From Candidatus Poribacteria bacterium (lineage in GTDB: Bacteria > Poribacteria > WGA-4E > GCA-2687025), in contig OY762492.1 of the NCBI GenBank assembly GCA_963665845.2, positions 2,624,001 through 2,688,000 of the forward strand: a stretch of DNA of 64,000 bases. The letters are read 5' to 3'. The translations under genes and the position numbers were made by a program. The notes under the pieces were generated by a model. It was not told the DNA's origin. It did not search any database and worked only from the letters and a program-made list of their open reading frames with translations. Positions 1 through 64,000 of the stretch are shown piece after piece; the stretch's first letter is position 1, and every line of letters begins with the position of its first letter.

Positions 1-699
1 GGCGCAGCTGCGCAGGACTTCGTCACGGACGGACTCGTCGTCATGTACACCTTCGACAAGAACGGGGTGGACGGCGACAAGCTGATCGACGCCGCAACGG
101 ACGACGGCGAATCGCAAGACGGAATCATTCACGGCAACCCCGAATCGATTGAAGGCGTCATCGGAGAAGCGTTTAAGTTCGACGGATCCCCCAACGTCTA
201 CGTCCAAATACCAGAGATGGGCGACTGGGAGGCGGTCTCTGTCGAAGTGTGGGCGCGCGAAGACGCTTTCGCCGGCATCCAAGGTATCGTCTCCACATGG
301 CAATGGACATCCGGGAAAGTTCATTTCAAGTTTGAAGGCAACCAAATTCAGGTCGACAAAAACGGCGTCGGCAAGATACGGTTCGACGCCCAAGCGGAGA
401 CATGGTACCACATCGTCTACACCACCGACGCGCCCGGCAACGTGCTGATCCTCTACGTTGACGGCGAAGAACAACAGCGCGACGAAGACGGCAACGGCGC
501 GCTCGAAAACATGAACGAACGGCGCATCGGCAGCGAACATGATGGACGCTTTCTGAACGGCGCCATTGACGAGGTGCGCATCTACAACCGCGTTCTGGAG
601 CCGGAGGAGGTGGAGAAGAATTTCAACGCGGAGACGAACAGCCTCTCGGTTGACCCGCGCGGAAAAATGGCCTCCGCATGGGCGGAACTGAAGCGGTAA
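1..699 (+). CDS. LamG-like jellyroll (concanavalin A-like) domain protein, 5'-truncated by the window edge
   Basis: The frame is open from base 1 (GAAAQDFVTDGLVVMY...). LamG motifs GEAFKFDG, WYHIVYT, LYVDG and LNGAIDEVRIYNRVL are present, with C-terminal tail SVDPRGKMASAWAELKR. Confidence 0.85.
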   Translation, partial: GAAAQDFVTDGLVVMYTFDKNGVDGDKLIDAATDDGESQDGIIHGNPESIEGVIGEAFKFDGSPNVYVQIPEMGDWEAVSVEVWAREDAFAGIQGIVSTWQWTSGKVHFKFEGNQIQVDKNGVGKIRFDAQAETWYHIVYTTDAPGNVLILYVDGEEQQRDEDGNGALENMNERRIGSEHDGRFLNGAIDEVRIYNRVLEPEEVEKNFNAETNSLSVDPRGKMASAWAELKR

Positions 700-735
700 A
701 ACGAACAACATGAGCGTCAACTGCAAGGAGAAACG

Positions 736-2088
736 ATGATACGACTCACCGACGCTGAAATGCAGAGCTTCGTCCGAAACGGGTACATCAAGTTCCGGCC
801 GGATTATCCGCCGGAGCTGCATGAAGCGATCCGGCGCAAGACAGATCAGATGCTGGAAAAATGGGGCAACCCGCGCAACAACCTGCTGCCGCGCATACCG
901 GAGATACAGCAGGTGTTTGACCATCCGCGCGTTCACGGCGCGCTCAGCAGCATCCTCGGCGACGACTACTACCTCCATCTGCACCGGCATGTCCATACGA
1001 ACATGCCCGGCAGCAAGGGGCAGGGCATGCACAAAGACAGCCTCAACAACAGCCGTTTCGCTGTCGACGACAACCGGCGGCATCACCACACGCGCTGGGC
1101 GATGGCGTTTTATTATCCGCAGGACACGCCTGTTGAGATCGGTCCGACCGCCGCGATGCCGCAGTCGCAGTATCTCAACACGCGCGAGCGGTTTGAAGAC
1201 GCGCCCGAATTGCCGCTGGACGGCGAAGCGGGAACCGTCACCATCGTTCATTACGACGTTCTCCACCGCGCCATGCCGAACACGACCGACAAGGTGCGCC
1301 ACATGGTGAAGTTTCTCTTCACCCGCATGAGCGAGCCGGACGCGCCGACATGGACAGGCGATGCGCGCTGGGAGCCGTCCGACGACCCGCAGGAGCGCAT
1401 CTGGCATCATGTGTGGGAATGGCACGGCGGAAAGAACGGGGACCGCCCGCAGCCGTCCAAGTCGGTTGAGGCGCTGTCCGCGGAACTTGGCGGCGAGAGC
1501 GAACAGGCGAGCGTCAACGCGGCGTATGAGCTGGGCATGACCGGCGAAGGCGTCGGAGCGCTCATTGACGCGCTGTCGGACGAGTCGGGCGCGCGGCGGC
1601 GGGACGCCGGCTACGGGCTTAGCGCCGCCGGCGAAGCGGCCGCCGAACCGCTCCGCGAAGCGGCGCGCAGCGACGACGCAGGCGTCCGCGCCCGCGCGAT
1701 TGACGCCCTCGGCGACCTGGGCAAACATGGACGCGCCGGCATAGACGTCATGATCAACGCGCTGGGCGATGAATCGCATCAGCTGCGCAGGCATGCGGTT
1801 GAGGCGCTTGGAACGGCGGCGCAGGATTGTCCGGAAGCGGTGGAACCGATCGCCAACGCGCTGAAAGATGAAAACGATGTCGTTCGGCGCAGCGCGGCTC
1901 TATCGCTGGCGCGTATGGGCGACACGGCGGCGGCGTCTGTGCCGGCGTTGAGCGAAGCGCTGCGCGACCCGCACTATTATGTGCGCGGCTTTTCGGTTCA
2001 GGCGCTGCGCCAGATCGGAACGCCGGAGGCGACCGAAGCGCTGGTGCATTATCTGGAGGCGACGCGCTGGGACCCGGCGCAAGGGTAA
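736..2088 (+). CDS. Phytanoyl-CoA dioxygenase (PhyH)-family Fe(II)/2OG oxygenase fused to C-terminal HEAT/PBS-lyase repeats
   Basis: RBS AAGGAG. Motifs FVRNGYI, HxD (MHKDS), GPT and distal His (DVLHRA), followed by repeats such as LIDALSDE..RRDA, ALKDENDVVRRSAALSL and ALRDPHYYVRGFS. Confidence 0.85.
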   Translation: MIRLTDAEMQSFVRNGYIKFRPDYPPELHEAIRRKTDQMLEKWGNPRNNLLPRIPEIQQVFDHPRVHGALSSILGDDYYLHLHRHVHTNMPGSKGQGMHKDSLNNSRFAVDDNRRHHHTRWAMAFYYPQDTPVEIGPTAAMPQSQYLNTRERFEDAPELPLDGEAGTVTIVHYDVLHRAMPNTTDKVRHMVKFLFTRMSEPDAPTWTGDARWEPSDDPQERIWHHVWEWHGGKNGDRPQPSKSVEALSAELGGESEQASVNAAYELGMTGEGVGALIDALSDESGARRRDAGYGLSAAGEAAAEPLREAARSDDAGVRARAIDALGDLGKHGRAGIDVMINALGDESHQLRRHAVEALGTAAQDCPEAVEPIANALKDENDVVRRSAALSLARMGDTAAASVPALSEALRDPHYYVRGFSVQALRQIGTPEATEALVHYLEATRWDPAQG

Positions 2089-2109
2089 GGAATGTGAAAG
2101 GAGAGGTCA

Positions 2110-3081
2110 ATGAAACGGCGGTTTTGGATCTGGGCTTTTGTTTGCGTCCCGCTGCTCGCAGGATGTCGACAGGACAACGCCGACACAACGGATCCGTCCG
2201 ATACGCCTGTTATTGACGCCGCCGTCCAGATGGCGAAGGCGTATATTGCCGGCAGCCAGAATGCGGACGGCGGCTGGCCTCTCTTGCCGGGCGATGAGAG
2301 CGACGCGGAGACGACCGCGTTTGCCGTATGGGCGTTGGCTGAAGGCGGAAGCGGCGATTCCCATGCCGCGGCGGTTCAAAACGGGGAGGCGTACCTGAAA
2401 GCGGCGCAGCGCGAAGACGGCAGCTGGAACGGCAACGCGGCGCACACCGTTTTCACGCTCATTGCGCTGAACGCTGTCGGCACAAGCGAAAGCGAGGCGC
2501 GCGCCAACGCGCTGAAATGGCTGGAGTCGGCGCAGAACGAGGACGGGAGCTGGGCGCGCGAACTAGGCGGAGAAGGTACGCTGATCTACACCTCGGCGGT
2601 CTTGGCAGGGCTTCAAAAGATCGGTCATGAAAAAGAGTACCCGCCCATTGCCCGCGGCGTAAAATGGGTTCTAGACCGCCCGGCGGGCGACGGCGGCTGG
2701 GCGATTCGACCTGGCAGCCTGTCCGACAATTTTGCGACCGCATGGGCTGCGCAGGCGCTCCACCGCGTCGCGGAGATACCGACGCAGATGGAATGGCTGC
2801 GCTGCGCCCAGAATGTGGACGGCGGATTCGGACATCAGAAAGGCGATATGAGCGACCCGGAGATCACATCGGCGGCAACGGCGGCGCTCAGCCTTCAGAA
2901 ATGGCCGATGATTGACCAGCAGTACGCGCTCAATTATCTCATTTATATACAGCAGAAAAACGGCAGCTTCATCAGCGCCCTGCCGATAGAGCTGTCGGAG
3001 CCGAAGCAGAATATCCAAACCAGCTGTTTTGCGCTCATCGCGATAAAGACATTGAAAGCGTCGGGCGCGCGCCTTCCCTGA
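2110..3081 (+). CDS. Lipoprotein with prenyltransferase/squalene-cyclase (QW-type) repeats
   Basis: Lipobox LLAGC and repeated Q-x-x-DG-[GS]-[WF] motifs (SQNADGGW, AQREDGSW, AQNEDGSW, AQNVDGGF, IQQKNGSF). Confidence 0.8.
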   Translation: MKRRFWIWAFVCVPLLAGCRQDNADTTDPSDTPVIDAAVQMAKAYIAGSQNADGGWPLLPGDESDAETTAFAVWALAEGGSGDSHAAAVQNGEAYLKAAQREDGSWNGNAAHTVFTLIALNAVGTSESEARANALKWLESAQNEDGSWARELGGEGTLIYTSAVLAGLQKIGHEKEYPPIARGVKWVLDRPAGDGGWAIRPGSLSDNFATAWAAQALHRVAEIPTQMEWLRCAQNVDGGFGHQKGDMSDPEITSAATAALSLQKWPMIDQQYALNYLIYIQQKNGSFISALPIELSEPKQNIQTSCFALIAIKTLKASGARLP

Positions 3082-4146
3082 CCGCGCGCCCGCAGCGTCC
3101 GCGCCGCCGGTCGTCATTCCCGCGCTCCCTCCTCGTCATTCCCGCGCAAGCGGGAATCTTAAGGCGCCGCAGCAGCAGTTGTCGTCTGAACTAGGATTGC
3201 CAAGATTGAAAAGATTGCCAAGAAATTCCCGTAGACCGCTATCTTGGCAATCTTAATCATCCTTCCATCCTAGTTCAAAACCAAGCGCAACCCGCGCGCT
3301 CAAACCCCCCCAGCCCCCCTTTTCAAGGGGGGAGTCCAGAAACCGCGCGCCCGCAGCGTCCGCGCCGCCGGTCGTCATTCCCGCGCTCCCTCTTCGTCAT
3401 TCCCGCGCAAGCGGGAATCTTAAGGCGCCGCAGCAGCAGTTGTCGTCTGAACTAGGATTGCCAAGATTGAAAAGATTGCCAAGAAATTCCCGTGAGCCGC
3501 TATCTTGGCAATCTTAATCATCCTTCCATCCTAGTTCAAAACCAAGCGCAAACCCGCGCGCTCAAACCCCCCCAGCCCCTGTTTTCAAGGGGGGAGTCCA
3601 GAAACCGCGCGCCCGCAGCGTCCGCGCCGCCGGTCGTCATTCCCGCGCTCCCTCCTCGTCATTCCCGCGTAAGCGGGAATCTTAAGGCGCCGCAGCAGCA
3701 GTTGTCGTCTGAACTAGGATTGCCAAGATTGAAAAGATTGCCAAGAAATTCCCGTAGACCGCTATCTTGGCAATCTTAATCATCCTTCCATCCTAGTTCA
3801 AAACCAAACGCAACCCGCGCGCTCAAACCCCCCCAGCCCCCCTTTTCAAGGGGGGAGTCCAGAAACCCCCAGCCCTGTTTTCAAGGGGGGAGTCCAGAAA
3901 CCGCGCGCCCGCAGCGTCCGCGCCGCCGGTCGTCATTCCCGCGCTCCCTCCTCGTCATTCCCGCGCAAGCGGGAATCTTAAGGCGCCGCAGCAGCAGTTG
4001 TCGTCTGAACTAGGATTGCCAAGAAATTCCCGTGAGCCGCTATCTTGGCAATCTTAATCATCCTTCCATCCTAGTTCAAAACCAAGCGCAAACCCGCGCG
4101 CTCAAAACCCCCCAGCCCCCCTTTTCAAGGGGGGAGTCCAGAAACC
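3081..4146. repeat. Tandem array of four ~262-bp composite palindromic units
   Basis: Units start at 3081, 3342, 3604 and 3900. Each holds GTCATTCCCGCGCAAGCGGGAATC, a TGAACTAGGAT...ATCCTAGTTCA hairpin and CCCCCCTTTTCAAGGGGGG. Confidence 0.95.
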
Positions 4147-4271
4147 CCGCCATCGTATTTTCGCCCTTCCTAATGAAAAAGCTGTCGCCAAACCGCCTTT
4201 TCTTTCGTAAATGATGCAGCGGCGGACGTTGATTTCCCGACGCAGGTTTCAATCAGAAAGGCGAAGCGGAC

Positions 4272-5255
4272 GTGGCTTTTGTGAGCGGTTTTTCTAAAGA
4301 CAATTCTCAAGCTCATGGCGCGCGCGGCGCCGCCCATCTTTTTGTGGAGCAGTTGCGGCATCCGAAACCGCGCGTCCGAGAAGAGGCGGCGCGTCAGATC
4401 GCCGGCGCGGACTGGAACGGCTCGCAGCCCCCGATCAACGAGCTGATTCGATTGCTCAAAGACCCGGTCGCCCAGGTGCGCGCTTCCGCGGCGGACGCCC
4501 TCGGCGCCATCGGACATACGGACGCCGCCCCGCATCTCATTCAGGCGGTGGAAGACGAGAGCCGACTGGCGCGTTTCCGAGCCGCCTTCGCCTTAGAAAA
4601 TCTGAACCCGCCCGTTAAAAGCGGCGAACGGGTCAACGCCTGGCGCAGCGTCGTCAAGCGCGACCCGCAAAATGTGTATGCGCTCTGCAACCTCAGCATG
4701 GCGTTCCGAGACCAAGGCGACAACGAAGCCGCCATCGAAACGGCATACCATGCCATCGAACTGCATCCCGACCATTTCTACCCGTATCTGCTGACGGGGC
4801 GGCTCTGCGCCGAAGCGAGCGACCGAGACGCCGCCCTCCGATATTACGAATGCGCCGTGTACTGCGATCCTGAACAGCCGATGCCGTATTACGAGCTGGG
4901 CGAAACGCGCCGCCTCGGAGGCGACTATGAACAAGCCGCCGAGTGTTACGAACGCGCCAACGAGCTGACCGGCGGACGCCCCGAATGTTATTTTGGGCTG
5001 GGCTTCTGCTTCAACCGAATGGGCGAATACGGCGCCGCCATTGACGCATACGAGCGGTGCCTTGAGATGCATCCCGACCATTATGTCGCGCTCAACAACC
5101 TTGGGCTGGCGTATCGAAGCGTCGGGGAGCTGGAGCAGGCGGCGCGCCGTTTCAAACAGGCGCTGGAACTGAACCCCGACTACGCCGCCGCGCAGCTGAA
5201 TCTCGGCGACACCTTCGTGCTTTTTGAGTCGAACCAGGATGAGCAGTCGACATGA
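4272..5255 (+). CDS. HEAT-repeat plus TPR protein
   Basis: N-terminal LKDPVAQVRASAADALGAIG (HEAT), then TPR consensus units such as ALNNLGLAYRSVGELEQAARRFKQALELNPDY. Start codon uncertain. Confidence 0.8.
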   Translation: MAFVSGFSKDNSQAHGARGAAHLFVEQLRHPKPRVREEAARQIAGADWNGSQPPINELIRLLKDPVAQVRASAADALGAIGHTDAAPHLIQAVEDESRLARFRAAFALENLNPPVKSGERVNAWRSVVKRDPQNVYALCNLSMAFRDQGDNEAAIETAYHAIELHPDHFYPYLLTGRLCAEASDRDAALRYYECAVYCDPEQPMPYYELGETRRLGGDYEQAAECYERANELTGGRPECYFGLGFCFNRMGEYGAAIDAYERCLEMHPDHYVALNNLGLAYRSVGELEQAARRFKQALELNPDYAAAQLNLGDTFVLFESNQDEQST

Positions 5256-6505
5256 AGCTGTTTCAACGTTGGAAAAAGCAGGGCGAACGCGCCAAGCGGC
5301 TTCGCAAAGCCGAGGATCTGACTTTAGAAGGGAAGCTGGAACCGGCGCGCGCCGAGATGGACGCCGTTCTCCAGCTGTTTCCAGACGACCTGGAGACGCT
5401 GCGCAAGTCGGCAGAGCTGTCCGCCGAGCTGAACGACGCCGACGAAACGGCGCGGCGTCTCCAATTGCTCATCGAAAAAAACGCGCGTGAAGCGGCGCAG
5501 GTCCAAAACGCGCTATACGACGACCTGCGCAGCGCATCGGCGTTTCAGGCGCTGTATCGGTTCGCGGCGGACGCTTTGAACGCAAGCAAAGAGAAAGGCG
5601 CGGCGGCGCTGGCGGCGGAGATCTACGAAGCGGCGGGAATGTTCAACGAGGCGCACTCGGCGTATGAACAGATACACGCCGGCGGAACGGACGGTTCCGC
5701 GCCGGCGGCATACGGCAAAGCGCGCCTCTACGCCGCCGAAAACAACCCGCAGGCGGCCGCCGAATGGCTCCTCAAAGCGTCCGACGCGGAGCAGGCGCAT
5801 GGCGAAGCGCTCTCCATGACAGGCGTTCTGGAAAACTTTGAAGGCGACCCGACCTTCGATGACGCGCGGAACGAGCCGATTCTTCAAGAGGCGCGCGCCC
5901 GCTTGGTTGAAGCGAAAACAGCGGCGCTGGAAACGGCGGCGCAAGAAGACGACGCGGGCGTACATGTGCGTATGAGGCTCATCGCGGCGCTGTTGAGTCA
6001 AGGAGAAGAGGAGCGCGCTTTTCAGGCGGCGGACGCGGCGGCAGAGCGTTTTCCAAACGATCTGGACATACTTGAGCTGCGCGCCGCCGCGCTGCTCCGC
6101 GCCGATAAAACGGAGGAGTCGCTGGAGGCGTACGGCGAAATGCTGCGCCTGCGCCCTGACCATACCGGCGCCTTGATCGGAACGGGCGCCGTATATGAGC
6201 GGCTGGATCGAACCGACGCGGCGCGGGAGGCGTACTGGGACGCGCTGGATTCGGCGCGCGGCGACCCGTTTGCATCGGTTGCGGCGGCGCGCGGTTTCGC
6301 CCGCATACGCGAGGCGCAAGGCGCGGCGGAGGCGCTGCGTCAAGCGGCGGAACATCTTCAGCCCGAAATGCCGGTCGACTATTTTGAACGGGAGATGCGA
6401 AGCGGCGATTTTGACGGCTTGAGCGGCGACGCGCTTTTTGAGGAGGCGGCGGAGGCGTTTCAAGCGCGCCTCGCCCAGATTGCGCCGAGCGGGGACGGGG
6501 AATAA
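5252..6505 (+). CDS. TPR-containing protein
   Basis: ATGA overlap with the upstream gene and TPR-like helices (EAYGEMLRLRPDHTGALIGTGAVYERL). Confidence 0.7.
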   Translation: MKLFQRWKKQGERAKRLRKAEDLTLEGKLEPARAEMDAVLQLFPDDLETLRKSAELSAELNDADETARRLQLLIEKNAREAAQVQNALYDDLRSASAFQALYRFAADALNASKEKGAAALAAEIYEAAGMFNEAHSAYEQIHAGGTDGSAPAAYGKARLYAAENNPQAAAEWLLKASDAEQAHGEALSMTGVLENFEGDPTFDDARNEPILQEARARLVEAKTAALETAAQEDDAGVHVRMRLIAALLSQGEEERAFQAADAAAERFPNDLDILELRAAALLRADKTEESLEAYGEMLRLRPDHTGALIGTGAVYERLDRTDAAREAYWDALDSARGDPFASVAAARGFARIREAQGAAEALRQAAEHLQPEMPVDYFEREMRSGDFDGLSGDALFEEAAEAFQARLAQIAPSGDGE

Positions 6506-6569
6506 TCCTTTCCCTCGACTTTTTGTTGCAAACATTTGCGGGAGCGTGTATATTATAGACGGGGCTGCT

Positions 6570-6697
6570 AGGCGGCTGTCTATTGGGGGAGCCGATTTTA
6601 TCGGCTTGCCCCGTGTTATAGCCAGAAACCGCCAGGCGGCTGTCTATTGGGGGAGCCGATTTATCGGCTTGCCCCGTGTTATAGACAAGCAACCGCC
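6570..6697. repeat. Two tandem 64-bp hairpin (REP-like) units
   Basis: AGGCGGCTGTCTATTGGGGGAGCCGATTT(T)ATCGGCTTGCCCCGTGTTATAG..ACCGCC occurs at 6570 and 6634, with core inverted repeat AGCCGAT/ATCGGCT. Confidence 0.85.
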
Positions 6698-6742
6698 AGC
6701 GGCCCCCTATTTGACTGATGTTCAGGATTCGGCGCGCAGACG

Positions 6743-7045
6743 ATGAGACTCGATAAATTCCTACAAACAAGCAGGCTGGTGAAACGCCGAGTACTCGCCG
6801 CCAAGCTATGCAGCGCCGGACGCGTACGGCTCAACGGGCAGCCCGCCAAACCCGGCAGAAAGGTCGCTGTCGGAGACCAGATCGCGCTCTCTTTCGGACG
6901 CGGCGAGTCGATTCTGTGCGAGATCGCCCGCATCCCGAACCGAGGCGTCCGAAAAGAGGAAGCGGAAACGCTATGCCGCATCCTCTCCAAAAAAACGAAC
7001 GGCAACGCGAACCAGACGGCTGCAAACAACGCAAGACGCCGATAA
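6743..7045 (+). CDS. S4-domain RNA-binding protein (YabO/RqcP/Hsp15-like)
   Basis: MRLDKFLQTSRLVKRRVLAAKLCSAGRVRLNGQPAKPGRKVAVGDQI is a typical stand-alone S4 domain. Confidence 0.85.
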   Translation: MRLDKFLQTSRLVKRRVLAAKLCSAGRVRLNGQPAKPGRKVAVGDQIALSFGRGESILCEIARIPNRGVRKEEAETLCRILSKKTNGNANQTAANNARRR

Positions 7046-7071
7046 ACTAGGAACATGCGCGCGAGACCGAT

Positions 7072-7842
7072 ATGCTAACCGCCAACTACCATATACACAC
7101 CCGCTACTCTCCATGCGCCGACCGCAATATGACCTTCGACGCGGTTCTGGACGCCGCCGAAGAAGCGGGGCTGACGCATATCGGCGTCTCCGACCATTGC
7201 TACGGCTTCGACCTGAACAGCCTGCGCATCAAGAGCCTGCGGGAAGAGCTGGCGCAAGCCGCCGGCGGGCGCTCTATACAGGCATGCCTCGGCGTCGAAG
7301 CGTATCTGTTGAACCGCCGCTACGCCTCCCTGCATGCCAATGTCGCGGGACTCTTTGAGTATGTTTTGATGGCGCCGAACCATTACCATATCCGAGGGGT
7401 CAACCGCCCCATCAGCCTGGAGCCGCGCCTGCTTGCCGACCATGAGCTGTATATGTTTGAATCGGCCGCCAACAATCCGTCGACCGACGTTGTCGCGCAT
7501 CCGTTTCGCCTCTCTCCGCGCGTGTTTCAGATGGAGCCGGACCGACTCGTCCAGCTTTCCAACGACATGATGGAGGCTTTAGACCAGAAGCGGCTCGCCG
7601 AGACGCTGGACCGCATGCGCGAACGGGAGGTGGCGGTTGAGCTGAACGCGGGGGCTTTGGAGACGGCGGGCGGGAGCCTGGACGGGTTCTACCGCCTTTG
7701 CGTGGAGCGCGGGACGATGATCGCCTTTGGAACGGACGCGCATTCGCTGAACGAAATCGCCCCGTCTGCTGAAGCGGCGCGCTTTGTCGAATCGCTGAAT
7801 GCGCCGACCGAGCTGGTCTGGCGCCCCTTCCCGTACCAGTGA
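7072..7842 (+). CDS. PHP-domain phosphoesterase (histidinol phosphatase-like)
   Basis: PHP metal motifs YHIHT, GVSDH, GVE, VAHP and GTDAH. Confidence 0.85.
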   Translation: MLTANYHIHTRYSPCADRNMTFDAVLDAAEEAGLTHIGVSDHCYGFDLNSLRIKSLREELAQAAGGRSIQACLGVEAYLLNRRYASLHANVAGLFEYVLMAPNHYHIRGVNRPISLEPRLLADHELYMFESAANNPSTDVVAHPFRLSPRVFQMEPDRLVQLSNDMMEALDQKRLAETLDRMREREVAVELNAGALETAGGSLDGFYRLCVERGTMIAFGTDAHSLNEIAPSAEAARFVESLNAPTELVWRPFPYQ

Positions 7843-7928
7843 GCTTTGTAACAACGCCGCCTACCGCTTCGTTACGATCCATGCTGCGCATTGCAAATCT
7901 CTCCGGAACATGACTCAGAAAGCGAACA

Positions 7929-10670
7929 ATGAGCGAATCGGAACGTTCTCCCGCCGGGCGCCTTTTTTTGATCGACGGAATGGCGTTGATCTACCGCGGA
8001 TTTCATGCGATGAAAAACAGGGCGCGGCGAGCCTCCACCGGCTTGTACACCTCCGCCCTTTTCGTCTGCGCCAACACGATTCAGCATATTCTTGACAAGG
8101 AAGATCCGACGCATATCGCGGTCGCCATGGACACGCCGGAGCCGACCCACCGGCATCAGATGTACGAGGAGTACAAGGCGCACAGGGAGGATATGCCGGA
8201 GCAGCTGGAGATGGAGCTGCCGTATATCAACCGCCTGTTTGAAAGTTACCGCATACCGATTTTGAAGATGCCGGGCTACGAGGCGGACGATCTGATCGGA
8301 ACGCTTGCCGCGCAGGCGGAAAAAGAGGGGTTAGAGACCTACATGGTCACCCCCGACAAAGATTTTGAGCAGCTGGTCTCCGACCGCGTTTTTGTTTATA
8401 AACCGAGATGGGGCGGCGGCGGATACGATGTGGTGGGCGAAGCGGAGGTGCGCGAGAAATGGGCGGTTGACCAACCCGATCAAGTGCGCGACATGCTCGC
8501 TCTCATGGGCGACTCCAGCGACAACGTCCCCGGCGTCCCCGGCATCGGCATCAAGACGGCGCAGAAACTGATTGGCATCTACGGCTCCGTCGAAGGGCTG
8601 CTGGAGAATGTGGACCAGCTGAAAGGCAAGCAGAAAGAGAATGTCGAGACGAACGCCGATAAAGCGCGGCTCTCCAAAACGCTTGTTACCATTGACCGGG
8701 AGGCGCCTGTCGAGACCAGCATAGAAGCGCTGGCGCGGCAGGAGATGGACGAGGCGCGGCTCAAGCGGCTCTTTGCGGAGGTGGAGTTTCGGACGCTCGG
8801 CAGGCGCATGTTTGGCGACGATTTTGAAGCTGCGGTTGAAGAAGAGGCGCCCCCCTCCAAAACGATCGACGAGGTTGAGCATGCGTATGAACTCGCGGAC
8901 ACGGAAGAAAAACGCGCGGAACTGATCGAACGCATCATGAACGCGGACGCCGTCTGCTTCGACCTGGAAACGACAGGGCTGAACGCCCGCCGCTGCGACA
9001 TCGTCGGCGCCGCCTTTTCGATGGAGCCGAAAACGGGCTTCTATATGCCGTTTCCGCATGAACGCGCTGAATACATGCCCATCTTAGAGCGGCTGCGCCC
9101 GTTTTTTCAAAGCGAACAGATACAGAAGGTCGGGCATAACCTGAAATACGACATGAGCGTCCTGGCATGGCATGGCATGGAGGCGCGCGGTCCCGTCTTT
9201 GACACGATGCTGGCGGCGCATCTGGCGGAGCCGAATATGCGGCGAAGCATGGATAACCTGTCGGAGAAACTTCTGGAGTATAAGCCCGTTTCCATCTCGA
9301 CGCTTATCGGCGAACGCGGCGGAGAGCAGAAATCGATGCGCGAGATTCCTGTTGAGTTGGTGAAAGAGTACGCTGTCGAGGACGCGGACATCGCGCTTCA
9401 GCTGCGCGGAGAGCTGGAGCCGCGCCTAAAAGAGATGCGGCAGGAGCAGGTGTTTTATGAGGTGGAATGCCCGCTGGTCGCCGTTCTGGCGTCGATGGAG
9501 AAGGAGGGGATCCGGCTGGACGCCTCCGTTCTGGAGCGGCTGTCGGAGAAGCTGGGGGATCAGATTCGGGAATCGGAAGCGCGCATCTACGATCTGGCGG
9601 GTGAAAATTTCAACATGAACTCGCCCAAACAGGTCGGCGAGATTCTTTTTGGAAAAATGAAGATCGTCGAAAACGCCAAGCGCACCCGCACGGGTCAATA
9701 TCAGACGAGCGAGCGAATCCTCTCCCGCCTCGCCCCGCAGCATGAAATTGTCCAGCAGATACTGGATTATCGGGAGGCGCTGAAGCTGAAGTCGGTTTAT
9801 GTTGACACGCTGCCGCATACGGTGGACAAGAACACGGGGCGCGTTCACACGCATTATGAGCAGGCGGTCACGGCGACGGGGCGCATGCAGTCGAGCGGGC
9901 CGAACCTTCAAAACATACCTGTTCGGACGCCGCTTGGTCAGGAGATACGGAAAGCGTTTGTGCCGCGCAGCCCCGATTTTGCGCTGTTGTCGGCAGACTA
10001 TTCGCAGATTGAACTGCGGCTTGCGGCGGAGCTGAGCCAGGACGAAGCGATGCTGGCGGCGTTCCGCAACGGCGAGGACATCCATTCCGCCACCGCCGCG
10101 CGCATCTATTCGACCGATCAGGACAGCGTCACGCGCGAGATGCGCGACAGGGCAAAAATGGTCAACTTCGGCATACTGTACGGCATCTCGGCGTTCGGGC
10201 TGTCGCAGCGGTTGAACGCGCCCAAGAGCGAGGCGGGCGAGCTGATCGACAATTATTTTGCGCAATACCCCGGCGTTCGGCGGTATATGGACGAGACGGT
10301 CGAGTTCGCCAAAGAGCATGGGTATGTGGAAACGATCAAGGGGCGGCGCCGGTATCTGCGCGACATCAACTCCGCCAACGCGACGCAGCGCGGCGCCGCG
10401 GAACGCAACGCCATCAACAGCCGAATACAAGGCTCCGCCGCCGACATGATCAAGATCGCCATGAGCAGAATACACCGCGAAATGAGCGAACGCGGGCTTG
10501 AAACGCGCATGCTTCTGCAGGTGCATGACGAACTGGTGTTCGATATGCGCCTCGGCGAGGAGGAGATCGTGAAGCCGCTCATCGAAACGGCGATGGCGGA
10601 AGCGCTCCCGGTGAGCGTTCCGATCGTCGTGGAGATGGGCGTCGGCGACAACTGGCTAGAGGCGCATTGA
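7929..10670 (+). CDS. polA: DNA polymerase I
   Basis: 5'-3' exonuclease (LIDG, YKAHR, GYEADD, GDSSDNVPGVPGIG), 3'-5' exonuclease (FDLETT, GHNLKYD) and polymerase motifs ADYSQIELR, AKMVNFGILYG and QVHDEL. Confidence 0.98.
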   Translation: MSESERSPAGRLFLIDGMALIYRGFHAMKNRARRASTGLYTSALFVCANTIQHILDKEDPTHIAVAMDTPEPTHRHQMYEEYKAHREDMPEQLEMELPYINRLFESYRIPILKMPGYEADDLIGTLAAQAEKEGLETYMVTPDKDFEQLVSDRVFVYKPRWGGGGYDVVGEAEVREKWAVDQPDQVRDMLALMGDSSDNVPGVPGIGIKTAQKLIGIYGSVEGLLENVDQLKGKQKENVETNADKARLSKTLVTIDREAPVETSIEALARQEMDEARLKRLFAEVEFRTLGRRMFGDDFEAAVEEEAPPSKTIDEVEHAYELADTEEKRAELIERIMNADAVCFDLETTGLNARRCDIVGAAFSMEPKTGFYMPFPHERAEYMPILERLRPFFQSEQIQKVGHNLKYDMSVLAWHGMEARGPVFDTMLAAHLAEPNMRRSMDNLSEKLLEYKPVSISTLIGERGGEQKSMREIPVELVKEYAVEDADIALQLRGELEPRLKEMRQEQVFYEVECPLVAVLASMEKEGIRLDASVLERLSEKLGDQIRESEARIYDLAGENFNMNSPKQVGEILFGKMKIVENAKRTRTGQYQTSERILSRLAPQHEIVQQILDYREALKLKSVYVDTLPHTVDKNTGRVHTHYEQAVTATGRMQSSGPNLQNIPVRTPLGQEIRKAFVPRSPDFALLSADYSQIELRLAAELSQDEAMLAAFRNGEDIHSATAARIYSTDQDSVTREMRDRAKMVNFGILYGISAFGLSQRLNAPKSEAGELIDNYFAQYPGVRRYMDETVEFAKEHGYVETIKGRRRYLRDINSANATQRGAAERNAINSRIQGSAADMIKIAMSRIHREMSERGLETRMLLQVHDELVFDMRLGEEEIVKPLIETAMAEALPVSVPIVVEMGVGDNWLEAH

Positions 10671-10675
10671 CCGCT

Positions 10676-10846
10676 CCGATTCCCCTTGAAAAGCGGCGCG
10701 CCTATGATTCCCCCTTGAAAAGCGGCGCGCCTATGATTCCCCCTTTAAAAAGGAGCGCGTCTCCGATTCCCCCCTTGAAAAGGGGGGCTAGGGGGGTTTT
10801 CAGCGCCGCAAGAAAACTCTGGATTCCCGCTTACGCGGGAATGACG
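10676..10846. repeat. Four ~29-bp GATTCCCC(C)TTGAAAAG tandem units plus a dRS3-like palindrome, between convergent genes
   Basis: GATTCCCC starts at 10678, 10706, 10735 and 10765. ATTCCC-N8-GGGAAT lies at 10823-10842. Confidence 0.85.
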
Positions 10847-11415
10847 CCGCGCGGCCCGGGCGCTAAAAAGGCGGCGAGCCTGTAAAGGTCCGCCAGATCG
10901 TCTCTCCCCGCGCCGCGAAGAACCGCCTCCGCCTCGCAAAGCGGCAGCGCGGCAACCTGCGCAATCTGTTCAGCCCCCGGCGGATTGGTCGGCGGGGAGA
11001 CCAGCCGCCCTTCCGCCAACGCAACCGCCCGATAAAAGATCGGATGCGGCACATGCGCCTGATGCGGACGCGGCATGGTCGACTCGCACCGCCATGCGCC
11101 AAAGAAACGCGGCTGGCGGAGACAGCAGCCCGCCTCTTCCATCAGCTCGCGCCGCGCCGCCGCGGTCAACGACTCGCCAGGCTCTCTCGTTCCGCCCGGC
11201 ATTGTCCACCGCCCGTCCTGAAACTGAACAGCGATCCACTGCCCGTCAATCCGCGCCGCTATGTTGACGCATGCGATCCGCCTGCGCGGAACGCCTTTTA
11301 AACCGAGCTGGAAACGGACGCGCGCGACCCCCCAGTCGGTCTCTGAAAACAGACGGGGGTAGTTTGCCGCGTTCACCCGCTGAAGCGCCTCCTTCGAGAA
11401 GACAGGCAGGCTCAA
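10831..11415 (-). CDS. NUDIX hydrolase
   Basis: Nudix box PGGTREPGESLTAAARRELMEEAG. Confidence 0.85.
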   Translation of the reverse strand: MSLPVFSKEALQRVNAANYPRLFSETDWGVARVRFQLGLKGVPRRRIACVNIAARIDGQWIAVQFQDGRWTMPGGTREPGESLTAAARRELMEEAGCCLRQPRFFGAWRCESTMPRPHQAHVPHPIFYRAVALAEGRLVSPPTNPPGAEQIAQVAALPLCEAEAVLRGAGRDDLADLYRLAAFLAPGPRGVIPA

Positions 11416-11549
11416 CTGATCTTACGTCTTTAGTTGGGACATGGCGGCATGCGAAAGCAGACGGCGTCTTCGACGCCTAAGATTCCCGCACGTTTTACCG
11501 CAGGGGCGGGAATGACGATACGGCGTCCCAACTTTAGGCATGAGGTCTG
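11416..11549. mobile_element. MITE-like element (short copy) of the CTGACC...AGTTGGGACA family
   Basis: Left end CTGATCTTACGTCTTTAGTTGGGACA, right end CGTCCCAACTTTAGGCATGAGGTCTG, and internal ATTCCC-N20-GGGAAT. Confidence 0.7.
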
Positions 11550-11551
11550 GT

Positions 11552-12967
11552 TCAACTCTCGACAAACTGGGGGCGTCCGATGGCGTCCGTGCCGCCTTTG
11601 CGCGAGTAGATCGGAATGCGCCCGCCGGCGTCTGCCAGGATGCGCTCCTGCGCCAGTTTGATTCGATCCGGCGCCGACTCGGCGATGTTCCGCTCCAGCC
11701 CCGCGTCCGCCTCTAGATCAAACGCGCGCGGGTTTGAAAAGTCGGCGGCGCTGAAATACCAGGTTGTTGCGTCGCGGTGCCAGACAAAGTTGCCGTATCG
11801 ACAGGTGAGATAGTCGCGCGCTTCAAACCCGTTCGTACCCTCCATGAGAGGAAGCAGGCTCTGTCCATGGACTTCCCCGCCGGGCGTCAATCCGGTCGCG
11901 TCGAAGGTGGTCGCCGGCACATCGACCGTATAGACCATCTCATCGACCGTCGTTCCCGCGCCGCGACCTTCCGGGTGGCGCGCGATGAGCGGAATGTCCA
12001 TCGTCCCGCGGTTCATGTAGCTTGCCGGCTTGCCCGTTACCCTGTTGGCGTTGTCGGCAAAGTTGGTCCCATGGTCGCTCAAAAAATAGACCAGCGTTGA
12101 ATCTGTCAGGGCGAGGCGGTCCAGCGCGTCCAGCAGCTTCCCGAACCATGCGTCCACTAAAGAGCAGAGGCCCGCGTAGTTGGCGCGTATGCTCGGCAGC
12201 TGACGCTCCACGACGGAGCCTTCCTTGACGGGTCCGTATGGAACCGTGATGCAGATCGGCTCCCGCTGCTCGCGCGTTCCGTAAAGGTCGTAGTAATGGA
12301 TCGGCGCTTCCCAGGTCTCATGCGGGGTGAAGCTGTCGACGTAAAGATAAAACGGCGTGTTGACCGCGTTCTGCTCAATGAACTGTATCGCGCTTCGGAA
12401 GGTGCGCGCTGTCGGCCAGGTCTCTTCGGGCTGCTCAGGTTGAACATTCACCAGATGCGCTCGGATGCGCCCTTCCCCGCCGTTGTATCGGGAGAGCAGC
12501 GAAGCGTCCGCATGGGCGGGCGCGCCGTATCGGTCTTCCGCCTGCCCGCGCACATACTCCCATTGATGAAAGCCGCGCGTGAAGTTCATCCCCGGCACAA
12601 AGTAGTGGGGAACGTCGCCAAAAAAGCCGGTGTGGTACCCGTTTCGGGCAAGCGTCTCGGCGACGGTCGTTTCGTCGTGCGACATCGGCTGCCAGCCGGG
12701 GAGATAGACGCTGCCCCATGGCATGGTCGTGTAGTCGTTGAACGGAAAGGCGCGGCGTCCGCTGTGGAGCGTGCGCCGGGTCGGTATGGTCGGCAGGCAT
12801 TCGGGGTGGGCGCGCGTGAACAGGACGCCCTGCTGGGCGAATTTGTCCAGGTTGGGCGTTCGCACCCAGTCGTTGCCGTAGGCGCCGATGTAGCCGTTGC
12901 GGAAGGTGTCCGCCACCACAACGACGATGTTCCAACGCCGTTTCGTTTCTTGCTTTTCTGCGCTCAT
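11552..12967 (-). CDS. Sulfatase/alkaline-phosphatase superfamily hydrolase
   Basis: Motifs NIVVVVADTFR, RTPNLDKFA, TIPTRRTLHSGR, PHETW and LSDHG. RBS GAAAGGAG favours the ATG at 12967. Confidence 0.85.
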   Translation of the reverse strand: MSAEKQETKRRWNIVVVVADTFRNGYIGAYGNDWVRTPNLDKFAQQGVLFTRAHPECLPTIPTRRTLHSGRRAFPFNDYTTMPWGSVYLPGWQPMSHDETTVAETLARNGYHTGFFGDVPHYFVPGMNFTRGFHQWEYVRGQAEDRYGAPAHADASLLSRYNGGEGRIRAHLVNVQPEQPEETWPTARTFRSAIQFIEQNAVNTPFYLYVDSFTPHETWEAPIHYYDLYGTREQREPICITVPYGPVKEGSVVERQLPSIRANYAGLCSLVDAWFGKLLDALDRLALTDSTLVYFLSDHGTNFADNANRVTGKPASYMNRGTMDIPLIARHPEGRGAGTTVDEMVYTVDVPATTFDATGLTPGGEVHGQSLLPLMEGTNGFEARDYLTCRYGNFVWHRDATTWYFSAADFSNPRAFDLEADAGLERNIAESAPDRIKLAQERILADAGGRIPIYSRKGGTDAIGRPQFVES

Positions 12968-12978
12968 GTCGGCTCCTT

Positions 12979-13734
12979 TCAACGCTGCCCGTAGTAGGTT
13001 CGCGGTCGGTAGTCGGAGGCTTCTGTTCGGTTCTGGCGCGGTCGGCTGTTTCTGGGGGGCGCTCCGCCTTCCATTTCAAACGCGTACGCCGCATGTCGAA
13101 ACAGGACGACGGAGGGCGATTTTTTGCCGAGGCGCATCTTGATCTCAAAATAGCTGTACCAGTCGATCCAGCCGTCAAACACCTCTCCGCCGCGCATGGT
13201 GACGCGGATGAGCCGTTCTTTTTTTCGGGCAAAGGCGAGATGGCGCGTGTCGATGCGAAAGCGCTGGGAGCGCGCCTTGATCGGCTGCAGACGCTCGCCG
13301 CGCACCCGTTCATTGTACCGTATGCCGCGTTGGACGGCGGTTTCATCCGCCTTTTTATACATGTACTTAATGGGCAGTTTGTTGAGCCGTTCGATGTCGC
13401 CGTTCGCCTTCAGGTCTAGGTCGTAGCAAAGTCGCCGCGCGATGACCGCTTCAACGGGTCCTTCGTATGTTTCAAAGACCATCGGCGTTTGAAGATGAAT
13501 CTGCTTGTCAACATAGAGGCGTCCGAACCCTTCGCGTTTTTTTCGGCGCTCTTTGGCGGAGTAGGGCGCGCGTTTTCCGCGGGCGGGTCGGCGCGCGTTT
13601 GCCGGACGGGTCGGCCGGGAAGAGGATCGGTATGGGGTTTCCGCGCCGTCGGGACGGGAGGGGCGCGACGAGGACGATCGGTCAGGCGTCCATACGCGAG
13701 TTGTGGAGCGGTATCGTTTTGGTCGGTCGTTCAT
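12979..13734 (-). CDS. Basic protein with an Hfq/LSm-like domain (possibly two) and Arg-rich tails
   Basis: C-terminal ARKKERLIRVTMRGGEVFDGWIDWYSYFEI...VVLFRHA resembles Hfq Sm1/Sm2 (YKHA). Both termini are low-complexity and R/P/S-rich. Confidence 0.6.
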   Translation of the reverse strand: MNDRPKRYRSTTRVWTPDRSSSSRPSRPDGAETPYRSSSRPTRPANARRPARGKRAPYSAKERRKKREGFGRLYVDKQIHLQTPMVFETYEGPVEAVIARRLCYDLDLKANGDIERLNKLPIKYMYKKADETAVQRGIRYNERVRGERLQPIKARSQRFRIDTRHLAFARKKERLIRVTMRGGEVFDGWIDWYSYFEIKMRLGKKSPSVVLFRHAAYAFEMEGGAPPRNSRPRQNRTEASDYRPRTYYGQR

Positions 13735-13832
13735 GGTTTAGGCGGCAGAGGCTGCCTTCCTCCTTTCCGCAAGTCTTGCCTTCAAAGCGCGATCACTATA
13801 CCCCATCCGTTTCCGCTGCGCAACCTCTTAAC

Positions 13833-14043
13833 CTGACCTCATGCTGAAAGTTGGGACAGTTGAACGACCAAAGCCTTTATTCATGGGAAAAGGCGCCGCC
13901 AACCAGACCGTCCCCCGCTTCCCCGTTTTCACGAGGACATGCCCGCGAGGACATGCATTCCCGCGCAAGCGGGAATCCAGAGTCAACCCCGAAACCGTCT
14001 GCGTTCACAACCAGAATTGTCCCAACTTTAGGCGTCAGGTCAG
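13833..14043. mobile_element. MITE-like element with ~26-bp imperfect TIRs
   Basis: CTGACCTCATGCTGAAAGTTGGGACA ... TGTCCCAACTTTAGGCGTCAGGTCAG, with an internal dRS3-like palindrome and no credible ORF. Confidence 0.8.
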
Positions 14044-14055
14044 AGGAACGCGCCT

Positions 14056-14084
14056 TTGACATGAAAGCGCATGCCGGCTACACT
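14056..14084 (+). promoter_or_regulatory. Sigma70-type promoter of tRNA-Arg
   Basis: TTGACA-N17-TACACT, ending 11 bp before the tRNA. Confidence 0.8.
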
Positions 14085-14095
14085 ATACCCAGGAT

Positions 14096-14169
14096 GCGCC
14101 CGTAGCTCAGTTGGATAGAGCAGGAGTTTCCTAAACTTCAGGTCACAGGTTCGAGTCCTGTCGGGCGCG
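14096..14169 (+). tRNA. tRNA-Arg(CCT)
   Basis: Acceptor stem GCGCCCG/CGGGCGC, D arm AGCTCAGTTGGATAGAGC, anticodon loop TTCCTAA, T loop GGTTCGAGTCC. CCA is not encoded. Confidence 0.95.
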
Positions 14170-14199
14170 CGCTCCTTTATATAAGGGCTATATACGCGC

Positions 14200-14397
14200 T
14201 TATGAATCGTCCGCCTCGTCCGTTTCCGCGTCCGCGCTTTTGTAGATGAACACCGCGGCGGCGGTCAACCCTAACACAAAAAGAACCGTCAGCGCCGCCG
14301 CCAACCCCCTCCGATCAACCAGCTGCTTGAAATCCGCCTCATGATGCGGAATCAAGGTGTCATGCGCATGCAGCTCCAGCGCGGTAAGCAGCGTCAT
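14200..14397 (-). CDS. Small single-TM membrane protein (65 aa)
   Basis: The ATG overlaps the stop of the upstream PBP (TAATG). Hydrophobic helix GLAAALTVLFVLGLTAAAVFIY, followed by an acidic tail. Confidence 0.55.
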   Translation of the reverse strand: MTLLTALELHAHDTLIPHHEADFKQLVDRRGLAAALTVLFVLGLTAAAVFIYKSADAETDEADDS

Positions 14398-16675
14398 TAT
14401 TGCGCCGAGGGCGCCGGCAGCGGCGGCGGCGAGGAGGGCGCGGGAAACGATCCCTGCGGCTCTTCCACGACCGATTTCATAAACTCGACCCATATCGGCA
14501 GCGCTCCTTCAGAACCTGAACGGCGAACCCTGTTGGATCGGTCGTCAAAACCGATCCAGACGCCGGCGGCGTAACGCGGCGTGAAACCGATGAACCATGC
14601 GTCGGCGTAGCCGGAGGTGGTGCCGGTCTTGCCGCCTGCCGGCTCATTGAAACCGTACATAAAACGCGCCCGCCGCGCGGTGCCGCCCGATATGTCCAGA
14701 ACGCCGCGAAGCGTCTCCAGCGACATCTCCGCCGCTTCGGTCGAGAGGGCGCGCTTCCGCTTCGGGGCGTACTCGTCCATAACGCGGTTCACATCGCGCA
14801 GCGGCGTCACATACAGAACCTCCATCGGCGCGACGCGGTAACCGCCGTTCGCAAACGCGGCGTACGAGGCGGTCATCTCCAGCGGCGTCGCCTCCGCCGT
14901 GCCGAGCGCGATGGACGGATGCGGTCCGATCGGCGACGCGATGCCGAGATTCCGCGCCGTCTGAACGACCGTCTCGACGTCCAGCCGCTCATTCAGGAGG
15001 CGCGCTGTCGGGATATTCAGCGACCGAATCAGCGCCGTTTTGAGGTCCACCTCGCCCAGATACTCGTTGCGCGTGTAATTTTCAGGCGTCCAGCCGTTGA
15101 ACGACCATGGCTCATCGATGATCGTGTCGGAGGGGCGCATGCCGTTTTCCCATGCTGCCGCATACACGATCGGTTTGAACGCCGACCCCGGCTGCCGCCG
15201 CCCCTGCGTTACATGGTTGAACGGGAGAACGCTCCAGTCGCGTCCGCCCGCCATCGCGGCGATCCGCCCCGTTTCCACATCCAGCGCGACGATGCATCCG
15301 CGCACATAGTCGGTCAAGGGGCGGGCGGGGTTTTCTCCCGCTTTATGCTTTTTCAGCTCTTCGCTGAAATCGGGGTATCCCAGAAACTGATCCAGCTCCT
15401 TCAAACCCGCCAGCAAGACGCGGTCGGCGTCCTCCTGCAGCAGCGGGTCAAGCGTCGTATAGACGCGCATTCCGCGCATATACAGATCCTCTTTGGAGTA
15501 GATCCGCTTTAGGCTCTCTTCGATATGCGCGGCAAAGTAGGGGCGGAATTGTTCGGCGCTTTACGCTTCCGGTCGGAGAGCGTCAGTTCTGTGTTGATCG
15601 CCGCCTCATATTCCGCTTGATCAATATATTCGCGGCGGAGCATCTGTCCGAGGATGAAGTTGCGGCGGCGCGTGGAGGCTTCGGGGTTCGTGACGGGCGA
15701 GAAGGCGGTCGGTCTGTTCGGCAATCCAGCAAGAAGGGCGCACTCGGCAAGCGTCAGCTCGGAGACCTCCTTGTCAAAAAGCAGGCGCGCCGCCTCCCGA
15801 ACGCCGCGCATTTCGCGGTTATACCGTCTGCCGAAATCGACGAAGTTCATGTACCGCTCAAGGATCTGATCTTTTGAAAAACGGCGTTCGATGAGCGTCG
15901 CCAACGCCCATTCGCGCACTTTTCGCGGTATCGTCTTGCCTCGGTTGAGCAGGATATTGCGCGCCAGCTGCTGCGTGATGGTGCTGGCTCCATGCCGTTC
16001 GCCGCGTATCACGTTGGTCGCCATGGTCACCATCAAGCGGCGCACATGGATGCCTGGGTGTTTTTCAAATTCATGGTCTTCGACCGCCAGGATCGCCTCT
16101 TTGAGCTGGTCGGGCGCTTCGTTGAGCGGTATCAATCGGCGGGAGGCGCCGTCGTCTGTGTTGTAAAGTTCCGCCAGCAGCTCCGGTTCCAGGTAGAGAA
16201 CGGAGCGCCGTCCGCCGTCGCCGCCTTGGATGGAGCGCAGAACGCCCTTTTCAAACTGGAGCGTATGCAAGCCTGAAACGGGGCGGAGGCGCGGGAATTC
16301 AAACGGGCGCGTGAAGACCGAGAGGGTTCCGCCGCCGTTTTCCGCCACCTCGTCCATATACATGCCGGGTCCGACGCTTTCCAAGGTTTCCAGCGAGGCG
16401 GGTTCATACTCAAGGCGCGCCAGTCGGCGGCGTATGCGGTTCAAGGGGTCGCCTTCGCGTATTTCGGCAAGGTCGGAGTAGATTTCCGTATGCTGTTTCC
16501 ATATTTTGATTTCGCCGTATTCCAGCTCGCGCAGGTCGGTGGAACCTTCCGGCAAGGTTTCCACAATTTGGTAGATGTAGGTACAGAGCGCGATGGTGCC
16601 GACCATGAGCGCGGCGACGCCGAGAATAAACGCGACCTGAAATGTGCGGAAAACGATCCGGAAAAAACGGCGCAT
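14397..16675 (-). pseudogene. mrcB: Class A penicillin-binding protein (PBP1b-like: TM, UB2H-like, transglycosylase, transpeptidase) split by a 1-bp frameshift near 15540
   Basis: The 5' ORF has EDHEF, GASTITQQLARN and RKVRE. The 3' ORF has QPGSAFKP, SLN and GKTGT. Restoring one C in GCCCC gives the conserved ...SAPYFAAHI...YTTLD junction. Could be a sequencing error. Confidence 0.8.
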
Positions 16676-16745
16676 CTGCCGCGAAGCTCCCAACCCGTAC
16701 GCTTGAGAGTCTACCGCCCCGCCTCCTCCCTGTCAACCTGCTCAT

Positions 16746-17281
16746 CTGACCTCATGCTGAAAGTTGGGACATTTGAACGACCAGAGCCTTTATTCATGAG
16801 AAAAAGGCGCCGCCAACCAAACCGTTCCCCGCTTCCCCGTTTTCACGAGGACATGCCCGCGAGGACATGCATTCCTGCGCAAGCGGGAATCCAGAGGCGA
16901 ACCCGAAACCGCCCGCGTTCACCCCAAGCGTCCGACGGGCCCAAAACGTCATTCCCGCGTAAGCGGGAATCTTAGCCGCCGCGCGCTGTCCGCGCCTGCG
17001 GAAACCTCCCAGCCCCTTACAAAGGGGGAGTTATGGAAGCCCCCCTTGAAAAGGGGGGGTTTGGGGGGTTTTCAGCGTCCCCGAAACCGTTCGCGTTCAC
17101 CCCAAGCGTCCGACGGCCTAAATCGTCATTCCCGCGTAAGCGGGAATCTTAAGGCATCGCCGCCGCCGCTCCCGTCCATTAAACTCCCCCATCCCTCCTT
17201 TTCAAGGGGGGAGTCTAGATGCGCCGCAGAAGACGTCCGCGCTCGCCAAGCGGAATATCCCAACTAAAGACCCAAGGTCAG
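16746..17281. mobile_element. Expanded MITE-like element (536 bp) carrying extra palindromic modules
   Basis: Same TIR pair (CTGACCTCATGCTGAAAGTTGGGACA / TATCCCAACTAAAGACCCAAGGTCAG), enclosing three dRS3-like palindromes and several CCCC..AAGGGG modules. Confidence 0.75.
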
Positions 17282-17291
17282 AGCAAAACGC

Positions 17292-17320
17292 TTTACTTGC
17301 AGCCCGCGGCGAAGTATAAT
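17292..17320 (+). promoter_or_regulatory. Sigma70-type promoter
   Basis: TTTACT-N17-TATAAT upstream of the DUF151 gene. Confidence 0.6.
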
Positions 17321-17385
17321 ATGGTAAAATAGAAGCGTTTATAGACGCGCGACATGCTCACACCGTTAGACGACGAGGCGCTCTC

Positions 17386-17841
17386 ATGCTTTCTGTAGAA
17401 GTTGCATTTCTGTCCAGCGACCCGAAACGGCAGGGGGTCGTGATTTTTCTCAAAACAGAGGACGACGAACGTCTGCTCCCCATACAGATCGGGTTCGCCG
17501 AAGCCTCCGCGATTCACATGAAACTGGAAGGGCTTGAAACGCCCCGCCCGATGACGCATGATCTGATGATGAACCTTGTCGAGACGCTCGGCGGGCGCGT
17601 CAAATCGGTCGCGGTGGAATCGATCCAGGACGGCACCTTTTATGGAATCGTCTATATTGAGCGCGGCGGCGAAACGATTGAGGTCGATTCCCGCCCAAGC
17701 GACGCGATACCGCTGGCGCTCCGAGCCGACGCGCCGATCTATGTCCATGACGATGTGATGGACGAAGCGGGAATTCTGCAGTCGGACATCCAGGCTGTTC
17801 AGGAGGAGCAGGAGCCGAATGAGGACTTCATACGGGTTTGA
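17386..17841 (+). CDS. Bifunctional nuclease family protein (DUF151/BFN)
   Basis: Motifs LPIQIGFAEA, PRPMTHDL and DSRPSDAIPLALR. Confidence 0.92.
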   Translation: MLSVEVAFLSSDPKRQGVVIFLKTEDDERLLPIQIGFAEASAIHMKLEGLETPRPMTHDLMMNLVETLGGRVKSVAVESIQDGTFYGIVYIERGGETIEVDSRPSDAIPLALRADAPIYVHDDVMDEAGILQSDIQAVQEEQEPNEDFIRV

Positions 17842-17855
17842 AACAGGATAAGGCG

Positions 17856-18503
17856 ATGTTTAATTGGATCCGCAAGCTTTTTGCGAACGAACGCGCCGAC
17901 GACGCTTCCGAGAAGAGCATGACCGACCTTCTTTTGAGCATGGAGCAGAAGCACCAGACGGTGAAGTTTCAGGCTGCCGAGGCGATCCATGAGGAGCGGC
18001 GCATTGCGGACGAATGCTCCGCGCAGAAGAGAAAGGCGATGGACGCCCACAACGCCGCGGCGCAAGCCATGCGGGCGGGGCTGGAGGCGAGCGCGCGGCG
18101 GCACCTTGAGCGGTGGCAGCATGCGCAGGAGCTCGCGGATGCGTATGAGGAGCAGCGCGCCGGCGTCGCGGAAAAGGTGGAGTCGCTCAAAGAGGCGTCG
18201 GAAACCTACAAGCTGGAAATTGAACGCATCAAGGGCGAGCAGAGAGCATGGGAACTGCGCCGGAGTACCGCGCGGATACGATCCGACCTCAGCGAAGCGA
18301 CCCGTTCGCCCGAAATCGGGGTCGCGCGGGAGCTGATTGAACGGCAAAAAGAGATCGCAAGGCGCGAAGAGGCGCGGGCGGAAGTGAGAGCGGCTGTCGA
18401 CAAGAAAGACCTGAAAATCGGCATTCAGAACGTGAAAGTCGAGAACGAAATGGAGAAGCTGCGGCAACGGCTCGGCAAGACGCGCAAGACGACCGACTCA
18501 TAA
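17856..18503 (+). CDS. PspA/IM30-like coiled-coil protein
   Basis: Amphipathic N-terminus MFNWIRKLF, then AAQAMRAGLEASARRHL resembling the PspA A..A...G.E.LAR..L pattern. All-helical, ~215 aa. Confidence 0.6.
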   Translation: MFNWIRKLFANERADDASEKSMTDLLLSMEQKHQTVKFQAAEAIHEERRIADECSAQKRKAMDAHNAAAQAMRAGLEASARRHLERWQHAQELADAYEEQRAGVAEKVESLKEASETYKLEIERIKGEQRAWELRRSTARIRSDLSEATRSPEIGVARELIERQKEIARREEARAEVRAAVDKKDLKIGIQNVKVENEMEKLRQRLGKTRKTTDS

Positions 18504-18505
18504 CC

Positions 18506-18636
18506 CTGACCGTATGTCTTTAGTTGGGACATGCCTGAATGCGAACGCGGACGTCTTCTGCGACGCCCTCTAGATTCCCGCTTGCGCGGGAATGACGAAT
18601 TGGTTGGCGACGCCTTTTTCCCATAAATAAAGGCTG
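18506..18636. mobile_element. Truncated MITE-like copy
   Basis: One TIR (CTGACCGTATGTCTTTAGTTGGGACA), the dRS3-like core and TTTTCCCATAAATAAAGGCT. The second TIR is absent. Confidence 0.7.
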
Positions 18637-18644
18637 AGGGAATC

Positions 18645-20171
18645 TTAGCGCCGGCGCTTCGGGGCTTTGCGCCCCAGTTTCAGGTTCTTTTCGTTTTCAG
18701 GCAGAAGATGTCCATCCCGCCGATTCTGGCTCTGCAGACCTGTCAAGGTCATTCTGTCCATCTTGACGCGGTTGCATGGCGGGCATAGCAGCGTCAGGTT
18801 GTCGTAGGCGTCGCTTCCGCCGTCCGACTTGGGGCGAATATGATCCACCTCCAGGACGCGCGGATCGAAGTTGTAGTCGCGCCCGCAGCCTTGACAATAG
18901 GCGTCAAACTGCTCCAGCAACTTTCCATGCTGCAAACGCGGCCTCGGATGGCGGGGGCGTTTGCGTCCGGTCAGCGTTGGAATGTCGGCAAACGCTTCGT
19001 CTCCGCCGTCGGTTCGGGCGGGCGGCTCCGTTTCATAATGGACAGCGTCAAAACCGAAACGCCCCTGCCGCTCCAGATCGGGATTCACTTCATCCGCCGC
19101 TAAACCTTCCATAGCGAGCCGAGACAACACCGTCTCATGCGCTTTGTCCCAAAGATCGATGCCGATCCATTGCCGATTCAGTTTTTCAGCGGCGACCGGC
19201 GTCGTCGCGCAGCCGCAAAACGGATCCAACACCATATCGCCTTCGTTAGAGGAGGCTTTGATGATCCGCTCATAAAGCGCAATCGGTTTTTGCGTCGGGT
19301 AGCCTGTGCGCTCTTTCCTGGATTCCACTTTGATGTCCAGTATGATGTCGCGCGCCGCGATGCCTTTTGCCTCGTCAAGATAGATTTTACGTCTTGGGAT
19401 TGTGCCGCGGCTGGGCCAATAAATAAGCCCCTCGGCGTCCATCTGGTCAAGCCTCTCTTTTGGGAAACGCCATAGATCGCTGACGCCTTTCCATTCAAAC
19501 TCGTATCCGCCGCCTGAAAGCCCGCGGGCATGCAAGGGCGCCGTCGTGAATCTGCCCGTATCGTCTTTCTGCTTGTAGGCGGACTGGAGATATTCTTCGT
19601 CGTACGGTTCTCTCGCCTCGTTTGTCCATGTGTATGTCTTGGACTTCGTATAAAAAAGCAGGATGTCATGAATTCTGCCCCACTTGGTTCGGGCGTCATT
19701 ATGCGAACCGTACCTGCGCCACACGATCTCATTTCTAAAATTCTCTTGACCGAAAACGGCGTCCAGCAGCATTTTCAGATAGTGGCTCGCGGTCGGATCG
19801 CAATGCAGATAGAGGCTTCCGTCATGGCGCAGGACGCGATGCATCTCAATGACGCGGACGCCCATGAAGCACAGATAGGCGGCGAGGTCGTCCCCGTAAA
19901 CCGTTTTTGCCGCCATGACCGCGTTCCAGACTTCAGGGTGTTCGTCCCTTATTTTCGTCAGCCATTCGTCATGGATGTCGTCGCGCCATGACCATCGGTC
20001 TTGGAAGCTGGCGCCGTCGGCGAGGCTGTCGGGCGTCGCATGGAAGTCGCGCGACTTGTTGAACGGCGGGTCGGTGGCGACAAGATGAACCGTTTCGCTG
20101 TTCATGCCGCGCAGGAAGGCGAGGTTGTCGCCGTGGTATAAGGTGCGGTTTTGGAAGTTGGGGGAGGGCAT
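18645..20171 (-). CDS. Amino (N6/N4) DNA methyltransferase, beta-class, fused to a C-terminal HNH endonuclease domain
   Basis: Motif IV DPPF precedes YPTQKP and motif I DPFCGCAT. C-terminal CQGC...VDHIRPKSDGGSDAYDNLTLLCPPCN is a Zn-binding HNH. Confidence 0.9.
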   Translation of the reverse strand: MPSPNFQNRTLYHGDNLAFLRGMNSETVHLVATDPPFNKSRDFHATPDSLADGASFQDRWSWRDDIHDEWLTKIRDEHPEVWNAVMAAKTVYGDDLAAYLCFMGVRVIEMHRVLRHDGSLYLHCDPTASHYLKMLLDAVFGQENFRNEIVWRRYGSHNDARTKWGRIHDILLFYTKSKTYTWTNEAREPYDEEYLQSAYKQKDDTGRFTTAPLHARGLSGGGYEFEWKGVSDLWRFPKERLDQMDAEGLIYWPSRGTIPRRKIYLDEAKGIAARDIILDIKVESRKERTGYPTQKPIALYERIIKASSNEGDMVLDPFCGCATTPVAAEKLNRQWIGIDLWDKAHETVLSRLAMEGLAADEVNPDLERQGRFGFDAVHYETEPPARTDGGDEAFADIPTLTGRKRPRHPRPRLQHGKLLEQFDAYCQGCGRDYNFDPRVLEVDHIRPKSDGGSDAYDNLTLLCPPCNRVKMDRMTLTGLQSQNRRDGHLLPENEKNLKLGRKAPKRRR

Positions 20172-21310
20172 TATGTGTCAAGAAGCGAGCGGTGAGCCGC
20201 TTCTACCGCCGAGCCGGGCGAAAAACGATAGCCCGCGTCTGACAGCCCGCGTTCCAGCGCCGCCGCCGCCGACACGATGTCCAAATCGTCCACCCATCCC
20301 AGATGCGCGGCGCGGATGAGCCGCCCTTTTAAGGCGTCCTGACCCCCGACAAAGACAGCGCCATGCTTGTCGCGCAGATTCTGAACGAACGCCTGGCTAT
20401 CGATCCCGTCGGGCGCGAGAAACGCTGTCAGCGCGTTCGACGGGACGCGCGGAAACAGCCGTATGTTCAGCGCCGATACCGCCGCGCGCATCGCCGAGGC
20501 GAGACGCGCATGCCGCGCCCAAGACGCCTCCATGCCGCCCGCCGACATGATCGTCTCAAGGGACGCGCGCAGCCCGTATATCAGCGAGATCGCGGGAGTG
20601 AACGGCGGAGAGCCGTTGGCGACGCGGGCGGCGTTTTGGGCGTAATCGAAGTAGTAGCGCGGCAGGTTGGCGCTTTTGGACGCCTCCGCGGCGCGCCCGC
20701 TCAACGCGCACAGCCCGACGCCCGGGGGAGTCATCAGCCCCTTGTGCGAGCAGCTGACCAGCGCGTCCACGCCCCATTCATCCATGCGCATCTCGTCCGC
20801 GCCGAGGGCGCTCACCGCGTCCACAATCAGCAGTACGCTCCGCTCCCGCGCGATCTCGCCGAGGGCGCGGATGTCATGCAGCGCGCCGGTGGAGGTTTCG
20901 CACAAGGTCGCCAAGACCCCCTTCGTTTCAGGGCGGGCTTTTAGCGCCGTCTCGACCGCCGCAGGATCGACGCTGGCTCCCCATTCGACGTCAAGCGGCT
21001 GGACGTCTAGACGGTACGCCTGCGCCAGCTCAACCCATCGGTCGCCGAATTTGCCGCTGCGGACGGCGAGGACAGGGTCGCCCGCCGAGAAGCAATTGAC
21101 AAGCGCGCATTCCATTCCGCCGGTGCCGGAGGAGGCGAAGACGGCGACATCGGAGACGGTCTGGAACGCGGTTTTCAATAAGCGCGCGCATTCCTTGACC
21201 GCCTCGGACGCCTCCGCGCTTCGGTGGTAGTCGATCTCCGCCGCCATCGCTTGGCGCGCGTTGGGCGGGGTCGGCGTCGGTCCAGGCGAATAAAGCCGCC
21301 GTTTTTTCAC
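20171..21310 (-). CDS. Class V PLP aminotransferase (alanine-glyoxylate/serine-pyruvate type)
   Basis: Motifs PGPTP, SSGTGGME, ETSTG, VDAVSA and SHKGLMTPPG. The GTG start overlaps the upstream TGA. Confidence 0.9.
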   Translation of the reverse strand: MKKRRLYSPGPTPTPPNARQAMAAEIDYHRSAEASEAVKECARLLKTAFQTVSDVAVFASSGTGGMECALVNCFSAGDPVLAVRSGKFGDRWVELAQAYRLDVQPLDVEWGASVDPAAVETALKARPETKGVLATLCETSTGALHDIRALGEIARERSVLLIVDAVSALGADEMRMDEWGVDALVSCSHKGLMTPPGVGLCALSGRAAEASKSANLPRYYFDYAQNAARVANGSPPFTPAISLIYGLRASLETIMSAGGMEASWARHARLASAMRAAVSALNIRLFPRVPSNALTAFLAPDGIDSQAFVQNLRDKHGAVFVGGQDALKGRLIRAAHLGWVDDLDIVSAAAALERGLSDAGYRFSPGSAVEAAHRSLLDT

Positions 21311-22056
21311 CGGGAGCCGCCGCTTGACTTCACTTCGCCCCATGCGAGCGCCAGACGCCCCGCCGGCGAGACGTTCAGCGCCACCTCGTTTGCCGACAGC
21401 ATGCGCGAATAGAGGCGGAATTCATCCAGCCCGCCTGAATAAAAGCCGTTTCCGCCGCCGAACGCGGTGTCGCCGGGGCTTTTATGTCCGATGGCGGCGG
21501 GCTGCCCATGTCCGCTCAACTCCTGCCAGTCCGTTTTGACTGCGTCCACTTCGATGCCGTCCACATAGAGGAACATCTGCCCTTGTCCGAAGACAGCCGC
21601 AATCTCATGCCATTCGCCGTCGTCGGGGGCGTCCGTTTCAGCGATTTCAGGGGGCGGATGATCCGCGCCGCAGCAGACGGTGCCGAACTGAAGCATCCCG
21701 TCAAGGATGCGCACGGTGAAACCTGTCCATGCGCCGCCTTCATCGAAGATGATTCGCTGCCCGTCCATGTCGTCCGGTTTCATGTAGAACCGGACCGACA
21801 GTTCGGGATCGGGGTCTTTGAAGATTTGATCGAGAAGGTTGATGACGGTTGATCCGTCGAATTCCCATGCTTTTTGGACGACTCCGTCGATCAGGTTGGC
21901 GCTGCCGGCGAGTTCGCCGTCGCGTCCGTTTCCAGATTCGTCGTTCGGCTGGTTGGCGTTGAAGCTGATGTACAGTTCCAGCCCGTCTTCTTGGGCGTTG
22001 AGCGTGAGCGCAAACGCCGCAAAGGCCGCGGCTGCCGTTATTCGCAAGGCGCGCAT
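21307..22056 (-). CDS. Secreted LamG-like jellyroll protein
   Basis: Signal peptide MRALRITAAAAFAAFALTLNA, motifs WEFDG, WHEIA, LYVDG and GGLDEFRLYSRML, and tail VSPAGRLALAWGEVK. Confidence 0.85.
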   Translation of the reverse strand: MRALRITAAAAFAAFALTLNAQEDGLELYISFNANQPNDESGNGRDGELAGSANLIDGVVQKAWEFDGSTVINLLDQIFKDPDPELSVRFYMKPDDMDGQRIIFDEGGAWTGFTVRILDGMLQFGTVCCGADHPPPEIAETDAPDDGEWHEIAAVFGQGQMFLYVDGIEVDAVKTDWQELSGHGQPAAIGHKSPGDTAFGGGNGFYSGGLDEFRLYSRMLSANEVALNVSPAGRLALAWGEVKSSGGSR

Positions 22057-22139
22057 AGGCGTCTCCGTTCGTTTGAATGATGTCCGCGCCCTATTCATAA
22101 CCCGATGCGGCGGCGGTGTCAAGTACGGCGCTCCGCCGT

Positions 22140-22765
22140 TGTCGTCTGAACTAGGATTGCCAAGATTGAAAAGATTGCCAGGAAAACTCCTGCAGACCGC
22201 TCTCTTGGCAATCTTACTAACTGACCTCATGCGTAAAGTTGGGACAGCTGAACGAACGAAGCCTTTATTCATGGGAAAAAGGCGTCGCCAACCAAATCGT
22301 CATTCCCGCGTAAGCGGGAATCCAGAGGCGCCGCAGGAAACGTTCGCGTTCACCCCAACCGTCCGGCGGCTCAAATCGTTCCCGCTTCCGCGAGGACATG
22401 CATTCCCGCCCCTGCAGTTAAACGTGCGGGAATCTTAGCCGCCGTTGTCGTCTGAACTAGGATTGCCGAGATTGAAAAGATTGCCAGGAAAACTCCTGCA
22501 GACCGCTCTCTTGGCAATCTTAGCAATCCTTTAATCCTAGTTCAAAACCGACTCCACCCGCGCGCTAAAACCCCCCTAGCCCCCCTTTTCAAGGGGGGAA
22601 TCGGAGGCGCGCCCTTTTCAAGGGGGAATCGGAGGCGCGCCCTTTTCAAGGGGGAATCTGACCTTACGTCTTAAGTTGGGACATGTCGGCATGCGAACGC
22701 GGACGTCTTCTGCGGCGCCTCTAGATTCCCGCTTACGCGGGAATGACGATCTGGTTGGCGCCGCT
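22140..22765. repeat. Composite repeat cluster (hairpin modules, two MITE ends, dRS3-like and CCCC/GGGG modules)
   Basis: TGAACTAGGAT modules at ~22147 and ~22454, TIRs at 22221 and 22658, and three CCTTTTCAAGGGGGAATC units at ~22580-22658. Confidence 0.85.
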
Positions 22766-23566
22766 TTAGTCCGACTCTATGCCGGGCCAGTCGCGCCACA
22801 TGTCGCTGCAGGGCGGTTCCTCTTGGGTTTTGTCCAGGTCCGTCTTGCGGTAGTCGTACAGAATCGCCTGTCGAATCTGCCGCGAATAGTTATGCCCCGC
22901 CATATGCCCGATGCGGTGGTGCCAGAAGACCACGTCGCCCGCCGAACCGTGCAGGTCGACCGGCGCCCGCTCGTTCACTTTGCGCCGCACAACGTCGTAT
23001 CCGTCCGTCGGCTCCATCTTATATTGGGAGCGGAACATCGGATAAAATTCGCGGTGGCTTCCCGGCCACACATTGAAGCCGCCGCCGTCCGGCGGGACGT
23101 CGTCAATGTATCCGACCGCGCCGAGATGGAACGGATGCGCGTCCACATGGCAGCCCGTCCCGCGGCGCGGACCGTCGCCGTATGGCAGCGTGCAGTAGAT
23201 GCCGCGCACGCGCTTCGGATCCTGAAGCGCGCCTTTACCCAGCATCTGCTCCGCCATTCCATAGACGGACGGATCGGTCGCCAAGAGGCGTATCATCCAC
23301 TCCTCGCCGCCCGGACGGCGGAAGTTCCAGCGGAACCCTTGCCGCCTGTCCATATTGTCCTCGTTCGTTTCTTGAAACGGGCCGATCCAGGTGTCGGGGT
23401 CTTCCCGCGACAGCTGCGGCGGCGCGTTCTCCCACAGGTGATCGCGCGCCCGTTTCATCAGCCCTTCGTCCAGCACATTTCGCTTCACCAGATAGCCGTT
23501 CTCGCGGAAAAACGCGATGTCCTCCGCCGTCAAACGAACCAGCCCTTTTTCGTCCGATGCATGCAT
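22766..23566 (-). CDS. Phytanoyl-CoA dioxygenase (PhyH)-family protein
   Basis: Motifs FFRENGYL, CHVD (HxD), GGFNVWPGSH and GDVVFWHHRIGH. Confidence 0.85.
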   Translation of the reverse strand: MHASDEKGLVRLTAEDIAFFRENGYLVKRNVLDEGLMKRARDHLWENAPPQLSREDPDTWIGPFQETNEDNMDRRQGFRWNFRRPGGEEWMIRLLATDPSVYGMAEQMLGKGALQDPKRVRGIYCTLPYGDGPRRGTGCHVDAHPFHLGAVGYIDDVPPDGGGFNVWPGSHREFYPMFRSQYKMEPTDGYDVVRRKVNERAPVDLHGSAGDVVFWHHRIGHMAGHNYSRQIRQAILYDYRKTDLDKTQEEPPCSDMWRDWPGIESD

Positions 23567-23568
23567 AC

Positions 23569-25433
<1,865 letters not shown>

Positions 25434-25555
25434 CGCTCCGCCTCCTCAACCTGAAACGCATGATACTTGATATGCCCAAAAACGCATGCGGCGATGGCTT
25501 CGTCAACCAGCCCGTCGTTCCGCGCCCATATCCCGACATTCCGCGCCGATATCCT

Positions 25556-25655
25556 GTCATTCCCGCGTAAGCGGGAATCTTAAGGCATCGCAGCCGCTGC
25601 AACCGTCCTTTAAAACCCCCCTAGCCCCCCTTTTCAAGGGGGAATCGGACGCGGC
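25556..25655. repeat. dRS3-like palindrome plus CCCCCTAGCCCCCCTTTTCAAGGGGG module
   Basis: GTCATTCCCGCGTAAGCGGGAATCTTAAGGC followed by the C/G-tract hairpin. Confidence 0.8.
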
Positions 25656-25688
25656 TTTTCAGGAGAAATCGGATGCGGCGCATTTTTG

Positions 25689-25717
25689 TTGACATCTCAT
25701 CCTGTTCATGTTATCGT
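25689..25717 (+). promoter_or_regulatory. Sigma70-type promoter of the tRNA-Leu pair
   Basis: TTGACA-N17-TATCGT with a TG extension. Confidence 0.75.
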
Positions 25718-25729
25718 ACTTGACGCATT

Positions 25730-25817
25730 GCCGAGATGGCGGAATTGGTAGACGCGCTAGCCTCAGGAGCTAGTGGGCTTTTAGCCTGTGAGGGTTCGAA
25801 TCCCTCTCTCGGCACCA
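25730..25817 (+). tRNA. tRNA-Leu(CAG)
   Basis: GCCGAGA/TCTCGGC acceptor, anticodon arm CTAGC-CTCAGGA-GCTAG, long variable arm, GGTTCGAATCC, encoded CCA. Confidence 0.96.
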
Positions 25818-25819
25818 TT

Positions 25820-25908
25820 GCCGGAGTGGTGAAATTGGTAGACGCAGGGGACTCAAAATCCTCCGGGCCTTAAAGCCCATGTCGGTTCAAGTCCGACCTC
25901 CGGCACCA
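25820..25908 (+). tRNA. tRNA-Leu(CAA)
   Basis: GCCGGAG/CTCCGGC acceptor, anticodon loop CTCAAAA, long variable arm, GGTTCAAGTCC, encoded CCA. Only a 2-nt spacer from the previous tRNA. Confidence 0.96.
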
Positions 25909-25974
25909 TCCGCTTTCAAAAAAAACGACCCCTGCCCATCGCCCCGTAGATCCGATAAATGAAGCGAGTTCAGC

Positions 25975-26433
25975 ATGGAAGAACGAGACGACTCATTGAA
26001 CGATTCATTGAACGAAGAAGATAGCGGCGAAACCTACGACACCTACATCGAACGGGATGAGAAGTTTGCCCCGGAGGTGATCGTCGCGCCGAAGCAGCAG
26101 GTGTTTTTATACAGGCGGCTCCAAGACGCGCGCCACCCGCACCGCATCGCGGTCGTTGACGAGGACAACAGCCCGATCGGGTATCTGGAACGGGAGCTGG
26201 CGGAGACGGCCATTCTGCAGGGTCTCAAAGAAGGCTCCCGCTATCAGTGCTACATCTCCGACGACGAGGCGGACGGGCGCATTCCGCTCCTCATCACCTC
26301 AATGACCGAGCTGGAGGTGAATCAGATGCTCCAGGAGCGGGATTTAGCCGGCCCGCCGAGCGGAGCCGCAGAAGACGACATGGCGGCGTTTTTGCAAAAG
26401 CTCGCCCTTCTCGACTCCGCCGACGAGGAATAA
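25975..26433 (+). CDS. Acidic protein with a HIRAN-like domain
   Basis: LYRRLQDARHPHRIAVVDEDNSPIGYLERELA resembles the HIRAN pattern L.REP.N..D..AI.V.....IGY.PR..A. Confidence 0.55.
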   Translation: MEERDDSLNDSLNEEDSGETYDTYIERDEKFAPEVIVAPKQQVFLYRRLQDARHPHRIAVVDEDNSPIGYLERELAETAILQGLKEGSRYQCYISDDEADGRIPLLITSMTELEVNQMLQERDLAGPPSGAAEDDMAAFLQKLALLDSADEE

Positions 26434-26442
26434 GTTTATTCT

Positions 26443-26608
26443 CTGACATCGCGTCTTTAGTTGGACATTCCGCCTGGGGAACGCCGACAGTTTCTGCGCC
26501 GCTTCTAGATTCCCGCTTACGCGGGAATGACGGTCTGGTTGGCGGCGCCTTTTCCCATGAATAGAGCGATCGTCAGTTCAAATGTCCCATCTTTCTGCAT
26601 GAGGTCAG
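26443..26608. mobile_element. MITE-like element (complete, reverse orientation)
   Basis: CTGACATCGCGTCTTTAGTTGGACA ... TGTCCCATCTTTCTGCATGAGGTCAG, with a dRS3-like core. Confidence 0.75.
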
Positions 26609-27454
26609 TTATTCTCCCTTGGCGATGAGCGCCCCGACAATGTTGCCCCATTCGGTCCATGAGCCGTCGTAGTTCCGCACCTTTTCATGCCCAAGCAGGT
26701 ACTTCAGCGCAAACCAGGTGTGGGACGAACGCTCGCCGATGCGGCAGTAGGCGATCGTTTCCTTGGACCTGTCCAGCGTTCCGTAAAGCTGCTCCAGATC
26801 GTCCGCCGATTTGAAGGTGCCGTCCTCGTTCACGGCGGACGCCCATGGGACGTTCAGAGCGCCGGGGATATGTCCGCCGCGCTGCGCCGTCTCGGACAGG
26901 CCGGGGGGAGCCAGCACTTCGCCGGTGAATTCCGCCGGCGAACGCACATCGACCAGATTGATCGACTCGCCGCTCAAACCGGCGCTCACATGCATGCTGT
27001 AGGAGCGGACGTTGTCGTCCGCAAAACTGGCGCGGTAGCCCTCGGAGGAGTGGTCGGGGACGTCCGTTGTGAGCGGGCGTCCTTCCGCGGCCCACTTGCT
27101 GCGTCCGCCGTCCATGAGGCGCAGTTTGTCTTCGCCATGCCCCCAGTAGCGGCATTGCCAGAGCGCGTAGGTGGCGAACCAGTTGTTGTTGTCGCCGTAA
27201 AAGACGATCGTTGTGTCGTTGCCGATGCCTGAAGCGTCCATGAGCGCTTCAAAGTCCTCTTTTGTCAGGATGTCTCGGCGCACCTGGTCGCATAGCTGCG
27301 TTTGCCAGTTCCAGCCGACCGCGCCCTCGATATGCCCTTCGCCGTATGAGCTGGTGTCAACATCCACCTCCACCAAGCGTATTCCGCCGCCGGCGCCATG
27401 TTCGGCGACCCAGTCGGTGTCGACCAGCATTTCGGGTTGAGCGTATTCTGCCAT
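26609..27454 (-). CDS. Thiosulfate sulfurtransferase (two-domain rhodanese, CysA/SseA-type)
   Basis: Motifs YGEGHIEGA, RGGHIPGA, active-site YCRIGERS and YDGSWTEW. Confidence 0.93.
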   Translation of the reverse strand: MAEYAQPEMLVDTDWVAEHGAGGGIRLVEVDVDTSSYGEGHIEGAVGWNWQTQLCDQVRRDILTKEDFEALMDASGIGNDTTIVFYGDNNNWFATYALWQCRYWGHGEDKLRLMDGGRSKWAAEGRPLTTDVPDHSSEGYRASFADDNVRSYSMHVSAGLSGESINLVDVRSPAEFTGEVLAPPGLSETAQRGGHIPGALNVPWASAVNEDGTFKSADDLEQLYGTLDRSKETIAYCRIGERSSHTWFALKYLLGHEKVRNYDGSWTEWGNIVGALIAKGE

Positions 27455-27579
27455 GTGTTCTCTCCGCGTCTGCCTTGTGAGATATGTTGAGCATTATCAT
27501 AGCCTTGACGGAGCCGCGCGTCAACCCATGCGCCTGACCTCGCGTCTTAAGTTGGGACATGCCGGTGCCGGTATGCCGG

Positions 27580-27608
27580 TTGACCTGCGGCTCAAACAGC
27601 TGTAAAGT
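27580..27608 (+). promoter_or_regulatory. Sigma70-type promoter
   Basis: TTGACC-N17-TAAAGT ahead of the aldo/keto reductase. Confidence 0.55.
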
Positions 27609-27646
27609 TGATCAGTGAAAACGGCAACCTCCAAAGGAGACCTCCC

Positions 27647-28462
27647 ATGCAGCGGGTTAAACTCGGCAACACCGGCATCGAAACCTCCTATCTCGCCATC
27701 GGAACCGGCACGAACGGATGGAACGGCTCCTCCAACCAGACGCGCCTCGGATTTGAAAACTGCGTCAACCTCTTGGAATACGCCTACGACAACGGCGTCG
27801 CCTTCATCGACTCCGCCGATATGTACGGCTCGCACCGCGAAACCGCCGAGCTCGGCAAGCGCGTCGGGCGAAGCAACCTGGTCGTCGCCACGAAGACGGT
27901 CGCCAAAGACGCCGAAAAGGCGAAGGCGGACATCCCCCGATTCCTCAAAGAGCTGAACACTGACTACCTGGACATCGTCCTCATGCACTGCATGACGCGC
28001 GGCGACTGGCCGACCGCGATGCGCCCCGTCATGGACATCCTCTCCGACTACAAGCGCAGGGGCGTCATCCGCGCGGTCGGCGTCTCATGCCACGACTTCG
28101 CCGCGTTCCAAAACGCCGCCGAAGAAGAGTGGGTCGACATCGTCCTCGCCCGCGTCAACTACGACGGCGTCGCCATGGACGCGCCGCCTGACCAGGCGAT
28201 TCCCGTCATCGAACGCATGAAGGCGAACGGAAAAGCGGTGTACGGCATGAAGGTGATCGGACAGGCGCGGCTGGCGGACAACTGGAAAGGCGCCATCAAG
28301 TTTGTGTTCGACCTGGACTGCGTTGACGCTGTCACGATCGGAATGCAGAGCCGCGAAGAGATCGACCGCAATGTCGGCTATATCCGCTCGCTTTTCAATT
28401 CGTCGTCCGGCTCGCCGCCTCTGAATATGCGTCCGAACATCGGCGGTCTTGAAGCGCGGTAA
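27647..28462 (+). CDS. Aldo/keto reductase
   Basis: RBS AAAGGAGA. Motifs LGNTG, DSADMYG, ATK, LNTDYLDIVLMH and GVSCH. Confidence 0.9.
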   Translation: MQRVKLGNTGIETSYLAIGTGTNGWNGSSNQTRLGFENCVNLLEYAYDNGVAFIDSADMYGSHRETAELGKRVGRSNLVVATKTVAKDAEKAKADIPRFLKELNTDYLDIVLMHCMTRGDWPTAMRPVMDILSDYKRRGVIRAVGVSCHDFAAFQNAAEEEWVDIVLARVNYDGVAMDAPPDQAIPVIERMKANGKAVYGMKVIGQARLADNWKGAIKFVFDLDCVDAVTIGMQSREEIDRNVGYIRSLFNSSSGSPPLNMRPNIGGLEAR

Positions 28463-28465
28463 ACA

Positions 28466-29401
28466 ATGCGGAGCATGCGCGGGAAGCGCCCCGCGGCAAA
28501 ACCATCCTGGAAACGCCGCATAGACAAGGCGCTCCCGGCGTGGATGCTGGCGCCGACAGCGGTACTGCTGTTTGGGCTGTTCATCTTTCCGCTGCTCTGG
28601 TCGCTTGGGCTGAGTTTCTACCGGTACTCTGCCCTGCGTCCGCAGCAGGCGCCGCGCTTTGTCGGCTTTGAAAACTACGCCTGGCTCCTGACCGACTCGT
28701 CCACCTGGTCGCGCTTCATTGCGACCGGCGTTTTAGTGGCAGGCTCCGTCGGGCTGCAGTTTCTGATTGGCGTCTCGCTCGCGTTTCTGCTCTACCGCGA
28801 CTTCAAAGGGCGCAAGATCGTCCTGTCGATACTGATTGCGCCGATGATGATGGCGCCGGTCGCGGCGGGCGCGTTTTTTAAGCTGATCTACGACCCGACC
28901 TTCGGCGTCTTGACCTATTTGACGAAGACGCTGCTCGGCGTCCAGGTCGGCTGGCTGGAGAAATCCGCGCCCGCCATGCTCGGCGTCATCATCGCGGACA
29001 CATGGATGTGGTCGCCGTTTGTGATGCTGTTGACGCTGTCCGGCTTGCTGTCGGCGCCGAAGCATCTGCTGGAGATGGCGCAGATCGACCGGGCGGGGCG
29101 CAGCCTCACCTTTCGGTATATCCTTCTGCCGCACATCAAGCCGCTCATGATGCTGGCGGTTCTGCTCCGCACGATGGAGTCGTTCAAGCTGTTCGACACG
29201 ATCTGGATTATGACGCAGGGCGGACCTGGGGACGCGACGGAGACGCTGGCGCTGGCGCTTTACCGCGTCGGTTTTCAGTATTACGACACCGGGCGCGCGT
29301 CGGCTCTGGCGTATCTGATGCTCGCGGCGGTGATTGTTCTGAGCAATTTTTATCTGCGTTTGGCGTCCCGCGCGTCGTCGTCGCCGGAGGGGGAAACATG
29401 A
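28466..29401 (+). CDS. Carbohydrate ABC transporter permease 1
   Basis: Motifs FVGFENY, W.WSPF, EAA-like LLEMAQIDRA and TQGGPG, with multiple TM helices. Confidence 0.92.
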   Translation: MRSMRGKRPAAKPSWKRRIDKALPAWMLAPTAVLLFGLFIFPLLWSLGLSFYRYSALRPQQAPRFVGFENYAWLLTDSSTWSRFIATGVLVAGSVGLQFLIGVSLAFLLYRDFKGRKIVLSILIAPMMMAPVAAGAFFKLIYDPTFGVLTYLTKTLLGVQVGWLEKSAPAMLGVIIADTWMWSPFVMLLTLSGLLSAPKHLLEMAQIDRAGRSLTFRYILLPHIKPLMMLAVLLRTMESFKLFDTIWIMTQGGPGDATETLALALYRVGFQYYDTGRASALAYLMLAAVIVLSNFYLRLASRASSSPEGET

Positions 29402-30243
29402 ATTGGAAAAAAACGCTGCGCGTCGTTCTGATTGCCGTTATCGCGGCGCTGTATGCGTTCCCTGTTCTGTGGGTTATGTTGACGGCGTTCAAGGAGCGGG
29501 TCGATATTTTTGCGCAGCCGCCGAAGCTGTTTTTCACGCCGACGCTGGACAACTTCGCCCGCATTTTTTCCGACGCCGGCTCTGAAGGCTCCATCTTCAG
29601 CTCCAACTTCGCCCGTTATTTTTTTAACAGCGCGCTGCTCTCGTTCGGCAGCGTCTTCACAGCGATCGTCTTCGGGACGATGGGCGCTTACGCCGCGTCG
29701 CGCTTTCCGTTTAAAAACCGCGACTTTGCGATGTTCTCGATTCTCTCCACGCGCATGCTGCCCGCCGTCGCGGTCGTCATACCGGTCTATCTGCTGTATC
29801 GGACGCTGAACCTGATGAACACTTATCTTGGGATGACGCTGCTTTATACGGCGTTCAATTTGCCGTTTGTGATCTGGATGATGCGCAGCTTTTTTGACGA
29901 AATACCGCGCGAGATTGAGGAGGCGGCGATGATGGACGGCTCCTCCCGTTTCCGCGCGTTTTACAAGGTGGCGCTGCCGCAGGTGAAATCGGGCATTGCG
30001 GGCGCGGCGGTCATTTCGCTCCTGTTCACATGGAACGAGTTTCTGTTTGCGTCCATGTTGACCGGCGAGAAGACGCGCACGGTACCCATCGCGCTGGCGC
30101 AGACGCTTCAAGGCGAACGGGGAGTCGACTGGGGAAAATTAGCGGCGATTGAAACGCTTTACATTCTGCCGGTGCTGATTGCGGCGGCTTTGCTTCAGAA
30201 ATATCTGCTGCGCGGTCTTACGTTTGGGACGGTGAAAGGTTGA
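29398..30243 (+). CDS. Carbohydrate ABC transporter permease 2
   Basis: ATG at 29398 (MNWKKTLR), EAA loop IPREIEEAAMMDGS, and WNEFLFA. Confidence 0.92.
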   Translation: MNWKKTLRVVLIAVIAALYAFPVLWVMLTAFKERVDIFAQPPKLFFTPTLDNFARIFSDAGSEGSIFSSNFARYFFNSALLSFGSVFTAIVFGTMGAYAASRFPFKNRDFAMFSILSTRMLPAVAVVIPVYLLYRTLNLMNTYLGMTLLYTAFNLPFVIWMMRSFFDEIPREIEEAAMMDGSSRFRAFYKVALPQVKSGIAGAAVISLLFTWNEFLFASMLTGEKTRTVPIALAQTLQGERGVDWGKLAAIETLYILPVLIAAALLQKYLLRGLTFGTVKG

Positions 30244-31004
30244 GCATTGGACGCGCCGCGGGAATGCTCGCGATTCTTCTGACAGTTCCGCTTACGCTTG
30301 CCTCGCCGTCCAAAGCGCAGCAGCAGATTTCCCGCTATGTCAACGCTGAATTAAGCTACGACCATCTCTATGCCGGTTTCTTCCAATCTAACGTTGCCGA
30401 TGAAGATGCGCCCAACGGCTTCGGCATGGAGTTCGTCGGCTCAAAGTCGTTCGGCGATCATTTTCATGTGTGGGGAAACGGCGGACGCAACACCGTTGAA
30501 TCCACAGAATCGGATGAGCGCTGGACATCATCCATATTCAACATCGGCGTTGGAACTCAATTGGACGCTTCAGAGTACGCCAGCGTCTTCGCCCGCGTCG
30601 GCTTCATCTTCATGGATGCGTCGGCGGATAGCTTCGGCGTCGGAGGCAGCGGATACTGGGACGGTTACATCGCTTCGCTCGGCGCCATGACATTCCCAAT
30701 TTCAAAATTGGGATTGGCGGCAAGCGTTGAGCGCATTGAAATCGACAATGAGACCGAGTACGTTCTTGAGTTCTTTCTTGGCGTTTCAGCGCAGTACCGG
30801 TTCACAGATAAAGTCGCGGCGCGGGCGTTTATTCAACGCGGCATTTCGGATGAGGTCTCCGATTACAACGTTCTTGGCGCGATGGCGGAGTTACGCTTCA
30901 CGAACGTTCTCGCGGCTTATGCGAGCTGGACGCGTCTCTCCCCAGACGACGACGCTATCGATGTTCGCGCTTTCGGCGCAGGTTTGAGATTCCATCTCCC
31001 ATGA
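30240..31004 (+). CDS. Outer-membrane beta-barrel protein
   Basis: Signal peptide, alternating amphipathic strands, and C-terminal FGAGLRFHL. Confidence 0.65.
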   Translation: MSIGRAAGMLAILLTVPLTLASPSKAQQQISRYVNAELSYDHLYAGFFQSNVADEDAPNGFGMEFVGSKSFGDHFHVWGNGGRNTVESTESDERWTSSIFNIGVGTQLDASEYASVFARVGFIFMDASADSFGVGGSGYWDGYIASLGAMTFPISKLGLAASVERIEIDNETEYVLEFFLGVSAQYRFTDKVAARAFIQRGISDEVSDYNVLGAMAELRFTNVLAAYASWTRLSPDDDAIDVRAFGAGLRFHLP

Positions 31005-31071
31005 TCAGCCGGCAGTCTCTATCAAACCCGATCGGTTGAACCAAGCCCCGTTTTTGCGTATGCTTCGTCTT

Positions 31072-31488
31072 ATGGAAGCCTCCGCATCTCCGCATCGCTT
31101 CGTCTGCTCTCTGACGGTTCGAACCTACGAGCTGGACGGCTTTAGGCATGTGAACAACGCTGTCTTTGTGCAGTATCTAGAGGCGGCGCGCGGCGAGATG
31201 ATCCTTTCCGCCGGGCTGGAATACGCCGACTTTCACCGCTGGGAAGCCTACCCAGTCGTCGCGCGTTTGGAAGCGGAGTATTTCCGCCCCGCTCATGCCG
31301 ACGACGATCTTGAGATCGAGTGCAGCGTTGTTGAAACGAAACGAACCCGCTTCACCGTTCAGTACCGCATTCGGCGGATCAAGGACGACGCGCTGATTCT
31401 CCGCGCCTCCACCGTCCATGCCTTTGTCCGTCCGGACGGGAAGCCTGTGCGCGTTCCCGCTCCGTTTCGCGCCGCCTTCGGTCTTTAA
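31072..31488 (+). CDS. Acyl-CoA thioesterase (YbgC/4HBT hotdog family)
   Basis: VRTYELDGFRHVNNAVFVQYLEAAR. Start uncertain (31036, 31060 or 31072). Confidence 0.88.
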   Translation: MEASASPHRFVCSLTVRTYELDGFRHVNNAVFVQYLEAARGEMILSAGLEYADFHRWEAYPVVARLEAEYFRPAHADDDLEIECSVVETKRTRFTVQYRIRRIKDDALILRASTVHAFVRPDGKPVRVPAPFRAAFGL

Positions 31489-32264
31489 CCGCTCCACAAC
31501 GAAAAATACTTTTCCAAAAGAAGAAACCCCCATCGCCCGCTGACCCAAGCCGCTATGCCCAAAAAAACGCCGTACGGGATCTGTCGGCGCCCTCTCAACC
31601 GCACAACCGCCAGACCGACGACGCTGCCGATCACGGCGCTGAGCGAAATCGTCAACAGAACAAGGCTCCAGCTCCCTAAAAACAGACCGATCATTCCGAT
31701 CAGTTTGACGTCGCCGAACCCCATCGCTTCCCCCCGATAGGCGAAGTTGGCGACCGTCCGAATCAGCCAAAGCGCGCCGAAGCCGACCGCGCCCGCCGCC
31801 CCCGCATCGACAAGCGGTTTCCACGCGCCCGTCAGCGCCGAGTCCGCCGCGGCGAGGGTCAACCCCAGCGCCGCGCCGATTCCTGTTAAAACGTCCGGCA
31901 AACGCTCCGTCCGCCAGTCGATGATGCCCAGCGCGAGCAGCAATGCTCCAAACAGCGCCAACCGCGCGCCGTTCAGCGCCGGACCTTCCGCCCATGCCGC
32001 CCATGCAAACAGCGCCGCCGCCGCCAGCTCCACAAGCGGATAACGCAGCGGAATGCGGGCGGAGCAGTCGGCGCACCTGCCGCGCAGAAACAGATAACTG
32101 AAAAGCGGGATGTTATGGACGGCGCGCACCGGCGCCCCGCAGGAGGGGCAGTAGGAGCGCGGCGGATTCCATGGCGTCTGTCCAAGCGGGATTCGGTGGA
32201 TGCATACGTTTAAAAAGCTGCCGGCGCACAATCCGATCAAGCCGCTAAGGATCGTCGGGGTCAT
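31485..32264 (-). CDS. pilD: Prepilin peptidase (A24)
   Basis: Motifs GSFLNVCIHRIP, SYCPSC, GRCADC, IDWR..LPD and MGFGDVKL. Confidence 0.92.
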   Translation of the reverse strand: MTPTILSGLIGLCAGSFLNVCIHRIPLGQTPWNPPRSYCPSCGAPVRAVHNIPLFSYLFLRGRCADCSARIPLRYPLVELAAAALFAWAAWAEGPALNGARLALFGALLLALGIIDWRTERLPDVLTGIGAALGLTLAAADSALTGAWKPLVDAGAAGAVGFGALWLIRTVANFAYRGEAMGFGDVKLIGMIGLFLGSWSLVLLTISLSAVIGSVVGLAVVRLRGRRQIPYGVFLGIAAWVSGRWGFLLLEKYFSLWSG

Positions 32265-32670
32265 ACGGGGGCCACCAGTCGGGGTTTTCGCGGATCGGGG
32301 CGGACAGCTCCGCCTCGGCTCCGAGTCGGTATTTGTCGGGGGCTTTGTCGTTTTCTGGGTCGATGCCGACCAGCCCGCGCGCGTTGTCAAAAATGAACTG
32401 CCCGCCCCATGGCGTCTCTAGCATACGGAGCGAATCGAGATACGGTCCGCGCCAGCCCTCCGCGCCTGGGTTGTTCACCAGATGAGTCGGATCGACGCAT
32501 GGCGCCCCTGTTTGACGGGCGAACCGCGCCGCGGCGTCCGAGATCGTTTCCAAGCGCGTTGCCGCCGCGTTCACTTTTCGGCTGTCCATATAGACCGGCA
32601 GCGTGAACGCCCCCGCTAAGACCGCCGCAGCAATCAAAACGCCCGCCTTCAAGAGTCGCATTCGTCCCAT
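32245..32670 (-). CDS. GspG/T2SS-G-like pseudopilin domain protein
   Basis: N-terminal hydrophobic helix. LVNNPGAEGWRGPYL...TPWGGQF matches the GspG C-terminal pattern. No canonical G|FTLIE site. Confidence 0.6.
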   Translation of the reverse strand: MGRMRLLKAGVLIAAAVLAGAFTLPVYMDSRKVNAAATRLETISDAAARFARQTGAPCVDPTHLVNNPGAEGWRGPYLDSLRMLETPWGGQFIFDNARGLVGIDPENDKAPDKYRLGAEAELSAPIRENPDWWPPYDPDDP

Positions 32671-33236
32671 TTCTCCTTCCACGCGCGCAGGATGTTCAAC
32701 GCCCCGTCCAGATCGCCTTCCCGCAGACGCTCCAGCGCTGCTTCGTCCGCTTGTCCGCGCGCCTCGCCCATCAAGGCGGTCAGCTCCTCATACGCATGCC
32801 CGTACCGTTCTTCAAGCTCCTCCCGCATCTGCTTCGCTAACGCGGGGCTTCGTCCGCCCGTTGAAACGGCGATCGTCAACGCGCCGCGCTGAACCGCCCC
32901 CGGCGTATGAAACGTCGCGTCGTCCAGCGCATGCGCGCTGTTGATCCAGACTCCCATGCGCCGGGCGCAGCGCGCCATCGATTCGTTCACAGCGCGCGAA
33001 TCGGTCAACGCGAACGCGAGCCGAAAGCCGCGCAGATCGCTCGGTTTAAACGGGCGGGGCGCCCATCGAAACGCGCCGGACGCCTCCAGTTTCATCAGCC
33101 CTTCGTTCAGCGTCGGGCTAACGACGGTCAGCTTTGCGCCGCATGCCAACAGACGCCGTATTTTCCGCTCCGCTACCTTCCCCCCGCCGGCGACCAGCGC
33201 CGCCTCCCCCCGCAGTTTCAAAAAAATAGGATACAT
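32649..33236 (-). CDS. sirC: Precorrin-2 dehydrogenase/sirohydrochlorin ferrochelatase (CysG-B/SirC)
   Basis: Motifs YPIFLKL, GGGKVAERK and IAVSTGGRSPALA. Confidence 0.88.
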   Translation of the reverse strand: MYPIFLKLRGEAALVAGGGKVAERKIRRLLACGAKLTVVSPTLNEGLMKLEASGAFRWAPRPFKPSDLRGFRLAFALTDSRAVNESMARCARRMGVWINSAHALDDATFHTPGAVQRGALTIAVSTGGRSPALAKQMREELEERYGHAYEELTALMGEARGQADEAALERLREGDLDGALNILRAWKEKWDECDS

Positions 33237-33254
33237 CAAAACGGACGCCTCCCG

Positions 33255-33295
33255 CTGACCAAACCCCTTTTAAGTTGGGACATTTGAACGGACGC
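33255..33295. repeat. Solo MITE terminal repeat
   Basis: CTGACC...TAAGTTGGGACATTTGAACG. A second solo end lies at ~27534-27560. Confidence 0.6.
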
Positions 33296-33329
33296 GGATG
33301 TTACGGCGTTCTGCTGAAGGGGGCGACTC

Positions 33330-34163
33330 CTATGATGAGGAGTCGTCCGTCCGGAAGAACGCGCGCCGCGCCAGCAGCGCCATCCCTAAACCCAACCCAA
33401 ACACGCACACAACGGTCGGACCCGTTGGATCATCCATCTGGTACGATATATTGCAGCCCATGAAACTCGCCGCGACGCCAAAAGCCCAGCCGATGATCAA
33501 CCGGGAACTCACGCGGGAGGCGAGCAGAGAGCCGACAATGGCAGGCGCAATCAAAAAGCTGAACACCAGCAGAACGCCCGCAATCTGCACCGAGCTGGTC
33601 ACGACGACGCCGAACAGCGCATAAAACAGGAAATCCCATCTGCGTATCGACACGCCGCTCTCCTGCGCCTCCTTCGGGCGCATCGAGATGAGCATGAACC
33701 GCTTCCGGAATATCCAATGGATCAGCCCGACCGCCGCATACAGCGCCGCCACAGCGCCGACCTCCCCCCAGCTGACAAACAGGATGGAGCCTGTCAACAT
33801 CGACTTGATCTCGTCCGAGGCATGCGCGATGCGGTCCGCCATGAGAATCGCCCCCGCCGACGCGACCGCATACGCCATGCCGATGAACGCCTCCTGCGGA
33901 ACGCTGCCCTTGATGGAGCGCGTGTAGGTGAAAACGCCCGCGCCGACAATCGTCAACCCAAGCGAAAAGAGATACACCCCAATCTTGCTTTCCACATGCA
34001 GCAGCGCCGCGAGCAGCGCGCCCAGCGCCGCTATTTGAGCCAGCGCAAGGTCCACAAAAATGACGCCGCGCGCCAGGATATGAATCCCAAGATAGGCATG
34101 AATGCCTGTCAGGATCAGGCACGCGGCGAACGGAGCCGCCATGATCGAGAGCTGCTCCATCAC
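33330..34163 (-). CDS. Metal (Zn/Mn-type) ABC-3 permease
   Basis: Motifs YLGIHILARGVIFVDLALAQIAALG and VQIAGVLLVFSFLIAPA. Confidence 0.88.
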   Translation of the reverse strand: MMEQLSIMAAPFAACLILTGIHAYLGIHILARGVIFVDLALAQIAALGALLAALLHVESKIGVYLFSLGLTIVGAGVFTYTRSIKGSVPQEAFIGMAYAVASAGAILMADRIAHASDEIKSMLTGSILFVSWGEVGAVAALYAAVGLIHWIFRKRFMLISMRPKEAQESGVSIRRWDFLFYALFGVVVTSSVQIAGVLLVFSFLIAPAIVGSLLASRVSSRLIIGWAFGVAASFMGCNISYQMDDPTGPTVVCVFGLGLGMALLARRAFFRTDDSSS

Positions 34164-35110
34164 GGCGCCAGCGCTTTTTCTTCTTCGACGGAGGTCTGCC
34201 GCGGCTCAGCCGCTTTTTCTAACTCGACGGCGATCTTCTCAAACATATCGGCGTAAGTTTTCACCTCCTTGTAGGCGCCGACCGTCTGCGGCAGGGGGAT
34301 GTACTTCACCCCCGCTCGGTTTGCGGTCGCCTGCGGAATCTTCGGCGGAAAATGGTTTGACGCGACGACCGCGGCCGCCTTCTCCGACTTAATCTGCGCA
34401 ATCAGATTCGCCAGATGGCGCGGACCGGGCGGAATGCCCGGCTTCTCCTCCACATGACCGATCACATCCAACCCGATCCAGTTCGACAGATACGCCCAGG
34501 TGCGGTGGTAGGCGACAACCTTGACGCCGCGCCATGCCTCAAGCCGCTTCTCCCAGTCTTTGATGCGCTTCTTGTAGGCGGTTTCAAACGCCTTCAGGTT
34601 CGCTTCGTACTGCTCCTTCCGCTCCGGGTCGATTTCGGAAAACCGCTCCGCCAGCAGCTCGGCGACCAGAATGCCGTTGCGCGGATCCAGCATATAGTGC
34701 GGATTCCCCTCGGCATGAATATCCCCGTGGGAACGATGCAGCTCCTCTTCGGGAACCTCCAGCTTCTCCTTCACCGCATCGGAGGCGTTGATGAGCCGCC
34801 GGCTTCCGGGCGCCATATGCTTGTTCCGCGCGCCTTCGATCAGCTTTGGAAGCCAGCCGACCTCCAGCTCCATGCCGGTGAAGATCAGAATGTCGGCGCG
34901 GTTGACGCGGCGTATGTAGCTCGGTTTCGCTTCCACATAATGCGGGTCCTGCGTCCCTTTCGCAATGGCGTGGACATCCGCGTTGTCCCCGACGATCTCC
35001 TTGGCGACCGCCGCCAGGTCGGGCGTCGTCGTCACGATGCGAAGCGCGTATGCCGAGTCGCATAGAAAAAGGGCGAAGATTGTGCAAAGGGCGAAGATTG
35101 CTCTGCGCAT
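34160..35110 (-). CDS. Metal ABC transporter substrate-binding protein (ZnuA/TroA cluster A-I)
   Basis: Motifs QDPHYVEAKPS, GDIHAEGNPHYMLDP, YHRTWAY and KPGIPP. Confidence 0.9.
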   Translation of the reverse strand: MRRAIFALCTIFALFLCDSAYALRIVTTTPDLAAVAKEIVGDNADVHAIAKGTQDPHYVEAKPSYIRRVNRADILIFTGMELEVGWLPKLIEGARNKHMAPGSRRLINASDAVKEKLEVPEEELHRSHGDIHAEGNPHYMLDPRNGILVAELLAERFSEIDPERKEQYEANLKAFETAYKKRIKDWEKRLEAWRGVKVVAYHRTWAYLSNWIGLDVIGHVEEKPGIPPGPRHLANLIAQIKSEKAAAVVASNHFPPKIPQATANRAGVKYIPLPQTVGAYKEVKTYADMFEKIAVELEKAAEPRQTSVEEEKALAP

Positions 35111-35219
35111 ACATGTACTCCTCGTGTTGTTTCAGCTGACGCCGGCGCCTGAATTGAAACATGCCTGAATACAGATCAAATGTTCCAACTCAAGCGCCGA
35201 CCTCATCGCTGACGATGCC

Positions 35220-36443
35220 TCAATAGGAATGGGCGGGGTGAGAGCCGATCGTGAAGCTGTACTGAAGCGACACGCTGTTTTCGGCATCCTCCTCGTCCGG
35301 ATGGCTCTTGGACGCAAACTGCAGGCGCAGCAGCTGAAACTCGGTCGGGACGAAGGCGAGAATCGCGCGGATGCGGGACGCCGTCTCCTCATGCTCCGTC
35401 AGCCAGTCGAAGCCCGCCTCGGCGATCCAGCCTTTGGCGAACTGGTACTGCGCCAGAGCGTGTCCGCCCGACAGATCCTCTTCGCCGACGCTGCCGGTCA
35501 AGAACTCGCCCTCGATGACAAACATCTGATGCCGCGCGGCTTCCAGCGGTTTCCATTTGATCCGCGCGTCCACGCCGAAGACCGAATTCGACTGCTCCAC
35601 ATCTTCAACGATGTCGTCATGCAGCTCTTCTATCGTCCGCGAGCCGAACAGCGCCGACGCGCCAAGCTCAAACGTGGTCGCGTCGTTGATGTCCAGCTGG
35701 TTGTGGAGCCGTCCCAGATAGGCGAGGTCCCAGCCCTCTTCGCTTCCGAAAAGTACAGGGTTGTCGCCGTTGTAGACGCCGCCAATCAGTTCGGCGTACC
35801 AGTCGACAGGGGCGAGCCAGCTCAGTTCGGCGCCGACTTCGTTCAGGCTCTCTTCCCCAAACAGGCTTTCGTTGACAAGCGGCGCTTCGATGAACGGGTA
35901 CTGATGCTTATGCAGCTGGTTGTGGCGTCCGAATGAGGCGAAGTATTTGCCCGCCTTGAGCGCCAGGTCTGCCGGCATTCCGAGCGTCAGGACATACGCC
36001 TCCTCCAGCTCAAAGCCGGCGGAGCCATGCATGCCGAGCATGACGTTCGCTTTCACATGCGGATCGACAAAGGAGGTGAACTGCGCCTCAATCTCTTGAA
36101 CGCCCCAGCCGTCCTCAATGGCGGCGCCGTGAGCATGCGCGTCTCCTCCGTGTCCGTTTTCAGCCTCTGAATGTCCGTTCTCTTCGTCATGATGCCCGTT
36201 CTCTTCATGTCCGTTCCCGTCGTCATGATGATGCTCCTCTTCGCCGCCGAGCATGGCGTTTCCGAGGAACAGCCCGTTGATGCTGATGGCGGGGTTGAAG
36301 GCGCGCGACACGCCGGTTACATCCCCAGGAGCGTCCGCTTTGCCGTCGTCTTGGGCATGCAATGCGGAGCTGAACATGAGCGCCGCCAGCATCGCCAGCG
36401 CGCTTCCCAGTCGACCGATCATCCGAACAACGCTGCGTTTCAT
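35220..36443 (-). CDS. His-rich outer-membrane beta-barrel (metal-uptake associated)
   Basis: Signal peptide, FNPAISING, His/acidic insert (EEEHHHDDGNGHEENGHHDEENGH...HAHG), FGRHNQLHKH, and C-terminal IGSHPAHSY. Confidence 0.8.
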   Translation of the reverse strand: MKRSVVRMIGRLGSALAMLAALMFSSALHAQDDGKADAPGDVTGVSRAFNPAISINGLFLGNAMLGGEEEHHHDDGNGHEENGHHDEENGHSEAENGHGGDAHAHGAAIEDGWGVQEIEAQFTSFVDPHVKANVMLGMHGSAGFELEEAYVLTLGMPADLALKAGKYFASFGRHNQLHKHQYPFIEAPLVNESLFGEESLNEVGAELSWLAPVDWYAELIGGVYNGDNPVLFGSEEGWDLAYLGRLHNQLDINDATTFELGASALFGSRTIEELHDDIVEDVEQSNSVFGVDARIKWKPLEAARHQMFVIEGEFLTGSVGEEDLSGGHALAQYQFAKGWIAEAGFDWLTEHEETASRIRAILAFVPTEFQLLRLQFASKSHPDEEDAENSVSLQYSFTIGSHPAHSY

Positions 36444-36517
36444 AGAGTGAACCTCTTTCGTTGGTTCTGTTTATGGACGTTCGCTTACGGAACCTAGCCG
36501 TTTTCAATTCGCCATGT

Positions 36518-36710
36518 ATCTTAGCCGAAGCCGGCGGAATGTCCAAATTTTTTTTGAGCTTCGCCGCATAACCTTAGCAGAAGCTGTCGGAATATCCAAA
36601 TTTGTTCACTCCGCCGCGCATCTCTTAGCCGAAGCCTGCGAGATGTCTAAATTGTTTTTCACTTCGACACATCGTCTTAGCCGAAGCCGTCGGAATGTCC
36701 AAATTTTTTT
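36518..36710 (-). repeat. Four ~52-bp tandem units, each resembling an A-tract plus sigma70 promoter facing the metal-uptake operon
   Basis: A CTTAGCCGAAGCC.GCGGAATGTCCAAATTT-like core starts at 36520, 36573, 36624 and 36676. Confidence 0.85.
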
Positions 36711-36786
36711 CAAAAAGAAGGGAAAATTCTTTGCGCGGCATGCTCTGCGAATGCGAATCGCTGCCGCTTCGTCCGCTGACATTTTT

Positions 36787-37419
36787 TTAAGGCAACAGCG
36801 GATTCTCCTCTTTTTTCGGCGCGCCGACAGCGAACGCTCCAATCAGGACGCCCTCCACGATCGTCAAGCTGGACTCGACGATGGGAGACGCGCCGACGAT
36901 GACCGACGCGCCGACCGACGCAACCAGTATAACGCCGCCGAATACCGGCATTTTTCCGCCGCAGCTTGCCGCAAACAGGCAGACCGCAAAGACGCCCAGA
37001 ATAGCGTTCACGGCGCGGGTCGGCTCCAAAACGCCGTCCCAGAGCGCGAAGACCGCCGCTTGCGCCGCGTCCATGCCTGCTGGGGACGCTTCCGCCCATT
37101 TGCGCATCGTTTCAATCGGTATCGTTTGAAGCGCCGCTTCGATGAGCGAGATCGGAAGCCAGACCAGCAGAAACGCCATGCCGGCGCGCGCCCATCCGTT
37201 TTCAACGCTCTTTCCGAGGGCGTAAAGCGGGGCGGTTAACAGAAGTAAAACGCCGATGCGGAAGCCCCATGTTTTGCCGAGCAACGGCGCGTTGCCGAAG
37301 AAATCGATCCATGCGTCGGCGCCCTCCGCCGGGGCGCCGCTGTAAATGAGCGTTTGCCAGACGCCCGCTATCGTCAACCCTAATGCTCCAATCAGCGCCA
37401 AACCGCGCGCGCCTCTCAT
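36787..37419 (-). CDS. Hypothetical multi-pass membrane protein
   Basis: RBS GGAGG before MRGARGLALIG, ~6 hydrophobic segments, and ATGA overlap with the upstream ORF. Confidence 0.65.
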   Translation of the reverse strand: MRGARGLALIGALGLTIAGVWQTLIYSGAPAEGADAWIDFFGNAPLLGKTWGFRIGVLLLLTAPLYALGKSVENGWARAGMAFLLVWLPISLIEAALQTIPIETMRKWAEASPAGMDAAQAAVFALWDGVLEPTRAVNAILGVFAVCLFAASCGGKMPVFGGVILVASVGASVIVGASPIVESSLTIVEGVLIGAFAVGAPKKEENPLLP

Positions 37420-37712
37420 TTTTGTTCCTCCTTCATTTTTGTCCAATGCTGCGCAAACTGGAAGAGCAGACTTTCTGTCCAGCGGCAGATAAGAACCGCC
37501 GCCGCAATCGACAGCAGAATCGGAAGCGTCATGGACGGCGATCCGTTCTCGGCTGCGTTTGGGAGATCTAAGAGGGGAACGCAGATCAGCGCAAACGGCA
37601 GCGCGCCGGACAGGCACAACATCAAGAGATGCAGAGCGTACGACAACACAGCCGCCAAAAGCCCGCCTCTACGTTTCAACAGCAGACTCACAACCGCTCG
37701 GCTGCCTTTCAT
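37416..37712 (-). CDS. Hypothetical small membrane protein
   Basis: RBS-like GGGAGG, two hydrophobic segments, and coupling to the downstream gene. Confidence 0.45.
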   Translation of the reverse strand: MKGSRAVVSLLLKRRGGLLAAVLSYALHLLMLCLSGALPFALICVPLLDLPNAAENGSPSMTLPILLSIAAAVLICRWTESLLFQFAQHWTKMKEEQK

Positions 37713-37779
37713 TTGCGCCTCCCTTCTGTCTGTCTAAGTGAGCATCATGCAGAACGCCGCCGTTTTTTGCAACCGCTTT

Positions 37780-38176
37780 TTTTAACCCTAAAGCGTCCGC
37801 GCCGCCCGTCGTCATTCCCGTGAAAACGGGAATCTTAGGCGTCGCAGACGCCGTCCATATGGCGTCTCCGATCAACATCATCGCATGAGCGTACTCCCTT
37901 TTAACCCTAAGGCGTCCGCGCCGCCGCGCCCGATTCCCCCTTGAAAAGGGGGGCTAGGGGGGTTTAAAGTGCGGGCGCAGCGGCTGCGATGCCTTAAGAT
38001 TCTCGCTTGCGCGGGAATGACAGCGGGTAGGATGGACGTTGAGGTGAATGCGACGGTGTCGGATTAGGACTCTGGATTCCCGCTTGCGCGGGAATGACGA
38101 CATGGTTGGCGGCGCCTTTTTCCCATGAATAAAAGCTTTGATCGTTCCACTGTCTCAACTTTCAGCATGGGGTCAT
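37780..38176. repeat. Composite repeat cluster ending in a MITE terminal repeat
   Basis: Three dRS3-like palindromes, one C/G-tract module, TTTTCCCATGAATAAAAGC and the TIR-like TGTCTCAACTTTCAGCATGGGGTCA. Confidence 0.8.
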
Positions 38177-38178
38177 GG

Positions 38179-39369
38179 TTAAGGCTCCTGCTCCCGCTTC
38201 AGCCGATACAACGGAGACATCTGCCGCTGCTCTTCGATCTTCTCGGTCAACATATCGGCGACAGCGGCGGCGTCTTCCATCGTGTTTCCGCGCCCTAACC
38301 CGAACCGTATCGCCGACCTTGCCAACCGCTCTTCGATGCCCATCGCCCGAAGCGCGTAGGAGGCGTCCAGCGATTTTGATGTACACGCCGAGCCGGAGGA
38401 GAGCGCGGCGCCGCGCATGCTCAACAGTACCGCCTCGCTTTGGACATACTCGAAGCTGACGTTCAGGTTGCCGTAGAGACGCTGCGTCGGGTGTCCGTTC
38501 AGGCGGACAAAGTCGATCTGGTTGAAGATGCGATCGCGCAGGTCGTTTCGGATCGCTTCGATGCGCGGCGCCTCTTCAGCGCGCAGCTCATGGCTCCGCT
38601 GCGCCGCCGTTCCAAAGCCGACGATGGCGGGAACGTTCAGGGTGCCGGAGCGGTAACCGCGCTCCTGCCCTCCGCCGTCCACCAGCGGAACGAAACGAAT
38701 GCGCGGGCGCCGCTTCCGCAGATAAAGCGCGCCGACCCCCTTCGGTCCATAGATTTTATGCCCCGATATGGACATCAGATCGACATTCAGCGTGTCCACA
38801 TCGCTGTCATATTTCCCGAACGCTTGAACCCCGTCGGTATGAAATAGAGCGCCCGCCTCCCGCGCGATGCGTTCGATTTCGGCGATCGGGTTGATCGTGC
38901 CGTATTCGTTGTGCGCCCAGACAACCGAGACGAGAGCCGTTTTGTCGTTCACGGCGCGCTTCGCGTCGTCAGGGTCGACCATGCCGTGTTGGTCAACATC
39001 CAGATAGACGACCTCAAAGCCCTCTTTTTCAAGCGCCTGACATGCCTCTAGGACGGAGTGATGCTCAACCTTTGTCGTAACGACGCGGTTTTTGCCGCGC
39101 TCTTTGTAGGCGCGGGCGACGCCCTTGACCGCCATGTTGTTCGATTCGGTCGCGCCGCCGGTGAATAAAACCTCGTCCGGTCGGCAGTTGAGAACGTCCG
39201 CGATCTGCCCGCGCGCCTGCTCAACCCCCTCTTCAGCCGCCCATCCCCATTGGTGCGTTCGGCTGGACGGGTTGCCGAATTCGCTGGTGAGAAACGGCGT
39301 CATCGCCTCCAGCGCCGCCGGGTCAAGCGGCGTCGTCGCGTGGTGGTCCATGTAGACGGGTCTGTCCAT
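38179..39369 (-). CDS. iscS: Cysteine desulfurase (IscS/NifS group I)
   Basis: Motifs YMDHHATTP, FGNPSS, GGATESNN, SGHKIYGPKG, GGGQERGYRSGT and SSGSACTS. Confidence 0.95.
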   Translation of the reverse strand: MDRPVYMDHHATTPLDPAALEAMTPFLTSEFGNPSSRTHQWGWAAEEGVEQARGQIADVLNCRPDEVLFTGGATESNNMAVKGVARAYKERGKNRVVTTKVEHHSVLEACQALEKEGFEVVYLDVDQHGMVDPDDAKRAVNDKTALVSVVWAHNEYGTINPIAEIERIAREAGALFHTDGVQAFGKYDSDVDTLNVDLMSISGHKIYGPKGVGALYLRKRRPRIRFVPLVDGGGQERGYRSGTLNVPAIVGFGTAAQRSHELRAEEAPRIEAIRNDLRDRIFNQIDFVRLNGHPTQRLYGNLNVSFEYVQSEAVLLSMRGAALSSGSACTSKSLDASYALRAMGIEERLARSAIRFGLGRGNTMEDAAAVADMLTEKIEEQRQMSPLYRLKREQEP

Positions 39370-39444
39370 CGTCGGCTCCCGCTGTTTCGACGCATGATAC
39401 ACGGAATGGGCTTGACAATGCAAGCGTCGGCCCAATTTATACGT

Positions 39445-40275
39445 ATGCCGAAAAATATAAAAAGCCCGCTGCGCTACCCAGGCGGCAAGTCAAGAGCGCT
39501 CAAGCAGATCCTTCCGCTGATACCCGCCAATATCGCGGAATACCGCGAGCCGTTTGTCGGCGGCGGCTCCGTTTTCTTTGCTGTCCGCAGCCTGTTCAAA
39601 AATAGCGTCCGCTACAAGATCAACGACCTGAACTACGACCTGTACTGCTTCTGGAAACAGACGCGCGACAACGCCGACCAGCTTGTCCAAGCGCTGCTCA
39701 AAACGCATGCCGAGTCAACCGACGGACGCGCGCTCTTTGAAAGGCTGTCGCAGGCGAAAGACGAACTGAGCCAAAACCGAAACGCCCTCGGCGAATTTGA
39801 GCGCGCTGTCCGCTACTTCATCCTGAACCGCATCACTTTTTCCGGCGTCGTCGACTCCGGCGGATATTCGCAGTCCGCCTTTGAGAGCCGCTTCACCCGT
39901 TCCTCCATTGAGCGCGTTCAGAAGATCGCGCCGCATCTGAACGGCGTTCAGATCGACAACGAAGATTATGAAAACGCGCTCCATGAGGGCGGCGAGGGAG
40001 CGTTTCTTTTTCTAGACCCGCCTTACTGGAAGGCTACGGCGTCCAAGCTGTACGGGGCGCGCGGCTCTCTCCACACCGCCTTTGACCATGCCCGCTTTGC
40101 CGACAACATGCGCCGCTGCAGGCACCGCTGGCTCATCACCTACGACGATTCGTTCGTCATTCGCCGCCTTTTCAAGTTTGCGCGCATCCGCGAGTGGACG
40201 CTCCAATACGGCATGAACAACTACCGCCAAGGAGCCGCCGCCAAGGGACGCGAGCTGTTCATCTCCAATTACTAA
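39445..40275 (+). CDS. Dam-family (D12 class, alpha) N6-adenine DNA methyltransferase
   Basis: MPKNIKSPLRYPGGKS, motif I EPFVGGGSV, motif IV LDPPY, and ELFISNY. Confidence 0.9.
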   Translation: MPKNIKSPLRYPGGKSRALKQILPLIPANIAEYREPFVGGGSVFFAVRSLFKNSVRYKINDLNYDLYCFWKQTRDNADQLVQALLKTHAESTDGRALFERLSQAKDELSQNRNALGEFERAVRYFILNRITFSGVVDSGGYSQSAFESRFTRSSIERVQKIAPHLNGVQIDNEDYENALHEGGEGAFLFLDPPYWKATASKLYGARGSLHTAFDHARFADNMRRCRHRWLITYDDSFVIRRLFKFARIREWTLQYGMNNYRQGAAAKGRELFISNY

Positions 40276-40284
40276 CCCCGCCGT

Positions 40285-41655
40285 TCAGAGCGACAGGACA
40301 AACGCGACGAGAGCCGCCCTGTCGTTATGCGTCATCGTCTTAAACATTTCGCGGGCGGCTTCTGCTTCTCCGCCATGCCACAGAATCGCCTCCTCTATGG
40401 AGCGGGCGCGTCCGTCATGCAGCAGGTTCGTATGCCCGTTCACGACGGCGCTGAGCCCGATTCCCCATAGCGGCGGCGTGCGCCATTCGTTGCCGTCGGC
40501 GGCGTAGTCGGGCCTGCCGTCCGCCAGTTCGGGACCCATGTCATGCAGCAGCATGTCGGTGTAAGGATAGATTGTTTGGTTGGAGACTTCGGGGACATCC
40601 GCCAAGACGCCTGTTCTCAATTCGGGAACATGGCAGGAGGAGCATTGCGCCTCCGTAAACAGCCGTTCCCCGCGTCGAACCTGCGGGTCGTTCACATTGC
40701 GGCGCGCCGGGACCGCCAGCGTCTGTATATAAAAGGTCACGGCGTCCAAAATCTCGTCGCTAATCTCCGGATCGTCCATCCGGTCGTCCGATTGGAGCTG
40801 TCCGTAAGACGACTCGCGCGGGAAAAGCGAGGTGGTGACGCCCATGTCGTCATGGTACGCCGCCGCCGTCTGCTGCCGCAGCGAGGGCTGATTCGCCTTC
40901 CATCCGAATCGTCCGAGCGCAAACCGCCCCGTCTCGACATCGGTCACATAATTGGGCTTGCCTGAAATGCCGTCTCCGTCCGCGTCATGCTCGTCGGCGA
41001 GGCTCAAGATATACTCTTCAGAGACCGCCTCAAGCAGCCCCAGACCGAAGACGGGGCGCGGCATCCGCAGGGAGGTCAGCGTTTCCGCCGGCAGCGGCGT
41101 GTAGGCGTCCTGAATGTCAGGTTCCGGGACGCGCAGCTCGTAGGAGCGTCCGTCCGCGGTTTTGACGACGACGATGCGGTAATGGACGGCGACGGTCGCT
41201 TCCGGCTCCGAGTTGATGATCGCGCGGTCGTTCAGCTGTCCGCCGTAGCCGGGTACGGGCGTCGGCGCGCCGCCGTTCGACATGTCGTCGGGCAGGCTAA
41301 GGCGTATGAGCGCGGAGCCGAGCGGCCCGCCCTGCATCGGAGCGGGGGCGCGCCCGTCCCGCGGATGGCAAAACACGCATGAAGCGCTGTTGAAAAGAGG
41401 TCCCAGACCGCTGTTCACCTCGGCGGGAGCCGTCACAAACACCGCTTCAAATTGCGCGTCTCCCTCCAGATGCAGATCAAGACCTTCTTCATCAAGATTC
41501 GGCGCCGGCATGGAATAGGCATGGCTGGAGGCGTCGAACACGGTCGTATCTCCGCCGGCAAGCGGAATCTCCATGTCCATGTCGGTGTCGTCTCCGCAGC
41601 CCGCCAGCAAAGCCGCTATCCCGATCAGCGCTCCGATGCGCGTTATTGCTCTCAT
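40285..41655 (-). CDS. Di-haem oxidoreductase (DHOR)-family lipoprotein
   Basis: Lipobox LLAGC, two CxxCH motifs (CVFCH, CSSCH), and GLGPLFN, GRFGWKA, WRTPPLWGIG and LHDGRAR. Confidence 0.9.
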   Translation of the reverse strand: MRAITRIGALIGIAALLAGCGDDTDMDMEIPLAGGDTTVFDASSHAYSMPAPNLDEEGLDLHLEGDAQFEAVFVTAPAEVNSGLGPLFNSASCVFCHPRDGRAPAPMQGGPLGSALIRLSLPDDMSNGGAPTPVPGYGGQLNDRAIINSEPEATVAVHYRIVVVKTADGRSYELRVPEPDIQDAYTPLPAETLTSLRMPRPVFGLGLLEAVSEEYILSLADEHDADGDGISGKPNYVTDVETGRFALGRFGWKANQPSLRQQTAAAYHDDMGVTTSLFPRESSYGQLQSDDRMDDPEISDEILDAVTFYIQTLAVPARRNVNDPQVRRGERLFTEAQCSSCHVPELRTGVLADVPEVSNQTIYPYTDMLLHDMGPELADGRPDYAADGNEWRTPPLWGIGLSAVVNGHTNLLHDGRARSIEEAILWHGGEAEAAREMFKTMTHNDRAALVAFVLSL

Positions 41656-41664
41656 GGTTTCTCC

Positions 41665-42756
41665 TTACTGGATGTCGGCGGCATCAATCAATGGAACGAC
41701 GTCGCTTTCGAGCGTCGTTTGAACGACCCGCACCGCGTCGATCGCCGCCTCTACATCCGGGCGCGCGTTTGTAATCGCGTCGCGGAACGGCGGAGGTATC
41801 GCGCCGATTGCGGCGATGGCCGCCTCAATCTCGCCTTTGAGCCGAGTATCCAGCGCTGAGTCCTGCCCAGCGACAAATTCGGTCAAACCCATGCCCGTCG
41901 TCCCTTGGTATCTGCCAAGATAAGCGTTCTGGATGCCGCGAATGTTGTTCTGAAAATCGGCGATGGAGTTGAAGCTGAACTGCGATTCGACCAGCGTCGT
42001 ATCCTCTTCGTTGTACGGGTCGGAGATTTTGCCGTTCGCCACCTCGTCGGCGATCGTGATCATTCCGTTGACGATCTCTTGAACAGCCGCCTTTTTGGAG
42101 ACGTATATTTGGCTTGACACGCCTGCGTTCACAAAATCGCCCAGAAAGTTGCCGCCGTCCGAACTCCACGCGGCATAGAGCGCCGACGTGTCGCCTTTCA
42201 AACTTTCGGTCACCGCCGTCAGATACTCGATCTCACGGGTCGTCAGGTCGGACGCCTTTTTCTGGCTTCCGACGCCAAACAGCAGGTATTCGATGGTGTG
42301 GAACCCTTTCAGCGTCTCTTCCAGCGAGTCGACCGTCTCTTTCGTGAGCGTTTGATTGCTCGCCAAGACGGCGTCCAGATCGACGCGGTTGACGGGCCAG
42401 CTGTCCAGTTTCGGATCGATGCCGAGCGTGTCGACAGGACCGAAGAGCCACGCCTCGCTCTGCTCCCACGGGATGCGCGTCGCTGTCCATGCGTCCTGCG
42501 CGTCGGTCAGGTTCGCGTCGCTGACGTCGCTTTCGAGATTCAGAACGGCGGAGAGCAGGACGCTCGCCGCCTCGTCCAGATCAGCGTAGGTTGCGAGAAC
42601 GATCTTATTGGCGTAGTCGTTTATCAAGACCGTCGCGTCGAACCCTTCGATCGGGTCAACATCGTCTTCGCCGCAGCCGACTGCGAGCGTCAAGAGCGGC
42701 AGACAGACGGCAAGCGCCGCCAGACGTGTGAAGATACTCGTTGCGTTTTTGGTCAT
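41665..42756 (-). CDS. Imelysin/IrpA-like iron-regulated lipoprotein
   Basis: Lipobox AVGC and motifs WEQSEAWLFGP, DSWP, GFHTIEYLLF (GxHxxE) and VESQFS. Confidence 0.88.
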   Translation of the reverse strand: MTKNATSIFTRLAALAVCLPLLTLAVGCGEDDVDPIEGFDATVLINDYANKIVLATYADLDEAASVLLSAVLNLESDVSDANLTDAQDAWTATRIPWEQSEAWLFGPVDTLGIDPKLDSWPVNRVDLDAVLASNQTLTKETVDSLEETLKGFHTIEYLLFGVGSQKKASDLTTREIEYLTAVTESLKGDTSALYAAWSSDGGNFLGDFVNAGVSSQIYVSKKAAVQEIVNGMITIADEVANGKISDPYNEEDTTLVESQFSFNSIADFQNNIRGIQNAYLGRYQGTTGMGLTEFVAGQDSALDTRLKGEIEAAIAAIGAIPPPFRDAITNARPDVEAAIDAVRVVQTTLESDVVPLIDAADIQ

Positions 42757-42808
42757 GGTTTTCCTTTCGCGTTTTATTGACAGCCCATGCGGGCTGGTTG
42801 ATTTAGGT

Positions 42809-44029
42809 TCACAGGACGAACCCAAAGCCGAAGCTGAATGTGTCCTCTTTCTTGAGCGTGTCGGAGCCTAAGCGGCGCCAGGTGTAATGCGTTTTGAAGA
42901 TCAGCTGCGACGCGGGCGCGAAGTTGAGCCCGAGCGTCAACGCTTGCCGATCCCAGCGCGGATTGTCGAAGGCGCCGTCGGGGACGCGGAACATCGTGTC
43001 GTAACCCTCAACCTGCCCAAAGAGAATCAGCTCCTTGTTGAAGCCGCCGATGAGCGTTCCGATGTCATATCCGCCTTCGATGCGCCATCCGAGGGCGGCG
43101 CTGCCGACAGGCGTTCGTTTCACGTTCAGTTTGTTGGACAGGTTGCGGTTGAGGCGGGAGATTTCGCCTGCGTTTTGGAGCGCGCCGTAAAGCAGAAGCC
43201 CACGCGCCCTCACCGGCCCGCTTTCATAAACGGCATGCAGGTCGGCGATGAACACATGCGCGTCCAGATCGGTGTCCGGCTTGGGGCGGTTGTCCGCCGT
43301 ATCGCTCCAGTAGACGGACGCCCCGAAATGCGAGTCGGACATCGGATGCCCGTAGTCGAGTCGGGCGGCGAGGGCGATGTTGTCCGCATTGACCGTCTCA
43401 AAACGGGTCTGATGTCCGCGCGCGACCCATGAGGCGGAGCTGAAGCCTGTTGAATCGAGTCCTGTTATGGCGAGAACATGGTAAAAAAGCGGTCCGGCAT
43501 TGCCGACAGCGCCGACGCCCGTTTCATGCCATACGACGGGGATGATGCTGCTTTCCGACTCCGACGGCTCGACGGTGAACGACTGCATCGGCGTGTGCCG
43601 AAGCGTTTGAAGCCCCATCGGGACGAGGAGATGTCCAAACTGAATGTCCAGGTTGGGATGGACGGAGGCGGTCAAGATCAGTTCTTCGATCAGCACCTCT
43701 CCGCCGACCTCCACCTCTTGTTCAAATTCGCCGAACTCTTCGAGCCGGTCGAATTCCATTGTGGAGCCTGTGCCGCCATGTTCGATTTCGACCTCCACTT
43801 CGAGCTGGATATTTTTTGTGAGGTCCGACCAGAATTCGACGACCAGTTTGTTCAGGTCGACAGCGGCTCTTCGTTCGGGTTCCCAGTCCCAGTTGAAGTT
43901 GGAGTAGTGCATGTTGCCTCTGGCTCCGAAGACGGTCTTGCTTTCTTGCGCGGAAGCTGTTGCGCCGGTCAACGCTGTCAGAGCTGCGCATAAGAACGCG
44001 CAGGCAAGCGTATTGATATTTAGTCTCAT
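42809..44029 (-). CDS. Outer-membrane porin-like protein of an imelysin/DHOR iron-uptake cluster
   Basis: Signal peptide, EVEIEHGGTGS, IIPVVWHETG, and C-terminal FSFGFGFVL. First gene of the operon. Confidence 0.8.
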   Translation of the reverse strand: MRLNINTLACAFLCAALTALTGATASAQESKTVFGARGNMHYSNFNWDWEPERRAAVDLNKLVVEFWSDLTKNIQLEVEVEIEHGGTGSTMEFDRLEEFGEFEQEVEVGGEVLIEELILTASVHPNLDIQFGHLLVPMGLQTLRHTPMQSFTVEPSESESSIIPVVWHETGVGAVGNAGPLFYHVLAITGLDSTGFSSASWVARGHQTRFETVNADNIALAARLDYGHPMSDSHFGASVYWSDTADNRPKPDTDLDAHVFIADLHAVYESGPVRARGLLLYGALQNAGEISRLNRNLSNKLNVKRTPVGSAALGWRIEGGYDIGTLIGGFNKELILFGQVEGYDTMFRVPDGAFDNPRWDRQALTLGLNFAPASQLIFKTHYTWRRLGSDTLKKEDTFSFGFGFVL

Positions 44030-44030
44030 T
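44012..44030. promoter_or_regulatory. Fur-box-like operator overlapping the porin start codon
   Basis: ATTGATATTTAGTCTCATT is 17/19 identical to the upstream box and fits the 7-1-7 TGATAAT-N-ATTATCA pattern. Confidence 0.6.
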
Positions 44031-44130
44031 TACATTATACTCCTTTGAAAAACCCATATATGCGGTTTGCCATCCGATTGAACGCATTGATTCTGCTTAT
44101 CCATTCGCCGATGCGTCCGCCTTTATAGAT

Positions 44131-44149
44131 ATTGATATTCAATCTCATT
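44131..44149. promoter_or_regulatory. Fur-box-like operator
   Basis: ATTGATATTCAATCTCATT contains TGATATT-C-AATCTCA, a 7-1-7 inverted repeat upstream of iron-uptake genes. Confidence 0.7.
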
Positions 44150-44181
44150 TATCTCGCCTTATTACCCAACCCTTTTCTAAA

Positions 44182-44210
44182 ACCTTAGCCGAACCCATCC
44201 CGCCTGTCAA
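44182..44210 (-). promoter_or_regulatory. Sigma70-type promoter of the iron-uptake operon
   Basis: Minus strand reads TTGACA-N17-TAAGGT with an upstream A-tract. Confidence 0.7.
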
Positions 44211-44220
44211 ATGTTTTTGA

Positions 44221-44342
44221 TGAGCTTATCCTTAAAGTAGGGACCTTCAGCCTGACAAACGCGGACGGTTTCTGCCGGGACTTGGATTCCCGCGCGCTTT
44301 ACCGGGGCTGGAATATTGTCCTTACTCAAGGGACAAGATCGG
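44221..44342. mobile_element. Degenerate MITE-like copy
   Basis: TAAAGTAGGGAC ... ACGCGGACGGTTTCTG ... GATTCCCGC..GGAAT ... TGTCCTTACT resembles decayed TIRs and core. Confidence 0.45.
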
Positions 44343-47300
44343 TTATTTTAAAACGACCATGCGCCGCATCGCTGTGAATGAACCCGCCTCAATGCGGGCG
44401 TAATAAATCCCGCTGGCGGCAGGTTCGCCTAAGGCGTTCCGCCCGTCCCAATGAGCCGCCTTCGATCGGCTGCGGTAGGTTCCCGCCGGCAACTGCCCAA
44501 GTTCTAACGCGCGAACCGTCTGACCCGCCGCGTTGTAGATCGTCAACTTCACGCGCGACGCTTCCGCCAACTCAAACGGGATCCATGTCTCTGGGTTGAA
44601 CGGGTTGGGGTAATTCGGCAGGAGAACCGTTTTGGACGGTATCTCGGTCATGAGAAGCCTGCCGAAGTCGACCGCGCCGCGCGCGATGTCTTGTTGAGTA
44701 AGCGCATAGCGGACGCTCTGAACGCCGCCGAACGCGCCTGCCGGGTCTGCAACGCGCAATTCAAACAGATCGCCGACCGCATAGCCGTCGCCGAAAAGGT
44801 CTAAAAAGACGACCGAAAAACGCCCGTCTTCAGACGACGCGCCTGCCGCGGCGGTCAAGGTCTGACCAGTCCGCAGATGCGTTACGGACGCCGCAATCCC
44901 GTTGAGCGGAGCCAACCCGTCCTCTAGCGAAAGGAGGCCCGACGCGGCCAGCGCCGAAACGGAGGCAGTATCCCGCTGCGAAACGGACGCCGCCGCGGCC
45001 GTTGCCGCCGCGGCGTCGTTCGTCCATGCTTCGCCGTCGAAGGTCAAGACGGTTGCCTCGCTGGCTATGAGGATATACCCTTTGCCGCCAACCAGAGGCT
45101 CGTTCAATACCGACCCGACCGCATGCTTGAATTTGCCGTCCTTTTCAAGAAAGCATGTCGTCGCCGCCGCGTCCATGCTCATCAAGTCGCCCACTGTGGC
45201 GACCGATCCGCTGCGCGGAACCCCGATGAGATTGACGCCTTGGCGCAGGGGTACCTGCGTCGGCAGAAGCCCGCCTGTGAACGTTACCGATTTTGCCGAC
45301 AGCATAATCGCCAGAACAGCCCCCGAATCGCGCAGGGGGGGTCCTGTTCCAGCTCCAAAATACGCCGCGAATTGGCCGTCCGCCGTCTGAACGACAAGGG
45401 CGCCGACCGCCTCTGAACCGCCCAGTTTTTTGTACAGATCCTCCGCGTTTTCAAGTTCGGGATCGTTCACAGGCGCATGAATCATGTTCAAGCCGGCGTT
45501 TAGGCGGAGCGTGAACGACGCGTCGGGAATGAGCGCCAAGACCGCGTAGGAAGCCGCATCGTTGGGGTTTCCGTCGGCGTCTTGCGCGGCGCCGACGGGA
45601 ACGGTCACAACGACGGGGCCGGTTGCCGCCGGCGCAATGACCGCCGTATAGTTGACGCCGGAGCCTTCGAGGCTTACCGCTTCGCCGTTGGTCGCTTCAA
45701 TGTCGGACGCTTCAAAGCCTGTGACGGTTTTGCTGAAGGAGATTGCCGCTTCAAAGGAACCTGTAACGATGCCTTCCGGACCCGTTATCAATGTCGATGG
45801 GGCAACGATACTGACGCCGCGCGGCCAGATGCGTATCGTGTCGTCCTGGCTGGCGCTGGCGAGCCTGGAGCCGTCGGGAGAATACGCGACCGATGTGACG
45901 CTTCCCGTATGCCCGGTGAGCGTTTCGATATGCGCGCCCGTTTGCGCGTCCCAGATGCGAATCGTGTCGTCGCGGCTGGCGCTGGCAATCCTGGAGCCGT
46001 CCGGCGAATAAACGGCGGATAGGACGCTTCCGGTATGCCCGGTGAGCGTCTGCAGCGTTTCGCCCGTGTTGGGGTTCCAGATGCGGATCGCGGCGTCCTG
46101 GCTTCCGCTGACGAGCCTGGAGCTGTCCGGAGAAAACGCCGCTGAATAGACAGAGTTTGTATGTCCCGTGAGCGTTTGGAGAAGCTCGCCTGTCCCGGCG
46201 TTCCAGATGCGTATCGTGTCGTCGTCGCTGCCGCTGGCGAGCATGGTTCCGTCCGGCGAATACGCTACTGATCGGACATAATCGGTATGCCCCGTGAGCG
46301 TTTGGAGAAGCTCGCCTGTATCGGCGTTCCAGACGCGGATTGTGTCGTCCCGACTGGAGCTGGCGATCCTGGAGCCGTCCGGCGAGTAGGCGGCAGACCT
46401 GACCGTATCCGTATGTCCAGTGAGCGTTTGGAGAATTTCGCCCGTCTCGGCGTTCCAGACGCGGATCGTGTCGTCGGCGCCGGCGCTGGCAATCCTGGAG
46501 CCGTCCGGCGAGTACGTTACAGAAATGACAGAGCCTGTATGTCCAGCGAGCGTCTGCAGCGTTTCGCCTGTGCTGGGGTTCCATATGCGTATTGTGTCAT
46601 CGTCGCTGGCGCTGGCGAGCGAGGCGCCGTCCGGCGAATACGCCGCCGACCAGACATTGCCGGTATGCCCGCTTAAAATCTGCGAGCTTACGGCGGAAGG
46701 CTCATAGACGACGGAAAATTCGTTGGAGGCTTGGTTGGCGCCCGCCGCGTTGGCGGGGACGCTTACGCGCACCGTCCCTGCGCGGGTCGGCGCAATGGTC
46801 GCCGTATAGGTTTTGCCGCTGCCGGTAAGTTTCGTCACGGAGCCGTTGGTCGCTTCAATATCGGACGCTTCAAAGCCCGCGACCTCCGCGCTGAATGCGA
46901 TCGTCACATTGAACAGACCCGCCTGGACGCCGGTCGGGCCGGAGACGGTTACGGAGGGCGGTTCATAGACGACGGAGAACTTGTTGGAGGCTTCTTTGTT
47001 GCCCGCCGCGTTGGCGGGAACGCTTACGCTCACCGTCCCGGGTAGGATCGGCGCAATGGTCGCCGTGTAGGTTTTGCCGCTGCCGGTAAGTTTCGTCACG
47101 GCTCCGTTTGTTGTTTCAAGATCGGACGCATCAAAGCCTGTGACATCCTCGCTGAAGGCGATCGTCACATTGAAAGGTCCTCCCTGAGCGCTGGTCGGTC
47201 CGGAGATGGTCACAGAGAGCGGGGCAAGATCGCTGACATTCCAGATTCGAACCGCTCTATCGACGCTTCCGCTGGCGACGTTCCGTCCGTCCGGCGAATA

Positions 47301-48194
47301 GGCGACCGAATAGACATCATCCGTATGTCCCTGGAGCGTTCGGAGATGCGCGCCTGTGTCGGCGTCCCAGATGCGAACCGTGTTGTCGGCGCCGCCGCTG
47401 ACGAGTCTTGTCCTGTCGGGCGAATAGGCGACCGATTTGACTTCGTCCGTATGTCCTTGGAGCGTTCGGATGCGGGAGCCTGTATTCGCGTCCCAGATAA
47501 TGATCGTTCCGTTGTCGTTGTCGTCGTCGCTTCCGCCTCCGCTAGCAATTTTCTTTCCGTCCGGCGAATACGTTACAGAATAAACATCATCCGTATGTCC
47601 CTGGAGCGTTCGGAGAAGCGTGTACGTATCAGTGTTCCAGATGCGAACCGCGTTGCCGCTTCCGCTGACGAGTCTTGTCCCGTCGGGCGAATAGGCAACC
47701 GATTCGACGTCGCTCGTACCTTGGAGCGTTCGGATGCGGTCGCCTGTTGCGGCGTTCCAGATACGGATCGTTCCGTTGTCGCTTCCGCTGACGATCCTTG
47801 ACCCGTTTCGCGAATAGGCGACCGAATTGACATCATTCGCGCTGAGCATGTGGAGAAACGCGCCCGTGTCGGCGTTCCAGATGCGAACCGTGTTGTCGTC
47901 CCCGCCGCTGACGAGTCTTGTCCCGTCGGGCGAATAGGCAACCGATTCGACGCCGTCCGTATGTCCTCGGAGCGTTCGGATGCGGTCGCCTGTTTTGACG
48001 TCCCATATGAGGATCGTTCCATCGTCGCTGGCGCTGGCGATTTTAGTCCCGTCTGGAGAATACGCGACCGAATACACTTCGCCCGTGTGACCTGTCAGCG
48101 TTTTAAGGGTTTGCGCTTGGCTGTTATGCGCCAGAAAAGCGGCGGCAACAGCAAAGCAAAAGGCTGTGGAAAAAGCGGAAGTAAGGCGTTTCAT
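44343..48194 (-). CDS. Secreted protein: two 7-blade WD40 propellers, three bacterial Ig-like domains and a C-terminal FlgD-Ig/T9SS-like sorting domain
   Basis: RBS GGAGG and signal peptide (MKRLTSAF...SQA). 14 GH..V.SVAYSPDG..IW repeats in two blocks of 7, Ig-like F.VTIAFSE.V.GF.ASD repeats, and LLPNYPNPFNPETWIPF...GIYYARI. Confidence 0.9.
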   Translation of the reverse strand: MKRLTSAFSTAFCFAVAAAFLAHNSQAQTLKTLTGHTGEVYSVAYSPDGTKIASASDDGTILIWDVKTGDRIRTLRGHTDGVESVAYSPDGTRLVSGGDDNTVRIWNADTGAFLHMLSANDVNSVAYSRNGSRIVSGSDNGTIRIWNAATGDRIRTLQGTSDVESVAYSPDGTRLVSGSGNAVRIWNTDTYTLLRTLQGHTDDVYSVTYSPDGKKIASGGGSDDDNDNGTIIIWDANTGSRIRTLQGHTDEVKSVAYSPDRTRLVSGGADNTVRIWDADTGAHLRTLQGHTDDVYSVAYSPDGRNVASGSVDRAVRIWNVSDLAPLSVTISGPTSAQGGPFNVTIAFSEDVTGFDASDLETTNGAVTKLTGSGKTYTATIAPILPGTVSVSVPANAAGNKEASNKFSVVYEPPSVTVSGPTGVQAGLFNVTIAFSAEVAGFEASDIEATNGSVTKLTGSGKTYTATIAPTRAGTVRVSVPANAAGANQASNEFSVVYEPSAVSSQILSGHTGNVWSAAYSPDGASLASASDDDTIRIWNPSTGETLQTLAGHTGSVISVTYSPDGSRIASAGADDTIRVWNAETGEILQTLTGHTDTVRSAAYSPDGSRIASSSRDDTIRVWNADTGELLQTLTGHTDYVRSVAYSPDGTMLASGSDDDTIRIWNAGTGELLQTLTGHTNSVYSAAFSPDSSRLVSGSQDAAIRIWNPNTGETLQTLTGHTGSVLSAVYSPDGSRIASASRDDTIRIWDAQTGAHIETLTGHTGSVTSVAYSPDGSRLASASQDDTIRIWPRGVSIVAPSTLITGPEGIVTGSFEAAISFSKTVTGFEASDIEATNGEAVSLEGSGVNYTAVIAPAATGPVVVTVPVGAAQDADGNPNDAASYAVLALIPDASFTLRLNAGLNMIHAPVNDPELENAEDLYKKLGGSEAVGALVVQTADGQFAAYFGAGTGPPLRDSGAVLAIMLSAKSVTFTGGLLPTQVPLRQGVNLIGVPRSGSVATVGDLMSMDAAATTCFLEKDGKFKHAVGSVLNEPLVGGKGYILIASEATVLTFDGEAWTNDAAAATAAAASVSQRDTASVSALAASGLLSLEDGLAPLNGIAASVTHLRTGQTLTAAAGASSEDGRFSVVFLDLFGDGYAVGDLFELRVADPAGAFGGVQSVRYALTQQDIARGAVDFGRLLMTEIPSKTVLLPNYPNPFNPETWIPFELAEASRVKLTIYNAAGQTVRALELGQLPAGTYRSRSKAAHWDGRNALGEPAASGIYYARIEAGSFTAMRRMVVLK

Positions 48195-48372
48195 CAAAGA
48201 ATCCTCCGTTCGCGGCGATGAGGTCTGTATCGGATTGAAAGCTGCACATACGCCGACCAACGCCTGCCGAACCTTTAGCGTAAACAACAAGTTTGGCTGA
48301 AGGTCCGGCGGCGCAATTCAGCGTCTTTGAAAGCGTGAAAACCTTAATAGCCCTTATCGGGGCAGGTTGCCG

Positions 48373-48729
48373 TCAGTCGTCTCTGCGGCGTCGATCGTCG
48401 TCATCATCATCGTTTCTGCGGCGCCGGTCGTCGTCATCATCGTCGTCTCTGCGGCGCCGGTCGTCGTCATCGTCGTCGTCATCGTCATCGTCATCATCGT
48501 ACCGATCATCGTCGTACCGGTCGTCGTCATCATCGTCATCGTCGCCGCCGCGCCGGTTGTTGTTCCGGTCGTCGTCACCGTCGTCGTAGTACCGGTCGTC
48601 ATCGTATCTGTCATCGTCGTAGCGATCGTCGTACCGGTCGTCGTCCAGATAATAATCGTCGTGGTCTTCGCCGCACGAGACCAAACAGGCGACGCCAAGA
48701 ACTGCCGCCGCAAACATTGCCCACTTCAT
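48373..48729 (-). CDS. Extremely Asp-rich low-complexity lipoprotein (118 aa)
   Basis: RBS GGAGG and signal MKWAMFAAAVLGVACLVSC. Mature part consists of DDRY repeats, poly-D and D6-7R4 blocks. Confidence 0.75.
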   Translation of the reverse strand: MKWAMFAAAVLGVACLVSCGEDHDDYYLDDDRYDDRYDDDRYDDDRYYDDGDDDRNNNRRGGDDDDDDDDRYDDDRYDDDDDDDDDDDDDRRRRDDDDDDDRRRRNDDDDDDRRRRDD

Positions 48730-48802
48730 GATTGTCCTCCAGAGTTTCCGTTGCGCTGTCTGTATAACATACCGAATCAAAATGCGCAATGCGGGACTTT
48801 AG

Positions 48803-48936
48803 CGTACCCTTAGAGTTGGGACATTCCGCTTGACGAACGCGGGCGGCTTCTGCGGCGCCCGTCCTTTAAACCCCCCTAGCCCCCTTTTCAAGGGGGGAAT
48901 CGGACGCGGCGCCGCGAATATCCCGTATGAGCGTAC
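48803..48936. repeat. MITE end plus C/G-tract module overlapping the 3' end of the DUF123 gene
   Basis: AGTTGGGACATTCCGC...CCCCCCTAGCCCCCTTTTCAAGGGGGGAATCGGACGCG...GAATATCCCGTATGAGCGTAC. The same tail occurs at ~50930-50988. Confidence 0.75.
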
Positions 48937-49546
48937 GAACTTTGACGGGAAGCTGGCGCCACCATGCCTCCTCCGCATCGATTTTGAGAATGTGCGTGTT
49001 GCCGGGTATGTCGTTCGCGCCGAGTCCTTTTTCGATAACGGACGCGCATGGGTCCTTTAAAATGAGCTGTCCCAGTTCCCGTTCGATCTTGGCGCGTGTC
49101 CGCAAAATGACGGCGCCAATCAGTTCCGCCTCCGACCTGTCCAGCAGATGATCGATGTTCCAGTGGAGCCGCTTGCCGTTTCTCGGCAGCAGATTTCCTT
49201 CGCCGAGCTGAATCGACGGAAAAAACTGAAGAAAGGTTTGTTGAATCGGATGCGGCGGCAGATCGCCTGTACGCGACGCATGGCGCGCGAGCCGACGCGC
49301 GAGCGATACGCCCCCTTTGGACGCCAGCGCCGAGCCGACGTAAAGATACTCGCCGGCGGGGGTATGAATCGGCTTCGCTTTTTTAAACCGTCCGTACGGC
49401 ATCGTCAAACTCTCGCGGACATGGATGCGCAGCAGGTAGGCTCCCGACGGCTCCTCTCCGCCGCAGACGGCGATGAAAAAGCGGCTTGAAGGCGCGCGGC
49501 GCGTCTTTATTTGCAATTGGGAGCCTGAATTCGTTAACATAACCAT
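48866..49546 (-). CDS. DUF123 / GIY-YIG (Uri superfamily) endonuclease-like protein
   Basis: GAYLL...GEYLYVGSAL...LARRLARH...KRLHWNIDHLL...GLGAND...THI. Start codon uncertain. Confidence 0.75.
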   Translation of the reverse strand: MVMLTNSGSQLQIKTRRAPSSRFFIAVCGGEEPSGAYLLRIHVRESLTMPYGRFKKAKPIHTPAGEYLYVGSALASKGGVSLARRLARHASRTGDLPPHPIQQTFLQFFPSIQLGEGNLLPRNGKRLHWNIDHLLDRSEAELIGAVILRTRAKIERELGQLILKDPCASVIEKGLGANDIPGNTHILKIDAEEAWWRQLPVKVRTLIRDIRGAASDSPLEKGARGV

Positions 49547-49571
49547 GTTCACTTCGGCGGAGGGCATGACG

Positions 49572-50750
49572 ATGCGGATGATACTTTATACAGGAAAAGG
49601 CGGCGTCGGTAAAACCAGCGTGACCGCGGCGACCGCCATCCGCTTGGCGGAGATGGGTTATCGAACGCTCGCGATGTCGGTCGACCCGGCGCATTCGTTA
49701 GCCGATTCGTTCGATCTGGACCGGCGGCTCATGGACCACGGCGAAGGGCGCCCCGTGCAGGTGAGAGACAACCTGGACCTGCAGGAGATACTGATCCACG
49801 CCGAGGTGGAGCGGCACTGGTCGGTGGTGTACGGGTACATCGCAAAGCTGCTGAAAACCTCCGGGGTGGACGGCGTCGCCGCCGAAGAGCTTGCCATCTT
49901 TCCCGGCATGGAGGAAATCTGCGGGCTGCTGTACATCAACCAGTATCTCCAAGAGCAGACCTACGATGTCGTCCTGCTTGACTGCGCGCCGACGGGGGAG
50001 TCGCTCCGCTTTGTCAGCATCCCGACGACGCTCGACTGGTATATGTCAAAGGTGTTCAAGATGGAGCGGCGGCTGGCGACCATCGCGCGCCCCGTCATCA
50101 AAAAAGTCAGCTCCCTCCCGATACCGGAGGACAATTACTTCAGCAACATCGAATACCTGTTTGAGCGGCTTCAAGGAATCGACGCGGCGCTGCGCGATTC
50201 GTCCATCACAACGGTGCGCCTTGTGACGAACCCTGAAAAGATGGTGCTGAAGGAAACGCAGCGCGCCTTTATGTACTTCTGCCTCTACGGGCTGACCATC
50301 GACGGCGTCGTCATCAACCGCATCCTGCCGCCGGACATTCAGGGCGAGTTCATGGAATCGTGGCGCTCTCTTCAGCAGGGGTATCTGGAGGACATCGAGT
50401 CGTTTTTCAGCGGCGTTCCGATCTGGCGCATTCCGCTTTTTCAGGGCGAAGTGGTCGGCGAGTCGAGCCTCAAACGGCTTGCGGACGCGCTGTACGGCGA
50501 CGGCGACCCGTCCGAGCGGCATGCTGAAGAAGCGCCGATACGTTTTGAAAAGGTGGACGAAACGACGCATCTGTATATGCGCCTGCCGTTTGTGAAAGCG
50601 GAGGATATTGAGCTGTCCGCCTTCACAGACGAGCTGGTGGTTCAGATTGGCAACTTCAAGCGGCATGTGTCGCTTCCGCGCAGCCTCGCCGGACGAAAAC
50701 CGAGCGGAGCCAAGCGCAAAGGCGACATGCTCGACATCGCATTCGACTAA
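49572..50750 (+). CDS. ArsA/GET3 (TRC40)-family ATPase with a C-terminal HSP20-like domain
   Basis: Motifs GKGGVGKT, SVDPAHSL, FPGMEE, DCAPTG and NRI, then a C-terminal beta domain (LPFVKAEDIEL...DELVVQIGNFKRHVSLP). Confidence 0.88.
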   Translation: MRMILYTGKGGVGKTSVTAATAIRLAEMGYRTLAMSVDPAHSLADSFDLDRRLMDHGEGRPVQVRDNLDLQEILIHAEVERHWSVVYGYIAKLLKTSGVDGVAAEELAIFPGMEEICGLLYINQYLQEQTYDVVLLDCAPTGESLRFVSIPTTLDWYMSKVFKMERRLATIARPVIKKVSSLPIPEDNYFSNIEYLFERLQGIDAALRDSSITTVRLVTNPEKMVLKETQRAFMYFCLYGLTIDGVVINRILPPDIQGEFMESWRSLQQGYLEDIESFFSGVPIWRIPLFQGEVVGESSLKRLADALYGDGDPSERHAEEAPIRFEKVDETTHLYMRLPFVKAEDIELSAFTDELVVQIGNFKRHVSLPRSLAGRKPSGAKRKGDMLDIAFD

Positions 50751-50761
50751 GGGGTAGTACT

Positions 50762-50990
50762 CTGACCTCTGCCTAAAGTTGGGACATCTGAACCGACGAT
50801 CGCTCTATTCATGGGAAAAAGGCTCCGCTTACCAGGCCGTCATTCCCGCGCAAGCGGGAATCCAGAGTCCACCTCGAAACCGTCCGCATTCGTCTGCCGA
50901 CATGTCCCAACTAAAGACGTAAGGGCAACCCTAGCCCCCCTTTTCAAGGGGGAATCGGACGCGACTCGAATATCCCATATGAGCGTACTA
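50762..50990. mobile_element. MITE-like element plus flanking C/G-tract module between convergent genes
   Basis: CTGACCTCTGCCTAAAGTTGGGACA ... TGTCCCAACTAAAGACGTAAGGGCA, with a dRS3-like core. Confidence 0.75.
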
Positions 50991-50994
50991 TCGA

Positions 50995-52314
50995 CTAAGG
51001 CAGAAGACCGCCGACCGCCCGCGCCAGCCGCGCCGCCGCGGCCGCCGCGTCATGGGCGGCGCGCAGCTGATTCAGCTCTGTTTGCGTCCGCTGCAGCTCT
51101 ATGTCCGCCAGCTCAACGCTCGTGATCAGCCCGTTTTCAAACGACAGGTTTGCAATGCGCAGCGCCTCTTCCGCCTGTTGGACCGCCTCGTTGAGCGCCT
51201 CAAGCGACGCCTTCGCTTCTTGATAGGCGAGATACGCCTGCCGCGTTTCCAGCTCCACGCCGCGCTTCAGCGCCTGAACCGCCAGCGACGCCTGCGCGAG
51301 ACGCGCCTCCGCCGTCTGCGTTTGCGCCTTCGCTGCGAACCCGTCAAAGATCGGAAACGAGACGCCGACGCCGGTTGACCAGACGCTCTGCGCGTTCTGC
51401 TTCTCGTTGTCGCTCCAGGAGCCTGTCCAGGTGAGGGCGACGTTCGGCTTGTTGGCGGCTTTGGCGATCTGAACGCCGCGCATGGCGGCGTCGGCGAGCG
51501 CCTGCGCCTCTTTCAGCTCATGCCTGTTCATGCGCGCCGTTTCGATCAGTTCCTCCAGCGGCGCCTCCACCGGTTCGTGTTGGAAGTTTCCGACTGCCTT
51601 GAATTCCAGGTCGGAGTCTTCGCCGATGGAGACGGCAAGGGCGCTCATGGCGAGGGCGCGGGCGTTGTCGGCGCGCATGGCGTCCGCGCCGGCGTTCGCT
51701 TTGGCGACATTCGCTTGAAGCAGGTCCAGCTGCGTCGCCGCGCCGGCTTCCATGCGCAGCTGTACGATGTTGAGCCGCCGTTCGGTTTGCTTTAGGGCGC
51801 GCTGGGCGGTTTCTGCGGCTTTTTCGGCGAAGAGCGCCGCATAAAAATACTCGGCGGTCTGCAGGGCGGTACGCTGTTTTACGGCGTTCAACGCCTCCAT
51901 TTCCGCCTGTACCGTTTTGTCGGCGGCTTGGACGGCGCGGGTCGTTTTCCACCAAGTGAAGATCGGCCACTGTATCTGCGCGATGCCGCGGTAATCATGG
52001 CGGGTCCCGAATTCGATCTCGATCGGGTCGCCGTTCTGCGCCGGGTCTTGAACGCCTGGAAACCCGTCAAAGTCGAGCGCCTGTTTCAGCAGGATCCCGT
52101 TGTAGAGGTAGGAGCCGGTGAGGTTGAGCGACGGCAGCCGCTGGGCGCGGGCGGCTCTGGCTTGCGCGCGGGCGGCTTCGACGCTTTTCTCGGCGATCTG
52201 GACAGGTTCCGACTTTTGAAGCGCGCGTTCAATCGCCTGCTCTAAGGTGAAGGCGTTCTCGGCGGCGGGCGCCGGCTGCGCCAGAAGAAGCGCCGCAAGA
52301 AGAATACATGGCAT
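50995..52314 (-). CDS. TolC-family outer-membrane efflux protein
   Basis: Signal peptide and OEP pattern (TLEQAIERAL, AQRLPSLNL, FEAG/FENG repeats, FPIFDGF). Confidence 0.88.
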   Translation of the reverse strand: MPCILLAALLLAQPAPAAENAFTLEQAIERALQKSEPVQIAEKSVEAARAQARAARAQRLPSLNLTGSYLYNGILLKQALDFDGFPGVQDPAQNGDPIEIEFGTRHDYRGIAQIQWPIFTWWKTTRAVQAADKTVQAEMEALNAVKQRTALQTAEYFYAALFAEKAAETAQRALKQTERRLNIVQLRMEAGAATQLDLLQANVAKANAGADAMRADNARALAMSALAVSIGEDSDLEFKAVGNFQHEPVEAPLEELIETARMNRHELKEAQALADAAMRGVQIAKAANKPNVALTWTGSWSDNEKQNAQSVWSTGVGVSFPIFDGFAAKAQTQTAEARLAQASLAVQALKRGVELETRQAYLAYQEAKASLEALNEAVQQAEEALRIANLSFENGLITSVELADIELQRTQTELNQLRAAHDAAAAAARLARAVGGLLP

Positions 52315-52450
52315 CGCGTATGTCTCCCGTATGCATAGGACGTCTACATACAGAATTTAGCGCGCAAGGCGCATAAGGTCAAGAAGCTCGGCAGTACGGC
52401 AGTACCTACAGGCGATGGCATTCATTTGCGCGGCGGCCCGATGTCCATGC

Positions 52451-52555
52451 TGTCATTCCCGCGCAAGCGGGAATCCAGAGGCGCCGTAGAGGCCGTCCGC
52501 GCCCCGCCCGTTATGACAAAGCCCCAGACCGTCTAAATCCTTTCATCCTAGTTCA
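52451..52555. repeat. dRS3-like palindrome plus half of the ATCCTAGTTCA hairpin module
   Basis: TGTCATTCCCGCGCAAGCGGGAATCCAGAG and TCATCCTAGTTCA. Confidence 0.7.
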
Positions 52556-52639
52556 GCAGAACAGCGTAACGCCCGCCCCCGCGCTTCGTTTACCATGCGC
52601 CGCGCCGATTCACACATAAACAGATAAGGACAGCCGCCC

Positions 52640-53056
52640 ATGCCGAGCGTGTATCTTCACTTCAACGGCAATTGCCGCGAAGCGTTTGAGTTTTACAGGT
52701 CTGTTTTCGGGGAAGAGTTCACGACCATCTCCGCCTTCCGCGACGCCCCCGTCGACATCCCTAATATCTCCGAAGACGACATGGACATGATCATGCATGT
52801 CAGCTTTCCCGTCTACGGCGACGAGCTGATGGGCAGCGACGTTCCCGACAGTTTCGGCTTGAACCAAGGCAACAACTTCGCTGTCAGCGTCTCTCCTGAA
52901 ACGCGCGGGGAGGCGGACGCGCTGTTTGCCGCGTTGTCGGAAGGCGGGAGCGTCCGCATGCCGATGAGCGACGCTTTCTGGGGCGGATACTTCGGCGCCT
53001 GCGTCGACAAGTTCGGCGTCGCCTGGTACATCAGCAGCGAGGACGTTTCTGAATAA
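52640..53056 (+). CDS. VOC-family (PhnB/YjdN-like) protein
   Basis: Motifs YLHFNGNCREAFEFYRSVFG, IMH, LMGSD and FWGGYFG..VDKFGVAW. Confidence 0.9.
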   Translation: MPSVYLHFNGNCREAFEFYRSVFGEEFTTISAFRDAPVDIPNISEDDMDMIMHVSFPVYGDELMGSDVPDSFGLNQGNNFAVSVSPETRGEADALFAALSEGGSVRMPMSDAFWGGYFGACVDKFGVAWYISSEDVSE

Positions 53057-53072
53057 CGCGCGCTGTCACCGC

Positions 53073-53340
53073 AATGAACAAAGCCTCTATTCATGGGAAA
53101 ATGCCCCGCTAACCAGGTCGTTTCCCGCTTCCGCGAGGACATGCATTCCCGCCTTTGCGGTGAAACGCGCGGGAATCCATCGGCGCCGCTAAGCGTTTTA
53201 ACCCCCAACCTCCTTTGAAAAGGGCGGGGGGTTTCTGGCGTAACACAGCGGCGAACCGATACGTTCTTAAACATGGGCAGACCGCCGCCCGCGTATGTTG
53301 CCCTTGTATGTTGACCGCGTATGTTGCCCGTGTGTTGCAA
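53073..53340. repeat. MITE internal fragment plus short GTATGTTGCCC tandem repeat
   Basis: TATTCATGGGAAAA...CGCGAGGACATGCATTCCC-N20-GGGAAT, and four GT(A/G)TGTTG units at ~53293-53338. Confidence 0.65.
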
Positions 53341-53402
53341 TGGGCGCGGGCGCGGGTTATGATAGCCACAGACATTCACCGTCCTCCTCGAAAGGCGGCT
53401 TC

Positions 53403-54569
53403 GTGAAACCCTTGAACATCGCGTGTATCGGCGGAGGGACGGGACTCTCCACCCTGCTCCGAGGCTTCCGTCAGTATGCGGCGGCAAATGACGGCGGACC
53501 TTACGACATGGACGGGCTAACTGCGATCGTCTCCGTCTCCGACGACGGAGGCAGCTCCGGCAAGCTGATTGACGAATTCGGCGTCCTTCCCCCAGGCGAC
53601 ATCCGCAACTGCCTCGTCGCGCTCGCCGAAGAGAACGAAACGATGAGCCGTCTTTTTGAGTACCGGTTTGACAGCAACGGCGCTCTGCGCGGACACAGCG
53701 TCGGCAATCTGCTGCTCATCGCGCTCACCGACCTGTTCGGCACGTTTCCGCTCGCCATACGCGAAGCCGCCAGGGTACTTGCGGTGCGCGGGCGCATTCT
53801 CCCGGTGACCGTCGAACAGACGCTCCTGTGCGCCGAGCTGGTGGACGGCGAGATCGTCTGCGGCGAGTCGAACATTCCAGACCGAAGAAACCGCGCCCCG
53901 ATCCGCCGCGTCTTTTTAAAACGCCGACCCGAAAACGGCGCCGATGTGGAGGAGCTTGGAAGCGACTCGATCAAGGCGCATCCGGAGGCGGTCAAGGCGA
54001 TTGTGGAAGCGGACGCGGTCGTCATTGGGCCGGGGAGCCTTTATACCAGCATTCTTCCGAATATCGTTGTGCCTGAAATCGCGGACGCGCTGCGCCAGTC
54101 GAAAGCGCTCAAGGTTTATGTCGGAAACGTCATGATTGAGCCGGGCGAAACGGACGGGTTCTCGCTTTCTGATCATGTGAACGCCGTTCGGCGGCATGGC
54201 GACCTGCGCGTCGATTATGTGCTGGCGAATTCAGGTCTCGCGTCGGACGCGCTGCTGCGGCGGTACTACAAGCAGGCGCAGCAGGCGCAGCGCCCATCGG
54301 ACAACTCCAAACAGTGGACATCGTTCAACGACTTTATGGATCAGATCGACCCGAAGGCGGACCCGCGCGACCCGCCCGAACGCGCGCTTGTGCAGACGCT
54401 TTACCGCCCCGATGTGGACGATGTCTCCCCCGCCGAGATCGTGCAGGAGGATTTGATCAGGGAGGCGGACGTTCAGGAACGGGGCGAGACGCTGCGCGTG
54501 CTGCGCCATCATCCGCTCAAGCTTGCCGCCGCCATCGCGCGCCTGTTTGAGAACCGCTGCGGCAAATGA
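53403..54569 (+). CDS. yvcK: YvcK/GlmR (CofD-like, UPF0052) protein
   Basis: Motifs IGGGTGLSTLLRG, VSDDGGSSG, PGDIRNCL, GHSVGNL and GPGSLYTSILPN. Confidence 0.92.
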   Translation: MKPLNIACIGGGTGLSTLLRGFRQYAAANDGGPYDMDGLTAIVSVSDDGGSSGKLIDEFGVLPPGDIRNCLVALAEENETMSRLFEYRFDSNGALRGHSVGNLLLIALTDLFGTFPLAIREAARVLAVRGRILPVTVEQTLLCAELVDGEIVCGESNIPDRRNRAPIRRVFLKRRPENGADVEELGSDSIKAHPEAVKAIVEADAVVIGPGSLYTSILPNIVVPEIADALRQSKALKVYVGNVMIEPGETDGFSLSDHVNAVRRHGDLRVDYVLANSGLASDALLRRYYKQAQQAQRPSDNSKQWTSFNDFMDQIDPKADPRDPPERALVQTLYRPDVDDVSPAEIVQEDLIREADVQERGETLRVLRHHPLKLAAAIARLFENRCGK

Positions 54570-57031
54570 TGAAGGCGCTGGACGAAGCGTTTGGATTTCC
54601 GCTCACAGAGACGCGCCCCGACATCGCCGAACGGCTTGCCGCCGCGCTTTCAGCCGAAACGCCCCGCCTCTCCGATGAGGAGATACGCCGCCGCCTTTCC
54701 ATTCAATGGGTCGTTCTGGCCGCCGGCAAGGGCAGCCGCATGGATCCGACGGGGCGGTTTAACAAGAACATTGATCTCTGGTTTGGAACGCAGAACGCTC
54801 TTCAGCGTGTTTGCCGCCATCTGCCGGGGACGCTTCCTCCGCTCGCAGTCGTCAGTCCAGCGATGGCGCGGCGCGTTTTAAAAAAAACGGACGGCGGAGA
54901 AACGCTCTCTGGACACATCTCTGGACTCCTGGACGAAGCGCGTCTGGACATCCGTCTTCGAGACCGTCTTTTTGGGAAGGGCGCGCCGCTGGCGGTTCAA
55001 CCGGCGCCGAACGGCCCTGGCGGGGCTGTCATGGCGGCGGAACCGTTTTTGCGCGCGTCTGAAGCGGAGCTGGCGGGCGTTCTTTACGGAGATGAACCGT
55101 TTGCGCCGCCGGACGCGGCGGTTGAAACGCTTGCCGCGTTCATTTGCGAGGGGGCGGACGCGGCGCTCTGCGGAAAGAAACCTGAAACGGTTGTCGGAAA
55201 GGGCGCCGTACTTTTCGACGAGGAGGGGCGGTTCTGCGGAACGCTGGAATGGCGCGACATGACGCCCGAAGAGCAGGAACGCATGCGCGCCCTGCATGAA
55301 ACGAACGACGCCGTCACGAACGCGGGCGTCTCCGTTTTCCGCCGCGAAACGATGCTGGAATTGCTCGGCTCGCTCTGGCTTCACAACGGGGCGGAATATC
55401 ATCATACCGATCTGTTTCGGCTTTTTTATGAGCGCGGTTTCAAAACGCATGCGCACATCTATGAAGGATTTATACCTTCTGGAGTGAACCGCTGGACGAA
55501 CGTTCTGGACGGGGAGGCGGCGCTTTTTGAGCGGGCGCGAAGGCGGCTTGCCGAGGAGGGCGTTCGCGTCTTGCCGGGCGCGCAGGCGCACATTGCACCG
55601 CACATTTCAAACGGAGAAAACAGGGAGAGCGGCGCGGCGTTCGGCGTCGGATGCGCTGTTTCGGGGAGGATCGTTGTCGGGGAAAAATGCGGCATCGGGA
55701 AGTATGTACATCTTTCAGACACCGTTTTAGAAGGCGAAACCAGCGTCGGCGACCGGGCGCGCGTCCGCGATTCAAGGCTGCGGAACGCCGCCGTGGACGC
55801 ATGCGACGACGGATCGCCGGTCGGCGCCGCCGTCAACCTGCTGCATACGCTGACAAACATCGACGGCTGCGCGCTTGAGAATGTTGTCGTCGGGCGGGGC
55901 TGCCGGCTTCAGAACGTTCAGGCGCGTTTTACGGTTCTGCCGCCGAATCTGCGTTTGCGGAATCGGCGCCTCGGCGTTTGGCGCGACCCGTCGCTTGGGC
56001 TGCCGTATGAGGAAACGCCGGCGCTCTACCGACTCGTCCCGGAGAGTTATCTGCCGGGCGTGTTCACCTTCGCCGACCGGAAGCATGAGCCTGACTGGGA
56101 GAAGCTGCGGGCGCATGTTCGGCGCATGTCGGTCGAAGAGCTGGCGCCGCGCCTCTCTCGAAGCGAAGAGACGCGGCGCGTTTTCATCCGCTGCGTTCAT
56201 CAGCTTCTGGACGCGCAGTTTGAGGGTCGACATCTCATCGACCCGTTGACGCCGGAGGAGCTGTGGGGGGTTCTGTATGAGCTGGCGCGGCTATGTTCAG
56301 GCAACCCCGATCCGTACGCCGCTGAAAAGCGCGCTTCCCGAAACGAAGCGGAGCGGCTTTTCAACCAAATGAACGGGCGGGGCATGGAATGGGAGCCGCT
56401 GCTGCGCGCCGCGGCCGCCGCCAACCTGATCGATTACAGCAGCGCGCGTATGACCGCCGCGATGCGCCTTAACCCAAACCTGCTCGCCGAAACGCTGGAA
56501 GAGGCGCAATCCAGACCCTTCGCCATCGACTCTTTCAAGGCGTTTGAACGGCTGCTGTTGAGCGGGGAGAAGCGGCGCGTTCTCTTGTTGACCGACAACG
56601 ACGGCGAGATCGTGTTCGATATAGAAATGGCGCGTCGGCTTGCGGCGGAGGGGCATCATGTTGAGATCGCCGCCCGTTCGTCCGCCGCCGGCAACGACAT
56701 GACAGCGTCCGATTTATCGGTTATACTGGGCGGGATGGACCTTCATATCGGCGTTATGGGCAGCGGCTCGCGTACGGCTGGAACAAACCTGTTTCAGGCG
56801 TCCGCCCGTTTTGCGCATGCGCTTCAAGAGGCGGACGTCGTCGTCTCAAAGGGGCAGGGAAACTGGTACACGACGCAGGGGCTGCGCAAGGACAGGTTTT
56901 ACATGCTGATGTCGAAGGGTATGACAGCGGAGCGGACGACCGGCGTTTCGGCGGAGGGGTTGATACTGGCGCATCTGTCCGCCGGCGCGGAGGGCGGTCG
57001 TCCGCTCATCGAAACTGCCCAGAACGAATAA
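54566..57031 (+). CDS. Fusion of a GlmU-like nucleotidyltransferase, a short left-handed beta-helix and a DUF89/ARMT1-like phosphatase
   Basis: GlmU N-domain motifs VLAAGKGSRM, NGPGGAV, LYGDEP, EYHHTD and GVN. Hexapeptide stretch. DUF89 motifs DPY..EK..SN, ANLIDY, TDNDGEIVFD, ND and SKGQGN. Confidence 0.8.
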   Translation: MMKALDEAFGFPLTETRPDIAERLAAALSAETPRLSDEEIRRRLSIQWVVLAAGKGSRMDPTGRFNKNIDLWFGTQNALQRVCRHLPGTLPPLAVVSPAMARRVLKKTDGGETLSGHISGLLDEARLDIRLRDRLFGKGAPLAVQPAPNGPGGAVMAAEPFLRASEAELAGVLYGDEPFAPPDAAVETLAAFICEGADAALCGKKPETVVGKGAVLFDEEGRFCGTLEWRDMTPEEQERMRALHETNDAVTNAGVSVFRRETMLELLGSLWLHNGAEYHHTDLFRLFYERGFKTHAHIYEGFIPSGVNRWTNVLDGEAALFERARRRLAEEGVRVLPGAQAHIAPHISNGENRESGAAFGVGCAVSGRIVVGEKCGIGKYVHLSDTVLEGETSVGDRARVRDSRLRNAAVDACDDGSPVGAAVNLLHTLTNIDGCALENVVVGRGCRLQNVQARFTVLPPNLRLRNRRLGVWRDPSLGLPYEETPALYRLVPESYLPGVFTFADRKHEPDWEKLRAHVRRMSVEELAPRLSRSEETRRVFIRCVHQLLDAQFEGRHLIDPLTPEELWGVLYELARLCSGNPDPYAAEKRASRNEAERLFNQMNGRGMEWEPLLRAAAAANLIDYSSARMTAAMRLNPNLLAETLEEAQSRPFAIDSFKAFERLLLSGEKRRVLLLTDNDGEIVFDIEMARRLAAEGHHVEIAARSSAAGNDMTASDLSVILGGMDLHIGVMGSGSRTAGTNLFQASARFAHALQEADVVVSKGQGNWYTTQGLRKDRFYMLMSKGMTAERTTGVSAEGLILAHLSAGAEGGRPLIETAQNE

Positions 57032-57049
57032 ACGAAGAGGAGTGAACGC

Positions 57050-57838
57050 ATGGAGGTGGTCGTCGCGCCGGACGTGGATCAATTCGCCGCGAACTGGCTT
57101 GTGGAGCAATGGGATGAGATCAGCGCCCTTGGGCTGGCGACCGGCTCCACCCCTGAAAATTTATACGGCTGGCTCATTCAGCGGTATTACGACGGCGACA
57201 TCTGTTTTGCAGACATGAACACATTTAACCTGGACGAGTACCTGTCGCTGGCGCCGAATCATCCGCAGAGTTACAGGGCGACGATTCACCGCCAGCTGAT
57301 TCAGTATGTGGACCTGAAGCCTGAAAATTTTCATGTGCCGCCGGGTTTGACGAACGATGTGGAGGCGGCGTGCGAAGCGTATGAGGACGCCATCGCGGTC
57401 GCGGGCGGCGTTGATGTGTGGATACTCGGCATCGGGCATGAGGGGCATATCGCGTTCAACGAGGCGCCGAGCGAGAAGGAGACGCGCACCCGGCTTGTGG
57501 ACCTGTCGGACAGCACCTTATACCATAACGCGCGCTTTTTCGACAACGATCTTTACCGCGTCCCGAAGCAGGCGATCACCGTCGGCGTGGCAACCATTTT
57601 AGAGGCGCGGAAGCTGCTGCTTCTGGCTAAAGGGGACGCGAAGGCGAAGCCCGTCGCGGACGCGGTGATGGGAAATCAGACGGAGAATTTAGCGGCGTCT
57701 TGGCTCCAAAGCCATGAGGCATGCGTCGTCGCGCTTGACCATGCGGCGGCGTCGGAGCTGCTGACGCGGGCGCCGGCAGGCGAGTCGGTCATCGAGAGCG
57801 CGGACGGGATACGGCATACGATCACCTTCGCCGCCTAA
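57050..57838 (+). CDS. nagB: Glucosamine-6-phosphate deaminase
   Basis: Motifs LGLATGSTP, FNLDEY, LGIGHEGHIAFNE, VPKQAITVG and ASWLQSH. Confidence 0.92.
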   Translation: MEVVVAPDVDQFAANWLVEQWDEISALGLATGSTPENLYGWLIQRYYDGDICFADMNTFNLDEYLSLAPNHPQSYRATIHRQLIQYVDLKPENFHVPPGLTNDVEAACEAYEDAIAVAGGVDVWILGIGHEGHIAFNEAPSEKETRTRLVDLSDSTLYHNARFFDNDLYRVPKQAITVGVATILEARKLLLLAKGDAKAKPVADAVMGNQTENLAASWLQSHEACVVALDHAAASELLTRAPAGESVIESADGIRHTITFAA

Positions 57839-57839
57839 G

Positions 57840-58030
57840 GAAGCGTCCGCGCCGCTATTCGTCCCCCGCTCTCCGCGAGGACATGCATTCCGGGCGCGGC
57901 TAAAACCCCCCCAGCCCCCCTTTTCAAGGGGGGAGTCTAGAAACCCGCGCGATCCGCCGTCATCGGGCGGATCGTCATTCCCGCGCAAGCGGGAATCCAG
58001 AGTTCTCTCAGACAGCCTCCGCATTCCAAA
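57840..58030. repeat. Composite palindromic repeat between convergent genes
   Basis: CGCGAGGACATGCATTCC, CCCCCCAGCCCCCCTTTTCAAGGGGGG and GTCATTCCCGCGCAAGCGGGAATCC. Confidence 0.8.
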
Positions 58031-58067
58031 AGACCTCAAGAGGCTCCTTTGAGCGTTAGCTAATTGC

Positions 58068-59072
58068 CTAAAGCGGCTCCTCAAACAGCTCCGCGATTTC
58101 AACCATCGCCCGCCGTTCGTGCGACCGCGCGCATGCCTCAATAACCGCCAGCGTGTCCAGGTTGTTGCGCCCCGATATGCCAGGCTCAACGCCCTCCGCG
58201 ATGTACCGGTAAAAATCGTCCATGACGCCCTGCTCGGATCTGCCCGTCTGAACGAGCGGAACCGACTCCGCCGCGCCTGAATTGATCGGACGAAACTCGA
58301 CTCCGCCGACATCGTAAGCGCGGATGGTGCCTTTTGTTGTGTGGAAAAAGGCGCGGTAGAAGCTGTTCTGGGCGACGTGCGTCATTGTGTAGGCGCAGAC
58401 GGCGCCGCTCTCGTATTCGATGACGGCGCTGATGTTCGCGTTGTGCGGGGCGTATTTGCTCCACGAGGCGCCGTAGGTTTGCCCAATCGCCGTTTTGGGC
58501 CGCCCCAGAAAGAAGTTCAGGTTGTCAAAATGGTGGCAGCTCATGTCCCACATCATCGCGTTTTTGTAGTTGAGCGTGCGCGGCTCTGGGCGGTAGCGGT
58601 GGTGCGTTATGTCCATGAATTCGGCGTCGCCGTATGCGTCCGTTCCAAGCATGCTCTTGATGGTTTGCTCTACGGGGTTGTAGCGGTAGTTTTGCGAGAC
58701 GCAGAAGCGGCTTCCCGCCTGCTCCGCTTCTTGGACAAGCCGCCGCGCGAGGCTCCATTCCAGCGTCATCCCTTTTTCAACAAGCGCATGCAGCCCCGCC
58801 TCAAACGCGGCGCGCGCGATGGGCGCATGCATGACGGTCGGCGCGCAGCCGACGACCAGATCCGCCTCAACCGCTTCGGCGGCTTTGGCGGTGTCGTCGA
58901 AGCAGGCGCTCTCGGGCAGCCCCGTCTTTTGACGCGCGGCTGCAAGATGATTCGGGTTGATGTCCACCAGCGCGACCGACTCAAACCGCTCGTCCGCGCC
59001 GACCAGATCCAGCGGCCAACGCCCCCGTCCTCCTGTGCCGACATGAATCACGCGCAACGGCCGCTCCGACAT
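58068..59072 (-). CDS. Gfo/Idh/MocA-family oxidoreductase
   Basis: Motifs VGTGGRG, HALVEKG, QNYRY and DMSCHHFD. Confidence 0.88.
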   Translation of the reverse strand: MSERPLRVIHVGTGGRGRWPLDLVGADERFESVALVDINPNHLAAARQKTGLPESACFDDTAKAAEAVEADLVVGCAPTVMHAPIARAAFEAGLHALVEKGMTLEWSLARRLVQEAEQAGSRFCVSQNYRYNPVEQTIKSMLGTDAYGDAEFMDITHHRYRPEPRTLNYKNAMMWDMSCHHFDNLNFFLGRPKTAIGQTYGASWSKYAPHNANISAVIEYESGAVCAYTMTHVAQNSFYRAFFHTTKGTIRAYDVGGVEFRPINSGAAESVPLVQTGRSEQGVMDDFYRYIAEGVEPGISGRNNLDTLAVIEACARSHERRAMVEIAELFEEPL

Positions 59073-59147
59073 CGCCTTCTCCGTTTCTTCGTTTTTGTAC
59101 GCGCCCGCATCCTACCGCCGTCTGTTCAAAAACGCAAACGCGCCTTA

Positions 59148-59311
59148 CTGACCTTGCGTCTTTAGTTGGGGCATGCGGGCGGGCGAACGCGGACGGTTTC
59201 GGCGGCGCTTCTAGATTCCCGCTTGCGCGGGAGTACGATCTGGTTTGCGGCGCTTTTCCCATGAATAAAGGCTTTGTTCGTTCAATGGTCTCTACTTTAT
59301 GCATGAGGTCG
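59148..59311. mobile_element. MITE-like element (complete, diverged)
   Basis: CTGACCTTGCGTCTTTAGTTGGGGCA ... GGTCTCTACTTTATGCATGAGGTCG, with a dRS3-like core. Confidence 0.7.
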
Positions 59312-59357
59312 GGAGGTTCTGAACTCGTCAATATCCCGACTTAAAGGGCTGGATCCG

Positions 59358-60389
59358 CTAGCAGGTTGAAAGAATATCCTCCGCGAGGCTTCCGCACAGC
59401 GCCTCAAACCCTTCGCGCCGAAACCGCGTCGGCGGTTCGATGATGTCGGGGCGGCCGATGACCGCGTAATGATCAACAGCCGCAAACCCGCGCGTCTCCC
59501 CCCATAGCTGCGACAATGTCGGGATGACGCCGTCTGTCAGCCGCGCGTCCGCCTTCACGCGCTCCGTCTTTGGCCAGATGCAGCCCTCCAAAACGGCAGG
59601 GCGCGGCGCGGCGCCTTTCTGCCATCGGGACGCATGATAATCCATGAAGGCGTATAGGCTCGCGCGGCGCGGCGCGCGGACTCCCGCCGCATAGCTGACA
59701 TAACGCACATTCGGCGCGTCCGTCATCCGCGCGGAAAGGCGGCGCATGCGCCCTGGGTTCATATCCTCCAACGCGCCGCTCAACTGCGACAGGCTGCGCA
59801 AATACTGCGCGACCGCCGGCAAACGCCCCTGCGGATCCTCCGCGGCATCTTCAAAAATGCTCAGGATGTCTCTCGGCGCGCCTTTCAGGCTTTTCTCCAG
59901 CGCATATTTCCGCGAGTCGAAAAAACGCCAGACCTGTTCAACCGCGTTCGGCTCCGCCATCTTCAACGCCGCGCGCGAGCAGAACGCCATGAACTTGTCA
60001 AAACGAACGGCGCGCCCAAAATCTGCCAGCGGCGTTCCAAAATGAGGCGACGCAATGCAGACCGCCGTCCGCAGACGCTCCTGAAGCGGCGCCGGCAGAT
60101 GTACAGAGACGGCGGGCGACGCAAGCCAGCGCGCGTCCAGACCGCCCATGCTATGCCCTACCAGATGCAGCGAACGGGGAAGCGGGCGCCCCTGACGGAA
60201 GAGGCGGACGATGTTGCGGCGGAGAATCTTGGCGCGCTGTTCAATCGAAGCGGCGGGGCGCGTCGGAACCGAGACAGGCTCTATGCCGCGCTTCAACAGC
60301 TCCGCCGACACCGCGCCCCAGTAGTGGAACCGCGGACCTGTCCCGACAAAACCCATATAGCCAGGTATCAGGACGGCAAGATGCCTCAT
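59358..60389 (-). CDS. Alpha/beta hydrolase (lipase-like)
   Basis: Nucleophile elbow GHSMGGLDAR, SPHFGTPLAD, TDGVIP and VDH. Confidence 0.85.
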   Translation of the reverse strand: MRHLAVLIPGYMGFVGTGPRFHYWGAVSAELLKRGIEPVSVPTRPAASIEQRAKILRRNIVRLFRQGRPLPRSLHLVGHSMGGLDARWLASPAVSVHLPAPLQERLRTAVCIASPHFGTPLADFGRAVRFDKFMAFCSRAALKMAEPNAVEQVWRFFDSRKYALEKSLKGAPRDILSIFEDAAEDPQGRLPAVAQYLRSLSQLSGALEDMNPGRMRRLSARMTDAPNVRYVSYAAGVRAPRRASLYAFMDYHASRWQKGAAPRPAVLEGCIWPKTERVKADARLTDGVIPTLSQLWGETRGFAAVDHYAVIGRPDIIEPPTRFRREGFEALCGSLAEDILSTC

Positions 60390-61990
60390 TCTTCCGCTTC
60401 TTCGTTATACGCCGGCTTCACGAGGTAGATGTTGAACCGCTCATTCCCGATGGCCGCAGGTCCCATGAAGGACTGCAGCAATTCAATGCGCGGGTTTTCT
60501 TCTAAAACCTCTTCAGACAGGTTGCCGCTAAGCGCGATGAGCGTTTCATGGTCTCGGTCGAGCGCCGTCTGGGCGACCTCCCTCTTGCTGCCGCTTCGGC
60601 TGCGTTCTCGGTCCCAGCGCACAAACGAACCCCATCGGGAGCCGCGCTTGTAGTAAAACCGCTTATTTTCAAGATAGCCGACGATGGCACTGGTCGGCGC
60701 GTCCTCATGCGCGATGATGTAAGCGTCCTGATAGCCCGCCCCGCGCAGATACTCCGCCGCCTCCAGCGCCCTTGAAAAAACGATGCGCCGATCCCATCGG
60801 TGCGCCCGCAGCCCGCCGAACGCCTGAAGCGCAAACAGCAGCGTCAACCCGACCGCCGCGGCGCGTTTCCAGTGCGGATGCAGGCGCTTTAAAAAACGCG
60901 GAACCGCCAGCAGCGCGCTCCAGTACCGCGCTGTCCAAACGAGTGCCGCCAGCGTCAGATATAAAAACCCGTGATGGCGGATGCTGCCGGGGTACTTCAT
61001 ATAGAAAAAGGTCAACAGCCCGACGGTCGCCGCGCCGAAGGAGATCAGCGCGCCCGGGCGGCGCCATAAACTGACCGCAAACAGCGCCGCCAAACCGACG
61101 CTGAACCAGAGCTTATGCGCGCTGTAAAAGCTCCAGTCGTACAGCGCATTCGAACCCCAGCCGTTCTCTTTCGGCACCGCAAAGTACGCCCTGTTGAGGC
61201 GGTCTAGCATGTTGATCGCGCGGTTTGGATCCCAACTGGTGTGCCATCCGACCGCAAAGCCGTAGTCGGGGGGCGGCTTCAGCTGAAGAACCGCCGTCAA
61301 GATGCCGATGCCGATGAGCGCAAAGCCGACCCAGACGCGCCGCCGTTCGGAAGACGCCGCCTCGGCGATCTCGCGCCGGCTTATGAGCGCCTCCAGCGTC
61401 AGCCCGAACGCGAGCGCGATAACGACGATGAGCGCATGAACGCTTGTGTGGCACGCCAGCAGCAGCGCCAGTCCAAGCCAGTGAAAGTACTTGAACCGAT
61501 GTTGATACAGCGCCGCAAACGCAAACAGCAGCAGCATTCCGACGCCGTAATTTCGGCAGATGACCGCATACTCATAAGACGGAAAATAGCCGAACGCGAA
61601 CAGCAGGCGCGCGGCGGGATGAAACGGGGCGTAGCGCGTAAAAAGAAACACCGCCCCAGCCGCAATCGCCAGATGCAATATCTGCATCCCGACAGGCGAC
61701 CATGAGAGGCGCGTTACGGGCAGCAGCAGCAGGTGCCACAAGCCTGGATGCCCCTCGTATTTGAGATGGCGATGCAGGTCGATCGGTCCTGTGCTGTCGC
61801 GGGCGAGCAGCCATGCCTGTATTTCGTCGCGCCACATCTCATGCAGCCCCGCCGTCCAGCCGACAAACAGGACGAACGCCGCCGTGACCAGGATCGCAAA
61901 GAGCCGCTCCGTCCGCTTGTCAGGCGAGTCCCAGCGCATGAAGCTCCATACGTTTCCCCAGCGCGTCATACGGACGCTCCCTTCAGGCAT
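60386..61990 (-). CDS. Multi-pass membrane protein, GT-C-type glycosyltransferase-like
   Basis: HEMWRDEIQAW and YEGHPGLWHLLL after the first TM, YEYAVICRNY, ~11 TM helices, and a soluble C-terminal domain. Confidence 0.6.
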   Translation of the reverse strand: MPEGSVRMTRWGNVWSFMRWDSPDKRTERLFAILVTAAFVLFVGWTAGLHEMWRDEIQAWLLARDSTGPIDLHRHLKYEGHPGLWHLLLLPVTRLSWSPVGMQILHLAIAAGAVFLFTRYAPFHPAARLLFAFGYFPSYEYAVICRNYGVGMLLLFAFAALYQHRFKYFHWLGLALLLACHTSVHALIVVIALAFGLTLEALISRREIAEAASSERRRVWVGFALIGIGILTAVLQLKPPPDYGFAVGWHTSWDPNRAINMLDRLNRAYFAVPKENGWGSNALYDWSFYSAHKLWFSVGLAALFAVSLWRRPGALISFGAATVGLLTFFYMKYPGSIRHHGFLYLTLAALVWTARYWSALLAVPRFLKRLHPHWKRAAAVGLTLLFALQAFGGLRAHRWDRRIVFSRALEAAEYLRGAGYQDAYIIAHEDAPTSAIVGYLENKRFYYKRGSRWGSFVRWDRERSRSGSKREVAQTALDRDHETLIALSGNLSEEVLEENPRIELLQSFMGPAAIGNERFNIYLVKPAYNEEAEE

Positions 61991-63056
61991 GTTCAGACAG
62001 CGGAAGAGAGACGCGCCTGCCCTCCCGCGCCGAGCGGTAAGCGCCCAAGATCATCTCGATGCACAGCTTGCCTTCTTGGGCGGTTGCATGGGTCGTCTGC
62101 CGGTCGGGGGACGGTTCTTTCAGGTAGTCGATGAACGGGCGGGCGACCGCGGCGATGCGTTCGCCATGCCCCGCCGGGACCGGAAAGCCGAGGTCCTGCC
62201 ACCCCTTCTCCGCCTCCGCCTGCCGCCATAGTTTTAAGCCGATCGGACTGGGAAGCGAGGCGGCGGTATTCGTGGAGGGTCCGTCGCCATGGTTCTGAAT
62301 GAGAACGCCCTCGTCGCCGTACACCTCCGTCGTGTTCTCGCCCGCCCAGATGACCGAGGAGTTGAACAGAATGCCCATCGCGCCGCTTTCAAAGCGGTAG
62401 ACTGCGCAGCCGGTGTCGTCCGGGGCGGCGGAGCTGAGCAGGTTGTCGATCTCGGCAACGACGCTGACCGGCTTGCCCATAACCCAGAGCAGAAAATCTG
62501 CCGCGTGGGAGGCGTCGTCCATCCACATGCCCATGTTTTTCACAGGGTCAACATGCCATGAGGAGTGGAACGATTCATGCAAAAGCGCGGGGATGCAGTG
62601 CCGGCGGCGGAGAATGCCGATCTTGCCTAAGGCGCCGTTTTGGACGAGATCGCGTATTTTCTGGTTCATCGGGTCTTGGCGCATTTGGTAACCCATGGAG
62701 AACAGGACGCCCGCCTCCTCCACATCCGCAATGATCTGGTCGCAGTCTTCTAAAGTGAGAGCCATCGGTTTTTGGAGAAGGATATGTTTGCCCGCGCGCG
62801 CGGCGATCCGTACCATTTCGGCGTGGCGGTAGGTTTCGATGCCGATCATGACCGCGTCCACATCGGCGCGTTCAACCAGCTCTTCTGGCGAGTCGCAGAA
62901 AGGCATGCTGTACCGCTGGGCGGCGGCGGAACCGCGCGCGGCGTTGTCGTCCCAGCAGGCGGCTAAATGCGCGTCCTCAAAGCCGTGTATCTGCGCGCAG
63001 TAGGCGTTTAGATGCCCATGCGCCAGGCTCATGATTCCGATGCCGATCGATTTCAT
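61983..63056 (-). CDS. Gfo/Idh/MocA-family oxidoreductase
   Basis: Motifs AGKHILLQKPMA, GALGKI and DDASHAAD. Confidence 0.88.
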   Translation of the reverse strand: MKSIGIGIMSLAHGHLNAYCAQIHGFEDAHLAACWDDNAARGSAAAQRYSMPFCDSPEELVERADVDAVMIGIETYRHAEMVRIAARAGKHILLQKPMALTLEDCDQIIADVEEAGVLFSMGYQMRQDPMNQKIRDLVQNGALGKIGILRRRHCIPALLHESFHSSWHVDPVKNMGMWMDDASHAADFLLWVMGKPVSVVAEIDNLLSSAAPDDTGCAVYRFESGAMGILFNSSVIWAGENTTEVYGDEGVLIQNHGDGPSTNTAASLPSPIGLKLWRQAEAEKGWQDLGFPVPAGHGERIAAVARPFIDYLKEPSPDRQTTHATAQEGKLCIEMILGAYRSAREGRRVSLPLSEHA

Positions 63057-63163
63057 CCGTTCTCCTTTGCTGACAACCATACGCCCCACATGATAGCGCT
63101 AATGGAGTTCCGATGGTTCCCCTTTGAAAAGGGGGCTAGATGGGTTTGAGGCGCGGTAGGCGT

Positions 63164-63457
63164 CTAGTTATCGTCGTCTGTGCGCTCGCGCATCTTTTCT
63201 GCCGTTTGTTCAGTGTCAGGTTGCCGCAGCGTTTCCAGCTCTCGCGCGCGGAGGGCGTCTTCCAGCATGAGCGTCAGGTCGGCGTATTGCTTGTCCATGC
63301 GCTCGCGCAGCGCCGCCATCTCTTGCCGTATCTGCTCCAGCTCCCGCTCTTTTTTAGCGGCATTGCGGAGGCGCGCCTTGTCATTAACGATCATTATCGC
63401 TACAAAAAAGATAATCCAGATAACTGGCATAATCAATTGTGATTCAGCGAGCCACAT
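63164..63457 (-). CDS. Small membrane-anchored coiled-coil protein
   Basis: N-terminal TM helix, then EMAALRERMDKQYADLTLMLED. Paralogous to the ORF at 63699. Confidence 0.65.
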   Translation of the reverse strand: MWLAESQLIMPVIWIIFFVAIMIVNDKARLRNAAKKERELEQIRQEMAALRERMDKQYADLTLMLEDALRARELETLRQPDTEQTAEKMRERTDDDN

Positions 63458-63509
63458 CGCTGCGCCTTTCTCTTCGTTTCAAGCTGCCGCCCCGCCGCGC
63501 TCAACGACT

Positions 63510-63683
63510 CTAGTTTCGCTTATCCCCTTCGCCGTTTCTGTGAGGACGAAAATTTAGACGCGCCCTCTTGGAGGCGCGCCGACGGGCAAGCAGCGACACG
63601 ATCACGGCGGCAACTCCGATGATATAAAAACACAGCGCCGTTATCAGCCATTCAACCGCTTTTGAGATGGTTTGAGCGTCCAT
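63510..63683 (-). CDS. Small single-TM protein (57 aa, not in the ORF track)
   Basis: My translation is MDAQTISKAVEWLITALCFYIIGVAAVIVSLLARRRASKRARLNFRPHRNGEGDKRN. RBS-like GAAGGTGA, with a positive-inside tail. Confidence 0.55.
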   Translation of the reverse strand: MDAQTISKAVEWLITALCFYIIGVAAVIVSLLARRRASKRARLNFRPHRNGEGDKRN

Positions 63684-63698
63684 TGTTCACCTTCTTTC

Positions 63699-64000
63699 TT
63701 ACCGTTCTTCATCTTCCGTTTGCTCTAGCGCTAACGCCTCGCGTTCTTCTTGACCGCCGCCAAGCTCGCGGCGAACCGCCTTCTCGCTGCGCAGCTCCTC
63801 CAGCGACAAGGTCACGTTCGCGTATTGGTCGTCAAAACGTTCGCGCAGCGCCGCCATCTCGTTCTGCATCGCCTCCAGCGTTTTCTTCAGATCGGCATTT
63901 TCCTTTTTGGATTGGAATCTGGAGCGCAGCTGTGAGAACACTATGATCCCCCAAAGCCCGACGATTCCCATACCGACAATGATCAAAACAAAGAGATAAC
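63699..64000 (-). CDS. Small membrane-anchored coiled-coil protein, probably 5'-truncated by the window edge
   Basis: The frame is open to the window end. TM helix, then EMAALRERFDDQYANVTLSLEE. Confidence 0.65.
   Translation of the reverse strand, partial: YLFVLIIVGMGIVGLWGIIVFSQLRSRFQSKKENADLKKTLEAMQNEMAALRERFDDQYANVTLSLEELRSEKAVRRELGGGQEEREALALEQTEDEER

Follow-up and report, generated by a model that had tools for sequence, protein, structure and literature searches.

A conserved fusion of a GlmU-type nucleotidyltransferase with a DUF89 domain in a Poribacteria class without recognisable canonical GlmU

Introduction

Which function can be served by a protein that joins the nucleotidyltransferase half of GlmU to a DUF89 phosphatase domain and is encoded between yvcK and nagB? 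In the synthesis of bacterial walls and LPS, GlmU is regarded as near-universal, and a catalogue of alternatives is only now taking shape (10.64898/2026.06.23.733835). The window analysed here is a 64,000-nucleotide stretch of a Candidatus Poribacteria bacterium genome (contig OY762492.1), in which an earlier note had proposed a candidate self-contained module of sensor (YvcK), switch (the fusion) and drain (NagB). The features of the locus are as follows.

53403..54569, + strand: yvcK/glmR (CofD-like), 388 aa, GTG start (ORF list, TIGR01826, PDB, class alignment)
54270..54407, + strand: YvcK insertion, about aa 290-335, limits approximate (end of PDB match, alignment)
54566..57031, + strand: fusion, 821 aa, GlmU-type nucleotidyltransferase / shortened left-handed beta-helix / DUF89 (ARMT1-like) phosphatase
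54698..55555, + strand: nucleotidyltransferase domain with the linker helix, roughly aa 45-330 (by profile alignment with E. coli GlmU)
55556..55975, + strand: shortened beta-helix, roughly aa 331-470, lacking the acetyltransferase motifs of GlmU (model, motif count)
55976..56980, + strand: helical extension and DUF89 domain, about aa 471-805 (PF01937, PH1575 match)
57050..57838, + strand: nagB, glucosamine-6-phosphate deaminase, 262 aa (TIGR00502, PDB matches)

Results

The fusion is class-wide in genomes without canonical GlmU

The three genes are co-oriented as had been noted, with an ATGA overlap between yvcK and the fusion gene (54566-54569); the TAA of the latter, ending at 57031, and the ATG of nagB at 57050 are 18 bases apart. 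A contig from the same study covers 53189-57920 with 0 differences, and a contig from another study covers 53237-57834 with 235 differences. The phylum sample comprised 151 genomes, 148 of the Poribacteria class of the fusion and 3 of another class. A strong match to the single-copy fusion was detected in 146 of the 148 class genomes, so the suspicion of an assembly artefact can be dropped; yvcK occurred in all 148 and an archaeal-type glmM in 147, and none of the three genes was detected in the other-class genomes at the thresholds used. Canonical glmU scored above cut-off in 0/151 genomes (9/14 in a control set), and the best glmU match in the source genome, which is rated 89.96% complete and whose absences are given here as 'not found', was the fusion itself. 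The fusion is real, class-wide and conserved, with the acetyltransferase lost and both other active sites kept. No description of such a GlmU-like/beta-helix/DUF89 fusion was found in the literature searched, in line with the first impression that it is undescribed.

One active site of GlmU is kept and the other is lost

The nearest families and folds of the N-terminal part are GlmUs. The domain scan gave a PF12804 match at aa 49-203, and TIGR01173 (glmU) reached 71.2 bits against a cut-off of 366.85, over aa 138-407 only, short of a full-length GlmU match. The best fold matches of the AlphaFold model (mean pLDDT 81.8, pTM 0.51) were the DUF89 protein PH1575 and GlmUs, and the profile alignment of the N-domain to E. 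coli GlmU had a probability of 99.65. In this alignment, R58, K67, Q145, D176, G213, E228, N252, E277 and N308 of the fusion correspond to GlmU R18, K25, Q76, D105, G140, E154, N169, E195 and N227. The equivalents of R18, K25, Q76, D105, G140, E154, N169 and N227 are kept in 52-53 of 54 fusions, the remainder being gaps, and the uridyltransferase residues are near-invariant. The N-acetyl pocket, with GlmU T82, Y197 and T199, appears partly altered: the Y197 position is H in 53/54 fusions, T199 is V in 50/54 (T in the protein here), and T82 is T in 49/54 (P in the protein here). Moreover, Y139 is replaced by K in 53/54. K25, Q76 and D105 are needed for uridyltransfer by GlmU, as described in PMC10128056, S. 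aureus GlmU is impaired on loss of N169 (10.64898/2026.06.23.733835), and Y139 sits in an allosteric pocket, M. tuberculosis GlmU allosteric-site mutants having stayed active (PMC4619583). The same module also recurs within multi-enzyme giant proteins with CofD, GHMP-kinase and HAD domains.

The beta-helix spans about aa 335-465 in the model. The region of the acetyltransferase site, H363, Y366, N377 and N386-D388 of GlmU, is deleted in the alignment to the E. coli protein, and the motifs H-x-x-Y-x-G-D and NYDG were found in 0/54 fusion sequences, which extends to all copies what had been noticed in one short hexapeptide helix.

The DUF89 domain keeps its active-site residues and differs from stand-alone homologues

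PF01937 matched aa 568-777 with 101 bits (cut-off 25), and PH1575 led the fold matches with a by-target TM of 0.8. The fusion contains N620, D623, D677, N678, D711, KGQGN (762-766) and K784, and N620, D623, D677, N678, D711 and K784 are invariant in 51/51 intact fusions, which were compared with 52 stand-alone proteins; the complete motif set reported before is thereby upheld. By motif, these residues are equated with the Asp-Asn nucleophile, second metal Asp, lid Asn/Asp and phosphate-binding Lys of Duf8901, and Gln occupies the place so assigned to Asp363, as in 49/52 stand-alone homologues. An N-terminal CxxC (47/52 stand-alone proteins, 0/54 fusions) and a Cys after the catalytic Lys (52/52 versus 0/51, with G instead) separate the two groups, and R592, R628, D679 and E789 are invariant in the fusions, unlike in the stand-alone homologues. 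NF040824 gave 80.9 bits (cut-off 440), below the PH1575-type stand-alone group. DUF89 enzymes cleave sugar phosphates and PPi, forming a covalent Asp-phosphate and turning over PPi (PMC9062747). In two lineages, both with an alternative GlmU, the DUF89 domain is eroded and the transferase domain persists, and in distant homologues of 630-700 aa the transferase is present and DUF89 absent, which fits an accessory function.

YvcK, NagB and the gene neighbourhood

YvcK is encoded once in the genome (TIGR01826 304 bits, cut-off 196; PDB 2hzb/2o2z, E 2e-66, match ending at aa 293). By motif in an 18-member class alignment, it retains the aspartates of DDGGS, the asparagine of SILPN and the arginine of the C-terminal RH[DH]P. 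The insert of about 45 aa singled out earlier is real, yet the 18 sequences show it throughout the class, with a greater length in other families. Neither of the regulatory partners described for YvcK, GlmS and RapZ/YvcJ, scored above cut-off in the source genome, and the view that yvcK lies outside its rapZ/whiA context stands as far as rapZ is concerned. GlmR is a uridyltransferase in vitro according to PMC10128056, and because no glmS, rapZ or GlcN-1P acetyltransferase was found in the genome, an enzymatic role of YvcK is more likely than a sensory one.

The usual neighbour of yvcK is glmM (14/17 loci). The yvcK gene adjoins the fusion in 5/54 other genomes examined, and nagB follows the fusion in 4/54, all from one family. 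The yvcK-fusion-nagB order is the same in all 5 family f1 genomes examined and absent outside f1. Other orders were glgC-glmM-yvcK-fusion-nagB (G104), glmM-yvcK-fusion-nagA (G135) and glmM-yvcK-glmS (G033, G047, G061), and in G045, G052 and G135 alternative glmU, pta and ackA are found next to nagB or one gene away. The three-gene operon is thus a family-level form of a larger glmM-yvcK unit, and every fusion or yvcK arrangement seen has an amino-sugar context. The data support the fusion of the earlier note, in such a context, and do not support its self-contained module, since the three-gene order is not conserved and the source genome yielded neither GlmS nor RapZ/YvcJ; the note missed the main point, a class without canonical GlmU.

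NagB, the only one in the genome (TIGR00502 244.9 bits, cut-off 236.9; PDB matches, E 6e-50), keeps D62 and the HIAFNE motif, and with them the equivalents of the catalytic residues D72, H143 and E148. Among the 151 genomes, glmS (36) and nagB (114) are almost mutually exclusive, with both in one (G140) and neither in 2; 35 of the 36 glmS genomes carry the fusion gene and have no nagB. In a quick tree, the glmS families group as a single clade (SH-aLRT 97). All 53 f4 genomes tested have nagA, which is missing in 14/19 glmS genomes. A stand-alone GlmU-C-type acetyltransferase, the half missing from the fusion, occurs in 16 glmS genomes, mostly adjoining glmS.

Other routes to UDP-GlcNAc

A bifunctional GlmU-like protein of archaeal type (200 bits with TIGR03992, cut-off 292) is present in 102/151 genomes and was not found in the source genus, g5 or g8; three sequences show no clear G140/N169 equivalents and K for R18. 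A UDPGP/NagU-family protein occurs in 6/61 genomes, only in family f2. The fusion is kept in genomes with either protein and may therefore have a different role. The source genome encodes two NagA, MurQ, AnmK, three ROK kinases, one APH-fold kinase and a family I pyrophosphatase. MurA, LpxA, LpxC and LpxD are also present and imply a demand for UDP-GlcNAc. A GlcN-1P acetyltransferase, NagU and a GalK-like kinase were not found, and the best-scoring assignments of its four PF00483 proteins are GlgC, ManC and, for two of them, GalU-like.

Discussion

On the sequence evidence we give roughly even weight to the reading that the fusion substitutes for GlmU's uridyltransferase half, with an attached damage-control phosphatase, and is fed by salvaged GlcNAc. 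Scavenged or recycled amino sugars would yield GlcNAc-6P, which the archaeal-type GlmM, if it accepts this substrate, would convert to GlcNAc-1P; the fusion N-domain would use GlcNAc-1P with UTP to make UDP-GlcNAc, with YvcK as an accessory uridyltransferase. The DUF89 domain might clear non-cognate or dead-end GlmM products (GlcN-1P, Glc-1P, sugar bisphosphates) or PPi near the transferase site, and NagB would pass deacetylated surplus to Fru-6P. V. cholerae GlmU is indeed inhibited by Glc-1P, as stated in PMC12345230, whereas the family I pyrophosphatase weakens a PPi role. This reading draws on the absence of canonical glmU from all 151 genomes, the co-distribution of fusion, yvcK and glmM, and the kept GlmU catalytic residues. 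Against it, YvcK alone could supply UDP-GlcNAc, the sugar pocket is unlike that of GlmU at Y197, T199, Y139 and T82, and 102/151 genomes have another GlmU-like protein. Genus g8, with glmS in 20/20 genomes and no recognisable acetyltransferase, is left unexplained by it.

For NagB only, it is possible but unlikely that the aminating direction (Fru-6P and ammonia to GlcN-6P) replaces GlmS, the operon then being a de novo route with a further putative acetyltransferase. NagB flux is reportedly reversed in E. coli glmS mutants, the glmS/nagB distribution is nearly exclusive, nagB lies near alternative glmU, pta and ackA in three genomes, and the fusion-nagB pair takes the place that glmS has after yvcK in G033, G047 and G061. 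However, the single glmS clade may reflect one event, the nagA pattern equally fits scavengers versus producers, and no acetyltransferase was found in the source genome. Rather unlikely, too, is activation of another sugar 1-phosphate (another or substituted hexosamine) towards a glycan or metabolite specific to the class, with UDP-GlcNAc then coming from YvcK or the archaeal-type protein. The invariant pocket changes at Y197, T199 and Y139, the retention of the fusion in genomes with other candidate uridyltransferases and the giant proteins would suit it, but E154, N169 and G140 have retained equivalents, and Y139 belongs to an allosteric pocket, allosteric-site mutants of the M. tuberculosis enzyme having stayed active (PMC4619583). 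The archaeal-type protein, moreover, has the residue changes given above and was not found in the source genus, g5 or g8.

Phosphatase-before-transferase fusions such as GmhB-HddC exist and would be a precedent for DUF89 having taken over from the acetyltransferase the supply of GlcNAc-1P, via an aspartyl-phosphate, be it as mutase, bisphosphatase (GlcNAc-1,6-P2 to GlcNAc-1P) or PPi-dependent phosphotransferase, which we consider distinctly improbable. DUF89 does occupy the place of GlmU's substrate-supplying domain, its fusion-specific residues are invariant, acetyltransferase and GalK-like kinase were not found in the source genome, and both lineages with eroded DUF89 have an alternative GlmU; the covalent Asp-phosphate and PPi turnover (PMC9062747) would provide the chemistry. 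Yet no DUF89 transferase or mutase was found in the literature searched, the domain is intact in many genomes with an acetyltransferase candidate (G052, f2, most of f4), and GlmM and an APH-fold kinase are present in the source genome. A very doubtful combination is a GlmU-less class route in which DUF89 phosphotransfer (with GlcNAc-6P, a bisphosphate or PPi of the transferase as the source) supplies GlcNAc-1P and backward NagB replaces GlmS in the glmS-less majority; if true, this would be the first case of a DUF89 phosphotransferase in biosynthesis. Least probable is the homeostat proposed in the earlier note, in which one hexosamine-1-phosphate is contested by both domains, with YvcK as the sensor of UDP-GlcNAc and NagB as the drain. 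The close spacing, the shared order in 5/5 f1 genomes and a YvcK arginine equivalent by motif to B. subtilis R301 (described in PMC13046274) speak for it, but the order is absent outside f1, 35/36 glmS genomes have the fusion without nagB, GlmS and RapZ were not found, and a phosphatase acting on the transferase's own substrate would create a futile cycle.

In the sampled class of 148 genomes without canonical GlmU, a single-copy fusion places DUF89 within a defined pathway, which bears on what bacterial DUF89 proteins act on physiologically and on what YvcK does where GlmS is missing. From the split between glmS and nagB, together with the missing acetyltransferase, either amino-sugar auxotrophy or new enzymes are predicted for these uncultured bacteria, a prediction relevant to culturing attempts.

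Comparison with known systems

With bifunctional GlmU (TIGR01173; E. coli, M. tuberculosis and S. pneumoniae structures), the fusion shares the N-domain, linker helix, beginning of the beta-helix and uridyltransferase residues; it differs in the missing acetyltransferase motifs, the apparently changed N-acetyl pocket, additional N-terminal helices and the C-terminal DUF89 domain. YvcK has in common with GlmR/YvcK (TIGR01826) of the yvcJ(rapZ)-glmR-yvcL(whiA) operon the Asp, Asn and Arg linked to catalysis and UDP-GlcNAc (by motif), whereas here we observed glmM linkage, a class-wide insertion and no GlmS or RapZ in the genome. DUF89/ARMT1 proteins of the PH1575/AF1104 type (PF01937, NF040824) share the fold and the N-x-x-D, DNxGE, ND, KGQGN and K motifs, and the fusion departs from the stand-alone members in its missing cysteines, specific basic residues and attached sugar nucleotidyltransferase; in the DUF89 fusion described in PMC4921024 and PMC8669784, the partner is pantothenate kinase (CoA synthesis). 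The NagU and split-GlmU routes of 10.64898/2026.06.23.733835 resemble the present case in a lineage without full-length GlmU (there with NagU and truncated GlmU halves), stand-alone acetyltransferase halves and the missing acetyltransferase of some members; here, the NagU family is confined to f2, and a phosphatase is attached to the GlmU N-half, an arrangement unmentioned in that report's sections on these routes.

The operon and its fused gene

The three co-oriented ORFs described in the earlier note were borne out by their coordinates, with an ATGA overlap at the yvcK/fusion junction and a spacing of 18 bases between the fusion and nagB:

53403-54569, + strand: yvcK/glmR, 388 aa, GTG start (TIGR01826 at 304 bits, cut-off 196)
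54566-57031, + strand: fusion, 821 aa (NTP-transferase match at aa 49-203; DUF89/ARMT1 match at aa 568-777)
57050-57838, + strand: nagB, 262 aa (TIGR00502 at 244.9 bits, cut-off 236.9)

A promoter-like site at 53335-53363 is within chance level (2 found versus 1.3 expected), and an Rfam search of window 50000-60000 gave no match. In two RNA libraries of relatives, contigs span parts of the three genes and both junctions, from which neither transcription nor a single transcript follows. Short REP-like repeats in both operon flanks (57968-58003, 57905-57945 and 53128-53180; about 625, 226 and 30 similar copies in the same genome by blastn-short) led to very high contig depth in the contig comparison of this region. 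The surroundings encode a 1315-aa ORF whose translation shows numerous WD40-like repeats together with Ig-like segments (44343-48290, -), a short lipoprotein-like ORF with a low-complexity tail that is very rich in Asp/Arg (48373-48789, -), an ArsA/GET3-type ATPase with an HSP20-like tail (49524-50750, +), an outer-membrane efflux protein (50995-52314, -) and a 534-aa hydrophobic protein without Pfam match (60386-61990, -).

The GlmU-type N-domain, beta-helix and DUF89 domain proposed earlier were recovered by Pfam, AlphaFold and Foldseek between them. Among NCBIfam families, a damage-control phosphatase model (81 bits) and glmU models (at most 71 bits) matched best, all far under cut-off, and database labels name the domains only. 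In the AlphaFold model (28-row alignment, mean pLDDT 81.8, pTM 0.51, relative domain placement unsure), a linker helix joins the transferase to a beta-helix at about aa 335-465, whose loops are of low confidence, and the DUF89 domain comes last; its first Foldseek ranks were PH1575, AF1104 and many GlmUs.

The fusion is conserved throughout the class

The phylum sample comprised 151 genomes, 148 of the window's class (its own genome counted) and 3 of the other class. Matches with an E value rounding to 0 were found in 137 of the 148 class genomes, and 9 further ones matched strongly over part of the length (E 1e-78 or better), corresponding to contig ends, breaks or shorter forms; two class genomes had no such match (G119 weak, G025 none), and the three genomes of the other class gave weak domain matches only. 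Complete or partial fusion copies made up 27 of the 30 homology-search matches, with the named homologues, at 89% identity, assigned to Candidatus Poribacteria. A contig of the same study covers 53189-57920 with 0 differences and one of another study covers 53237-57834 with 235. A gene split in related genomes, named earlier as a possible refutation, was not the pattern seen: 146/148 class genomes match strongly, and the class-wide copies together with the two contigs rule out an assembly artefact as the fusion's origin.

The same layout occurs in distant colinear proteins of ~1000 aa (P0049, P0057, P0060) and as modules in proteins of 1400-6000 aa. Four loci came from named genomes: two are giant ORFs in one Omnitrophota and one Planctomycetia record (L122, L123), and two are 630-700-aa forms without DUF89. 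Eroded or absent DUF89 forms were seen at L083:6960-9032 (G045), L088:3230-5347 (G135), L120:7063-8955 and L121:7713-9824. In the large multi-enzyme proteins P0044, P0074 and P0108, the chain that holds DUF89 also carries domains of the CofD/YvcK-like, NTP-transferase, GHMP-kinase or HAD type.

Both remaining active sites are retained

Profile alignment of the fusion with E. coli GlmU and three homologues gave a probability of 99.65 over 406 columns. We compared 54 fusion sequences (the window's own and 53 from fetched loci; 34 from one family, 3 cut by contig ends). The equivalents of GlmU R18, K25, Q76, D105, G140, E154, N169, E195 and N227 (E. coli numbering) are kept in 52-53 of the 54, the remainder being gaps. 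H. influenzae GlmU is described as needing K25, Q76 and D105 (PMC10128056), and N169 is reported to contact the sugar 3-OH (10.64898/2026.06.23.733835).

The GlmU acetyltransferase motifs, noted earlier as missing, are indeed found in none of the 54 fusions. The sole conserved histidine of the beta-helix (51/54) is V in the window's protein, which together with these absent motifs argues against a cryptic acetyltransferase. In the DUF89 part, N620, D623, D677, N678, D711, K762-N766 and K784 (fusion numbering) are invariant in 51/51 fusions, with L067, L083 and L088 left out as truncated or eroded, and R592, R628, D679 and E789 are fusion-specific. Families f5 (G045, P0027, P0034) and f7 (G135, P0035) have lost the DUF89 lid and catalytic motifs and keep those of the transferase.

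Gene order varies between families

We compared 62 loci, 61 of them with the fusion, from 54 other genomes; 35 of the 62 had a 1.5 kb flank, enough for adjacent genes only. yvcK adjoins the fusion in 5 of the 54 genomes, namely G135 of f7 and four of family f1 (G008, G100, G104 and G132); nagB adjoins it in 4, each of them f1, so that the co-occurrence expected of a conserved three-gene module fails outside f1. In 14 of 17 yvcK loci, the gene immediately preceding yvcK is glmM. The order is glgC-glmM-yvcK-fusion-nagB in G104, glmM-yvcK-fusion-nagA in G135 and glmM-yvcK-glmS in G033, G047 and G061, the last forming an operon in genus g8 (L101 of G033, L156 of G047); in the window's genome, glgC-glmM is located ~78 kb upstream of the operon. 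In a quick tree of 33 fusion proteins, the two glmS families formed one clade (SH-aLRT 97), and the complementarity of glmS and nagB may therefore reflect one single event. Families f1, f5 and f7 were unresolved at the base, so the ancestral gene order cannot be fixed.

Several neighbours were observed in passing. L089:2399-9149 (G135) carries an ackA-pta-alternative glmU-nagB cluster; the next gene encodes a 795-aa protein that joins a galactokinase-like GHMP kinase to a GlmU-N-like transferase, likely a one-protein HexNAc salvage enzyme, which was not found in the window's genome. In 8 of 15 nagB loci, the gene immediately preceding nagB encodes a 262-aa xylose-isomerase-like TIM-barrel protein, a possible amino-sugar epimerase (L141:5825-6610 and relatives), and in 10 loci outside f1, f5 and f7 glmM-yvcK is preceded by a gene for a 265-aa protein that fits no Pfam family clearly (L101:6125-6919 and relatives).

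UDP-GlcNAc pathway genes

As to the question raised earlier of a canonical glmU elsewhere in the genome, none was over cut-off in any of the 151 phylum genomes (control 9/14). yvcK was present in 148/151, that is, the whole class, and archaeal-type glmM (E 1e-100 or better) in 147/151. glmS occurred in 36 genomes (f2 10/10, f3 26/26), nagB in 114 (f2 0/10, f3 1/26) and nagA in 67/81. A stand-alone GlmU-C-type acetyltransferase was found in 17 genomes, and the 16 with strong matches all have glmS; one such 225-aa protein with an H-x-x-Y-I-G-D motif (L118:1378-2052 of G115, and relatives) is mostly encoded directly after glmS. Alternative bacterial glmU passed the cut-off in 6 genomes, and a UDPGP/NagU-family protein was found in 6/61, all f2. 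An archaeal-type GlmU-like protein, whose distribution tracks nagB, is present in 102/151 genomes, ruling out the fusion as the class's only possible uridyltransferase. None was found in the window's genus, g5 or g8, and only for these three groups does it hold that the fusion is the sole candidate besides YvcK. One representative, of 456 aa (P0183; L183:316-1683 of G029), has motifs diverging from both GlmU active sites.

The window's genome (89.96% complete) contains murA, lpxA/C/D, glmM, a second mutase, nagA twice, murQ, anmK, three ROK proteins, ackA and a family I pyrophosphatase. glmS (best match purF), RapZ, a NagU-like protein, archaeal-type GlmU and a GalK-like kinase were not found in it, nor were beta-helix proteins beyond LpxA, LpxD, CysE, GlgC and the fusion. 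The genome search for an AmgK-type kinase gave 0 matches; a local profile found an APH-fold kinase without NCBIfam name that this search had missed (L214:4391-5506), and the gene of its relative in G151 comes after one for methylthioadenosine phosphorylase. The missing acetyltransferase was not found near nagB/glmS in 20 loci or near the genome's own nagA, murQ, anmK, ackA and glmM (43 and 48 selected ORFs scanned).

Possible roles of the fusion

We give about even weight to a reading in which the N-domain would uridylylate GlcNAc-1P, supplied in the window's genome from salvaged GlcNAc-6P, the beta-helix would be a structural remnant, and DUF89 would act as an accessory damage-control phosphatase that clears PPi, or else products of the neighbouring mutase that are wrong or dead ends. 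Fission-yeast Duf89 enzymes form an aspartyl-phosphate intermediate and hydrolyze PPi, and a budding-yeast enzyme prefers fructose-1-phosphate (PMC9062747); the family I pyrophosphatase weakens the case for DUF89 as the cell's pyrophosphatase. This reading leaves g8 unexplained, where glmS is present in 20/20 genomes without a recognised GlcN-1P acetyltransferase, nagA in 0/8 and nagB in 0/20, implying an acetylation step of another kind. That NagB replaces GlmS, compatible with several of the other readings, would fit the complementary distribution of the two genes; no paper on reverse NagB was found in the literature searched, and we consider it rather doubtful.

Action on another sugar substrate is unlikely. 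The N169 equivalent, which is kept, speaks against it; in its favour, and against a plain GlmU reading, the sugar pocket differs from that of GlmU, with H for Y197, mostly V for T199, K for Y139 and, in the window's protein, P at the T82 position. Because Y139 is an allosteric-pocket residue (PMC4619583), its change to K is only a lead for an anionic substrate. A DUF89 domain that supplies GlcNAc-1P appears improbable. Least probable is the switch of the earlier note, with YvcK sensing UDP-GlcNAc, the fusion's domains competing for one hexosamine-1-phosphate and NagB as drain: the conserved fusion and its two active sites stood, the module order did not, and the YvcK partners GlmS and RapZ were not found in the window's genome. 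Because these regulatory partners were not found, YvcK is better read, by analogy, as an accessory uridyltransferase, an activity that the Listeria GlmR protein has been shown to have (PMC10128056) and for which B. subtilis offers support (PMC13046274).

Comparison with known systems

As the earlier note had supposed, no description of the fusion was found in the full-text literature searched, mostly non-subscription; Huang et al. 2016 (DUF89 family) may list DUF89 fusions. The class-wide GlmU-N/DUF89 fusion is apparently uncharacterised, and the phylum sample in which it occurs lacks canonical GlmU. Its parts are known families. The protein falls outside both bifunctional GlmU and the PH1575-type stand-alone DUF89 group, and it lacks the CxxC (47/52) and Lys-Cys (52/52) of stand-alone DUF89 homologues. 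Glc-1P inhibits V. cholerae GlmU (PMC12345230), which may serve as a precedent for sugar-phosphate trouble at the GlmU step, though on the acetyltransferase side. The fusion is predicted to work like the N-half of GlmU and like a DUF89 phosphatase.
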